64,000 nt of DNA from Octopus sinensis (taxonomy: Eukaryota): positions 74,524,001-74,588,000 of the forward strand of contig NC_043005.1 of the NCBI RefSeq assembly GCF_006345805.1, written 5' to 3'. A program made the position numbers and the translations under genes. A model generated the notes under the pieces. The model worked only from the letters and a program-made list of their open reading frames with translations. It did not search any database and had not been told where the DNA came from. Below are positions 1 through 64,000 of this stretch, in pieces (the stretch's first letter is position 1; the number at the start of each line of letters is the position of its first letter).

Positions 1-231
1 TGCTATATATATGTCTATGTATATATGTAGAAGCAGAATTAGGTAAGTTGATATATGTTTGTCACATATTTCAACTGCTTAAAGGCAAATACACTGCAGT
101 TACCATGGAGAATAAACCTCTCTTATGGTAAAAAGGTGTGAAAACACCCAGTCGTTCAGTGTCACCCTCTATTAGGAATCCCAGATATTGATGTTTTGAG
201 TTTATTGGCTCTTATCAATTAGATGTATCTA

Positions 232-646
232 AGGGAAGCAACTCTAAACGAACTTAATAAAAGCTGTAACTTTATATATAACTATCACTATGACCCAGCA
301 ACGCCGGGGCATAGTGCTAGTGCATGCATATACAGCTGTGTGCGTGCGCACATACACATGAGTACTGACCAAATCTCCGACCAATCATATACAGCTAGCT
401 GGCATTCAATTGGCGTATCAAGTTTCGGGCATTTTGAATGGGTTTTGGATAGAAAATTCACAAAAAAGTCATTTCTATTGATTTTTTTAATGGCTTTGTG
501 GGGTGACTGAGGAAATGTAAAGATGTGCATGACCACCCTTGGACGGTTTTGAATGACCATAGAAAATGCGAGCCCTCTAACTGAAAAATTGTGGATTTGT
601 ATAAAGGACACACACAGACAGACATTTTTGCTGTTATATATATAGA
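232..646. mobile_element. Two converging Helitron fragments: + strand 3' end (CTAG at 317-320) and - strand 5' end (TC at 646-645)
   Basis: cccagcaacgccgggg hairpin plus CTAG|t; on the - strand TCTATATATATAACAG followed by tgtctgtctgtgtgtg. Confidence 0.6.
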
Positions 647-697
647 GATTCAGTCAACACATAGACTAATTTGCACTAGTAGATCGCTCAATCAAGG

Positions 698-1054
698 TAA
701 ATAACAAGGTGTCAGTGCTAAGTAGTGTGTAAGCATGAGCAGAATTAAGTAAGATGAAATATGGTCGGCACCTCAACTGTTAAATGGCAAATACACCTGC
801 AGTTACTGTGGTAAATAAATCTCTCTTGTGGTGTAAAGGTGTGAAAACACCCTGTTTGTTCAGTGTTGCCATCTATGAGGAATCCCAGACATCGATGTTT
901 CAAGTTTGACTTTTTTCAGGATGTGCCTAAGGGAGATTTATTTTCTCCACAGTAACTGCCTTTTAGCAGTTGAAATATGTGACAAACATATTTCAACTTC
1001 CCTAATTCTGCTCATAATTATACACTGCTTAATGCTGACACTTTGTTTTATTTA
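698..1054. mobile_element. Inverted-repeat (MITE-like) element; a related direct copy lies at about 30-205
   Basis: About 698-812 is the imperfect reverse complement of about 930-1054; 725-905 aligns directly with 30-205. Confidence 0.65.
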
Positions 1055-1480
1055 TATATATATATATATTTAAGCAAAAAAGCTAGTTCTAAAATCTAAG
1101 AGATTGTCATAGTAGTTGTACTAGAAAGTAATGCTCGTAGCCACTTTAACATGGACATCTCCTCTAGCTGGTTAACAATGCACAGCTGCATCTGATACAT
1201 TGCAAGCAGGGGAGCAAACTCCTACCACACGCACATGGTGGATAATATTGTTTTGCTAAATTACCTATCAAAGGATGGCAAATAATCTTATTGGTCAAAG
1301 AAATTTGAAACCATGGTATAACCGGTAATAAAAATAACAAGGTAAAAGTTTTTATTTTTCATTTACTTCGAAAATTGCTATTAGATCGTGATTTTGGCCA
1401 TGTTGGCTGCTATTTCTAGCATGTAAAAATTACCTGTTAAAGGGTAGTTTTCTTTTGTGTTTAAATGTACACTATTTTAA

Positions 1481-1519
<39 letters not shown>

Positions 1520-1520
1520 C

Positions 1521-1866
1521 TGTGTCGGTGGCACATAAAATCACCCACTACACTCTCGGAGTGGTTGGCGTTAGGAAGGGCATCCAGCTGTAGAAACACT
1601 GCCAGATCTGACTGGACTGGTGCAGCTTTCGGGCTCCCCAGACCCCAGTTGAACCGTCCAACCCATGCTAGCATGGAAAGCGGACGTTAAATGATGATGA
1701 TGATGATGTACACATACCATCATTCTTGTTTAACGTCCACCTTCCATGCTGGCATAGGTGGGAGGTTTGACAGGAGCCGGCCAGGCAGAAGCCTGCACCA
1801 GACTTCTGTGACTGTTTTGGCAGGATTTTTACAACTGGATGCCCTTCCTAACACCAACCACTCAGC
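1521..1866. mobile_element. Two family B SINE/RTE-tail repeats, tail to tail (1521-1710 +, 1722-1866 -)
   Basis: Core gtggttggcgttaggaagggcatccagctgtagaaa...gcatggaaagcggacgttaaa(tga)n. Other copies at about 6461-6645(+), 13134-13375(-), 13760-14012(+), 16291-16620(-), 28490-28790(-), 37060-37245(-), 46070-46210(-), 46570-46710(-), 55322-55560(-), 59925-60065(+), plus their duplicates in the second tandem unit. Confidence 0.85.
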
Positions 1867-2500
1867 TGAGTAGACTTAGTCCTTTTTTATGTGGCACAAG
1901 CACAGGCAAGGTCAGTTTTGACAGGGTTTTTACAGCTGGATGTCCTTCCAAATGCTAATCACTTTACAGTGTGAGCTGGATGCTTTTTAAGTGGCACCTG
2001 CACTAACAGAGTCACCAAGTACCTTGTAAGACAAGAAAAAAAAACTTTTGAGAGGGGAAAGGGAATTGGAGAAGGTGATCTTCTGTCAGATGATGAAAGG
2101 TTATAGTGAGACAGGTACAGAAAGAGGTGCCTTGCTGTAGAGGAAGTACAAGGTTACCCGGCTGGAGAGAGAGAGAGAGATCAGAAATGAAAACAGAAAC
2201 AGGTGTGCTGCTGCAAAGGAGATACATGGTTACCCAACCCGAGGGAAGTGCAGGAGAAGGAGAGAGAATGTGGGAGAAAGCAGGATAGAGATGGTAGCAG
2301 AGTGCCGGGCATACTCACAAAGGCGGGGGATCCGAATATAAAGAGGATGGTTGAGTAAAGGAAAAGAGAGATATAGAGGGTGGCAAGTGTCAGGGCATAT
2401 TCTTGAGGTTCAGATGTCATAATATATATTCTGAGCCGGTAGAATTGTTAGCACGTCAGATAAAATGCTTAGCGACATTTTGTCCGAATTTACGTTACAA

Positions 2501-2899
2501 GTGCAGGAGTGGCTGTGTAGTAAGTAGCATGCTTACCAACCACATGGTTTTGGGTTCAGTCCCACTGCGTGGCACTTTGGGCGAGTGTCTTCTACTATAG
2601 CTTTGGGCTGACCAAAGCCTTGTGAGTGGATTTGGTAGACGGAAACTGAAAGAAGCCCGTCGTATATATATATATGTATATATGTATGTATGTGTGTGTA
2701 TGTGTCTGTTCCCCAACATCGCTAGACAACCGATGCTGGTGTGTTTACGTCCCCGTAACTTAGCAGTTCGGCAAGACAGACCGATAGAATAAGTACTAGG
2801 TTTACAAAGAATAAGTCCTGGTGTCGATTTCTTTGAGTAAAGGCGGTGCTCCAGCATGGCTGCAGTCAAATGACTGAAACAAATAAAAGAGTAAAAGAA
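2501..2899 (+). mobile_element. tRNA-derived SINE family A (~400 bp), full length
   Basis: A-box-like TGGCTGTGTAG and B-box-like GGTTCAGTCCC head, internal (TA)/(TG) tract, tail gctccagcatggc...gactgaaac and (TAAAAGAG)n. Further copies at about 5700-6035(-), 9664-10047(+), 10168-10510(+), 11840-12255(-), 12370-12720(-), 15869-16220(+), 18110-18990(-), 22149-22500(+), 24400-24645(-), 29735-30075(+), 33900-34920(-), 39640-40000(-), 58390-58560(+), 62820-63180(-). Confidence 0.9.
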
Positions 2900-3506
2900 T
2901 ATATATATATATATATATATATAAATATATATATTTGGTAGGAATAGATATATTAATATTTGATCCAGCTAAAACAATGCAAAGTGCACTGTGACCAGCA
3001 GTGTATAACAACATCCAGTAGTCTGGTTGATCACACAATCTCACAAGTATAGCTGAAAGACTTCAACTAAAGTAAACCCAAAATAGACTCAGTGGGATGT
3101 GATTGCAATGTAGAACATTGTGAGGGACAGAACAGGTAAAGCAGCTAACGATGATTTGTTCATGAAGAGCCTAATTATGAACTGGTTCAGCTACTCTTAA
3201 CAATTGGATGGGTTTCCTCCAGAAACTGTTCAGCCCCAGTTCAAGTAGACATATGATCAAATACATTCTGGCAATTACGATCCTGTCTTTTTTTCTTTCT
3301 TCTATCAGACACAGTTTACCTAGGATTACATCACTCAACATGTCCTTCCTTCCGTTTCTTTTCTAAGACAGTAGGGTCTTTCCCCTCAATCCTCCACTAA
3401 CTCATTCACACACAAATGCATAAAAATGTTTAACAATAAAGCATTCAACACCGATAACAGAGAACAAAAAAAAAAAGAAAGAAAGAAAGAAAGAAGGAAT
3501 AGATAC

Positions 3507-3622
3507 TCATATTCCACTGCAATAGCACTCTTGGTGGTCTTTGATTTCCTTAACAAATGAAGATGGTGCCATTTATTTATATAATTGGTGACTAGTTCTG
3601 TCAATGTTATTAGAATCCGGCA
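3507..3622 (-). CDS. CENPI: CENP-I exon, last found (CRILITLTELVTNYINKWHHLHLLRKSKTTKSAIAVEY)
   Basis: tattcag|TGC acceptor; the donor GA|gtatct is weaker; 116 nt, phase 0-2. Confidence 0.72.
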
Positions 3623-6600
3623 CTGAATAAAACAAAACAAGGATTAGTCATAGACATTTACAAGAACTATAAAGAGATTTAAAAGCGGTGCTCCAGCATG
3701 GCCACAGTCAAATGACTGAAACATGTAAAAGAGTAAAAAAGATTAATATTGTTGTGTGTCAGTAAGTCTCAATTTAGTAAACTAAAGGAATGAGTTTATG
3801 TTTATGTGCCAATGCTTTGTACATTCATTGTATCTGTCGAAAGTATTATTTATATCTGTATTTTCTGATGAACGGCATTGTTAGAAACTGCAGAGAAGGC
3901 CTCTGAGTGGGTTTGGGATGAAGAGGGGAGATTACTGCTATTGGGATGCTAAGTTGGGACTTGATCAATCCTGGCTGGGTCAACTGGGTGAGTGGGGTTT
4001 GATGTTAGAAGACCCAAACCCCAGTGGAGACCCTAGAAACATCACTGAACATTTGCAAGATGCATCTTAGAAACTAATAACAATCTCCTCATCCCATATC
4101 CCTCTGCCTCCTCTTCCCCAAAGTTTCTCTGCCTCCTTGACACTCCTCCTCACCTTCCTGCATGAAACCCCTACACTGGTCTTTCCTTCAAGGATTCACC
4201 CAGGTTTCCTCTCCCCATTAATCTATTGCTTCCTTCCAAACCCTTTTCTCTCATATCTTCTGCCCACACTAGCCCCTTATGATATTGGATAGCCCACTGC
4301 TTTTTCTCAACCCTGTCACTACTTCTGTGAAGTGGTTGAAGCTAAGAAGGGCAACCAACGATAGCAATCAGACCAAAGAGGCCCTTGGTCTATGACACAT
4401 ACACATTAGACCCTGTGAAACAATCCTACCTGTGCCAGTATAGAAACTAGATGTAAAGTGGTTGATATTAGGATAAGCAGCCAGCCATGGCAACCAGGCC
4501 AAGGACATTGGTGCAGGAGTCAGTCCATCGACTCATCAAACCCTGTCACACTGACCAACCTGTGCCAGCACAGAAGCTAGATGTTGAGGAAGATGAAGAA
4601 GAAGAAGGAAGAGGATAAATACAGAGGTCAAGCATTTCAGAGCATTCTCTTGAAATAAAAAGAAATGATTATCACATTTGCAAAAAGTAAATATCAATTG
4701 AAACAGAATGAAGAAGAGAAGAGAAATATTAAAAGAGTAATGCAATATTCTGATTTTACCTTTAAATAAGTTCCACGTCGGAAAAATATTTTCCTCAGGG
4801 GATCTAACAGAATCTGATGTAGTTCTGAATACGATATTTGAAAGGAAAATTAGAAAAGACAAAAAAATGATAGATATCAGTAAGAAAGTAAAGATTTACA
4901 ATAACTTATCACTGAAAATATAAAATTTTTAGATAATTTCTTCCTTGAATTAAAAAGTTTGCAGGTGTAGCTTTTGTAAAAGCTGCAAACCTAGGCCACG
5001 TCTGATCCAAAAATCTGATTCAAGCCCAGGCTATCCCTGCTCGAATAATCAATGGTGACTTCACCAATTAATATTCTGCAATAGTTGATAATATACAAGA
5101 TGAGCTACAATGAATCACCTCATCACAAAGTGCGTATGCATGGGATTAGGGACCACAAGTGGCCTTGTGTTCCCACTGAAACTATAAACATGAAATCTAC
5201 ACCCCAACAGCAAATGACAACCATAGCTACAGTGTTCAAGCTTCACTACAGCTGACTGTCTGACATGGTGAACTCGCTGGTTGGAGCTGGTTCATTTCAG
5301 TCCAGGGTAATGCCACAACAAGCACAAGTATTGGATGAGATACCTTGCAATAATTGTTTCAGCTCTTAGCATTCAGAGTTCAAATCCCACCATGGCCTAC
5401 ACAATCGACTCAGATGCAAACATTGAGGCCAAATCTCCAGTCTGAAAGATTAACCACCTACGTCCCCCAACCACCAGTATCAAAGACCCTATAAAGGGTC
5501 ATGGGCACCACCCTTCCTGCCTCACTAAAAGATTTAAAAAAATAAAAACGATTACCAAGAACTAAGTAAAAACTTTCAAGAGTTTCAGCTGAGAAAATAG
5601 ACAAGTTGTCATTGCGTTTAAAAACACACAGAATGTAAGGATCTTTTCGGTTGATGCCAAAGATTTGGTAATTTTAAGATCAAGTAAAAATTTTCAAACT
5701 TGGAGTGTTGAAACTCTTTTACTTGTTTCAGTCATGCTGGAGTACCACCTTTAGTCGAGCAAATCGACTCCAGGACTTATTCTTTGTGAGCCTAGTACTT
5801 ATTCTATCGGTCTCTTTTGTTGAACCACTAAGTTATGGGGACATAAACACACCACCATCAGTTGTCAAGCGATGTTGTGGGGACAAATACAGACGCATAT
5901 ATATATATACATATATATGATGGCTTCTTTCAGTTTCTGTCTACAAAATCCACTCACAAGGCTTTAGTCGGCCTGAGGCTATAGTAGAAGACACTTGCCC
6001 AAGGTGCCACGCAGTGGGAGGACTGAACCCCAAACCATCAAACTTGGAGTGTTGATGTAAATTTTCACACTGAATCTGGGATTCATTTATTCCCAGGAAA
6101 ATTAGAAAAATATTACAGAGTTTCAAAGTTTGATAACTTAGTTCAGGCAGACAACAGGAATTGGAAGATGAAAACCTTCTGGAGGATAACTGTCAGAAAA
6201 TGACAAATGATAGATACAACACAGCAGAAAATGATATCACTCATCAAAACTTGAGGTGGTTAAAGTGTCACAGTGATGCAAGTTCCATGTCTTTCTTACA
6301 ATGGAAACAAGGCTGACTACAGCTTTGCTATTTTCTTTGGAAACAAACACCAAAGTGAGATGTATGGTTGAGAATAAAACTGAAGAAATATGAAATCTCT
6401 GACAGCAACCAAAATGATCTGAATATAGTGGTGGTTAATCTAGTCAAATATTTCATTTATGTGTCGGTGGCACATAAAATCACCCACTACACTCTCGGAG
6501 TGGTTGGCGTTAGGAAGGGCATCCAGCTGTAGAAACACTGCCAGATCTGACTGGCCTGGTGCAGCCTTCGGGCTTGCCAGACCCCAGTTTAACCGTCCAA

Positions 6601-9600
6601 CCCATGCTAGCATGGAAAGCGGACGTTAAACGATGATGATGATATTTCTAATTGTGACCATTCTATTTTATTCTAAGACTTACAATTTATAAGCATATAT
6701 TTCTTTTATCTTTTACTCGTTAGAATGCTGCCATGCAACGGTGCAACCTTGAGAGAAATGGAAACAGCAACACTGCCATAACTTACATGGAAACCACGAA
6801 TGTGCTTTTAAGGGAGGTAAGAGAAACACTTGAAAGTCAATGTAAGATCGTAATACTTCATGTAAAGTAACTATAACAAATAATCCAGAACCTTTGTGTG
6901 TTACAGGATTGATCTCATAATCTAATCAGTTTGCGCCAGTCACGAGACCAAACATCCCTGAAAGTTTCATCTGAATCCATCCAGCAGTTCTTGAGATATC
7001 TTGTCCACAGACAAACAAACAAACACAACTGAAAAACAATACCTCTGCCTTTGCTAAGGCGGACGTAATAACATTAACAATGAAAGCTATAGGGAGACCA
7101 CCAATAAAAAGTTCTCATCTAATTTCAATCAAAGTGATTTACATATCACCATGAATTCAAAAAGCAGTTATCGTTTTTTATTCCATTCCAGAGTTCAGAA
7201 TTAGCTCTTTCATGTCAACAATCTTGTCATTCTCTATTTCTGTCTTTTTTTTGAGGATAATCAAAATATAATAAATATATTATTAGTAAAACATAAATCA
7301 TTAACTATATTTTAAAAACCATACTTACCTGAAAACTTGTGTATTCGGATGTGTGGAATCAATTTAAAAATGGACTGATTAAAATGAAATCCATCCCAAG
7401 TATCAAGGAACTGGTACAGAAAATATTCAATAGCTGGGGTGCCTTCCTGATTGGGGTAGAAATAAAATATAAATGAATTAATTCATTACCATCATGCTAA
7501 AATAATTCTGTAAGAAAAATGCAATAACAAAAAAAAAAGTCTAAATCCACATTCTCCATAAGCCCTGGGGTTGATTTGTCCGACTAAAGGCAGTGCTCCA
7601 GCATGGCCGCAGTCAAAATGACAAACAAATAAAAAAATAAAAGAATCTTGAGCTTGTATAATCAGGACTGACCTAGTGCTCATTCATACAATTCTATAAA
7701 TAAACCTCTTTTAACACTTTTTATTAAAGATTAACCAATCATGAAAAAAAATGAGAAACCTGTTTTTCACCAAACATGTATTACAAAATGATGTTTCGCA
7801 TTGATTATATAAGTTGAAAAATATCTATATATATAAAAGTGAAGTTGTGTGAGTGTCTGTCTCCTACGATTTAGATTCCTAACTACTCCCACATTTTGCG
7901 GTGCAGTTTAACCAAATTCGGGTATCTTATAGTCGTGATTCATATCGAGCCCGTCTGGGTATTAGCGCGCGTCTACGATGAGTCTACAATTTAAAAATAA
8001 TTTAACATCATTTTTTTCCATTTCTTCCAATTTTATCGTGTGTCGATGGCGGCGGAGTTGGCGTCCATGCTCACACCTGCACCCGTGTTGCTTCTCCCCC
8101 CCTCGTGAAGCTGTGGGGAAGGGAGTGTAAGGAAATCAACGTCGTAAAGCGTTGTCAAGGAGACCAGCGTTCTTTTAGAACGACGACTTCATGGCTTGAA
8201 GTCGCCAAAACAGAAATCGCTAAAAAAGCTGAAACAGATCCACAAAAACGGCAAAAACCGCCACACAGGGCAGGTTTCCTGTGCAAACAATTTGCACAAC
8301 CGAATGTTTTAGTTGTTGCACAAATCTTTATATATAAAAGTGAAGTTGTGTGTCTGTCTCCTGCGATTTAGATTCCTAACTACTCCCACATTTTGCGGTG
8401 CAGTTTAACCAAAACCGGGTATCTTATAGTCGTGATTCATATTGAGCCCTTCTGGGTATTAGCGCGCGTCTACGATGAGTCTACGATTTTAAAAATAATT
8501 TAACATCATTTTTTTCCATTTTAATGCATTTTTTTGCTATTATATAAGGGAAGTAACTCTCTAAAAATGTCTACGATGAGTCAACGATTTAAAAAAATTT
8601 ACTATAATTTTTTTGCTATTTTTTGGCTATAACTCTCTAAAAATGCTTTATAGTTATTTCCCTTACAAACCCGAGCAACGCCGGGCGATACTGCTAGTAT
8701 AATATATAAGCAAACGGAAAACAGACACAGAAGGCAACCAAATCCTCATCAGTTATCGCCCAAAGGATCCAATGACGAAAGTGAAGCAAGTTAGCAATAA
8801 CAGTTTTGAAAGGGACGTAACTCTGTGTTAGTCCCTGACTGAACTTAGCAATGTTTCCCTAAGACCACATAAATCTCACCTAACACTTAGAATTTGTCCA
8901 AAGGAAAGAAAAGGGCTGCTCCCCATCTTTCAAATAATAATCTTGAAAGAAAGTAATGAGAGTCATTAAAAAGGAAACGATAATGAATTCAACGTTTTAG
9001 CTTCATTCACTTCTTTCTTCTCTCAACAATTCATTGATGTTGTTTTACTTTAGGTCAGCCTCAGTCCAAAAAAAATCTATAATCAGAGACATTCCATCCT
9101 TGCTCATTTTGAATTTTTAGGGACTTCTAGGACTATATTATCTAATATGACCTATTGGCTTAATATCTCAAGATAATTCATGCAGAAAAACGCTTTGCCA
9201 GAGAGTTGCAGCTCTTGAAATGAAAGATGAAACAAATGTGGAGTGTAGGGGATGAAACACAGCAGATAAATTGCAAGACAATGAGGTACAAATGTTTCAG
9301 TGGGGCTGGCCTGGCTGGAAGGGACCAAGAGTTTGTTCGTTCAGAAAAATTCTTTAAAAACAAAGAAAAAAAGACCTAATTACTTTTCTACTACTGATTA
9401 GGTTTTCCCAACAAAGCAACCCTTCGATGAAAATAATATTTAGCAATTTCTATAATAACAATATACTAGAATATGAAGCACTTCAATTTTTACCAAAAAA
9501 GAAAACAAACCCAGTTGTAGTAAAGGTAGAAGTAGGAAAGGAATGGCCTGGGAGTCCATGGTTGAATTATGGTGATGAATGGGACTTCGTCAATAAGTTT

Positions 9601-12062
9601 TAACTGATTTCCTTTGAGTATGGTCCAAGATGTTTGTACATGTAGCTTCAGCATTGTTCTACGTTGGAGTGGCTGTGTGGTAAGTAGCTTGCTTACCAAC
9701 CACATGGATCTGGGTTCAGTCCCACTGCGTAGCACCTTGAGCAAGTGTCTGCTATTATAGGCTTGGGCCAACCAAAGCCTTGTGAGTGGATTTGGTAGAT
9801 GGAAACTGAAAGAAGCCCGTCGTATATATGTATATATATATATGTGTGTGTGCATATGTTTGTGTCTGTGTTGGTTCCCAAACAAGGCTTGACAACCGAT
9901 GCTGGCGTGTTTATGTCCCAGTAAGTTAGCGGTTCAGCAAAAGAGACTGATAGGCTTACAAAGAATAAGTCCTGGGGTTGATTTGCTCGACTAAAGGCGG
10001 TGCTCCAGCATGGCCACAGTCAAATGACTGAAACAAGTAAAAGAGTATATTGGAGAAGTTCTCTAACATGGGTATTAAGTGAGCTTTATCAAAAGTCAGC
10101 CACTAAATATTCTGACTTCAAAAAGGAAACCTAATATGAGATTGCCACACAAAAGATCATCAATCATAGGTGCAGGTATGGCTGTATGGTAAGAAATTTA
10201 CTTCCCAACAACATGGTTCCAGGTTCAGTCCAACTGCATGGCAGTTTGCACAGGTGTCTTTTACTATAACTCTGAGCTGACCAAAGCCTCGTGATTGAAT
10301 TTGGTAGACAGACACTGAAAAGAAGCATGTCGTATATGTATGTGTGTGTGTTTGTGAATGTGTGCCTTTGTGTCTGTGTTTGTCCCACACCACCTCCTGG
10401 CAACTGATGGTTAGTTTATGTCCTTTCTGTAACTTAGCAGCTCAGAAGTAGACTGATAAAACAAATATATATCTGATTCAGAATGCTTCAAGTTGGTGCC
10501 CCGGCATGGCAGCAATATCTATAATAATAACATTCTACAATATCGAGAACTTTAATTTTTGTCTAAAAAAGAGAAATAACATCAAAAAACAAAGTAATTT
10601 ACAATTATCAAAATCACAGAAAATAAAAAAGGTAAAATAAGTACCTTAGTACGACGCATGAACCCTGCTAACTTTGACAGAAACTCTTCCAGATAATCAT
10701 AATTTGGTACACTGTTTTCTATAAAAGCTGCAGAAGAAAATAAAGCATACTGGATTCAGTAAGAATAAAAATCTGAGATAAGATGGCATACGTATGTACA
10801 CAAATATATATATATACTAGCAGTATCGCCCGGTGTTGCTCGGGTTTGTAAGCGAAATAACTATATAAGCATTTTTAGAGAGTTACTTCCCTTATAGATG
10901 CCAATTCGGGCTTTCTTAGCCATTTCTGTTTTGGTGTCTTCAAGCCATGAAGTCGTTGTTCTAAAAGAACGCTGGTCTCCTTGACAACGCTTTACGACGT
11001 TGATTTCCTTACACTCCCTTCCCCACAGCTTCACGAGGGAGGGAAGAAGGGGGAGAAGCAAACAGGTGCAGATGTGAGCGTGGACGCCAACTCCGCCGTC
11101 ATCGACACACGAAAAATTATGCATTAAAATGGAATAAAAAATGATGTTAAATTATTTTTTAAATCGTAGACTCATCGTAGACGCGCGCTAATACCCAGAC
11201 GGGCTCGATATGAATCACGATTATAAGATACCCAAATTTGGTTAAACTGCATCGCAAAATGTGGGAGTAGTTAGGAATCTAAATCGAAGGGGACAGACAC
11301 TCACACAACTAGTTTTATATATATAGATATACACACACACACACATATATATATATATGTACATACATATGTTAATGGTTGTTTATGTTCATTTATCATG
11401 AAAACAATTTGACATTAATTTGATGGGTTACTTTATACTTCTCTAGAGTACAAATTCATAATTCTTAAACAAGAATACTGTTGACAGAGACTTTGAAGTT
11501 TTGGCCGGTTAAGCCATTGTTGGACTGTCTTATAATAGCTTAACTGACTTAAACTTTGAAATCACTGTCAATAATGTTCTTGCTTAAAAATAATAAGCAC
11601 ATACATTATGGGCCCTCCCTTCATTGGATGACGCATGAGAAGTCAGCCATTTCTAGCTGTAGAACCACACAGGCGACTTGTTTATAGTAAATAAATGTAT
11701 GTGCTGAATATTAGCTCACTCCCTCCATCAAATCGACATACTTGTACAGGTGCACAACATGCCACATGTCAGATGAGGAAATGCTTGCGGAGCAATGTGA
11801 AATGAAGTGTTTTGCTCAAGAATACAATGCCATACTCTTTTACTCTTTTACATGTTTCAGTCATTTGACTGTGGCCATGCTGGAGCACCGCCTTTAGTCC
11901 AGCAAATCGACCCCGGGACTTATTCTCTTGTAAGCCCAGTACTTATTCTATCGGTCTCTTTTGCCGAACCGCTAAGTAACGGGGACGTAAACACACCAGC
12001 ATCAGTTGTCAAGCAATGCTAGGGGGACAAACACAGACACACAAACACATATACACACATAC

Positions 12063-12093
<31 letters not shown>

Positions 12094-12256
12094 CGACAGG
12101 TTTCTTTCAGTTTCTGTCTACCAAATCCACTCACAAGGCATTGGTCGGCCCGGGGCTATAGCAGAAGACACTTGCCCAAGATGCCACGCAGTGGGACTGA
12201 ACCCGGAACCATGTGGTTGGTTAGCAAGCTACTTATCACGCAGCCACTCCTGCACC

Positions 12257-12313
<57 letters not shown>

Positions 12314-12565
12314 TATGTTGGTGCAAACAGGAAAAATATAACTCAAAACATGAGTATATTCTTTCACTCTTTTACTTGTTTTAGTCATTTGACTGTGGCC
12401 ATGCTGAAGCACCATCTTTAGTCGAACACATCAACCCCAAGACTTCTTTGTAAGTCTAGTACTTATTCTATCAGTATCTTTGGCTGAACTGCTAAGTTAC
12501 AGGGGCGTAAACACACCAGCATCAGTTGATTGTTGGGGGACAAACACAGACACACAAACACATAT

Positions 12566-12604
<39 letters not shown>

Positions 12605-15600
12605 ATATATATATATATATATACGAGGGCTTGTTTCAGTTTCCATCTACCAAATCCATTCACAAGGCTTTAGTCGGCCTGAAGCTGCAGTAGAAGACAC
12701 TTGCTCAAGGTGCCATGCAGTATATATTTTATTAATATTTAGCAGAAGCAACAGAATGACTCAAGGTCTGAAAGTTTTTTGCATTGGCATTATCAAACTA
12801 GCTACAGGTTGAAGGTTTGTGTGCTTATATAGCTGCTGATAAATAAAATATAATATTTCCCTATGGAATGTTCTAGAAGAAATTACAAAATGTCATGTGG
12901 ATAATTCAAAAGTTTGTACAATTAGGTCATTCAATAAGCAAATAGATAAATAAGAAAGAAACAAAGTAAAAAGAAAAAAAATATAGTGGCATCATACATG
13001 CATACACACATATACACACACATACCAAAACAAATCCCACAAAATTTGCACATATACATGAGAATGTGCACATGAATTAGGAGTATGGATTTGAGTATGG
13101 ACACACATATACATGCACACGCATGTACACATACATCATCATCGTTTAACATCCGTTTTCCATGCTAGCAAGGGTTGGACAGTTCGACCGGGGTCTGGGA
13201 AGCCAGGAGGCTGCACCAGGCTCCAGTCTGATTTGGCAGTGTTTCTACAGCTGGATGCCCTTCCTAACGCCAACCACTCCGTGAGTGTAGTGGTGCTTTT
13301 TACATGCCACCAGCACAGGTGCCAAGGGAGGCTGGGAACGGCCACGATTGGTTGGTGCTTTTTACGTGCCACCTATATATGTCAATGTGTATGTGCTTAT
13401 GTTTACCAGTCTAAACCCAATGCTGATGTTTCTGTTGCGTCTCTGTCTGTCACCTAACTTAGTGGCTTGAGAATTAGTCAAAATGAACGTCTAAAATCCT
13501 TGAGGGACATGACCCAGAATGGCCACAATCGAAAGACAGAAACCACTGCAAACAAGAACAAAAATGAAAGATGAGACAAAAGTCGTTTTTTTTAAAATTA
13601 CAGTCGTTGCCAGAGCAGCTAACTGGTTTCTGTGCTGATGGCATGTAAAAATGACCATTCGAGCGTGATCGTTACCAGTTCGCCTTACTGGAACTTGTGC
13701 TGGTGCCACGTGAAAAACATTCGAACGACGTCGTTGCCAGTGCCACTGGACTGGCTCCTGTGCAGGTGGCACGTAAAAAGCACCATTTGAGCGTGGCCGT
13801 TACCAGTACTGCCTATCTGGCCCTCGTGCCGGTGGCACGTAAAAGCACCCACTACACCCTCGGAGTGGTTGGCGTTAGGAAGGGCATCCAGCTGTAGAAG
13901 CTCTACCAGATTAGATTGGAGCCTGGTGCAGCCATCTGGTTCGCCAGTCCTCAGTCAAATCGTCCAAACTATGTTAGCATGGAAAGCGGATGTTAAACAA
14001 TGATGATGATGACAGTTAAAGGACTTCAAAGAGATTCCTGTAAAGACTTACCATCATAACAAGTGTGGTAGAGCCACCAATTAAACTGGCCTGTTACATG
14101 TCGGTTTTTGTTGTATGTGATCAGGTACTGAAGCAACGGATTATCAATCACAGAACCAATTTGAATTGGTAGCTACAAATAAAGATTAAAAAAGATAATT
14201 ATAAAATGCCCAAGAGTCACTTGCTGTTTTACAAAACATTGCAATTCTTAACTCTAACAAATGATCTCATGTTATACCACTTACATCTGATGAAAGTTTA
14301 CCTGTAATTATTATTAGATTGCTTTAGATCAGCATTCTTTAAATAAACTCAGGACACAAATAAACACTGTATTTCCCAGTGAATAAGACATGCTTTTTTA
14401 ACAAAAGAAATCTCTGAAAGAGTGACCCCAGGTTCTATATGGGCCTCTCATAAGCTAATTTTGTTCTTGATGCACGCTTTTTCTGAATATTCATAACTGA
14501 GATTAGGGTGTGTCAAATATGCTACTACATCTTTTATGACATCAAAAATGGTATTGTATCAGGTTGGAATGTAAGTTTTATCCAATTTTCTAGATGAAAT
14601 TTTAGATGACATTTATTAAAGTATTGTCTCTTGTTGTCAAGCACAGAATGAAACAACAAGTAATTTATATTTTCTTCTTTCAGGCTAAAAGAATATTGTT
14701 CACTCTTCTCCATGTTCACCCCACATTGTTTGTCCCACCAAAGAACATAGACGTGCTTCAGTCTGAGTTTCATAAGGCATCAATGCGAGTGCAGCAGTAA
14801 AATCCATTCAGAGCACTTATGGAGATGATGTAGTGAACCAAAGAAGTGGCAGGCGATGGTGTTCCTGTTTCTGAAGTGGAAATTTAGCTTATATAATAAG
14901 CCAAATGAGGACTGTCCAGAATATTTTGATTCCCAAGTGTTGGATGATGTTATCACAGCAAATTCTGCCCCTAGTGCTAGGGATCTCAAGAAATTTAAAG
15001 TAAGCCATACGACTATCCTACACAAACTGAAAAGAATTGGCTTATGATCCATCAGAAGTTATGAATAGGGATCACATATCTTAGGACTTTGTTATCCAGC
15101 ATAAAATAACCCCCACACATTATACATGTCTTACATTATTTATTGACTGTGTTATCTTTAAGAAACATTTGTTAATTACCTAAATCAGTGATTCTCACAT
15201 AAGGTTTATTTAATCAAAATGGGAAGGAAAATAAGGAAAAAAAGCTGCTCTTACTTGAATTTGATCGATATACCGAAGAAGGTCTTCAAATGTCAGTATC
15301 CTGTGGAATGAAACTGTTTCAGGAAAGTGGTCCTGCCTCACATATGAGAAGTTGGTACATAATCATTTATTGAAGATTGAACCTGAGGAATTAATTTACT
15401 CAGTTTGGCTTTCTTTCGAACCTGAAAGACAAGACAATGATATTATTTCACTTTAAGAGAGGTTGGGGTCCACCAAGGTTCAGTCCTCAGCCTCCTCCTA
15501 TTTATCATAGTCCTCCAAGCAATAATGGAGGAATTCAAGACAGATCCCCTGGGAGCTCCTCTATGCTGATGACCTTGCTCTAATTGCTGAGTCACTATCA

Positions 15601-18328
15601 GAACTTGAGGAGAAGTTTCAGTGAAAAGGACACAACTAAAGTTGTAACATTCCTCTTAAATATTTATGGCAGTGGATCTCAAGTGGGGTCCATATGAGAT
15701 TTTGTTCATGAAAAAAAATCATGTGAATTAATTGGTTATATTTCTATAATAACACAAAATATTTTAATATCTTTTATATAATTCCAAATAATATTTAATT
15801 ATAAAAATATAAATTGTTTTTAAACATAGAGAAACATTATAAAAATATATAAACATATTTTAAACAATAGGCGCAGGAGTGATTGTGTGGTAAGTAGCTT
15901 GCTTACCAACCACATGGTTCCGGGTTCAGTCCCACTGCGTGGTGCCTTGGGCCGACCAAAGCCTTGTGAGTGGATTTGGTAGAGGGAAACTGAAAGAAGC
16001 CCGTTGTATGTATGTATATACATATGTGTTTGTCCCCACCAACATCGCTTGACAACTGATGCTGGTGTGTTTACATCCCTATAACTTAGCGGTTCAGCAA
16101 AAGAGCCCAATAGAATAATTACAAGGCTTACAAAGAATAAGTCCTGGAGTCGATTTGCTCGACTAAAGGCGGTCCTCCAGCATGGCCACAGTCAAATGAC
16201 TGAAATAAGCAAAAGAGTAAATATATATACACACACACAACACACACATTAGATATACATTCATACAAGTGTTGCATATGCACATATATATCATCATCAT
16301 CGTTTAACGTCCGTTCTCCATGCTAGCATGGGTTGGACGGTTCGACCGGGGATCTGGGAAGCCAGAAGGCTGCACCAGGCTCCAGTCTTATCTGGCAATG
16401 TTTCTACAGCTAGATGCCCTTCCTAACGCCAACCACTCCGTGAGTGTAGTGGGTGCTTTTTATGTGCCACCTGCACAGGTGCCAGGCGAGGCTAGCAACG
16501 GCCACGGTCGGATTGGTGTATTTTACGTGCCACCGGCACGGAAGCCAGTCGAGACAGCGCTGGCATCGGCCACGAGTCGGATAGTGCTTTTTACGTACCA
16601 TCAGACCAGGGATCCTGGCTGGTTCAATTCGATTTCGATTCGATTTCGCTTGCCCCAACATGTCTTCGCAAGCAAAGAGGTTTGGCATGGGTGCCTGTCG
16701 TCGGATGAGGTTCTATATCGACTTCGCTTGCCTCAACAGGTCTTTGTGTCCAAGGGAGGAAAGGCATGCATAAGTGGGCTGGGCTCACTTGTCCTGCCTG
16801 GTCTTCTCACGTACAGCATATTTCCAAATATGCTATACACACAGGTTATATATACAGGTTATATATACATATACACATATATGCTGGCATGGCGCCATGT
16901 AATGTGTATGAATGAAGATGGTTGCATGAAAAGGTGTTGGTCTCTAATTATAGAGGGAACGTGTAAAAAGAGTAGACCCAGGAAGATGTGGGATAAAGTA
17001 GTGAGAAAGTATCTACGAACGTTGGGACTTACAGAAGGGATGACAGGGGAGTGAGACTCTAGGTTTGTTGCATTTGAAAAGACACATCAAGCTAAGTAAA
17101 AACGTGGTTGCCCTTGCATGCAGCTTGTCGCCTGCATCCCTCTCTAGTTGAGCATTCCAAACTTTGCAGTCTGGTAGGTGCTGGTGCCATGAAGAAAGTA
17201 CCCATATCGGTACCACATAATGCACCCATGCTGGTGCTGCTTTGTTTGTTTGTTTGTTGAGCGAAGCGTTCTTCGTCCCAGAGCTCGCAAGATCGCCCCT
17301 CAGGATTGTCTGTAGTCGGAGAAGTAAGAAACGTGGTCCTTTGCTATTCATAAGACCTGCAGAAGAGAAAGCAGGTCAACCCCCGACACCGAGAGAATCG
17401 ACGGATAGATGAATGCGCATCCAGGCTCAGCGGCTGCGTAGGAAGTCGGGGACAAGAAACAGGAAGAAAGAATGAGAGAAAGTTGGAGCAAAAGAGTACA
17501 ACAGGGGTCGCCACCACCCCTTGCCGGAGCCTCGTGGTGCTTTAGGTGTTTTCGCTCAATAAACACACACAACGCCCGGTCTGGGAATCGAAACCGCGAT
17601 CCTCCGACCGCAAGTCCGCTGCCCTAACCACTGGGCCCTTGCGCCTCCACTGCTGGTGCTGCTTAAAAGCACCCAGTACACTCTGTAATGTTAGGAAGGG
17701 TATCCAGCCATAGAAAGCATGCCAAACAGAGGTTAAATGATGATGATAGCAGAAGGCAATAATACAGTGAGACAAGACATGTGGGTAGGAGATGCACAGG
17801 TCGGGGGCAAGCAGAGAGCAATGATACAGTGGCACCGAGCCAAGAAGATAAGATCAGGGAGTAGGAAGTAATCATAGTACATGAAACAGAAATGTGAGGA
17901 AGAGATGTAAGTTCGCACAAGTTACTTTCTTTTAAAAAGTATTTGTTTTAAATCGAAGATTTATGTATGTGCTGAATATTAGCTCACTCCCTCCATCAAA
18001 TCGACATACTTGTACAGGTGCACAACATGCCACATGTCAGATGAGGAAATGCTTGCGGAGCAATGTGAAATGAAGTGTTTTGCTCAAGAATACAATGCCA
18101 TACTCTTTTACTCTTTTACATGTTTCAGTCATTTGACTGTGGCCATGCTGGAGCACCGCCTTTAGTCGCGCAAATCAACCCGGGACTTATTCTCTTGTAA
18201 GCCCAGTACTTATTCTATCGGTCTCTTTTGCCGAACCGCTAAGTAACGGGGACGTAAACACACCAGCATCAGTTGTCAAGCAATGCTAGGGGGACAAACA
18301 CAGACACACAAACACATATAACACATAC

Positions 18329-18359
<31 letters not shown>

Positions 18360-18532
18360 CGACAGGTTTCTTTCAGTTTCTGTCTACCAAATCCACTCAC
18401 AAGGCATTGGTCGGCCCGGGGCTATAGCAGAAGACACTTGCCCAAGATGCCACGCAGTGGGACTGAACCCGGAACCATGTGGTTGGTTAGCAAGCTACTT
18501 ATCACGCAGCCACTCCTGCACCATGTATATAT

Positions 18533-18582
<50 letters not shown>

Positions 18583-18848
18583 TATGTTGGTGCAAACAGG
18601 AAAAATATAACTCAAAACATGAGTATATTCTTTCACTCTTTTACTTGTTTTAGTCATTTGACTGTGGCCATGCTGAAGCACCATCTTTAGTCGAACACAT
18701 CAACCCCAAGACTTCTTTGTAAGTCTAGTACTTATTCTATCAGTATCTTTGGCTGAACTGCTAAGTTACAGGGGCGTAAACACACCAGCATCAGTTGATT
18801 GTTGGGGGACAAACACAGACACACAAATACATAAACACAGACATACAT

Positions 18849-18898
<50 letters not shown>

Positions 18899-21800
18899 GA
18901 GGGCTTGTTTCAGTTTCCATCTACCAAATCCATTCACAAGGCTTTAGTCGGCCTGAAGCTGCAGTAGAAGACACTTGCTCAAGGTGCCATGCAGTATATA
19001 TTTTATTAATATTTAGCAGAAGCAACAGAATGACTCAAGGTCTGAAAGTTTTTTGCATTGGCATTATCAAACTAGCTACAGGTTGAAGGTTTGTGTGCTT
19101 ATATAGCTGCTGATAAATAAAATATAATATTTCCCTATGGAATGTTCTAGAAGAAATTACAAAATGTCATGTGGATAATTCAAAAGTTTGTACAATTAGG
19201 TCATTCAATAAGCAAATAGATAAATAAGAAAGAAACAAAGTAAAAAGAAAAAAAATATAGTGGCATCATACATGCATACACACATATACACACACATACC
19301 AAAACAAATCCCACAAAATTTGCACATATACATGAGAATGTGCACATGAATTAGGAGTATGGATTTGAGTATGGACACACATATACATGCACACGCATGT
19401 ACACATACATCATCATCGTTTAACATCCGTTTTCCATGCTAGCAAGGGTTGGACAGTTCGACCGGGGTCTGGGAAGCCAGGAGGCTGCACCAGGCTCCAG
19501 TCTGATTTGGCAGTGTTTCTACAGCTGGATGCCCTTCCTAACGCCAACCACTCCGTGAGTGTAGTGGTGCTTTTTACATGCCACCAGCACAGGTGCCAAG
19601 GGAGGCTGGGAACGGCCACGATTGGTTGGTGCTTTTTACGTGCCACCTATATATGTCAATGTGTATGTGCTTATGTTTACCAGTCTAAACCCAATGCTGA
19701 TGTTTCTGTTGCGTCTCTGTCTGTCACCTAACTTAGTGGCTTGAGAATTAGTCAAAATGAACGTCTAAAATCCTTGAGGGACATGACCCAGAATGGCCAC
19801 AATCGAAAGACAGAAACCACTGCAAACAAGAACAAAAATGAAAGATGAGACAAAAGTCGTTTTTTTTAAAATTACAGTCGTTGCCAGAGCAGCTAACTGG
19901 TTTCTGTGCTGATGGCATGTAAAAATGACCATTCGAGCGTGATCGTTACCAGTTCGCCTTACTGGAACTTGTGCTGGTGCCACGTGAAAAACATTCGAAC
20001 GACGTCGTTGCCAGTGCCACTGGACTGGCTCCTATGCAGGTGGCACGTAAAAAGCACCATTTGAGCGTGGCCGTTACCAGTACTGCCTATCTGGCCCTCA
20101 TGCCGGTGGCACGTAAAAGCACCCACTACACCCTCGGAGTGGTTGGCGTTAGGAAGGGCATCCAGCTGTAGAAGCTCTACCAGATTAGATTGGAGCCTGG
20201 TGCAGCCATCTGGTTCGCCAGTCCTCAGTCAAATCGTCCAAACTATGTTAGCATGGAAAGCGGATGTTAAACAATGATGATGATGACAGTTAAAGGACTT
20301 CAAAGAGATTCCTGTAAAGACTTACCATCATAACAAGTGTGGTAGAGCCACCAATTAAACTGGCCTGTTACATGTCGGTTTTTGTTGTATGTGATCAGGT
20401 ACTGAAGCAACGGATTATCAATCACAGAACCAATTTGAATTGGTAGCTACAAATAAAGATTAAAAAAGATAATTATAAAATGCCCAAGAGTCACTTGCTG
20501 TTTTACAAAACATTGCAATTCTTAACTCTAACAAATGATCTCATGTTATACCACTTACATCTGATGAAAGTTTACCTGTAATTATTATTAGATTGCTTTA
20601 GATCAGCATTCTTTAAATAAACTCAGGACACAAATAAACACTGTATTTCCCAGTGAATAAGACATGCTTTTTTAACAAAAGAAATCTCTGAAAGAGTGAC
20701 CCCAGGTTCTATATGGGCCTCTCATAAGCTAATTTTGTTCTTGATGCACGCTTTTTCTGAATATTCATAACTGAGATTAGGGTGTGTCAAATATGCTACT
20801 ACATCTTTTATGACATCAAAAATGGTATTGTATCAGGTTGGAATGTAAGTTTTATCCAATTTTCTAGATGAAATTTTAGATGACATTTATTAAAGTATTG
20901 TCTCTTGTTGTCAAGCACAGAATGAAACAACAAGTAATTTATATTTTCTTCTTTCAGGCTAAAAGAATATTGTTCACTCTTCTCCATGTTCACCCCACAT
21001 TGTTTGTCCCACCAAAGAACATAGACGTGCTTCAGTCTGAGTTTCATAAGGCATCAATGCGAGTGCAGCAGTAAAATCCATTCAGAGCACTTATGGAGAT
21101 GATGTAGTGAACCAAAGAAGTGGCAGGCGATGGTGTTCCTGTTTCTGAAGTGGAAATTTAGCTTATATAATAAGCCAAATGAGGACTGTCCAGAATATTT
21201 TGATTCCCAAGTGTTGGATGATGTTATCACAGCAAATTCTGCCCCTAGTGCTAGGGATCTCAAGAAATTTAAAGTAAGCCATACGACTATCCTACACAAA
21301 CTGAAAAAAATTGGCTTATGATCCATCAGAAGTTATGAATAGGGATCACATCATATCTTAGGACTTTGTTATCCAGCATAAAATAACCCCCACACATTAT
21401 ACATGTCTTACATTATTTATTGACTGTGTTATCTTTAAGAAACATTTGTTAATTACCTAAATCAGTGATTCTCACATAAGGTTTATTTAATCAAAATGGG
21501 AAGGAAAATGAGGAAAAAAAGCTGCTCTTACTTGAATTTGATCGATATACCGAAGAAGGTCTTCAAATGTCAGTATCCTGTGGAATGAAACTGTTTCAGG
21601 AAAGTGGTCCTGCCTCACAATATGAGAAGTTGGTACATAATCATTTATTGAAGATTGAACCTGAGGAATTAATTTACTCAGTTTGGCTTTCTTTCGAACC
21701 TGAAAGACAAGACAATGATATTATTTCACTTTAAGAGAGGTTGGGGTCCACCAAGGTTCAGTCCTCAGCCTCCTCCTATTTATCATAGTCCTCCAAGCAA

Positions 21801-24642
21801 TAATGGAGGAATTCAAGACAGGATCCCCTGGGAGCTCCTCTATGCTGATGACCTTGCTCTAATTGCTGAGTCACTATCAGAACTTGAGGAGAAGTTTCAG
21901 TGAAAAGGACACAACTAAAGTTGTAACATTCCTCTTAAATTATTTATGGCAGTGGATCTCAAGTGGGGTCCATATGAGATTTTGTTCATGAAAAAAAATC
22001 ATGTGAATTAAATTGGTTATATTTCTATAATAACACAAAATATTTTAATATCTTTTATATAATTCCAAATAATATTTAATTATAAAAATATAAATTGTTT
22101 TTAAACATAGAGAAACATTATAAAAATATATAAACATATTTTAAACAATAGGCGCAGGAGTGATTGTGTGGTAAGTAGCTTGCTTACCAACCACATGGTT
22201 CCGGGTTCAGTCCCACTGCGTGGTGCCTTGGGCCGACCAAAGCCTTGTGAGTGGATTTGGTAGAGGGAAACTGAAAGAAGCCCGTTGTATGTATGTATAT
22301 ACATATGTGTTTGTCCCACCAACATCGCTTGACAACTGATGCTGGTGTGTTTACATCCCTATAACTTAGCGGTTCAGCAAAAGAGCCCAATAGAATAATT
22401 ACAAGGCTTACAAAGAATAAGTCCTGGAGTCGATTTGCTCGACTAAAGGCGGTCCTCCAGCATGGCCACAGTCAAATGACTGAAATAAGCAAAAGAGTAA
22501 ATATATATACACACACACAACACACACATTAGATATACATTCATACAAGTGTTGCATATGCACATATATATCATCATCATCGTTTAACGTCCGTTCTCCA
22601 TGCTAGCATGGGTTGGACGGTTCGACCGGGGATCTGGGAAGCCAGAAGGCTGCACCAGGCTCCAGTCTTATCTGGCAATGTTTCTACAGCTAGATGCCCT
22701 TCCTAACGCCAACCACTCCGTGAGTGTAGTGGGTGCTTTTTATGTGCCACCTGCACAGGTGCCAGGCGAGGCTAGCAACGGCCACGGTCGGATTGGTGTA
22801 TTTTACGTGCCACCGGCACGGAAGCCAGTCGAGACAGCGCTGGCATCGGCCACGAGTCGGATAGTGCTTTTTACGTACCATCAGACCAGGGACCCTGGCT
22901 GGTTCAATTCGATTTCGATTCGATTTCGCTTGCCCCAACATGTCTTCGCAAGCAAAGAGGTTTGGCATGGGTGCCTGTCGTCGGATGAGGTTCTATATCG
23001 ACTTCGCTTGCCTCAACAGGTCTTTGTGTCCAAGGGAGGAAAGGCATGCATAAGTGGGCTGGGCTCACTTGTCCTGCCTGGTCTTCTCATGTACAGCATA
23101 TTTCCAAATATGCTATACACACAGGTTATATATACAGGTTATATATACATATACACATATATGCTGGCATGGCGCCATGTAATGTGTATGAATGAAGATG
23201 GTTGCATGAAAAGGTGTTGGTCTCTAATTATAGAGGGAACATGTAAAAAGAGTAGACCCAGGAAGATGTGGGATAAAGTAGTGAGAAAGGATCTATGAAC
23301 GTTGGGACTTACAGAAGGGATGACAGGGGAGTGAGACTCTAGGTTTGTTGCACTTGAAAAGACACATCAAGCTAAGTAAAAACGTGGTTGCCCTTGCATG
23401 CAGCTTGTCGCCTGCATCCCTCTCTAGTTGAGCATTCCAAACTTTGCAGTCTGGTAGGTGCTGGTGCCATGAAGAAAGTACCCATATCGGTACCACATAA
23501 TGCACCCATGCTGGTGCTGCTTTGTTTGTTTGTTTGTTGAGCAAAGCGTTCTTCGTCCCAGAGCTCGCAAGATCGCCCCTCAGGATTGTCTGTAGTCGGA
23601 GAAGTAAGAAACGTGGTCCTTTGCTATTCATAAGACCTGCAGAAGAGAAAGCAGGTCAACCCCCGACACCGAGAGAATCGACGGATAGATGAATGCGCAT
23701 CCAGGCTCAGCGGCTGCGTAGGAAGTCGGGGACAAGAAACAGGAAGAAAGAATGAGAGAAAGTTGGAGCAAAAGAGTACAACAGGGGTCGCCACCACCCC
23801 TTGCCGGAGCCTCGTGGTGCTTTAGGTGTTTTCGCTCAATAAACACACACAACGCCCGGTCTGGGAATCGAAACCGCGATCCTCCGACCGCAAGTCCGCT
23901 GCCCTAACCACTGGGCCCTTGCGCCTCCACTGCTGGTGCTGCTTAAAAGCACCCAGTACACTCTGTAATGTTAGGAAGGGTATCCAGCCATAGAAAGCAT
24001 GCCAAACAGAGGTTAAATGATGATGATAGCAGAAGGCAATAATACAGTGAGACAAGACATGTGGGTAGGAGATGCACAGGTCGGGGGCAAGCAGAGAGCA
24101 ATGATACAGTGGCACCGAGCCAAGAAGATAAGATCAGGGAGTAGGAAGTAATCATAGTACATGAAACAGAAATGTGAGGAAGAGATGTAAGTTCGCACAA
24201 GTTACTTTCTTTTAAAAAGTATTTGTTTTAAATCGAAGATTTATGTATGTGCTGAATATTAGCTCACTCCCTCCATCAAATCGACATACTTGTACAGGTG
24301 CACAACATGCCACATGTCAGATGAGGAAATGCTTGCGGAGCAATGTGAAATGAAGTGTTTTGCTCAAGAATACAATGCCATACTCTTTTACTCTTTTACA
24401 TGTTTCAGTCATTTGACTGTGGCCATGCTGGAGCACCGCCTTTAGTCGCGCAAATCAACCCCGGGACTTATTCTCTTCTAAGCCCAGTACTTATTCTATT
24501 GGTCTCTTTTGCCGAACCGCTAAGTAACGGGGACGTAAACACACCAGCATCGGTTGTCAAGCAATACTAGGGGGACAAACACAGACACACAAACACATAC
24601 ATATATATACGACAGGCTTCTTTCAGTTTCCGTCTACCAAAT

Positions 24643-24681
<39 letters not shown>

Positions 24682-24848
24682 AGAAAAAAACTTACAGGAC
24701 TTTTAGCAGATTTGTATGCTAAATTCCTTAATTCCAATCCCCTTCGTAGCTGAACACCTTGGATTATCTTTTGCAATCTTTGGTTTGGTATTCTATAAAA
24801 ACACTGAAAAGTAGAATAGAGAGCAACACCACCAACAATAATAATAAT

Positions 24849-24883
<35 letters not shown>

Positions 24884-27622
24884 CAATAACAATGGTTTCA
24901 AATTTTGGCACAAGGGCATCAATTTTAGTGGGAGTGGGTAAGTTGATTACATCCACCCTAGTGCTAAGCTGGTGCTTATTTTATTAATGCTGAAAGGACG
25001 AAAGACAAAGTTGACTTTAGATGAATTTGAACTCGGAACTTAAAAGGTAGGCAATTGGTAAGCATTTTGTCCATTGCCTAATGTTTCAGTAAGCATGTCT
25101 ATAGCATGCTTACTATTATTTGAAAAATTAACTAGCCTCATAGAAGATGAATTGCATAGCTTCCTGGAGAAGATAAAGGGATGCAGAAAGATGTCAAAGG
25201 GCACTAAATCAGCTGTATATCGATAGCATGATATTAAATTGATGTATGAATAAGAACACAGTTGTTGGTTGTATAACAAACTTGGGATGTGAAGAGACAG
25301 GAGAAATACCATTAAGCATCTCACCTGGCATGCAAGCAATTCTGTTAGTTACTTGCCTGATAATAAATGACAGTAATAATACGAGGGTAATCCCAAAAGT
25401 AAGGTCTCCAAAGTGCTGGCGACGCAGGGAAACTGTATGTGCAGCTATTGGCAACACTGTTGTGTTTGTTGTGCATGCGTTTGCCCCCTGTGTGCACCTC
25501 GCTGCCACACGCAGTCCTGGCTTGACAGTCTTATCTGATGGAGCTCCCCATCGACACTACTGCCAAGTGTGAAGTTCGTGCAGTTATTTGGTTTTTGAAT
25601 GCAAAAGGCATTAAACTGATTGAAATTCATCACCAATTTATGGAAGTGTATGGTGAGTTGTGCATGGTAGTCAAAAACGTCTGCAAGTGGTGTAGGGAGT
25701 TTGCAGCTGGTTGTACTGAAATTCAGGACAAAGTAAGAAGTGGGCGACCATCAATTTCTGATGAAACAGTTGCAAAGGTTGAGTAAATCCTGCGTGAAAA
25801 TCAGCGGATCACTCTGGATGATCTCCCCATTTTGGTTCCTAAGGTTTTCCGAAGCACCATTCATAGGGTTTTGAGTGAAAATTTGCAATACCAGGTGTGC
25901 ACAAGATGGGTCCCATGAATGCTCACAGAAGGCCATAAATGGCAACCCACCTTATAGTCCGGACTTGGTACCCAGTGACTACCACCTGTTCCTTAAGTTG
26001 TAAGAACATTTAGCTGGAACACGCTTCAGCAATGACAACGAGGTGAAAGATAAGGTTCAACACTTCCTTAAAGACATGGCGGTGAGCTAGTATGACGTGG
26101 GCATACAAAAACTGCCCCAGCGCCTACAAAGGGCGATTATGTAGAAAAATAGATAAATGTTCAAACTTTAAAATGATGTAAACATCCTGGACAAACATTA
26201 CTGTGATTTCTAAATATTTTTGGAGACCTTACTTTTGGGATTGCCCTTGTATTTATGTATATATTTCAGGCCATGCTGTTTGCAGCTTTGTGTAATAATA
26301 CTCTCTTTATTACATAAGTAAGACTGATAGTAAAAAAAAAAAAGGAAAAAAAAAAAAATAATAATTACTTGATATTTTGGAAGTGACAGCCCTAATTTAT
26401 CAGGCCGCAGCATCTTATATTTCGTCAGTAAACCAATTAATGAAGGGACATTCCCCTGAAAAGATAAAACATCAAATGAGAAAAAGATATATAATTTACA
26501 TTCATTAATATTGAGTCCAGTTTGGAATGAAGGCAGCAGAAATGAAAATAAGGATCTTAGAACTTATATAATGAAGATACTGATTACTGGGGTAGACAGT
26601 TTCAGTCTATGATGTGTGACAGAGTAAAGTGCCTTCATTGTAAACATAGAGCAGTAATGCTTACAGAGTATAAACTCTGACTCTTGAGCTGGTTGACAAG
26701 ATATCATACTGACAACAGAACCATATTAACTCTTGCAAACCATATTAACTGTAAAGCATTCAAAGGAGTTGAATCAAGCATGGAGAAGTCAACATTAAAA
26801 TGATGATGATGATAGTCAGATAGGCAGATGGATATAGATATGCTTAGTAAATACAAAATTGGAACTGTTTATGATGCTAATCTCATATATGCTGTGTCAG
26901 TGTAGCAGTTTATTAGTACGCTCAACCACTCTAGCAACATTTATGTAAATTAGGTCAGGTCTGGTTCAGTCAGTGGTGCACACTTTTGTGTCTCAGTAAA
27001 CAAGTAATCAAACCCTGACGATGGCTTTAACAAAAGCTGAAACTAATCGATTAATTAACTCGATCCTTCTCACTGGCTGTCAAAAGGCCTATGATTTAAC
27101 CAAGAGACCAATTGTCTTGGTAATAATTTTGTTATTCTAGCACACGCACAAATATAGAACTGCACAAATAGTCTGTATGTTTGATTTTTGTACATTTCAG
27201 TTTTTCTGAAATTCAAAGAAGAGGAATATCAAGTCAAAGAGACAAATCTCAGGAATGACATACACACAAACATCACTAATCCAAACACTGAACTACTAAG
27301 AACATTAATCAAATGAACCAAACCTTAAGGAATACCTGTTCACATTTAACTGTACAAGCAGGTCAGTGTTTTGCCATGCTAGTACTGGTTAAACATATAT
27401 ATGACTGAGGCATTGTTTTACAGTTGGATGCCCTTCCTGTCACTAACCCTTAGGTGATTTGCAAGTAAAGCATCGCTTATATCAAATGACTTTGAAAGAA
27501 CAAAGTAACAAGCAATTTGTTTACAGAAGTGACAACACAGTTTGAACAATCACAGATACATACTTACAAATGTGTGTGAGTGCGAGAGAGGGAAGAGGAG
27601 AGTGAAAGTTCATGGATAAAAT

Positions 27623-27656
<34 letters not shown>

Positions 27657-27657
27657 A

Positions 27658-27724
<67 letters not shown>

Positions 27725-30700
27725 ATATTCAAGATTGTGTTGGACAGATAAGAGAAACTTGGCAATTTAGAACGTTCTGGAAAATCCATTAATTAGTCAC
27801 AAAATTTGTTTGGCACCAGTCACATCACAAATCAATATTTTCGATTTTGCAGAACAGACAATGAGTATGGAAATAGCATTAAATGACAATGGCAATGAAA
27901 CACTTTACCGTTTTCTTCCACAACAAAATCAGCTCATTTATTCGGAATAATGTAACATCAGGATATAAAGTCAGCTCACTCAAAATGTAACAGATTTCTG
28001 GGAGCTGAAGGAAGAGAAACAATTTCAAAATATGAGCAGAAGGAATCAGTTATAAACTGTAGACTAGAATGCGTTTAATACAAACCATTTTATTATTCAC
28101 TCTGCTTCTTTAATAGAAAAATCATTCATTTTAAAGAATTCTGAACTAATTTAAAACTTTGCAGCATAGATTTTATATGAGAAACTTTTGTGAAGTTATG
28201 GTTCTGGTATTAGCATCAAGAAATGGTTAATTACTTCCAAATTTTTGACTATTTGAAAAATTGAAAGACATAAGCAGTGTATGTCTATAAGATAATATGG
28301 TCATGAAAGAATTACATTTCATATGACAGGCTACTGGTTGGATGGATGGATAGGCATGGCTCTGTGCTAAGAAGCTTGCTTCCCAACCACATGATTCCAG
28401 GTTCAGTCCAACTATGTGGCACTAGTCTTTGGTCAAACAAAGTACTATGAGTGGATCTGGTAGATGGAAGCTGAAAGAAACCTGTTCATCATCGTCATTT
28501 AAAGTTCGCTTTCCACATAGGCATGGGTTGGACAAGCGGGAGGCTGCACCGGGCCCCAATCTGATCTGGCAAGGTTTTTACAGCTGGATGCCCTTCCTAA
28601 TGCCAACCACTCTGAGTGTAGTGGGTGCTTTTCATCATCATCATCATCATCGTTTAACGTCCGTTCTCCATGCTAGCATGGGTTGGACGGTTCGACCGGG
28701 GATCTGGGAAGCCAGAAGGCTGCACCAGGCTCCAGTCTTATCTGGTAATGTTTCTACAGCTGGATGCCCTTCCTAACGCCAACCACTCCGTGGTTTATAT
28801 TTTTATATACCACAAGCACAGAAGCTAGTCAGGCTGCACTGGCATCAGCCACACTGAAATGGTGCTTTTTATGTGCCACCAGCATGGGTACCATTCAGGT
28901 GGCACTGGCATCAGCCATAACTAAAATTCACTCAGTTGAACAGGCCAGTCAGCCATGACAATGATTTCACTTGACTCAACAGTTCTTCTCAAGCACAGCA
29001 TATTGACCAACAATTGAAGGGTGCTTTTAAACAGGCCAGTTACGTGACCACAATTACAATCTCATTTGGCTTGCCGGATCTTCTCAAGCACAGCAGATCT
29101 CCAAAAATTTCAGTCACTTGTCATTGCCCCTGTGAGACCCAACGTTTGAAGGCCATGCTTCACCACCTCATCCCATGTCTTCCTGGGTCTACCTCTACCA
29201 CAGGTTCCCTTCACTGTTAGGGTATGACACTTCACACAGCTGTCCTCATCCATACACATCACATGACAATACTAGTGCAGTTGTCTCTCCCGCACACCAC
29301 ATCTGATGCTTCAACAAGCCAAATAACATCAGAAAATAAGGTTAGCAGTTCTAGCAATTTTATCAGAGATAAACCGTATACAGAAACACGAAGAAGAATT
29401 AGAAGGATACTTACAATATCATAATTTCTGAGAAGATAAAAGAACACATTGTACACTGCATGAAGCTTATCATAGGCATCCATGTATGGCATGACAAGTA
29501 CAATCCAGTGAAATACTAATTTCTGAAATATTAAACGAGAAACAATTAATTTACACATTTAGTGTTGTAAAGGAAATCAAACAGAGTTATGCAATGTGAT
29601 GTTAAATTTGAATTTACAATTTCTCGGCCTATTGGTGAGTTTACATCAACATTATCTATGAGAATTTCTCTGCTCAAGAAACTTTGGGCAGCATTTTGCC
29701 TTTTCTATGTTCAAACATATTAAATTAGTCTGGTTGGGTGGTAAGAGGTTTGCTTCATAACCACACAGTTCTAGGTTCAATCCCACTCTGTAGCACCTGG
29801 GGCAAATGTTTTCTACTACAACCTTGGGGTGACCAAAGTCTTGTAAGTGGATTTTGTAGATGGAAACTGAAAGAAACCCATTGTGTGTGCATGTCTTGTC
29901 TGTCTCTCTCCATTGCTTGACTATCTATGTTTGTTTACATCCCCATGACTTAGCAGATTGGCAAAAGGAACTAATATATCAAATACCAGGATTAAAAAAA
30001 ATAAACACTGGCAATGATTTGTTCAACTAACACTCTTCAAGGCAGGGTCCCAGCGTGGCCAATCTAATGAGTGAAACATGATCAAAGATAACTGTATTTC
30101 ATTCAATGTCGCTTACTCTGGCTCTGGTTGTCAAACAGTGGTGTGGTACAAACACAGACACAAAAACACACACATGTATATATCTTATTTCTTTATTGCC
30201 CACAAGGGGCTAAACATAGAAGGGACAAACAAGGACAAAGGGATTAAGTCGATTACATCGACCCCAGTGCGTAACTGGTACTTAATTTATCGACCCCGAA
30301 AGGATGAAAGGTAAAGTCGCCCTCGGCGTAATTTGAACTCAGAACGTAGCGGCAGACAAAATATCGATAATTATTTCACCCGGCGTGCTAATGTTTCTGC
30401 CAGCTCGCCGCCTTACACACATGTATATATCTATATGACGGGCTTCTTTCAGATGGTCAGCCCAAGACTATAGTAGAAAACGCTTGCTTAAGGTGCCACA
30501 CAGTGGGACTGAACCCAGATCCATGCAGCTGGGAAGCAAACTTCTTACTATGTAGCCAAGTCTGCACCTACAAATGTGGAAGTGTCATCTGTTAGGTGCA
30601 TCACATTAACCTGCAAAGCACAGCACTCAGTCTTCTGTAATAGAACCAAATGGATTTATTTTAACATGATGTACAATGATAAAACTTTTTTATACACTCA

Positions 30701-30803
30701 CCGTGAATGATGTATTGGCTTTTTCTGAAATAGTGTGATGATTTATACATGATAGAAGTCTGATGGCAGCTCTTTGTGGGAAAGTTGTTTGTGGGATACA
30801 ACA
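3507..30803 (-). CDS. CENPI: Centromere protein I (CENP-I / Mis6 family), partial spliced gene: 11 exons plus 2 duplicated exon copies
   Basis: Exons with GT-AG boundaries and matching phases join into 1172 nt of open frame (about 390 aa). Motifs occur in the same order as human CENP-I as I recall it: KLVFHWIVLV~VLFYRWLVAM; LPEICYILSELT..V.LFR~CPYVCHLLYLLT..VKPFR; LPIQIGSVIDNPLLQY~LPSQMGSVLNNSLLLHY; EGTPAIEYFLYQFLDTWDG~EGFYSCEAFLYKSLPLWDG; CRILITLTELVTNY~CSVLQSLKELLQNW. Start and stop codons are not in the window. Confidence 0.88.
4760..4824 (-). CDS. CENPI: CENP-I exon (ELHQILLDPLRKIFFRRGTYLK)
   Basis: tattcag|AA acceptor, AAG|gtaaaa donor, 65 nt, phase 1-0. Confidence 0.85.
6895..7071 (+). 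mobile_element. Helentron/DINE-like non-autonomous element (probable)
   Basis: aaagtttcatctgaatccatccagcagttcttgagata core, (CAAA)n tract and terminal stem-loop acctctgcctt-tgct-aaggcggacgt (7041-7066). Confidence 0.5.
7329..7446 (-). CDS. CENPI: CENP-I exon (EGTPAIEYFLYQFLDTWDGFHFNQSIFKLIPHIRIHKFS)
   Basis: caatcag|GAA acceptor, CAG|gtaagt donor, 118 nt, phase 0-1. Confidence 0.88.
7824..8697 (+). mobile_element. Non-autonomous Helitron, composite with a second 5' end near 8325
   Basis: a|TCTATATATATAAAAG start; cccgagcaacgccggg hairpin followed by CTAG|t end; inserted between A and T. Confidence 0.85.
10645..10727 (-). CDS. CENPI: CENP-I exon (AFIENSVPNYDYLEEFLSKLAGFMRRTK)
   Basis: tctgcag|CT acceptor, AAG|gtactt donor, 83 nt, phase 1-0. 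Confidence 0.8.
10817..11327 (-). mobile_element. Non-autonomous Helitron of the same family as 7824-8697
   Basis: The reverse complement shows a TC start, the same internal core, the hairpin and a CTAG end. Confidence 0.85.
14052..14172 (-). CDS. CENPI: Duplicated CENP-I LPIQ exon (intact, matches 20326-20446)
   Basis: Same 121-nt sequence and splice sites as the other copy. Confidence 0.75.
14700..15050 (+). mobile_element. Mariner transposase N-terminal relic (duplicated at about 20975-21325)
   Basis: Frameshifted pieces EFHK..NASAA..I..TYGDDVV..RS.RRW and KFKVSHTTILHKLKRIG. Confidence 0.65.
15255..15421 (-). pseudogene. CENPI: Duplicated CENP-I VRKK exon carrying a 1-nt deletion (frameshifted)
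   Basis: 167 nt versus 168 nt; + strand reads cctcacatatgag here and cctcacaatatgag at about 21612-21625; both splice sites are intact. Confidence 0.75.
15525..15620 (+). mobile_element. LINE reverse-transcriptase fragment, RTE-like (duplicated at about 21800-21900)
   Basis: PWELLYADDLALIAESLSELEEKFQ, containing the YADD catalytic motif. Confidence 0.8.
16884..17100 (+). mobile_element. RTE-like LINE 3' coding end (duplicated at about 23164-23380)
   Basis: W.HVM.MNED.C.K.C.SL..EGT....RPRK.WD.VVRKDLRTLGLTE.MT pattern. Confidence 0.75.
20326..20446 (-). CDS. CENPI: CENP-I exon (LPIQIGSVIDNPLLQYLITYNKNRHVTGQFNWWLYHTCYD), copy in the second repeat unit
   Basis: tttgtag|CTA acceptor, ATG|gtaagt donor, 121 nt, phase 0-1. 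Confidence 0.85.
21532..21699 (-). CDS. CENPI: CENP-I exon, intact copy (VRKKAKLSKLIPQVQSS...ILTFEDLLRYIDQIQ)
   Basis: ctttcag|GTT acceptor, CAA|gtaaga donor, 168 nt, phase 0-0, open. Confidence 0.85.
24696..24803 (-). CDS. CENPI: CENP-I exon (CFYRIPNQRLQKIIQGVQLRRGLELRNLAYKSAKSP)
   Basis: ttttcag|TGT acceptor, CCT|gtaagt donor, 108 nt, phase 0-0. Confidence 0.82.
25382..26249 (+). mobile_element. Mariner-family DNA transposon, internally deleted and degenerate
   Basis: About 30-bp TIRs (CGAGGGTAATCCCAAAAGTAAGGTCTCCA / TGGAGACCTTACTTTTGGGATTGCCCTTG), TA TSD; HTH region with RSGRP, then WVP and YSPDL-like motifs, with stops and frameshifts. Confidence 0.9.
26369..26455 (-). CDS. CENPI: CENP-I exon (GNVPSLIGLLTKYKMLRPDKLGLSLPKYQ)
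   Basis: ttttcag|GGG acceptor, CAA|gtaatt donor, 87 nt, phase 0-0. Confidence 0.85.
27620..27722. repeat. (GA)n microsatellite
   Basis: Direct inspection; many other (TA)n, (CA)n, (TAA)n, (TGA)n and (GAGT)n tracts occur across the window. Confidence 0.97.
27909..28004 (-). CDS. CENPI: CENP-I exon (LPEICYILSELTLYPDVTLFRINELILLWKKT)
   Basis: ccttcag|CTC acceptor, ACG|gtaaag donor, 96 nt, phase 0-0. Confidence 0.88.
29415..29522 (-). CDS. CENPI: CENP-I exon (KLVFHWIVLVMPYMDAYDKLHAVYNVFFYLLRNYDI)
   Basis: atttcag|AAA acceptor, ATT|gtaagt donor, 108 nt, phase 0-0. Confidence 0.88.
30186..30414 (-). mobile_element. tRNA-derived SINE family C (~230 bp), full length with 18-bp TSD
   Basis: Head aggcggcgagctggcagaaac with a B-box-like GAGTTCAAATT; tail ending AATAAAGAAATA; TSD acacacatgtatatatct. 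Confidence 0.9.
30702..30803 (-). CDS. CENPI: CENP-I exon, first visible (CCIPQTTFPQRAAIRLLSCINHHTISEKANTSFT)
   Basis: cattcag|TGT acceptor, ACG|gtgagt donor, 102 nt, phase 0-0; about 40 nt from the N gap. Confidence 0.8.
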
Positions 30804-30843
30804 CTGAATGAGATCACAACTAATTCGAATTCCTTATAAGGAA

Positions 30844-30943
30844 NNNNNNNNNNNNNNNNNNNNNNNNNNNNNNNNNNNNNNNNNNNNNNNNNNNNNNNNN
30901 NNNNNNNNNNNNNNNNNNNNNNNNNNNNNNNNNNNNNNNNNNN
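30844..30943. other. Assembly gap (100 N)
   Basis: Run of exactly 100 N, a common placeholder for a gap of unknown size. Confidence 0.99.
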
Positions 30944-32797
30944 TGTAATATTATATGTTATGATTGATCAGAAGTCTTGACAGATTGAACGACTTGCTGC
31001 TATGTTTAGCAGGTCAAATAACCATGAAGAGGTTTCTTGTTTAAGATAGTAAGTTCCTTCAATATATATACAGAAGGATTACATATTTTCAGTAGAGTAC
31101 ATATTTATTTAAACTTTACAACGAAAAGGTTGACAAAGTCTTAAAAGTTTTGGCTTGCATATGCAATATTTACAGTCTCATGAAGGCAAGCAAAACAAAA
31201 CTTGGAAATCACTGTCAACATTTTCCTGATAAAAGTTTAAGAATATATGTTGGCAAAAAACTATCTGCCTCAATATTACGTTTAGTTGAAAGGACTGGTC
31301 TTGAGTGTATCTTGTTGACCTCATTAATGGTGGTACCATGATAAAAGTACCTAGTACACACTGTAGTGGTTGGCATTAGGAACATTATCAAGCCTTACAA
31401 ACTATGCCAAAGCAGACACTAGAGCTTGATGCGGTCCTCAGGCTTCCCATCTTATGAACTGTCCAACCATTCCATAAATAATGATGATGATGCTATATGT
31501 ATGTATAATTACACACACACAAACACACACTTAAAATGTAATGTGTGTGTGTGTGTGTGTAAAGAGAAATGAACTGATTCAAATATATTACTGGTGCTAT
31601 TTTGTAACACCCAGTGCTGCATGATCTTATGAAATGGCCTTTCAGAAATGAAAGGCCATAACCCAAATAGCAAAACGCATTTCATTTGGTATTTAGCCTT
31701 TCTGCCAACTGTAACTAAATTAGAATGGTTTCTATTTCAAAGTAAATTTGGATAAAGAATAAAAATATCATGTAAACATTTAAATTTTTTCATGAAGGAT
31801 TTTAAGGGGTGATAAAGCCAAGTGAAAGGAGAGCAGCTGATCAACAACAGAAGTGGTTGTGATTTAAAACTATATTGAATATATTTGCAGGCAAGCTAAA
31901 TCTGCTTTGGCCCCAGAATCTCTTCATAGAAACATTTACTCTGTTTAGGGCTACATATAATGTTCTTGAATTAAACATTTGAGGTTGCTTGTATTTTTAA
32001 TGAAATTTATCTTTCACAGTCAGAGAAAACTTAATAGGGATAGACTGGTTGGGGCCGTTATTGTTGTACATTTAAAATTTGATTGTTTGATTCCTAACAG
32101 CATAACTGAAATTAACTTGAGTATGATAACAAATTTTGGAGCCTTTTGACTTGGAAGAAAGCCAAATATTTTAAAGACAGACATCCGTAATTACATTCTA
32201 GTTTTTTTTTTTTTTTATTTCAAAGATCCTTCTTTCATCAAACTTAACAGAAATTAAACACAGTCAGTTTTGAGCTCAAAATAATGTAAAAAATGTCTAG
32301 AAAGGATAAATGTCTTTAATGCCATACTATTTAAAGAGAGATCTACAGTCAATTGAATCACAGCTTGTATATGGAATGAACAAAAACCTTAGAACCAACA
32401 GGACTTGACATCAGGATATTGTGAAAGAGAACTAAGTGGTCATTTCAAATTTTGGCACAAGGCCAGCAATTTTAGGAGAGGAGTAACTTGATTACATTAA
32501 CCCCAGTCCTCAACTGGTTCTTATTTTATCAATCTCAAAATGATGAAAGGCAATGATGACCTCAGCAGCATTTGAACTCAGAACATAAAGATGGATGAAA
32601 TGCCGCTAAGCAATATGCCCAGCATGCTGGCATTTCTGCCAGTTTGCCACCCTAAAGAAGCTAAGTATTGGTTTCAAATTTCGGCACAAGGGCAACAATT
32701 TGACAGGAGGGGTAAGTCAAATACATCAACCCCAGTAACTGACTGGTAGTTATTTTATCAAAAAGAATTTGGTTTAATCTCTGCTATATCTACTAAG

Positions 32798-33115
32798 GGA
32801 AGCACAATGGCCCAGTGGTTAGGGCAGTGGACTCGCAGTTGGAGGATCACGGTTTCGAATCCCAGACCGGGCGTTGTGAGGTGTTTATTGAGCGAAAACA
32901 CCTAAAGCTCCATGAGGCTCCAGCTGGGGTTGGTGGTGAACCCTGTTGTACTCTTTCGCCCCAACTTTCTCTCACTCTTTCTTCCTGTTTCTTGAGTAAT
33001 GCTGTGATGGACTGGCATCCCGTCCAGCTGGGGGAAAACATATGCCACAGAAACTGGGAAACCGGGCCCATGAGCCTGGCTGGCTAGGCTTGAAAAGGGC
33101 GCATAAATAAATAAG
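32798..33115 (+). mobile_element. SINE family E (variant copies at about 17245-17648 - and 23525-23928 -)
   Basis: Same tRNA-like head and body as 62441-62743. Confidence 0.85.
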
Positions 33116-33241
33116 AAAAAATATGGGAATTTCTTATACATGGATAGTATTATAATCCTTTACAAAACTTTTTTTAAGCCCCAAAAATTAAGGGGTTCCT
33201 TATACATAAGGGTTCCTTATACATGTTAAAATACAGTAAAC

Positions 33242-33470
33242 ATTTCTTTACTGCCCACAAGGGGCTACACAGAGGGGACAAACAAGGATAGACAAACAGA
33301 TTGAGTCGATTATATCGACACCAGTGTGTAACTGGTACTTATTTAATCAACCCCAAAAGGATGAAAGGCAAAGTTGACCTCAGCGGAATTTGAACTCATA
33401 ACGTAGCGACAGACGAAATACTGCTAAGCATTTCGCCCAGTGTGCTAACGTTTCTGTCAGCTCGCCACCT
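33242..33470 (-). mobile_element. SINE family C
   Basis: Matches 30186-30414; TSD aatacagtaaa. Confidence 0.88.
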
Positions 33471-33581
33471 TAATACAGTAAATACTACTAACAAAAGGAC
33501 AATATAAATAATTTTTGGATGGCTGAAAGTTATTACAAATAATTAACATTTTATCAAACTTTTGTGCAATATCCAACTTAC

Positions 33582-33756
33582 CACAAACTTCTTCAGATGT
33601 GGACATTTCATGTGCTCTCCAGTTTATGCAAATACCAGCTCTCAAACAGCGGGCAGCATATGCAGCAACAGCCGTGCAGAAACACTGGCAGTCACCACCT
33701 CTATCGCAAGAACAAGAATCATCCCGACATGAAGTGTAGTACCAATTTGGATCCAC
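33582..33756 (-). CDS. Mucin/VWF-like exon: C8 (VDPNWYYTSCRDDSCSCDRGGDCQCFC...EEVC), last found
   Basis: ttgttag|GTG acceptor, G|gtaagt donor, 175 nt, phase 0-1. Confidence 0.93.
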
Positions 33757-36700
33757 CTAACAAAGAAGTATTACAATGAGCATTTTCCAATACCAAAAGC
33801 ATTTATTTGTACAGCATGGATTAATGGTCATCTATGAAAGACACTAACTTTTATAATACTAAGAGCAGTAAACTTCCAAACATTTCAATGTAAATGACAA
33901 TTCTTTTATTCTTTTATTTTTTCAGTCATTTGACTGTGGCCACGCTGGATCACCGCTTTTTAGTCAAAGAAATCAACCTTAGGACTTATTCTTCATAAGC
34001 TTAGTACTTATTCTATCAGTTTCTTTTGCCAGACTGCTAGATTACGGGGAAATAAACACACCAACATTGGTTGTCAAGCGATGGTGGAGGGACAAACATA
34101 GACACACACACACACAAACACACACATATATATATATATATATATACAACAGGCTTCTTTCAGTTTCCGTCTACCAAATCCACTCACAAGGCTTTGGTTG
34201 GCCCGAGGCTATAGTAGAAGACACTTGTCCATGGTGCCACACAGTGGGACTGAACCCAGAACCATGTGGTTAGTAAGCAAGCTACTTACCACATATGTTT
34301 TTCTTTTACTTGTTTCAGTCATTAGACTGCAGCCATGCTGGAGCACTGCCTTGAAAGATTTTTAGTCGAATAAATCAATCCCAATACTTGATTTTTTTTT
34401 GTTTTTGTTTTTAAGCATGGTACTTAGTCTATTGATCAGGAACATAAACCCACCAACACCAGTTATCACGCAGTGTTGGGGGACAACCATGAACACAAAG
34501 ACATACACACAAAACACACACACACACACACAGTGGACTTCTTTCAGTTCCTTATTTCTTTATTGCCCACAAGGGGCCAAACATAGAGGGGACAAACAAG
34601 GACAGACAAAGGGACCAAGTCGATTACATCGACCCCAGTATGTAACTGGTACTTAATTTATCGACCCTAAAAGGATGAAAGGCAAAGTCGACCTCGGCGG
34701 AATTTGAACTCAGAACAAAGACAGACAAAATACCGCTAAGCATTTCGCCCAGCATGCTAACATTTCTACCAGCTTGCCACCTTTCAGTTTCTGTCTACCA
34801 AATCCACTTACAAGGCTTTGATCAGCCCAAGGCTATAGTAGAAGACACTTGCTCAAGATGTCACACAGTGGGACTGAGTCCTGAACCATATGGTTGGGAA
34901 GCAAACTTCTTACCACACATGTATGGCTGATATATTTTTAAATAAAACAAAAAGAAATAACTTATTTTATGCTTTATATATATATATATACGGCAAAGAT
35001 CAACAACCAAGAGTTGATCTCTGCTGAAACCACAGGCTCGAAAATAAACAATGTGTGCTTCATTTGTCTGCTTAAAATTCAATTAAGTTTAGGAAATAAA
35101 TACTGAAACAGAAACTTAATTTTGAAATAAAATAATTAAATTACTGGGTTTAAATGTTAACTTTTTATCTTTGTTTTGAAATGTTTTTATAAGAAAACAT
35201 AGAACAAGTTGACATTTAATAAATTTGGTTATTGTGACTTCTACATAGCAACATTTTACTGTTTAGGATGACCTAAGTTTAGTCAGAAGCTTATAGAATT
35301 ATTATTATATAGAGTGACGGTAATAACATTGTACAATGATGTTATCACTATTTTCTTATTTGTATATCAACTAACAAATTCCGGTTGTATGTCCAGCATG
35401 TCATCTAAGTGAGTATATTATTATAATAAATGAAAGATTGTCATGGTCAGTTACTAGGCAAGGTCCTCCAATAGAAAGGCTATGTTGGTATATTCATATT
35501 ATATTATGTTAATATATTCACATGGACAATATATTGCCGCTATGAGTCAAGTATAATACCCATAATTACTTGTAGTTAGTAGATTATGAATTAATAAACT
35601 CCCTTCTTCTTCTCTCTCTCTATATATATACACACTATATTTGATGGTCTATAAAGCACACCTTTTTTTACCCAAAAATGGCTTTAAAAATCTCCCTGCA
35701 TCTAACGTACTCAATATGGTTCAAAACTCACAACTGTTGGCCAAAATTATATAATCGTTTACGGTATGTTTATATTATACCAATCACCTACAGTATGTTT
35801 ATATCGAATGTGGATGCAATAAATTGCTTATAATTAACGGTAATAACAAAAAGTCATACAGGTAAATGGAAGAATTAAAACATTATTTTAGTGGTAATTT
35901 ATTTTACAAAAGTATAGCCTAGGCTAGGGTGCATCTTATAGGCCATCAAATATGGTGTATATATATATATATACATAGTGTGTGTGTGTGTGTGTGTGTG
36001 TCCCCTACCATCACCATAACCACCTGACAACTACTGTTGGCTTCTTTACATCCCCTAACTTAAGAGTTTGTGAAAAAGTGACAAATAGAATAAGTAAGAA
36101 GCTTAAAAAAAAAGTTTCAGGGTCAATTTGTTCATCTAAACTTTTCAAGACAGTACCCCGGCATAGCCACAGTCCTATGACTGAAACAAGTACAAAATAC
36201 ATACATATAAATATATAACATTAGAGCCACCAATATTTATAGCTTAATTTAACAGAGAAACACAGCACACACTCTGTTGTGTTACTGGTAGCACAGCCTC
36301 CCAGAATGTAATAGTTACAAAGTCTTAAGTGCTGTCAGTGTGTTTATCCTTTTACTGTTCAGAGTTAGTCCTTGTAGCAATCTACACTATTTGCTTTAAA
36401 ATCTGTCATTAATTAATGTTTGATGCCAAAACATAGAAACTGGTGATACTTACCGAAGAATGGCATGGTTCAAATATTTTGCCCAGGATTATCCTGCATG
36501 ACATTTCTGCCCAAGACTGTCGATGTGAATTCAATACGCAAGGATTCGGAAGCTCTTTATCAACAATGGCACAAGATTCTCTGACCCTCCAGCTGTTAGC
36601 AAATGCCAAGGGACTTTGTGTATGTTCTGGGAAAGAGCTTTTGTCCCTGAAGTCATTATTAGCAATTTGATCATAGTTTCCACAAAGGCCACACACTCGG

Positions 36701-37635
36701 CCCATATATTTATTTTCTAATGTTATATATAACCTCATACTCTTATCCCATACAAGAGTGATGCCTGAAATGAAAAATTACACAGACATTATAAAGTATT
36801 GTTATATAAGAAAAGCATATATTTGTGTGAACACACATACACATCTATGGAGTTCGTTCATTTTTTTACCAGGCTCAGTCAGTGGACTGGGGCCATAAGG
36901 AAGAACTACTTTCCATTGATGGTTTTACTTGATTTTAACAAGACTACTACTCTGATGTAAAATCAAACTAGGTGTAAGGAAAGTAATCAGTACCTGATTT
37001 TTACATATAGAAAGAAAGAAAGAAAGAAAGATGCATATATACACACATATACATCATCATCATAATCATTTAGCGTCTGCTTTCCATGCTAGCATGGGTT
37101 GGACGGTTCAACTGGGGTCTGTGAAGCCAGAAGGCTGCATCAGGCCCAGTCTGATCTGGCAGTGTTTCTACGGCTAGATGCCCTTCCTAACGCCAACCAC
37201 TCCGTGAGTGTAGCGGGTGCTTTTTACGTGCCACCCGCACAGGTACATTCATATGTATACACATATATATAAATACATATATATATATGAATTTTTTGCG
37301 TAATGAGATAAAAAACCAAGGCTGTATAGATATTTATAGATAGAAGGTCTTACAGCTATTTCTAGGATATTAATTAATATCCTAGAAACAGCTGTAAGAC
37401 CTTCTATCTATAAATGCTCTAATATCTATACAGCCTTGGGTTTTTATCTAATTACGCAAAAAATTCTTATATACACACACTGACATAGAACCAATGTTGA
37501 ACCCTTTATTCGCAATATTACCGAATCTGGAACTTAACTATGGTCTGTCTATAGCACTTATTCAGCATTACCTTACACCTTTGGGTCTCAACGACACCAT
37601 TATCTCTTATAACCTCAACTACATACATATATACA

Positions 37636-37679
<44 letters not shown>

Positions 37680-39825
37680 GACAGACAGACAGAGAGTGAG
37701 AGAGAAAGAGAGTGCAAATATAGGAGAAATTAAAATAAACACAAGTTCCTTTATACGTTTCGCCATTGTGGTTGTTTAGAACTCTGCATTGGAAATTTCA
37801 AGTGTAATGCAATGCTTAACTACAAGGGAACACTTTATTTGCTTTGTATATCATAACTAGTAATACTAATAAGTATAATGGAAGCTTAACTACTATACTT
37901 GAAGCAGACTGAACAAGGATAATCTCTGTGAAAGCTGCATGCATAATCTAGCTACACCACTGCCCTGCACCCCATCACACTACCACCCTTACTTCATCAT
38001 AATCATCAGTCTTAGAAGTTCTACATAACATCATAGCTGTTTCTTCTCATTCTCGGAGAAAATCATTAAAAAGAAATAAAAAACGCATAAAACAGAAATA
38101 AAGCTGTTGGTACATACCATGAGCTTCGATCATAATGTAAGTTCCGACTTCTTTAATTGTAAAATTTGCCATGGGTGTGCCTTCGGGAGCCTTGTTGTTG
38201 ATTGTGTATGTTATATTGGTCCCTCTTGCTAAATTTATAATGGTGTCATAAATCAGGAATTTCACAGATTTGGTACAAGAATAGCCAAGGGTACCACAGG
38301 GTACATTTTCTGTAGTCACTTGGAAAGTTCCTCCTGTTTCATTACAGAAATCCTGAGCTATGATATAAGCACATGCTCCCTGAAAGTTGTATGGTTTCCC
38401 ATCAAATGTCACATAATGAGGATCTCCAAATGCTTCACAAGTGGCTGTAATAAAAATGACAATAAATTATAAGGGTTTTTTATTGAACACAAAATATAAT
38501 TGTCTATAATATTATTCTGCCTGTCAGGACATGTTAGAGTGCTATGCTTTAAACAGCCTTAACCCTTTTGATACCAACCTGGCTGAAACCGCCTCTGGCT
38601 CTGTAGTACAAATGTCTTGTTTCCATAAGTATTGAATTAAAATCTTCCATCAAACCTTAGTCACAATTTATGTTCCCAACACTAGCTTAATGATGACTAA
38701 GTTCTTTTACTAAATTCTTTGTTATATTTAAAATTAATTGATTGAAACTGAGAGCATCTCAAAATAAATACGGTAACGAAAGGGTTAACTGTGTAACAAA
38801 ACAGAAGTCATAAACAATCTCTGATTTGATAGAAAAAGTTTCCATGTTATGTTTTTAACAACTTTAACAATGGAATGAAATTAAAAACAGACCTAATTAA
38901 AATCCCTAACATAATGAAACAGTGTTATGATGATCCATATTTAATCTACTGCTCTATTCACATCTGCAAAGTCAATGATCTTCTCTTAATTAATCTTAAG
39001 ATTAAGCAAACCAGTGAAAGCTTATCACCATTACAGTTTTAACATCCACTTTCCATGCTTGTATGGGTCCAACAGGGTTTATTTTATCGACCCAGAAGGA
39101 TGAATGGTAAAGCTGATCCCTGTGGCATTTGAACTCAGAATATGAAGTCTGAAGAAATACCACTAAACATTTTTTCAAGCACAGTAACAACTCTGCCAGC
39201 TCACCGTCTTATGTCTATACAAATATCATTTCAAATTTTTCCACAAGGGCAGCTTGTGGGCGGGGATTAAGTCAATTACATCGACCCTAGTGTATAACTG
39301 GTACTTATTTAATTGACCCTGAAAGGATGACAGGCAAAGTCGACCTTGGCAGAATTTGAACTCAGAACATAGCGACAGACTAAGTATTTCGCCTGGCATG
39401 CTAACAGTTTTGCTAACAATTTTGCCAGCTTGATGCCTTATGTCTATAGAAATATAATAACAAAAAGAGATACTGACTGAAAAAAAAAACGAAATGGAAA
39501 TAATAGTAGATTATATTACCTGCACAATGACGTTCAGTACATTTCCAGGTTCCATGTTTACAATAGCTGAAAGAGGGATTAATATCATCTCAGAATTACA
39601 ATATAGAAAGGTATGTTTTATTTTTTTTTTTTTTCATATACTGGACTGTGGCCATGCTGGGACACAGTGTTAAAGGGTTTTAGTTGAACAAATAGATTCC
39701 GGTATTACTTTGTTTTAAAGTCTAGTATTTATTCTATCAAGCTGTCTTACTGACCTGCTAAGTTACAGGGACACAAACAAACCAACCATCAGAGGGGACA
39801 ATCACAAATGCACACACACACACAT

Positions 39826-39868
<43 letters not shown>

Positions 39869-42800
39869 AAGAGCTTCCACATAGTTTCCATCTACCAAAT
39901 TCACTCACAAAACATTGGTGGCCTGGTGTTATAGTAGAAGACATTTATTTGCCCAAGATGCCACACAGTGGGACTGAACCCAAAACCACGTTGGTTGCAA
40001 AACAAGCTTCCAAACCATATAATCATGATATATGATGTTCATCATATGTCATACAAAGTCCTCTAACATGCTTTGTTAATCTCATACTGGACTGGGCTAT
40101 AATTTTTATGACAACTTTTCTCATATTTATGATAAACACACAGGTATTTAGGATAAACACTGATGGCTTTTAAGTTATCTGTTGCTCGTTTTTATTAATT
40201 TTTTATGTCTATTCTGAAATGCTAGCAATTGAATTATAGGTAGGCCCATGTTGTTTGTAATGAGGCATTACTGGAATCCACAGAAAGACTTGATATTTAT
40301 AGTACTGTGTATTGGAAACACTTGTTAATTTCACTGTGCTCTGATACCAATAACAATAAATTAACACTATAGCGTGAAGTTCATAAGTGTAAATGAGTTT
40401 GAATGCTGTGGGTGGAGGGAGAACCTGAAGGCACATGGCTTAGTAATTAGGGTATTCAGCTCATGATTATAAGGTCATGAGTTCAATTCTTGAGCATGTT
40501 GTGTCTGTGAGCAAGATACACTTTATTTCAAGTTGCTCAAGTTCAATCAGCTGGTAACAATGAGTAGTGCTTGTGTTTCAAAGGGCTAGCCTTGTCACAT
40601 TCTGTGCCATTCTGTGCCATTCTGAATCTCCATGAGAGCTACATTAAGGGTACATGTGTCTGTGGAATGTTCAGCCACTTGCACATTGATTTCACAAGCA
40701 GACTGTTATGTTAATCGGATAAACAGGAGGGAACCATTGTTGTCATGACTGGTGGAGTGCCAATAAAAAGAACTTGAGGTTTCAGGGCTGCTCTTTAATC
40801 TAACAGGTGGGGGGGGAGTGGGTGAGGGAGTGAGAGAGAGAGTAAGTGAGTGAGTGAGTGAGTGAAAGAGTGAGTGAGTGAGTGAGTGAGTGAGAGAGTG
40901 AGTGAGAGAGAGAGAGAGAGAGATGCAACTGATTATAATATAGCATATGAACTTATCCAAACACCTGAACCTCACTATACAATTAACACAGACCACTCTA
41001 GGTTTCATTTGGCACTGTTGCTTTTAACGAACGCTAATATGTGATAGCTACTAACAATTACACGATTAAGATCATTGAAAGTTAAGTGTCTTAACTGTAA
41101 ACAAATCACAATACAAATGGCAGGATATGAATCTCTGACAGCTTAGACAGCAACCTTCAGCCATTATAACACCTATGAAGGAGTGTTATTCATTACTCCT
41201 TCAGTTGATAAGCTACAACACTAACAATTTAATTGGCTGAGGCATTCACCACAAATATTAAATATTTAAAAAGGAAAACATTCAAGTAATAATCAAAGTT
41301 GTTATGAAGTCAAATGCATTTCATCACAATGAATGAGATGGAGTTCTCCTAGTCATCTAGGAGGACAGCAACTTCAAATAAGGCGTAGGAGTGGTTGTGT
41401 GGTAAGTAGCTTGCTTACGAACCACATGGTTCCAGGTTCAGTCCTACTGCGTGGCACCATGGGCAAGTGTTTTCTACTATAGCCTTGGGCCGACCAAAGC
41501 CTTGTGAGTGGATTTGGTAGACAGAAACTGAAAGAAGCCCGTCGTATATATGTATATATATATATATATTTGTGTGTGCGTGTGTGTATGTTTGTGTGTC
41601 TGTTTGTCCCCCCATCGCTTGACAACCAATGCTGGTGTGTTTATGTCCCCGTAACTTAGTGGTTCGGCAAAAGAGACCGACACAATAAGTACTAGACTTA
41701 CAAAGAATAAGTCATGGAGTCGATTTGCTCAACTAAAGGTGGTGCTCCAGCATGGCCACAGTCAAATAACTGAAATAAGTAAATGAGTAAAATAGTAAAA
41801 GAGTAACTGCTTGGGCTGTAACAAGCCATCCAACCTATGACAGGATAAAAATAGTGATGTTAGTAGATTGGTCATAGTTGGAGTGCCATTGATCATAAAT
41901 TTGTATGATCAACATCAACTTAGGGTTAAAGAGTAACTATTTTTTTTTTTTTTAGCATTAGCTTGAAACATGAATAATCGAGTACAAATATAGATGGGTT
42001 GGCCACATCACATGACTGAAGGACAACAGATGGAGAATAAGGGTGATGGAATGGACAGCAAGACAATGGACAAGATCAAAAGGCTGACCAAAAGCAAGAT
42101 GGTGAGATAATCTCAGCTGTTAACTGTGGCCTATATGGCCACAATGGGCTGGAGACATTTGGTAGTGGAAGGAATTCAGGAAGGGCTTCCTCCTTCAGGA
42201 GAGATGAAGCCCTAGATATTGGACACTGGATATGAATAATTTGTTTAATTTCTATATATATATAAAGCTGAAGTTGTCTGTGTATGGCAGGTTTGGTAGC
42301 CTTCAACTAACACTATCTCCTCCGAGACCCTGCGGTGCAAGTTGACCAAAATTGAGAGTATGATAGAAGAAGGCTTGCTCTTCCTTCCGTAGAAGAAAAA
42401 ATTAAAACCGGACCATGTTAACACCAAAAATTATTTACATCAAAAAGGTGCTTTTTTTTCTATGAAAATCCCCTTTTTTTTTCTTTTTTTACTGCTGTGT
42501 CACCATTTTTCAGTGTATTTCAACCAGAAAAATGTTCACTTAAAGAGAATAACAAGCTACATAATGCAAAATTTTTACTTTTCAAAAATTCCAATTCTAA
42601 AGGGTCGAAACAAACCTGAGCAACGCCAGGCGATACTGCTAATATACAATATTTCAGCAATAAAAAATAAAAAGGAAAGAAGAAAATATTTTGCTACTAA
42701 CCATTGGTTGCAGTCTTTTTTAATTTTGTCCCCATTTTTGTACTGGTATCCCAGATGATTACAAGGACACTCAGTGGGTTCAATGCATTTTTGACTGTCT

Positions 42801-43742
42801 TTGTTGAGTTGTACTTTACCTTCAGGACAGATACAACCTTGCTGGCTGCATGTAGCAACACAATCAACATTGAGGCTATCACAAGTTCGAATACAATCAG
42901 AGCAGTTACTCCATACCATATCACCAGAACATAAATCATTAACTAGAAATTAGAAATGAAATGTTAGTTTTCAAAACCAAAAGTGGATTACAATTTATGC
43001 ATGAAAATATATATTTTTAAAATTTTGGCACAAAACCAGAAATTTTCAGTGAGTGGATAAGTCAATTACATGGATAATTTGAAACAAATTTATTTAATCT
43101 AATATTTGTATTTTCGAAACAAAACAAGACTTCCCAGTTAAAAAGTTATAATGAATATATATATATATAAAATTAACAGAATGAGATAAAAATCTGAAAT
43201 ATTTCACAGCCTTGGATTTTTATCTCATTCTGTTAATTTTTTATATATATGCATGCTAATATATGACCTATGTTGGACTCCTCATTCGTATAATCACCGA
43301 ACCTGGAGCTTAACTATAGTCTGTCCATAGCACTTACTCAGCATTACCTAACACCTTTGGATCTTCTTGACACCATTACTTCTCATAACCTATATATATG
43401 TATCAGAACCTTGACGTACAGTTTCATATATTCCTGAAAGGCATTCCTTTCAATCAAAGTATGAAAAAATTACATAGTTATCATCTCTTTAGAAGTATAT
43501 ATGGTTGTTTTGGAAGAAATGAGGGTAAAAGATTCATTAATCTAAAGTAGTGTTTCTCAACCGAGGTTACCTGGAACCCTAGGATTCCGCAAAAATGTTC
43601 CTAGGTGTTCCGTGAGAAACAGCGAGATAAGCTAATGTTAATTTCATGATCATAATATTACTATACATGTACAACATATTGGTTATTGTAATATAGTCAT
43701 CAGCCTATCTAACCTATTATGTTATCAAAAAATATAACAACC

Positions 43743-43778
<36 letters not shown>

Positions 43779-44477
43779 ATATGATATTTACCATGTGAAC
43801 TATGATGGAAAAATATGAGAAAGATATGGTATATAACTTTTTTTGTGCAGGGGTTCCTTGAGTCATGTAAAAGGTTAAGAAATGCTGATCTAAAGAGAGA
43901 AGTTTGTTAAAGCAGCCAGTCAGTTTGAATTGTTAGAAATGACAAGAAGCAATGAGAGAACAGTTTATACAAAGCAAGTTACTATAGCTACTAAGAATAC
44001 AACCAAAGGAATAAAAGTGGTTTAATGTCTGGCTTTCAAATTCTCAAGTCATAACCATTTGAAGGTTTTATTTGTTTTCACTAATATTTTCTTGAAATGA
44101 ATATATTAAAATAACATAAAAAGATTACCAGTTTCCGCTGTTGTCAAAAATATTTACAAGTGATTATAGAGAACACAAGAGGTACAGGAAGTGTTTGTTA
44201 ATACCATAATCATATGATAGATTATAGCAAAATGGCATGGAAAGAATATCTGTCAAAGCTTCTTCAAAGTGCCCACTACTTTGATAAAAAAAAAAAAAGA
44301 GGCAAACATTGGAAATGTAACCTTAGATATATTATACTCAAGAAAAATATGTGCAGAAGATCACAGTGAAATGGACTGACCTGAGGTCAAACAACAACTA
44401 TGATTTTTTTTTTTATTGCAAGCCTTTTTAGACATATTTTAGTTTCAATGTGAAAGATTTTTTCAAGTTGTAGCCCA

Positions 44478-44532
<55 letters not shown>

Positions 44533-45086
44533 GCCCTGATGCAGTACCAGGCAGTGGCTCTCATGGCTTCTGATCTTAACTGATTGGAAGTGTTATCATG
44601 TACATTGTTTTGTCTTGGTATAAAAGATGGGCTACAGCAAATATTCTGCTCGATACCACATATTTGCTTGTCAGTTGTTTGACCTTAACCAGTTGAGCAT
44701 GTCCCTCAGTGGCTGACAATATGTGCATCTCTGATCACAAGCAGAAGTAGTGGGGGAGCATCATAGCCATGTGTTGAGAGGGATTCTTTGGGGTTTGAAT
44801 AATTCACCTCTGGAAACATAGGTGTTTCATTCAACATCCTTAAACAACACTTATTCAGGGACCTTTTCAGTAGGATGGGCTACTCGACCTGAAGAAAATT
44901 CTAACCGGGCCCCACCTGCAAGGTTATGCGCTGTTTATCTTGATATGAGATCACCATGTCACACACATATGGTTGTGATGCATGTGCCTAGTGTATCCTT
45001 ATCTGACAGGTAGTCATGATGGGTATACTGGGCTTCGTATATTTTACCCCAGTGTCACTTTGATGGCATGCACGGCTCTCTCACTC

Positions 45087-45121
<35 letters not shown>

Positions 45122-48100
45122 AATTATTGTATACAGTGCTCAGGTGCACCACAACTTGTCAAAAGTGCATATAAAGCATATGCAGTAATGTACAAATGTC
45201 TGGGAAGTGAACAGTGTATGAGTCAGATACATGCTTGCGTGTGTATGGAGGGAAGAAAATCAGGTGTAGTGTTGGCGAATCTCAGGAAGCATGGAAGTTT
45301 CGAAGGATGCAGTGCTCCAACAACCAACAACTGATGCCAGCAGTTTGTTCCATGCTTCAGCAACTCTTAGCGTGAAAAAATGTTTCCGAAAGGCATATTC
45401 AGTGACCATGTTATAGTTATTTCAAGTATGGTTATTGGTTATTCAAGCATGGTTGTTTAGCCCCAGATATTCCCAGATCAAGTAGATCTATAGTCAAGGA
45501 CTTTCCAGCCCTGACTATTCCATCATTTTTTTATGCTTAAAACTACACTGCATAAAGTGTCCTTTGTTTCTTAAAGACAGATGAGTGTGATTTGCAGAAG
45601 ATTTGGCTGTTATCGCTATTTTATCAAACAACCATACAAATACCAACTTTGGATTAAATCTAGAGTAATGTAGATTTAGCCTTGAGTGATTTAATTTATT
45701 GGTCCCTTAAGTAGAGCATTTATGTACATTAACTGGTATATAAGGTGAAGGAATTTAGTGCAATTAATACAAACCATTGCAGCTTTCAGTAGTACATTGC
45801 CAGTGACCATCAATGCAGATACTAGAAATATAAAAAAAAGAACATATCAGAAAATATAAAGTAGTGAATTGTATGGACTTGATTAGCTTCTTTTTCCATG
45901 TAATCATTCTAGTGTGGGCTCTCTACAGTGGTTTTCATTTCTTCTTTTGCAGATGAAGAGAGTTGCAGAGGGTGGGGGTGATAACTTAGAAAAGGAAGGG
46001 TAGTACCCATGATCCATTTCAGAACCTTCGGGATAGACTGATCTTTTCCCAGTCCTCTTCCTCCTCCTCATCATCATCATTTAATATCTGTTTTCCATGC
46101 GGGTATGGGTTGAACGGTTTGACATGAGCGCTGACCAGTCAGAGAGCTGCTCAGGCTTCAATTATCTGTTTTGGCAGGGTTTCTATAGCTGGATGCTCTT
46201 CCTATCACCAGTCTCTTTACCAAAGATCTGGCTCAGATGCTTGCAACAGAGTGGACTCTGCTAAAAACAGCCAAGGACCAGGACCAGGTGATGCTGTTAA
46301 ACCAGATAACAGATAATTTATTTCAAAATGGATAATTTATTTCAAAATGATAAAAACTGCTGCTTGAGAATAGACACAGTCTCTCCACTGACACGCTTCC
46401 AAGCAGATTCCATCTGTTGATGTTTCATTTGGTCTGAGGATGTGGTAAAAGCAACATTTGCCCCATCTATGAGTCATACAGTGGGACTGAATCTGAAATC
46501 ATGTAGTTGTGAAGTGATTTTATAAACAATACAGTTTTGATCTTTTCCCAGTCCTCTTTCTCTTCCTCTTCATCATCATCATTTAACATCTGTTTTTCCA
46601 TGCGGGCATGGGTTGAATGGTCTGACATGAGCTGACCAGCCAGGGAGCTGCCCAGGTTTCAATTATCTGTTTCTGGCAAGATTTCTGTAGCTGGATGCCC
46701 TTCCTGTTACCAATTTCTTTACAAAGTGCACAGGGTGTTTTTCACATGGCACCGACACAGGCACGTTATATACAGCATTGGCATGGGTGCTCTCATGCAT
46801 TACTGGCATGAGTGCTTTTCCATTGCACTGGCATGGGTACTTTGTATATAGCACCAGCATAAGTACTTTTCTACATGACACCAGTCCAGGTGTTTGTTTT
46901 TTATATTTAAAAACCAGCCCTCACCAATTATTCAGTGTCTCTTTCCTTATCACATTAGTGAATTATGGTAATTGAGAATTAAAAAGCTTTGTTAAAAATC
47001 ACACATATATTCTTGGCCTCTTGGGAAACAAACCAATACACAACACTATTGATTCAGATAGCTGCAGTTGTCATGGCCCAAGGAGCAATGAGTATCAGAT
47101 TCAGTAGAGACATGAACAAAATGTTTGAAGTATCTACATACATACTTTTATGCTGTGGGTTCAAATCCTACCATGGTCAACTTATATTGTTTAACTTTCC
47201 AGGTTCAATAAAATAATTAGTAAAGTACTGGAAGCTTCTAGTCTTATAACTATTGTAAGAAATTGTTACTTACTATAAGTCCTCACAAACTTTTTCAAGT
47301 ATCACATAAAGTGGAAAGTGAGAGTGGAATGGGAAATTCTGCCTTAAGCAAATTTGATGAGAAATAGGTGACAATGATAATGATGACAATGGCAGTGTTG
47401 AAGATGATAATGATAACTATAATGAAGACGAAAATTTCTTGTAACGTACCATTCATTACACAATTCCTGTCTGGAAGATTTTGGTTCGTAATATTCATTT
47501 CTGTAGTAACATTTACATTCTTCAACTGGCACACAAACATTATCTTCTTCATCATATTTTTCTCCCTGTAAAATTTAAATTTAAATTATATTCAGTCTGA
47601 ATCAAAAGAAAACAAAACAAAAACAATAACAGTAATAGCAACAACAACAATAATAACTGTCTCAGATTTGGCACAAGGTCAGCAATTTTAGGAGAAAAGG
47701 TTGGTCAATTACAACCACCCCAGTACTTGACTATTACTTAATTTTATTAACTCCCATGTGATAAAAATAAGACAAATGAATGATAATAATAATAATAATA
47801 ATCCTTTCTACTATAGGAAGAGAGGAACTAGTTGATAACATCGACCCCAGTGTTTCACTGGTACTTAACTTATCAACCTTGAAAGAATGAAAAGCAAAGT
47901 CAACCTCAGTGGAATTTGAACTCAGAATGTAATGACAGACGAAATACCTATTTCTTTACAAATGGATTAAGTCGATTATATCAGTCCCAGTGTGTAACTG
48001 GTACTTATTTAATCGACCCCAAAAAGATGAAAGGCAAAGTTGACCTTGGTGGAATTTGAACTCAGAACGTGGCAGCAGACGAATTACCACTAAGCATTTC

Positions 48101-51100
48101 ACTCAGCATGCTAACAACAACAACAATAATAATAATCTTTTCTACAATAGGCATGATGACTGGAATTTGGGGGGAAGGAGGAAGTCAATTACCTCACCCC
48201 CAGCGTTTGACTAGTACATCTTTTATCAACCCTGAAAGAATAAAAAGCAAAGCTGACCTCAGCAGTATTTTAATAATAATAATAATTTCTACTAAAGGCA
48301 CAAAGCCTGACATTTTGGAAGTGGGGAGTGGGGATAATCGATCAGTACTTATTTTATCACTCCTAAAAAGAGGAAAAAAGTCAACCAGTGGAATTTGAAC
48401 TCAGAATGGTGTGCTAACTTAGCCTGGTGTGCTAACTACTCTGTCAGTTCACTGCCTTGATGATGATGATGATGATGATGGTGAAGATTCTTTCTACAAT
48501 AAGCACTAAGTGGGGATGGAGAAAATTGTAAGAACCTCAGACAGACTACCTTGTAGTATTTGTTCCAGTTCTATATATTCTGAGATCAACTCCCACCATG
48601 GACTACTCGAGTAGTAGGCGTCATCCATTTCCCCAGTTTGACCCTACTAACTGGGCAGGTGCTCCGGCAGATTGTTTAACTCTGTTGGACTGCATTCAAC
48701 ACTGTATCTGTAAATGCTATAAGTCCTGATCTATCTTCTAAATTGGATTAACTTTCTCATCGTCTTTGTGTGGCTTCCTGGTCTCTTTTCTATAAGTATT
48801 TCCATGGGCATTGTTCAGCTGAGCTCTCTTCTCTGGTTCCTCCTTTAAGAACTTATCAGCGATCAACTAGACTTGCATCCAGTTCTCATCAATATACTGT
48901 GCAACCTCCTAAGTGTCGTAAATCACAATACAGTACCAGTTTCTTCCCTTGCACCTCTGAACTTTGGAACTCCCTTCCACGGTCTTGTTTTCCTCTTCAA
49001 TATGACCTCCAGTTCTTTAAATCTTATGTTCTTTAAATCTTATGTACATCATCACCAATTGACTTCTGTCTCGCATCCATTTTATTTTAGTAGCTCTTAC
49101 ATTTTCAGTGGTCTAAGGACCTTGTAACAAGTGAATGCTTTAAAAAAAAAATGGTGTCTTTGGTGGAATCTACTCTGCTGCAAACATTTTGGCCAGATTT
49201 CTGGTTTCAGAATACCTTCCCCATCCCTTCCACTTGTCTGTACCCCCCATTGTAGATCTTGGGAACTGCCAGCTCTTCTTACTAATGATAAAATAAAAGT
49301 AAAAATCTGAAATAAATTTATACTTGATAACTTACAGGTGGGCAATTACAGCCTTCAATACATTCTTCTTCACATTTCTCTGGTTGAATTCCTCGACAAG
49401 TTTGGTCACAGTTATAACCACATTCCTGATAAATCATACCCTTTGTACAGTTGATGACTGAAAACCAAAATTAATACAGACATTCAAAATCTTATGAACA
49501 AAATCATGTGGTGATGAATATTTGCACTTACAAAGGGGCTCTGTCCTGTGTTATAAACCCCATTAGGTGGGTTAAATAATTTTGTAAGATGGGGAAATTT
49601 TGGAAATCATCTTTATTTAGTAACTAGTTATGTTGGTATTTTCATTAAAAGGTATTTTCATTAAAAGGTATTAAGAGGTATTTGAAATTTCACAGGGGGT
49701 GTTTCCCCACCCCCCTCTAAGCCCCCTAATCACAATGGAAAGTAAATTTTATGTAGCTCATCGTCTTTCTCGTAAATTTTCACATGAGAACACATACTTT
49801 GTTTTTATGTATCTTCTTATTTCTTTATTGCCCACAAGGGGCTAAACTTAGAGGGGACAAACAAGGACAGACAAAGGGATTAAGTTAATTAGATCGACCC
49901 CAGTGCATAACTGGTACTTAATTTATCGACCCCGAAAGGATGAAAGGCAAAGTCGACCTTGGCAGAATTTGAACTCAAAACGTAACGGCAGACAAAATAC
50001 CGCTAGGCATTTTGCCCGGCGTGCTAACGTTTCTGCCAGCTCGTTTTTATGTATCTTCTATTCCCTTTTGTCCTATAGATATACAGACACACAGACATTG
50101 AGCTTTATTATATAGCTATATAATTAAGGGTGCATAATAGCACCTATAATTGCTGGAAATAAGAGCTAAAAATTGTAACCCAAATAGCCACACAAAATCA
50201 TCACCCTTATGAGATGTTCAAAGGAACTGCCAGTGGCAAGCCACATTATTTCATTCTGCAAGTTTTATCTCGCTGGAGAAAGATGTTGTGGCTTGCTGCT
50301 CTCAGTCCCTTTGAACATCTCATGAGGTTGATGATTTTTTGTGGCTGTATGTAAAGTAGAGCTTAAGCCATCTGTGAGATGACTTCAGTGAGATGGTTGT
50401 ATATTTGTTTCCTTATTGCACACAGAAGGGGGCTAAACATAGAGGAGACTAACAAGGACAGACAAAGGGATTAAGTAGATTATATCAACGCCAGTGAGTA
50501 ACTGGTACTTATTCAATTAACCCTGAAAAGATGAAAAGCAAAGTCGACTTTGATGGAATTTGAACTCAGAACATAACAGCAGATGAAATACCCCTAAGCA
50601 TTTAGGCCAGCGTGCTAATGATTCAGCCAGCTTGCCACCCTGATGGTTATATATTAACCATCACCTGTCTTGTGTATCACATCTGATGCATACGATATAT
50701 TTCTCTGGTGTCCATGCATCATATGTGATACACATTCACAGTTTTTGCAACCAGCAGAGTAACTTGAGACTTATTGAAGGAAAGCTTTATATTACCCAGA
50801 ACATATGAGACAAGGGCCAACTAAATGTTGGCTGGCATTTTATACTACAGCTGCAAGTCAACCAATAACTTGTGAATGAAATTGGTAAAGAAAGGATGCT
50901 TTTAGCCCCAGGTCAATCCTGATCTAGCACAGCTTTGATCAAAAGCTTTCCAGTGCTTCTTTATGTGTGTTGTCAAATTTGAACCTTTTATATCTTGTAT
51001 TCTCATGGTTTCTTAGTAACCCTTCATTGAGATTCTAGTTTTTGTAGGGTTAAACTTGTTTAGGCAGCTCTTGGTTTCTTGGTTTATGGTGGTTTCATCA

Positions 51101-54100
51101 TTTATATCTTATCTTACTATACATTTATATTTTGTGATTGTCATTCGCTGGGATTCTAATTATGGTAAGGTTATACTTCTCCAGGGACTTAGAGTTTACA
51201 GAGTCTTTATTGCGTGTGTGTGTGTGTGTGTGTGTGTATGTTCTTTTGTGTGTCTTTGTCTGTGTGTATGCATGCTTGTGTGTGCTTGTGTATGTTTGTG
51301 TGTGTGTGTATGTGCATGTTTGTGTGTATGTGCTTTTGTGTGTGCGTGTGTGTGTGTGCTTTTGTGTGCGTGTATGTGTGTGTGCTTTTGTGTGTGCATG
51401 CTTGTGTGTGCTTGTGTATGTTTGTGTATGTGTGTGGGCTTGTGCATGTTTGTGTGTGCTTGTGTGAGTTTGTGTGTGTGTATGCTTTTGTGTGCACGTG
51501 TGTGTGTGTTCTTTTGTGTGCATGCTTGTGTGTGTGTGTGTGTGCTTTTGTGTGTGCATGCTTGTGTGTGCTTGTGTATGTGTGTGTGTGTGTGCATGTG
51601 CTTGTGTATGTGTGTGTGCTTGTGTATGTTTGTGTGTGTGTATGTTTGTGTACTTGTGTATGTTTGTGTGTGTGTATGTTTGTGTGCTTGTGTATGTTTG
51701 TGTGTGTGTGTGTGTGCTTGTGTATGTTTGTGTGTGTATGAATGTGTGCATATGCATGCATACTTGTGTGTGCTTGTGTATGTTTGTGTATGTGTGTGTG
51801 CTTGTGTATGTGTGTGTGTGTGTGTGTGTGTGCATGTGCTTGTGTATGTTTGTGTGTACGTGCTTGAGTATGAATGCCTGAGTGAGTTCAGATTTTTTCT
51901 GATGTTCTAATGATGATCCCATACATCTAATGATGATCAATGCAAAAAGGGAGCCAACCATCCCCTGTGAACAAGTATGGTGTCATGTTTTCTCTAATTC
52001 TTTTAGGAGCCTATGCGAGCAGACATAGACACGTTCTTGACTCCCTCACCCTTGGACCCTACAGCACATCTAGGAGTTTACAGCCAGAAGGAGAGGGAGC
52101 TGCACCAGCACTAAGATGGCACTCCATCAATTACAATGATGAGGGTTCCAATAGATATGATCAGCAGAGTAGCCTGCTCATAAAATTAACGTGCATGTGG
52201 CTGAGCACTCCACAGACACATGTACCTATTTCTTTACTACCCACAAGGGGCTAAACACAGAGGAGATGAATAAGAACAGACAGACGGATTAAGTCGATTA
52301 TATCGACCCCAGTGCATAACTGGTACTTAATTTATCGACCCCGAAAGGATGAAAGGCAAAGTCGACCTCGGCGGAATTGGAACTCTGAACGTAATGGCAG
52401 TCGAAATACTGCTAAGTATTTTGCCTGACGTGCTAACGTTTCTGCCAGCTCGCCGCCTTTATGCCAGCTCACCACAGGCACATGTACCCTTAATGTAGTT
52501 CTCAAGGAGATTCAGTGTGACATAGGATGTGACAAGGCTGGACCTTTGAATTACAGGTACTACTCATTTTGGCCAGCTGAGTGGACAGGAGAAATTTGAA
52601 ATAAAGTACCTTGCCCCAGGACACAACATGCCACCAGGAATTGAACTCATGCCTTTACGATCATCAACCAAATACCCTAACCACTAAGTCACACACCTTC
52701 AGTCAGTACTCTTCTTGCAGATGAGTTGACAGGAGCAATATAAAAATGAAGTGTCTTGCTTAAGAACAGAATATGCTACCCAGTCCAGGATTTGAACTCA
52801 TGACATTATAAAAGTTAGCCAAACATCCTAACCATTAGGCCATGTGCCTTCCAAATGCTTAATGTAAACAATAATGAAAATAAAGGTTGTTACTTACAAC
52901 AAAGGTTGCTTTGTCTCCAGTTCAATGTGATGCCCTTCAAGACACAGGCTCGTGCATAAGTGGCAAAAGCTGCACATTCACAATCTCTGGGATCTCCATG
53001 ACGCTGACCACACATGCAGACATCATGTTTGCATTGGTCAACAAATTTACCAGGGTTCACAGCAAAGTGGCAAGATTTAAAGGATTCTGAAAATAATAAA
53101 AAAAATTAAAATTTCATAATTAAAATGAAAATTTCTAACCACAAAATAAAAAAAAAATTGAAAATATTCAATCAGCAATTTGTTACTATTTCATAATTTA
53201 ATAAATATTTATTTTTAATTTTACTTTTCAAGATTTCTTCCAAAGTGCTGGGGTACAGCCTTGAAGACTTTTACATCTAAGGACAAAAGGTGTTTTTATT
53301 TGATGGAATATTTCAAGGAAACATTCGTACCTTCTTTCCACATTTTGTTACAGACTTCTGTAGCCAGTTTCTCGTACTGTTTACTTAGAGCACAAGCTCC
53401 AAGGTAAATAGTTGAAGGACGACTATTGCAAGCTGTGTTAGTTTTCCATTCCATAGCAAACTTTGTCACATTAAACTCGTTTTCTCCATTAGGAGTCAAG
53501 TTATCATCATTAACATCATTATTGAAATTACCGCACATTCCAGTAACCTACAGCAAGAGAAACGTTTGAAATGATGAAATATCATAGTAAAAGCAGGCAA
53601 AAATTAATAAATTCTTTGACAACTTCTTATTCAACCAATTTCTTATTATCTACTCTCAGGAGCTGCTTCATGTTCTAGATTTTAGTGATAGATTCACCAT
53701 AGTGCCCAATATGAGCATTTTATTGTTCAGCAGCATGGAAAACAGATGTTAAATGATGACGATGATGATGATGATGAGTTCCAGGAAACATAAATAACCT
53801 ACACAAAATTGTGTCCAAATCAGAATAATATAATGTGACAAGATCAAAACTTTAAATTATGTATAAAAATCCACAGAGAAAGAAGTGATCAAGTACTTTA
53901 TTTATTGAATTACAGCGATGTACTTGCATAGCAGTGACCTAATCTGAGATCGTGTGCTGGAACAAAAACAATTGCAGCATGGAAGGTGTTTATAAGCCAT
54001 TTAAGAAACACACAAAAACCGTTAGATTTACTTCAACATTTAAATTTAATTTGCCAAAATATTTTTGTCGCTTTGAGACTGCAACCTGTTCATCAACAAA

Positions 54101-55289
54101 ATTCCGATGCCGCATGGAATTTTGTCAATGAACAGGTCGCGGTCTCAAAAGCGATGAAAATATTTTGGCAAATTAAATTTAAATGTTGAAGTGAATCTAA
54201 TGGTTTTTGTGTGTTTCTTAAATGGCTTATAAACACTTTCCACGCTGCAATTGTTTATTTATCGACTCCACCAAAAAATGAAAGGCAAAGTTGACCTCAG
54301 CTGGATTTGAACTCAGAATGCAGAGAATTAGAATGTAAACTAATCATCATCATCAACATCACTACCACACCATTATCAACAGCAGCATCAGAGTTAACGT
54401 TTTACTTATTAAATACCATCTGTGAATTATATTTATGTCATCTAGGTACTGTCAGTTACTCAGAAAATATTAGGTACTACCTGACTATTATTTGCATTGT
54501 CATAAAACATTAGATATGACCTGCCAATTACATACGGTGTCATTAGGGTATTTGATACTACCTATCAATTACATGTAATGTTAACTAACTCTAATTAGTT
54601 AGGCACTAACTCTCAACTGCATAAGATGTCATTAAGATATCGGGTTTACATATCACGCCAATTATATATATATAATGTTATTAATATATTAACATATTAC
54701 TAGTCTAATACATAAGGTGCCATTAATATATTAGAATCTATCTGTCGTATAATGTCCAAATAGTTAATTTATTTAAACTTATATAAAGAATGTAAAAGAA
54801 CTTTTAAAATTAGCTGAAAAATTATCAGAAAATTTTATTTTTTTAATTCAATTATTATAACACAAGTAGACAAGAGGAGTATTATTTCTTTACAGAGCCT
54901 TCAAGACTGGTGAGGAAAGAACAGAAGAAACCATGAGTCATGGGTTATACTCAGACCAGAAATATGTTCTGAATTCCTGCTAGAGAGAAGGCCCTGCTAA
55001 ATATACACAAAGTCCTAGTAGTAATTGTTAAACCAATCTATAGATTATGTTGATCCACCAGTCAAGAACAAGTAGAAGCCATCCAACTGGCTTCCACCTA
55101 ATTTGTAAGTACACAATTTGATTGAATATGGTAAAAGACTATTGGCCCAATGTGTCACATTCTAGGATCACAAGATTGTGAAGTTGTATGGAAGTACAAG
55201 GTTTTAGATGATTTTAAAGGTACAGAGAGTATATTGCACATATTTTCATCTGTATTTTCCTTTTGCTTGCAAGTTTTCTAAGACATACA

Positions 55290-55320
<31 letters not shown>

Positions 55321-55590
55321 CATCTTCATCATCATCGTTTAACGTCCACTTTCCATAGTAGCATGGGTTGGACGATTTGACTGAGGGCTGGCAAACCAGA
55401 TGGCTGTACCAAGCTCCAATCTTGATCTGGCAGAGTTTCTACAGCTGGATGCCCTTCCTAATGCCAACCACTCCGAGAGTATAGGGGGTGTTTTTACATG
55501 CCACTGGCATGAGGGCCTGTCAGGTGGTACTGGCAACAGCCACGCCCAAATGTCTTTGTTTTATATACCACCTGCACACCGGCACAGATG

Positions 55591-55626
<36 letters not shown>

Positions 55627-58358
55627 AATTTTTATTACCTTTCCTTGATATTTGTTGCTAAGTTTCAAATAAATTCTTGTACGTCCATCCCAGAGAACAT
55701 CAAGACCAATGCTGGCAGTCAGTCGAATCAGGATATTGGATACTTTACGAATGACAACATCATCATCTTTGTAAGGTAAACCAATCGACATGGAATTTAC
55801 TTCAACTTTGAAACTGCGTAGTCTGAAATTTTAAAAATGAAAACATATTACACAGTAAAGTTTTTCAAAGAGTTTAAATTAAATATTTTCCCAGTGGTTT
55901 TGCTTGTTTGCCTTTTATTTCTACTTTGGCTATTTTGTGAAATATGCAGCACAGAATTTTGTCAGTGAACAGGTCGTGGTCTCAAAGTGACGAAAATATT
56001 TTGGCAAATTAATTTTAAATGTTGAAGTGAATCTAACAGTTTTTGTGTTTCTTAAATGGATTATAAACACCTTCCACGCTGCAATGGTTTCAATGTATTG
56101 TTTTAAATGTTATTATTAACTTTTAGATAGTTCTTAGTTATTACAAAATCAAAGACATTTTAACTGACAAACTACTAGCACCAGGCAATGATAGCCAGAA
56201 CAACTGGCCTATATAGATAGAGATGCATAAAATTATATCTATAAACTTGAAACCTTTATATACTGACCAACAACCTCACCTCAAACTTGTTGCAGTGGAA
56301 CCATGTCAATGACCAGAGTGCAGTTGGTGCAATGAAAATGTTTAAGTCTTTAACTGTGAGATTAAATTTCATGGTCATTCCAGTAAATATGTTAAACATC
56401 TACCAAAAAGTAGAACTGGTATTTCTGCAAATCAAGTTGCCTCAATAAACTTGATATTTTATTTTCTCATCTAGTTTCAGCTCACGAGCTGTGGCCATGC
56501 TGGGGCACTGCCATTCAGTGTTGCTACATGATTTTACTTCACGAATGCTTTTTAGCAATTGACATTTGGAGTATGAGAGAGTTTGATGCAGCTGCTCTCA
56601 TCTGCACCTCCTGCCGTGAAGTTGGTTCATCTGGGACACCTGACAGGAAGAGGTCCAGCTTTATTTTGAAGACATCTGCATCCACCCCATGCCATGCTGG
56701 TCTCTCAAGTCCTTCGGGAGGATATTGAAGATATCAATAAAAAATAGTTTCAAAGATGACATTCTCGGGAAGACATTGAGGATATCAATAAAAAATAGTT
56801 TCAAACATGACATTTCTCAACTAGATAAATTTATATATAAATTGCTTACCACTTTTAAAGGTAATGAAATTTTGAGTGGATATACCTATGAATTTTTGCA
56901 GTGAAAGGATTAAGTGAAGTTAACAGTCTGTGTTTTTGAATGGCTAATTCTTACATTGTAATTCTTACAGTTTTCAACAGATGGTTGCAGATGAAATCAC
57001 TTGCCAGACATCTCAAAACTCTTAGTGTAGAATACTGATGCAATATTTATCAAATAGTGTATTAATCACACATGTAATTACTGTTTGATTTCTTATTTCT
57101 AACAAAAAATTGAGCGAGAGTCAAGGACCAAAGCAAAAACTACAGGTTTCCACACTGGTAGCAATCAACTGATTTTGTGAAGAGGTGATGTATGTTGTTG
57201 TTGTTAAGCCCAAGTCAGTGATAATTAAGTAGACCTTTGATCAAAGATGTTCTAGCCTTGATCACCCTGTCTTTTTTGTATGTCCAGTACATTATCCAGT
57301 ATGTCCTTACCTTTTTTGCAATGGTAGTATGTGATCTGAAGGAGATGTGTGATCTGAATTCTATTTCAAGCAGATAAGTAACCACACAAAGGCTTCCCTT
57401 GTCTTCTATGATTATATATGAGTGTGTGTGTTTATGTTTGGATAGGCACATATCAGAATGTATCTGTACATATACATGCAAGCAAGCATGTGTATGTAAG
57501 TTTGTTTCTAATATGGTATGTTCATATTATTGCTGTATCAAAAATACTCTAAGTACAAAGTATTCAGAAAGTCACTATGCACTGATATATACATACATAC
57601 ACACACATACATGTGTGTTTGTGTGTGTGTGTGTATCATCATCATCATCATTTAACACACACACACACATTAGTATTAGACTGTGAGAATGAGTGTTCAA
57701 CACTGTATTGGTGGATAAATATTCTTTATTTGTGGATTAACAAGGCAGCCAATGGTTTCATGCTATAAAGATCTCCACAATTATTCAAGCAAACCATTTG
57801 GGTAAGTTGCTACTCAATTTTGATGAGAATATGCATATGCGTGTGCATGAGTGTGTGTGTGGGGGTGGGGGTGCATGTATGTATGTACGTATATATGTGT
57901 ATATATGTATGTATATGTACAGGGACTTTCCAAACACTGTACAATAAAATTAATTTAAATCAAATGATTCAAAACCAAGCCAACTTATGTAAATTATATA
58001 ATTCATTACCAAACATGATAAATTATGCATCATTTATCTATTTATTTTTTCTTGTTTTTCTTCATTTTAAACTACTTACCGAATAATTTGAGTATTGTTC
58101 TTTGATCCAAATTTAATTGTGACAACTTTGGTGCAGACAGCATCAGTGATTTTATTACAATATTTGTTCTCAATCCAAACTGCAAAACTCTCACCACCAT
58201 CTTTGGCCTGGTACTGAGACAGTACATATTCACATTCTCCTTCAAAGAAGAACTGTCTGCCATCAAAAGTCTGAAAGTGAGGATCACCAGACAAGGTACA
58301 TATTCCTGGACAATCTTTGCTCATGATACAATTCCAACGACCTCCTTCTGCACAAGTA
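33582..58358 (-). CDS. Gel-forming mucin / von Willebrand factor / hemocytin-family protein, partial (E-VWD-C8-TIL-E-TIL-E-VWD-C8), 12 exons
   Basis: Exons join into 751 codons with consistent phases. Two GDPH(F/Y)xTFDG VWD starts, CGLCGNYD and GMCGNFN motifs, C8 motif DSCSCDRGGDCQCFCTAVAAYA, TIL cysteine patterns. Confidence 0.92.
34553..34783 (-). mobile_element. SINE family C nested in a family A copy
   Basis: Splits the tttcagtttc motif of the host SINE, which resumes after the insertion. Confidence 0.85.
35628..35960. mobile_element. Tc1/mariner-superfamily MITE (degenerate)
   Basis: Imperfect TIRs cactatatttgatggtctataaagcacacc / ggtgcatcttataggccatcaaatatggtg in a TA context. Confidence 0.6.
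36454..36764 (-). CDS. Mucin/VWF-like exon: VWD end with CGLCGNYD and C8 start
   Basis: atttcag|GC acceptor, TCG|gtaagt donor, 311 nt, phase 1-0. Confidence 0.93.
37289..37466. repeat. Palindromic element (arms about 85 bp) followed by a shared ~120-bp flank; related shorter copy at about 43160-43390
   Basis: Centre ggatattaattaatatcc; arms atgagataaaaaaccaaggctgtatagat / atctatacagccttgggtttttatctaat; the downstream flank also follows the 43.2-kb palindrome. Confidence 0.75.
38118..38444 (-). CDS. Mucin/VWF-like exon: D3-type VWD start (ATCEAFGDPHYVTFDG...TENVPCGTLGYSCTKSVK...)
   Basis: attacag|CC acceptor, G|gtatgt donor, 327 nt, phase 1-1. Confidence 0.93.
39520..39566 (-). CDS. Mucin/VWF-like 47-nt exon: E' module (YCKHGTWKCTERHCA)
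   Basis: ctttcag|C acceptor, CAG|gtaata donor, phase 2-1. Confidence 0.88.
41381..41790 (+). mobile_element. SINE family A, full length
   Basis: Same head, body and tail as 2501-2899. Confidence 0.9.
42251..42642 (+). mobile_element. Non-autonomous Helitron, second subfamily
   Basis: TCTATATATATATAAAGCTG start; cctgagcaacgccagg hairpin; degenerate CTAA end. Confidence 0.75.
42702..42942 (-). CDS. Mucin/VWF-like exon: TIL' and E' (NDLCSGDMVWSNCSDCIRTC...KIKKDCNQC)
   Basis: tttctag|TT acceptor, TG|gttagt donor, 241 nt, phase 1-2. Confidence 0.9.
43548..43887. mobile_element. hAT-type MITE
   Basis: TIRs tagtgtttctcaacc / ggttaagaaatgctg with a perfect 8-bp TSD atctaaag on both sides. Confidence 0.85.
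44531..45086. repeat. About 556-bp element bounded by (TAA)n arrays on both sides; probable non-autonomous retroposon
   Basis: (TAA)n at about 44481-44530 and 45087-45118; GC-richer than the flanks; no credible ORF. Confidence 0.45.
45120..45395 (-). mobile_element. CR1-group LINE 3' fragment ending in an (ATT)n tail
   Basis: The - strand reads FRKHFFTLRVAEAWNKL.ASVV...TASFETS then stop, followed by a 3' UTR and the TAA array at 45087-45118. Confidence 0.7.
45775..45821 (-). CDS. Mucin/VWF-like 47-nt exon: E module (ICIDGHWQCTTESCN)
   Basis: tttctag|T acceptor, G|gtttgt donor, phase 2-1; needed to bridge the phases of the flanking exons. Confidence 0.85.
47450..47565 (-). CDS. Mucin/VWF-like exon: TIL end and E start (GEKYDEEDNVCVPVEECKCYY...ELCNEC)
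   Basis: tttacag|GGA acceptor, TG|gtacgt donor, 116 nt, phase 0-2. Confidence 0.9.
48620..49075 (+). mobile_element. CR1/L2-group LINE 3' fragment
   Basis: VASWSLFYKYFHGHCSAELSSLVPP...SFFPCTSELWNSLP...DLQFFKS, typical of a LINE ORF2 C-terminus. Confidence 0.75.
49336..49457 (-). CDS. Mucin/VWF-like exon: TIL (INCTKGMIYQECGYNCDQTC...CIEGCNCPP)
   Basis: ttttcag|TC acceptor, CCT|gtaagt donor, 122 nt, phase 1-0. Confidence 0.92.
49818..50042 (-). mobile_element. SINE family C with 17-bp TSD
   Basis: TSD gtttttatgtatcttct at 49801-49817 and 50043-50059. Confidence 0.9.
51211..51880. repeat. Compound TG-rich microsatellite/minisatellite (~670 bp)
   Basis: (TG)n interspersed with CTT, ATG and TTT variants; it produces stop-free ORFs on both strands. 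Confidence 0.97.
52227..52460 (-). mobile_element. SINE family C (others at about 39050-39440, 47800-48110, 50410-50640, all -)
   Basis: Same consensus; imperfect TSD cacag(a/g)cacatgtacc. Confidence 0.85.
52898..53086 (-). CDS. Mucin/VWF-like exon: C8 (SFKSCHFAVNPGKFVDQCKHDVCMC...CECAAFATYARAC...NWRQSNLC)
   Basis: ttttcag|AA acceptor, T|gtaagt donor, 189 nt, phase 1-1; the reading frame is not in the ORF track. Confidence 0.92.
53331..53547 (-). CDS. Mucin/VWF-like exon: VWD end and C8 start (VTGMCGNFNNDVNDD...)
   Basis: gctgtag|GTT acceptor, G|gtacga donor, 217 nt, phase 0-1. Confidence 0.9.
53964..54256. repeat. Foldback palindrome / MITE with arms of about 140 bp; a single-arm copy lies at about 55945-56090
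   Basis: The arms are near-perfect reverse complements centred near 54110. Confidence 0.85.
55639..55822 (-). CDS. Mucin/VWF-like exon: VWD middle (LRSFKVEVNS...GLDVLWDGRTRIYLKLSNKYQGK)
   Basis: atttcag|A acceptor, AAG|gtaata donor, 184 nt, phase 2-0. Confidence 0.9.
56460..56720 (-). mobile_element. LINE 3' end whose tail resembles the family A SINE tail
   Basis: The - strand reads PPEGLERPAWHGVDADVFKIKLDLFLSGVPDEP...RAAASNSL, then ggcagtgccccagcatggccacag...gctgaaac. Confidence 0.7.
58080..58358 (-). CDS. Mucin/VWF-like exon: end of E module and start of VWD (TCAEGGRWNC...GDPHFQTFDG...)
   Basis: ttttcag|T acceptor, CG|gtaagt donor, 279 nt, phase 2-2. Confidence 0.92.
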
Positions 58359-60427
58359 CTGAAAAAAAAAAGACAAAAAAGAGATGATATCAGTGTGTTT
58401 AAGTCCCCCGTAACTTAGTAGTTGGGCAAAAGAGACTGATAGAATAAGTACCAGGCTTACAAAGAATAAGTCCTGGGGTTGATTTCTTTGACTAAAAAAA
58501 GAAAAAAATGTGGTGCTCCAGCATGGCCAGAGTCAAATGACTGAATATGAAGCAAAAGAATAAAAGAAGAATAAAAAAGCACAAAATATACCTTTCTCAT
58601 GCAATGAATCGATTTATCAATCAATCAGTTGACTGATTGATCACTTGATGTGTTGTTTTAATAAACAAGACATTTGTTGTTGTTGTTGCTGTTGCTTTTA
58701 GCCCCAAGTTAGTCCTGATCTAGCACAGCTTTGATCAAAAGCTTTCTATTAATGGGTAGTGTGTCTCTTTTTTTATTTGTGTGTGTGTGTGTGTGTGTAC
58801 ATTGTTACCGAAAGGAGATTACACAATGTCCTTATTGTCGTTTTATAAGAGTGATTTGAGGACAACTTCACTGCTATTTCCAGCAAGTTGATCAACAGTT
58901 AAAAGTTCCTTCACTGCTGCTAAGATCTCTCATTGTGTTGCAGCTCCTTCCATAGCGATAGAGGCTTAGACTGAGGTCTGTCATGAGCCTGTCATGAGCC
59001 CTAGAACTCATAAGGCCAGTTTTAACCCAGTTTCTATGGTCTATAAATGATTAAGATTATAACACCCACCTCCACGTTCCATCCCCTGAACAGGACACCA
59101 TTTTGTCACAGGATTAACTTCCTAGCAATTGCTGGAACTCATTTACAGCAGACTGAACTGAAGTAACATGAAATCAAGTATTTTACTTGAGAACATAACA
59201 CATCACCCATTCTCGGAATTGAAACCACAACCTTGCAATTGTGAGTGTGACACTCTAACCACTAGGCCACGGAATATAGAAGAGCAATGGACAAAATATT
59301 CAAAAGTATTCAATTTCATCTCAATACATTCTCAGTTATAGAATAAGTGCAAGATTTCCTTGTCTATCATAGGAAGCAACAAAAATGGTCAGAGAAAGAA
59401 AGGGCATCCTGCCATAAAACATTATCGCAGAAAAGTTGGAAAAAATGCTTTACAGTATTTTCTTTATTATTTTTTTTTTTTGTAGCTTTTTATAATCTGA
59501 GTTTGCTTGTGACAATACCAGTGCCAGGTTGTACTGGCCCTTGCCTTTTTTTTTTGGACAACATCAGAAACAGACATAAGAGATATGGTAAATGGGCAAC
59601 TGTTGGTCATCCATAAAAACAACAAAACATTACCCAGGCTTGCTACTTGGAGAAAAACCCTTCAGGCACAGATATATGGTTAACGATGACTGATGAAGAC
59701 TTTAGATATTTAGTTCATCCCTCTATGTTCTGTGTTCAAATTCTGTTAATGTTGAGTTTACATTTCATATTCTTAGGATCAATGCTATAATTACCACCTC
59801 TCCCCCACACCTCTATTACTCTTTATCACTCATTCTATCCCCATCTCACATTACCTCACTCTTCACTCTACAATCAAATGGACTTTTAAAACATGTGGTC
59901 ATGTATACATTTGTATGTTTGAAAATGCTGGGTGTTAGGAAGGGCATCCAGCCATAGAAACCATACCAGAGCAGACAGTGGAGCCTGGTGCAGCCCCTAG
60001 CCTTACTAGCTCCAGTCAAACCATCCTACCCATGCCAGCATGGAAAATGGACGTTAAATGGTGATGTTGATGATGATGGTGATGATGATAATGATGATGA
60101 TGATGGTAAATGTTGGGTATGAGGGTGGAAATTAACTCCTTATATATTTTGAGAGAAACACCAATGAATGGAAAAGCCAATCTTTATACCTAGGGTGTAC
60201 CTGACCATAGAGCCTTGGTCATATTGCCTTGAACTAACAGAGACACCATAGAGCAGTGATGACTATTAAGCTTGGCAGTCACAAAGTAACCTCAATGGTG
60301 CTGGTGCCACGATACACTGCACTTAGAATACATTCACTCTGTACAGTGGCAGCTGGTGCTAGGATAGGCATCCAGCTGTGTAAATGATGCCTATATGGAA
60401 AGAAGATTTTAAAATGATGATGATGAC

Positions 60428-60462
<35 letters not shown>

Positions 60463-60851
60463 AACACATAGGTGCATATTCATGTGCATATGTGAGTGAG
60501 TATGCTTGTGTATATATGTATTTATGTATGTACAAATATCTAAATATTTTTTGGGATTTTACTTAAAGAACAGTACAGACCTTTGTTCCAACCCAATATG
60601 TGTGTGTATGTGTATTAACAGCAGTATTTTTATACTTTTCTACAAACATTTTTCTCTCACATTTTTGTCCATTAGATTTTAGACTTCCTACTAATTTGAA
60701 TCTATACAATTCAATCAAAGCTCCTTATGTAAGTATTCTCATTACATCTGAAAATAACATCTTATATGTAATATAAATTCTGTTTTTGTCTCAAATGAAC
60801 ATTTCTGGAAATCAAATTAATTGTAAGAGAAAATTATAATAGATATTTGTA

Positions 60852-61422
60852 AGGCGTAGGAGTGGCTGTGTAGTAAGTAGGCAAAGGAGTGGCTATGTGG
60901 TAAGTAGCTTGCTTACCAACCACATGGTTCCAGGTTCAGTCCCACTGCATGGCACTTTGGGAAAGTGTCTTCTACTATATATTTCTTTATTGCCCACAGG
61001 GGGCTAAACATAGAGGGGACAAACAAGGACAGACAAGGGGATTAAGTCGATTATATCAACCCCAGTGATTGACTGGTACTTATTTAATCAACCCCGAAAG
61101 GATGAAAGGCAAAATCAATCTTCTACTATAGCCTCAGGCCAACCAAAACCTTGTGAGTGGATTTAGTAGACGGAAACTGAAAGAAGCCCGTCGTGTGTAT
61201 GTATATATATATGTATGTGTATGTATATGTTTGGCCCTCAACATCACTTTACAACTGATGCTGGTGTGTTTATGTCCCCGTAACTTAGTGGTTCAGTAAA
61301 AGAGACCGATAGAATAAGTACTAGGCTTACAAAGAATAAGTCCTGGGGCCGATTTGCTCGACTAAAGGTGGTGCTCCAGCATGGCCACAGTCAAATGACT
61401 GAAACAAGTAAAAGAGTAAAGA
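60852..61422 (+). mobile_element. SINE family A with a duplicated head, interrupted by a family C copy at 60980-61118
   Basis: The inserted copy is flanked by TSD tcttctactata (60968-60979 and 61119-61130). Confidence 0.88.
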
Positions 61423-61815
61423 ATAATAATTAATGTTAGTACTGAGTTTAATATCTGAAGATTTTGAATATTGCCTGTGTTTCCTTGGAACTGTGACTGT
61501 AATAATTCTATTTGTATTCCAGAGTTTCAATACCCTTGATCTTGCATTAGAAATACAGATTCCACATTTAATTGCAAATTAGGGTTATTAATATGCCTAG
61601 GACAATCACTTGGAGAGATGAGAGAAAGAATGGTCAATTATTGAACAGAATCTCAAACAGCACATAATCAATATTGATCTTACCAGTCTTGGGAACATGC
61701 AAACATAGGGACTAACCTACCCTAGTCTGCCAAAAGAAAAAAAAATGTGGAGCAAAACCATGAAGGATATGGCTGATAGTCCATTAATATTTCAACTGGT
61801 CCCTTTTTAAGTTTA

Positions 61816-62220
61816 CTAGTAGTATAGCCCGGCGTTGCTCAGGTTTGTTTTTTATTTGCGCTTCAAAAGACCCTTTAGAATTGGAATTTTTGAAAAGTAA
61901 AAATTTTCCATTATGTAGCTTGTTATTCTCTTTAAGTGAACATTTTTCTGGTTGAAATACACCAAAAAATGGCAACACAGCAGTCAAAAAATCGTAAAAA
62001 GTAGGGATTTTCATAGAAAAAAAGCACCTTTTTGATGTTAATAATTTTTGGTGTTAACATGGTCTGATTTGAATTTTTTCTTCTATGGAATAAAGAGCAA
62101 GCCTTCTTCTATCATACTCTCAGTTTTGGTCAACTTGTGCCACAGGGTCTCAGAGGAGATAGTGTTAGTTGAAGGCTACCAAACCTGCCATACACAAACA
62201 ACTTCAGCTTTATATATAGA
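61816..62220 (-). mobile_element. Non-autonomous Helitron of the same subfamily as 42251-42642
   Basis: Reverse-complement match to 42251-42642, with TC start, hairpin and CTAG end. Confidence 0.8.
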
Positions 62221-62440
62221 GATTTGTGGAGACAATAGTAGAATAACTTGGGGTATGAGCACAATCCATTGTGATACAGGTAGAAGGCCTGAAATTTGAA
62301 GGGTGGGAGCTAGTCAATTATATCAACTCCAGTACTCAATGGGCACTTATTTCATGAACACTGAAAGGATTGGTGAAAAGCAAAGTCAGCTTCTGCAGAA
62401 TGTCAACACATAACGTGAAGAATCCTACTGAGTATTTAGT

Positions 62441-62743
62441 GGAGGCACATGGCCTAGTGGTTAGAGCAGCGGACTCGCAGTTGAGGGATCGTGGGTTCGA
62501 ATCTCAGACTGGGCAATGTGTGTGTTTATGAGCAAAACACCTAATCTCCACGCGGCTCCAGCAGAAGGTAGTGGCGAACTTCTGCTGACTCTTTCGCCAC
62601 GACTTTCTCTCACTCTTTCCTCCTGCATCTTGCAGCTCACCTGCGACGGACTGGCGTCCCATCCAGGTGGGGGAACCTATACGCCAAGGAAACCAGGAAA
62701 CCGGCCCTTATGAGCCAGGTGTGATTCAAGAAGGAACAAACAA
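62441..62743 (+). mobile_element. tRNA-derived SINE family E with 13-bp TSD
   Basis: Head ggaggcacatggcctagtggttagagcagcggactcgc...ggttcgaatc; TSD ctgagtatttagt. Confidence 0.88.
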
Positions 62744-63226
62744 CTGAGTATTTAGTCCACTGTGCACACAATTGTTCAAGCTCACAATGAAGACAGTGAC
62801 ATTTAACCCCCTCTCTTACTCTTTACACTTTTACTTGTTTCAGTCATTTGACTATGGCCATGCTGGAACACCGCGATACTTTTGTACCCAACACTGCCCT
62901 TGGTTCTATGATACAAAGCTTACTTTCTTTAAAATGATCTAAATTAAAACCTTCCATCAAAATTTCACCATTTTTCTTATACTCATTTCAGTCACTGGAC
63001 TGTGGCCATGCTGGGGCACTACTTTGATAGGGTTAGTCAATCAAACTGCCCCCAGCAATTATTTTTAAGTCTTCTACTTATTCCATCAGTCTCATTTGCT
63101 GAACAGCTAAGTTACAGAGCCATAAACAAACTAACACTGGTTGTAAAACAAGTCAACCAAAGCCTTTGAGTGAATTTAATAAGTGGATGTTGAAACGTTG
63201 GCTGATGTATATTTGTGTGTGCTTAT

Positions 63227-63261
<35 letters not shown>

Positions 63262-63287
63262 TCCTTATTTGATATTATGCCTTACTC

Positions 63288-63580
63288 CAGTGGTTCCCAA
63301 AGTGGGCAGTATTGCTCCCCCTGGGAGCAGCAGAAAGTTCCAAGGGGACATTGAAGAAAAGTGGGGCAATAGTGGGATAGTGATTGATGTAAAAAGTGGG
63401 GCAATAATGGGATAGTGATTCATGTAAAGACAACAAAATAGTGGGTTCATTAGGTTAAATTTTATTTGTGAAATGCAGTTGCTTTGAATTTGCTTCAGAA
63501 AGAGGTCTATGTTTGCGATGGTTCAGAATGTGGCCTGGATGTCAAGGGAGCAGCAGCCCGAAAAAGTTTGGGAGCCACTG
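63288..63580. mobile_element. hAT-type MITE
   Basis: TIRs CAGTGGTTCCCAAA / TTTGGGAGCCACTG with a perfect 8-bp TSD ccttactc. Confidence 0.9.
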
Positions 63581-64000
63581 CCTTACTCATAACCAAGCAT
63601 CACCATCATGCAAACAGTTTTGTTTGTAATCTTCAATGAAAATGTTTGACGAGTGGGATATATTATCTAGTTTAGATATAGGTGAAGGTTGGTGAAGGGA
63701 AGAGCATCCAGCCATAGTAAAATCAGCCTTTAAAAATCCTGTTTACCTTCTCCAAGCATGCAAAACTAGTGAAATAATGATGAGATGATGATGATGATAT
63801 GTGTGTGCGTGTGCATGAATGCATGAATATGTATATTTATATACACACACACGCATGCACGCACACACACATATATACATATACATACACACATATATAT
63901 TTGTGTGTGTGTCTTATCAAGTGTCATACATAAACTCTTGGACCTCGAGTCACTTTGTAACTTGTGCTGATTAAAGTAAAACATTTCTACCCATGTTTGA

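Follow-up and report, generated by a model that had tools for sequence, protein, structure and literature searches.

A tandem duplication of two exons in a CENP-I paralogue of the Octopus sinensis reference assembly and its possible origin by unequal exchange

We analyzed a stretch of Octopus sinensis chromosome CM016867.1 (GCA_006345805.1; about 74.52-74.59 Mb), 64 kb in length and referred to as the window. On its minus strand lies a CENP-I gene in which two exons, VRKK and LPIQ, each occur twice; no coding gene is modeled by NCBI over this part of the window. The two duplicated exons together encode 96 amino acids (aa) that match Pfam PF07778 at 30.3 bits (cut-off 23, profile positions 295-389), and a spliced product of 163 aa aligned with human CENP-I (PDB 7PKN chain I, residues 341-467) at an E-value of 3.8e-12 in a single, collinear alignment without repetition. 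P0001 and P0116, the full models, likewise contain PF07778. Pfam scans of tiled minus-strand open reading frames (ORFs) detected one exon downstream of the duplicated array and none upstream of it. Close relatives were recovered by exhaustive HMMER search; a homologue search by another method with the 96-aa exon peptide returned 0 matches. The exons and the neighboring gap, in the direction of transcription, are as follows.

30844-30943: scaffold gap of 100 N, 11 nt upstream of the exon for aa 79-122
30832-30702, minus strand: exon for aa 79-122, with A-paralogue-like sequence
29522-29415, 28004-27909 and 26455-26369, minus strand: three more upstream exons
24696-24803, minus strand: exon just upstream of the array, aa 220-255, with its donor site 44 bp from the array end
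21532-21699, minus strand: upstream copy of the VRKK exon (VRKK_2), 168 nt, phase 0-0, intact
20326-20446, minus strand: upstream copy of the LPIQ exon (LPIQ_2), 121 nt, phase 0-1
15255-15421, minus strand: downstream copy of the VRKK exon (VRKK_1), 167 nt, frameshifted
14052-14172, minus strand: downstream copy of the LPIQ exon (LPIQ_1), identical to LPIQ_2
10645-10727, minus strand: first exon downstream of the array, aa 352-379, 83 nt, phase 1-0
7329-7446, minus strand: exon for aa 380-418, 118 nt, phase 0-1, Pfam CENP-I profile positions 423-462
4760-4824, minus strand: exon for aa 419-441
3504-3622, minus strand: exon for aa 442 to about 480, borders approximate

The gene is cut by the N-gap, with exons 1-2 (aa 1-78) missing from the window, and its C-terminal exons lie outside the window, past the left edge (P0128).

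This gene is paralogue B of a head-to-head CENP-I pair common to O. sinensis and Octopus vulgaris. The O. vulgaris A/B pair is located on OX597823.1 at 79.73-79.79 Mb, and the orthologues of the two species cluster by paralogue. The same layout is expected for the O. sinensis locus once correctly scaffolded. Paralogue B evolves faster than paralogue A and contains patches of A-like sequence. The possibility that P0001 and P0116 are alleles in a fold-back contig was rejected because the O. vulgaris chromosome has the same pair and the orthologues group by paralogue. The two diverging head-to-head genes in both species are the more interesting biology at this locus, and the pair is relevant to the evolution of kinetochore proteins. 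A previous reading of the window from its sequence only had taken the gene as the essential CENP-I of the organism, but it is the faster-evolving member of a pair found in both species. The presence of a presumably redundant paralogue removes the objection that a real duplication would damage an essential gene, and regulated skipping of the extra exons is not needed.

The duplication was seen as a direct repeat of positions 11695-18318 and 17963-24599 with 99.38% identity (22 mismatches and 13 gap openings in 6,640 columns), for which chance cannot be the source. No further repeats of at least 300 bp with at least 93% identity were found in the 64-kb window. The array consists of the following elements.

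11695-24651: whole tandem array, A1-X1-A2-X2-A3, 2.07 units of 6,268-6,280 bp (~6.27 kb)
11695-12135, plus strand: boundary element A1, comprising 144 bp limited to the three boundaries (11695-11838), then the start of a dispersed SINE (from 11839)
12136-17962: unit body X1
17963-18401, plus strand: junction element A2, an in-register A3/A chimera
18402-24242: unit body X2
24243-24651, plus strand: A3, a truncated 409-bp copy of A

The 6.3-kb tandem duplication of two CENP-I exons, as described by the sequence-only reading, is thus present in the deposited sequence. Its proposed span of 11695-24242 does coincide with the array but is too short, since the partial third copy of the boundary element extends the array to 24651. 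That third copy, the chimeric junction, and the gene-truncating N-gap 6.2 kb away had all been overlooked. The gap at 30844-30943 is the sole run of N in the window; there is none between the two copies, which are joined by continuous sequence, and the sequence is clean for 700 bp to each side of A2. A1 and the left flank meet at a native junction, as the two are contiguous in O. vulgaris; the right junction of A3 falls within CACA microhomology with a (CA)n tract.

AG/GT borders were found throughout for VRKK_2, LPIQ_2, LPIQ_1, and the exon at 10727-10645, and the splice sites with their 25-nt contexts are identical and intact in both exon copies. The VRKK copies differ by nothing except a 1-bp deletion in VRKK_1 (CATATTGTG to CATATGTG, plus strand 15341/15342), with which the copy reads ...PTSHM followed by a stop. 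This deletion is private to X1. The lengths and phases reported before (VRKK, 168 nt, phase 0-0; LPIQ, 121 nt, phase 0-1) are accurate for the upstream copies, but VRKK_1 is 167 nt, as the deletion at 15341/15342 had been missed and the downstream exon taken as 168 nt. Splicing of all four exons ends in a stop after ...HTCYDGSKESQTE, and the predicted premature stop on linear splicing (G|GT TCG AAA GAA AGC CAA ACT GAG TAA) was re-derived and is correct. Two skips, 21532 to 14172 and 20326 to 10727, each restore the frame and yield the annotated B-type protein; regulated skipping itself is unsupported, given the second paralogue and the identical splice sites.

The unit was next compared with other representations of the locus. 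Two unplaced contigs of the same assembly, VCDQ01001672.1 and VCDQ01001647.1, match the window at 99.5-100% identity and contain the unit once, as A-X-A3, that is, with X flanked by 0.4-kb direct repeats; A and A3 are about 98% identical. O. vulgaris has one unit and no A3, with 11 bp at the A3 site, and A3 is common to all three O. sinensis versions. Since the unit is single in two contigs and in O. vulgaris, the duplication is a single-allele variant or an assembly error rather than a special gene design. The left flank shows three differences in 11.3 kb between the window and the single-copy contigs. Among the three versions, 16 substitutions are found in 5.8 kb, all within the array, and 0 in the neighboring 7.2 kb (left) and 2.3 kb (right). 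Such confinement to the array is what paralogous divergence would give; in alleles it would be coincidental.

To type the junction element, we scored A2 against left-type and right-type copies, three of each. Offsets 207 and 215 of A2 are A3-type, and every fixed marker from offset 235 onward is left-type; this places the exchange interval at 18178-18196, with a private 1-bp deletion at 18178. A2 alone combines A at 18177 with G at 18197, reading AAATCAACCC(C)GGGACTTATTCTCTTG; the left-type version is ...AAATCGACCCC...CTTG and the right-type version is ...AAATCAACCCC...CTTC. Two marks of nonallelic homologous recombination (NAHR), direct flanking repeats in the unduplicated state and an in-register hybrid at the junction, are present. 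A 'star' model, in which three A copies arose at once and later gained private mutations, was rejected because the A3-type differences are common to all three A3s and A2 switches type once. Independent SINE insertions as the source of A1 and A3 were likewise rejected: the first 144 bp occur only at the boundaries, and the copies are ~98% alike compared with 69-88% for other members of the family. Comparison with O. vulgaris indicates that A3 is the later, templated copy. Rfam gave no match over 9-27 kb, including for the SINE. Exact-ORF look-ups with A2-, X1-, and X2-specific ORFs returned no records, an absence that is uninformative.

The two unit bodies differ in their private events. X2 has four private events and is nearly identical to the X of both single-copy contigs. 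X1 has 20 private events relative to X2 and both single-copy contigs, including 13 substitutions, nine of which are derived relative to O. vulgaris and mark X1 as a distinct lineage; three other derived substitutions are common to X2, L002, and L005. CpG transitions make up about half of the X1/X2 differences, indicating that these differences are biological and not read errors. Four 1-bp homopolymer deletions private to X1 (15341, 15542, 15660, and 15729) form a cluster with 0 substitutions between them and are most likely residual long-read consensus errors. Every variable site in the four X sequences is biallelic. Substitutions alone give a perfect tree, whereas the addition of indel and microsatellite sites gives incompatible splits, and the AABB and ABAB patterns are mutually incompatible. 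In a runs test by blocks, computed by hand, z was about -2.5 to -3. Every pattern can arise from mosaic contigs, so that the site patterns are compatible with alleles as well as with paralogues. The contigs are mosaics of each other, and the X1 alleles are on neither single-copy contig. At the position corresponding to 11891, both contigs have a private T, and they carry X2-type alleles no more than 0.4-0.9 kb from the left flank.

The explanation that we favor, and to which we assign an even chance, is a real tandem duplication by unequal exchange on at least one O. sinensis haplotype, producing a disabled allele of the redundant paralogue B. The ancestral state would have been L-A-X-R, as retained in O. 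vulgaris. The next step, in the lineage of O. sinensis, would have been the insertion of A3, a 409-bp copy of A, at the X/R border with replacement of 11 bp. This event resembles a template switch with CACA microhomology at one junction and would have left the two exons between 0.4-kb direct repeats. An in-register unequal homologous exchange of A3 with A could subsequently have produced L-A1-X1-A2-X2-A3-R with A2 as the hybrid, and we infer that this exchange occurred in the animal and is not a product of the assembler. The precursor A-X-A3 on two contigs and the pre-A3 state in O. vulgaris support unequal exchange. Because both exon pairs have identical and intact splice sites, default splicing is expected to include all four exons, adding 288-289 nt and placing a stop far upstream of the last junction. 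Nonsense-mediated decay would be expected to remove such a transcript. The allele would be loss-of-function or leaky, and CENP-I would come from paralogue A, paralogue B being redundant and fast-evolving.

Almost as probable as a real duplication is a false one, in an assembly that is redundant and locally mis-scaffolded. The unit may, with an appreciable though less than even probability, be single in the genome (A-X-A3), two read sets or haplotypes having been strung in tandem through the A/A3 repeat, for example by contig merging, gap closing, or joining at a contig-end overhang; X1 and X2 would then be alleles or mosaic consensus sequences. The sequence-only reading had named a loss-of-function allele and a false duplication as its fallback options, and these are the two leading readings here. 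That two of the three representations are single-copy and otherwise near-identical to the window counts against a real duplication. So do the poor assembly of the locus and its surroundings: the array lies 6.2 kb from a contig end at the gene-truncating N-gap, the stretch from A2 to the gap is just 12.7 kb, the final 120 bp before the gap match paralogue A, and the A fragment is 630 kb away behind another gap. The O. sinensis assembly has 5.2% duplicated BUSCOs compared with 0.4-0.5% in relatives (PMC10700109), which also counts against a real duplication. The cluster of four 1-bp deletions in X1, like the deletion inside the 20-bp interval where A2 changes type, resembles consensus sequence with poor support; false duplications accompany locally raised heterozygosity and erroneous k-mers (PMC9516828). 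Biallelic sites with incompatible AABB and ABAB patterns are expected of mosaics of two haplotypes, a model that may hold here, and NCBI coding annotation is absent over this part.

Several observations argue against an artifact. Overlaps of at most 409 bp are shorter than those on which long-read assemblers join sequences, and an in-register join on such an overlap is an unlikely product of long-read assembly. Haplotypes that are 0.28% apart would normally be collapsed by noisy long reads, not separated. The limits of the heterozygosity would also need to fall no more than about 200 bp from the array ends, next to flanks that show none. In addition, the artifact requires an X1-type right end joined to A3-R, which is on no contig. 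No gap interrupts the two copies, and the sequence around A2 is clean. Ko et al. 2022 (PMC9516828) described a true tandem duplication that was allele-specific and lay within a single contig, whereas in most of the false ones in that study a gap separated the copies.

The favored explanation, a real duplication by unequal exchange, includes as a subset with a different zygosity the case that the duplication is fixed or homozygous in O. sinensis, with the unplaced contigs collapsed and paralogue B a pseudogene in the making; we regard this case as unlikely. Collapse of a two-copy, 6.3-kb tandem repeat with 99.7% identity is a common error in long-read assembly and could explain the single-copy contigs. 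All substitutions within X proper are X1-versus-X2 differences, of which the contigs carry one or the other state, and, as the flanks lack heterozygosity, a duplication this old (divergence 0.28%) would be expected on each of the two haplotypes. The faster evolution of B than of A points in the same direction. However, two independent collapses would be needed, and the contigs have the private T at 11891 and X2-type alleles near the left flank, where flank-anchored reads should be X1-type. It is improbable that a real, high-frequency or fixed duplication represents ongoing disabling or splicing-dependent remodeling of a young, fast-evolving CENP-I paralogue, which in this reading arose head-to-head before the O. 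vulgaris/O. sinensis split and still swaps sequence patches with its partner. Finally, a real duplication with a functional gene maintained by regulated or constitutive skipping of one exon pair, a new CENP-I alternative-splicing module, is highly improbable: both routes are in frame to the exact B-type protein and the VRKK_1 deletion would make copy 1 a dead exon that needs skipping, but nothing in the identical splice contexts directs a choice, the deletion sits in a cluster of probable consensus errors, a second paralogue makes rescue unneeded, the duplication is absent from O. vulgaris and two O. sinensis contigs, and, unlike in known mutually exclusive exon arrays, the 289-nt unit is not a multiple of 3, with LPIQ copies that are identical and VRKK copies that are nearly so.

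The value of these results is mostly practical. The O. sinensis reference misrepresents the CENP-I locus here, with a gap-truncated gene, its partner 630 kb away, two duplicating contigs, and a putative exon duplication, and inferences about gene families or loss of function from this stretch are unsafe. If real, the array would be a clean natural example of exon duplication in two steps, in which a templated 0.4-kb insertion provides the direct repeats for unequal exchange. If the duplication were fixed or at high frequency, it would represent a birth-and-death episode of an inner-kinetochore gene in cephalopods.

Alu-mediated exon duplications are known in human disease genes, including BRCA1, LDLR, and the partial tandem duplication of KMT2A. 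The octopus array resembles these in several ways: two introns contain direct repeats a few hundred base pairs long, the junction carries a hybrid repeat formed in register, whole exons lie head-to-tail, and the frame shifts to a premature stop if the summed exon length is not divisible by 3. It differs in that the repeat does not stem from two separate SINE insertions; an element 5.9 kb away was the template for a 409-bp copy, made up of 144 unique bp and a portion of a SINE. The affected gene is a presumably redundant paralogue, and the germ-line origin is putative. Lineage-specific paralogues of centromere and kinetochore genes are found in Drosophila, as in Cid (CENP-A) and Cenp-C, where a kinetochore component likewise exists as two diverging paralogues, one of them faster; the octopus pair, by contrast, concerns CENP-I, is arranged head to head, and has A-like patches in B. 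Mutually exclusive exons of the Dscam type are also tandem exon copies within one gene, but there each copy is one exon, all are of the same length and preserve the frame, and the copies differ in sequence and are retained in different species, whereas the octopus unit comprises two exons of 289 nt in near-identical copies that are not kept even in the sister species. Lastly, false heterotype or under-collapsed duplications (Ko et al. 2022, PMC9516828) share with this locus a near-identical intragenic duplicate that creates false exons, a redundant assembly, a nearby contig end, and extra indel errors in one copy; the octopus copies differ from them in adjoining without a gap at a repeat-mediated, in-register junction.

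A self-comparison of the window aligned 11695-18318 with 17963-24599 at 99.38% identity (6640 columns, 22 mismatches, 13 gap openings), and the tandem duplication of two CENP-I exons described in the sequence-only reading is thus present in the deposited sequence. Within the window, no second long high-identity repeat was found besides this array. When the three unit borders were aligned with one another, homology set in sharply at 11695, 17963, and 24243. The array starts at 11695, as previously proposed, but does not end at 24242: because the border element recurs a third time, truncated, as far as 24651, the layout is A1-X1-A2-X2-A3 (A, border elements; X, unit bodies) over 11695-24651, or 2.07 units. 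Element A comprises 144 bp unique to the three borders and the start of a SINE present at least 12 times in the window (69-88% identity). ORFs at 16320-17054, 22600-23298, and 29113-29271 close with a ...RPRK(M/T)WD.VV...LGL motif of the kind that some retrotransposon proteins have at their C-terminus. O. vulgaris paralogue B shares the GC-rich right end of the unit (16.6-18.1 kb), to which nothing corresponds at the paralogue A locus.

Both duplicated exons scored over the cut-off for Pfam CENP-I/Mis6, and the spliced four-exon peptide aligned collinearly, once only, with human CENP-I from solved CCAN structures. An exhaustive HMMER search retrieved P0001, 'centromere protein I-like' of Octopus sinensis (518 aa, 93% identical). 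The CENP-I-like proteins of this species are of two types about 90% identical, A (P0001, P0118) and B (P0116, P0126); the window gene is B. The gene model, on the minus strand, was built by mapping P0001 onto the window.

Exons of the window gene
30832-30702, 29522-29415, 28004-27909, 26455-26369, 24803-24696, minus: exons upstream of the array (P0001 mapping)
21699-21532, minus: VRKK_2, upstream copy, 168 nt, canonical AG/GT borders
20446-20326, minus: LPIQ_2, upstream copy, 121 nt, canonical AG/GT borders
14172-14052, minus: LPIQ_1, downstream copy, canonical AG/GT borders
10727-10645, minus: next exon after the array, 83 nt, entry phase 1, canonical AG/GT borders
7446-7329, 4824-4760, about 3622-3504, minus: further exons downstream, which with 10727-10645 come from the P0001 mapping

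When P0001 was mapped onto the window, residues 1-78 (exons 1-2) had no counterpart, and upstream of the aa 79-122 exon just 11 nt of contig remain before the window's single 100-N gap (30844-30943). Of this gene on CM016867.1, NCBI modelled no more than P0128, a 186-aa C-terminal fragment starting about 350 bp past the window's left edge. The 518-aa NCBI models (P0001, P0116, P0126) end in ...NELVED, an intron read-through after the exon at ~3622-3504 (3389-3643), since their contigs go no further; P0118 and P0128 have the true C-terminus.

Linear splicing of all four duplicated exons gives ...HTCYDGSKESQTE*, confirming the predicted premature stop. VRKK_1, however, is 167 nt long and not 168 nt, a 1-bp deletion (CATATTGTG to CATATGTG) having been overlooked; its reading ends ...PTSHM*, so copy 1 is not usable alone. 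The frame stays open with one exon pair only (VRKK_2-LPIQ_2 to 10727, or VRKK_2 to LPIQ_1) and is lost when all four exons are skipped.

Single-unit versions are found on two of the assembly's unplaced contigs. VCDQ01001672.1 (72.9 kb, B arm) matched 30843-17963 at 99.30% and 18401-397 at 99.58% and contains A-X-A3 once (6694 bp), as does VCDQ01001647.1 (107.6 kb). Beyond the array, very little separates the three versions: window and VCDQ01001672.1 differ at 3 positions in 11.3 kb of left flank and share long runs at 100.000% on the right. Dense patches (4148-4519, 26925-27784, 29516-29780, 30526-30826) diverge by 3-7% over 100-400 bp, with kilobases of perfect identity between; the deviating version may be any of the three, and some alleles are A-paralogue-type. 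The VCDQ01001647.1 patch at 4148-4519 had no match among the sequences compared.

In O. vulgaris the unit is single and A3 is missing, 24663 meeting 24240 across about 10 bp; the empty site there (23791-23802 of that locus) runs from the X end through GGATACAAGAA into (CA)n. In place of those 11 bp, O. sinensis has A3 (24243-24651), a 409-bp copy of an A element 5.9 kb away, and the right junction of A3 shows CACA microhomology. A3 looks like a small template-switch-type insertion, and it made NAHR-prone direct repeats around the two exons. Since O. vulgaris lacks A3 and the single-unit contigs have A-X-A3 once, the series would run from L-A-X-R (L and R, flanks), by gain of A3, to L-A-X-A3-R, and by in-register exchange of A3 with A to L-A1-X1-A2-X2-A3-R. 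Markers were restricted to positions splitting all left-type copies (window and both contigs) from all right-type copies. A2 is right-type at offsets 207 and 215 and left-type at every marker from 235, which places the exchange at 18178-18196, where A2 carries a private 1-bp deletion. This pattern is the product expected of such an exchange.

With the border elements excluded, 16 substitutions separate X1 from X2, roughly half being CpG transitions, along with microsatellite and 1-bp indels. Against the single-unit contigs, which differ by 2 SNPs, X1 has 20 private events and X2 has 4. With O. vulgaris as outgroup, derived substitutions number nine private to X1, three common to X2 and both contigs, two shared by X2 and VCDQ01001647.1, and two in X2 alone. 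A cluster of four 1-bp deletions (15341-15729), one of which is the exon frameshift, occurs in X1 alone; these resemble consensus errors. Exact-ORF look-ups aimed at independent read assemblies gave no exact matches.

That the duplication is real on at least one haplotype is about an even call; within this reading, homozygosity or fixation is unlikely. The common repeat is shorter than long-read overlaps require, and haplotypes just 0.28% apart are usually merged when long reads are noisy. The repeat-mediated junction has no gap and is in register, its precursor state is present in the same species, and the sparse variation is limited to the array, adjacent flanks of 7.2 kb and 2.3 kb being without substitutions. 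Ko et al. (PMC9516828) describe one true allele-specific tandem duplication that lies inside a contig, whereas most of the false ones there have a gap between copies.

An assembly artefact is a plausible explanation, though short of probable. Two of the three versions are single-copy, the contig ends 6.2 kb from the array, and apparent indel errors occur in one copy and in the junction itself. The contigs are demonstrably mosaic, so the biallelic site patterns are compatible with two haplotypes. The assembly contains redundancy, with 5.2% of BUSCOs duplicated versus 0.4-0.5% in relatives (PMC10700109): the two unplaced contigs, both starting at the equivalent of 397, repeat 30 kb of the window (397-30843) at 99.5-100%, which is redundant sequence kept in the assembly.

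It is also mis-scaffolded at this locus. By an exact match of 100 nt, the window belongs to chromosome CM016867.1 (GCA_006345805.1). About 630 kb from it, within CM016867.1 73,832,299-73,897,357, an A-type fragment sits on the same strand and starts directly after a 100-N gap (30203-30302 of that interval), with its VRKK exon 0.9 kb downstream of the gap; the local scaffold is therefore scrambled. The mismatch with the adjacent head-to-head layout elsewhere points to mis-scaffolding, and the middle of the A/B pair is found on unplaced contigs only. A 2443-aa VWD/C8/TIL gene model covers the entire region, suggesting placement of the CENP-I contig within the bounds of that gene. This large, mucin- or hemolectin-like gene lies at 33400-58400 (minus strand), its NCBI model spanning the whole CENP-I fragment. 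An imperfect CA-rich simple repeat of about 850 bp at 51100-52000 is strongly strand-asymmetric (50-52 kb bin: GC skew +0.26, AT skew -0.29).

A functional design rescued by splicing is very improbable, as the premise of an essential single CENP-I fails because paralogue A exists, and the extra exon copy is neither a conserved nor a regulated feature. Real or artefact alike, the two exons are single in the canonical B gene of O. sinensis. A real duplication would be an ordinary repeat-mediated one, disabling or weakening one allele of a redundant gene; a false one would be another error in a difficult locus. Separately, an Acipenser sinensis CENP-I model (P0002, MGH0182930.1, 992 aa, UNVERIFIED_CONTAM) has a homologous ~120-aa block three times in frame, probably an assembly problem too.

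The A and B genes lie head to head on both unplaced contigs, and the same arrangement of the pair occurs on O. vulgaris chromosome OX597823.1. Orthologues group by type (A-A 98%, B-B 96.7%, A-B about 90%), and the A/B duplication is therefore older than the O. vulgaris/O. sinensis split. The window gene is B-type from residue 123 onward, with an A-type exon for aa 79-122; the final ~120 bp up to the gap (30720-30826) match paralogue A, but not B, exactly and represent a chimeric consensus or else a gene-conversion tract. The single annotated CENP-I of O. bimaculoides shows mostly A states (10 A and 2 B at 17 fixed A/B differences), so B is the faster-evolving copy. The specialist interest lies in this head-to-head CENP-I pair, its fast-evolving B copy, and the swapped sequence patches.
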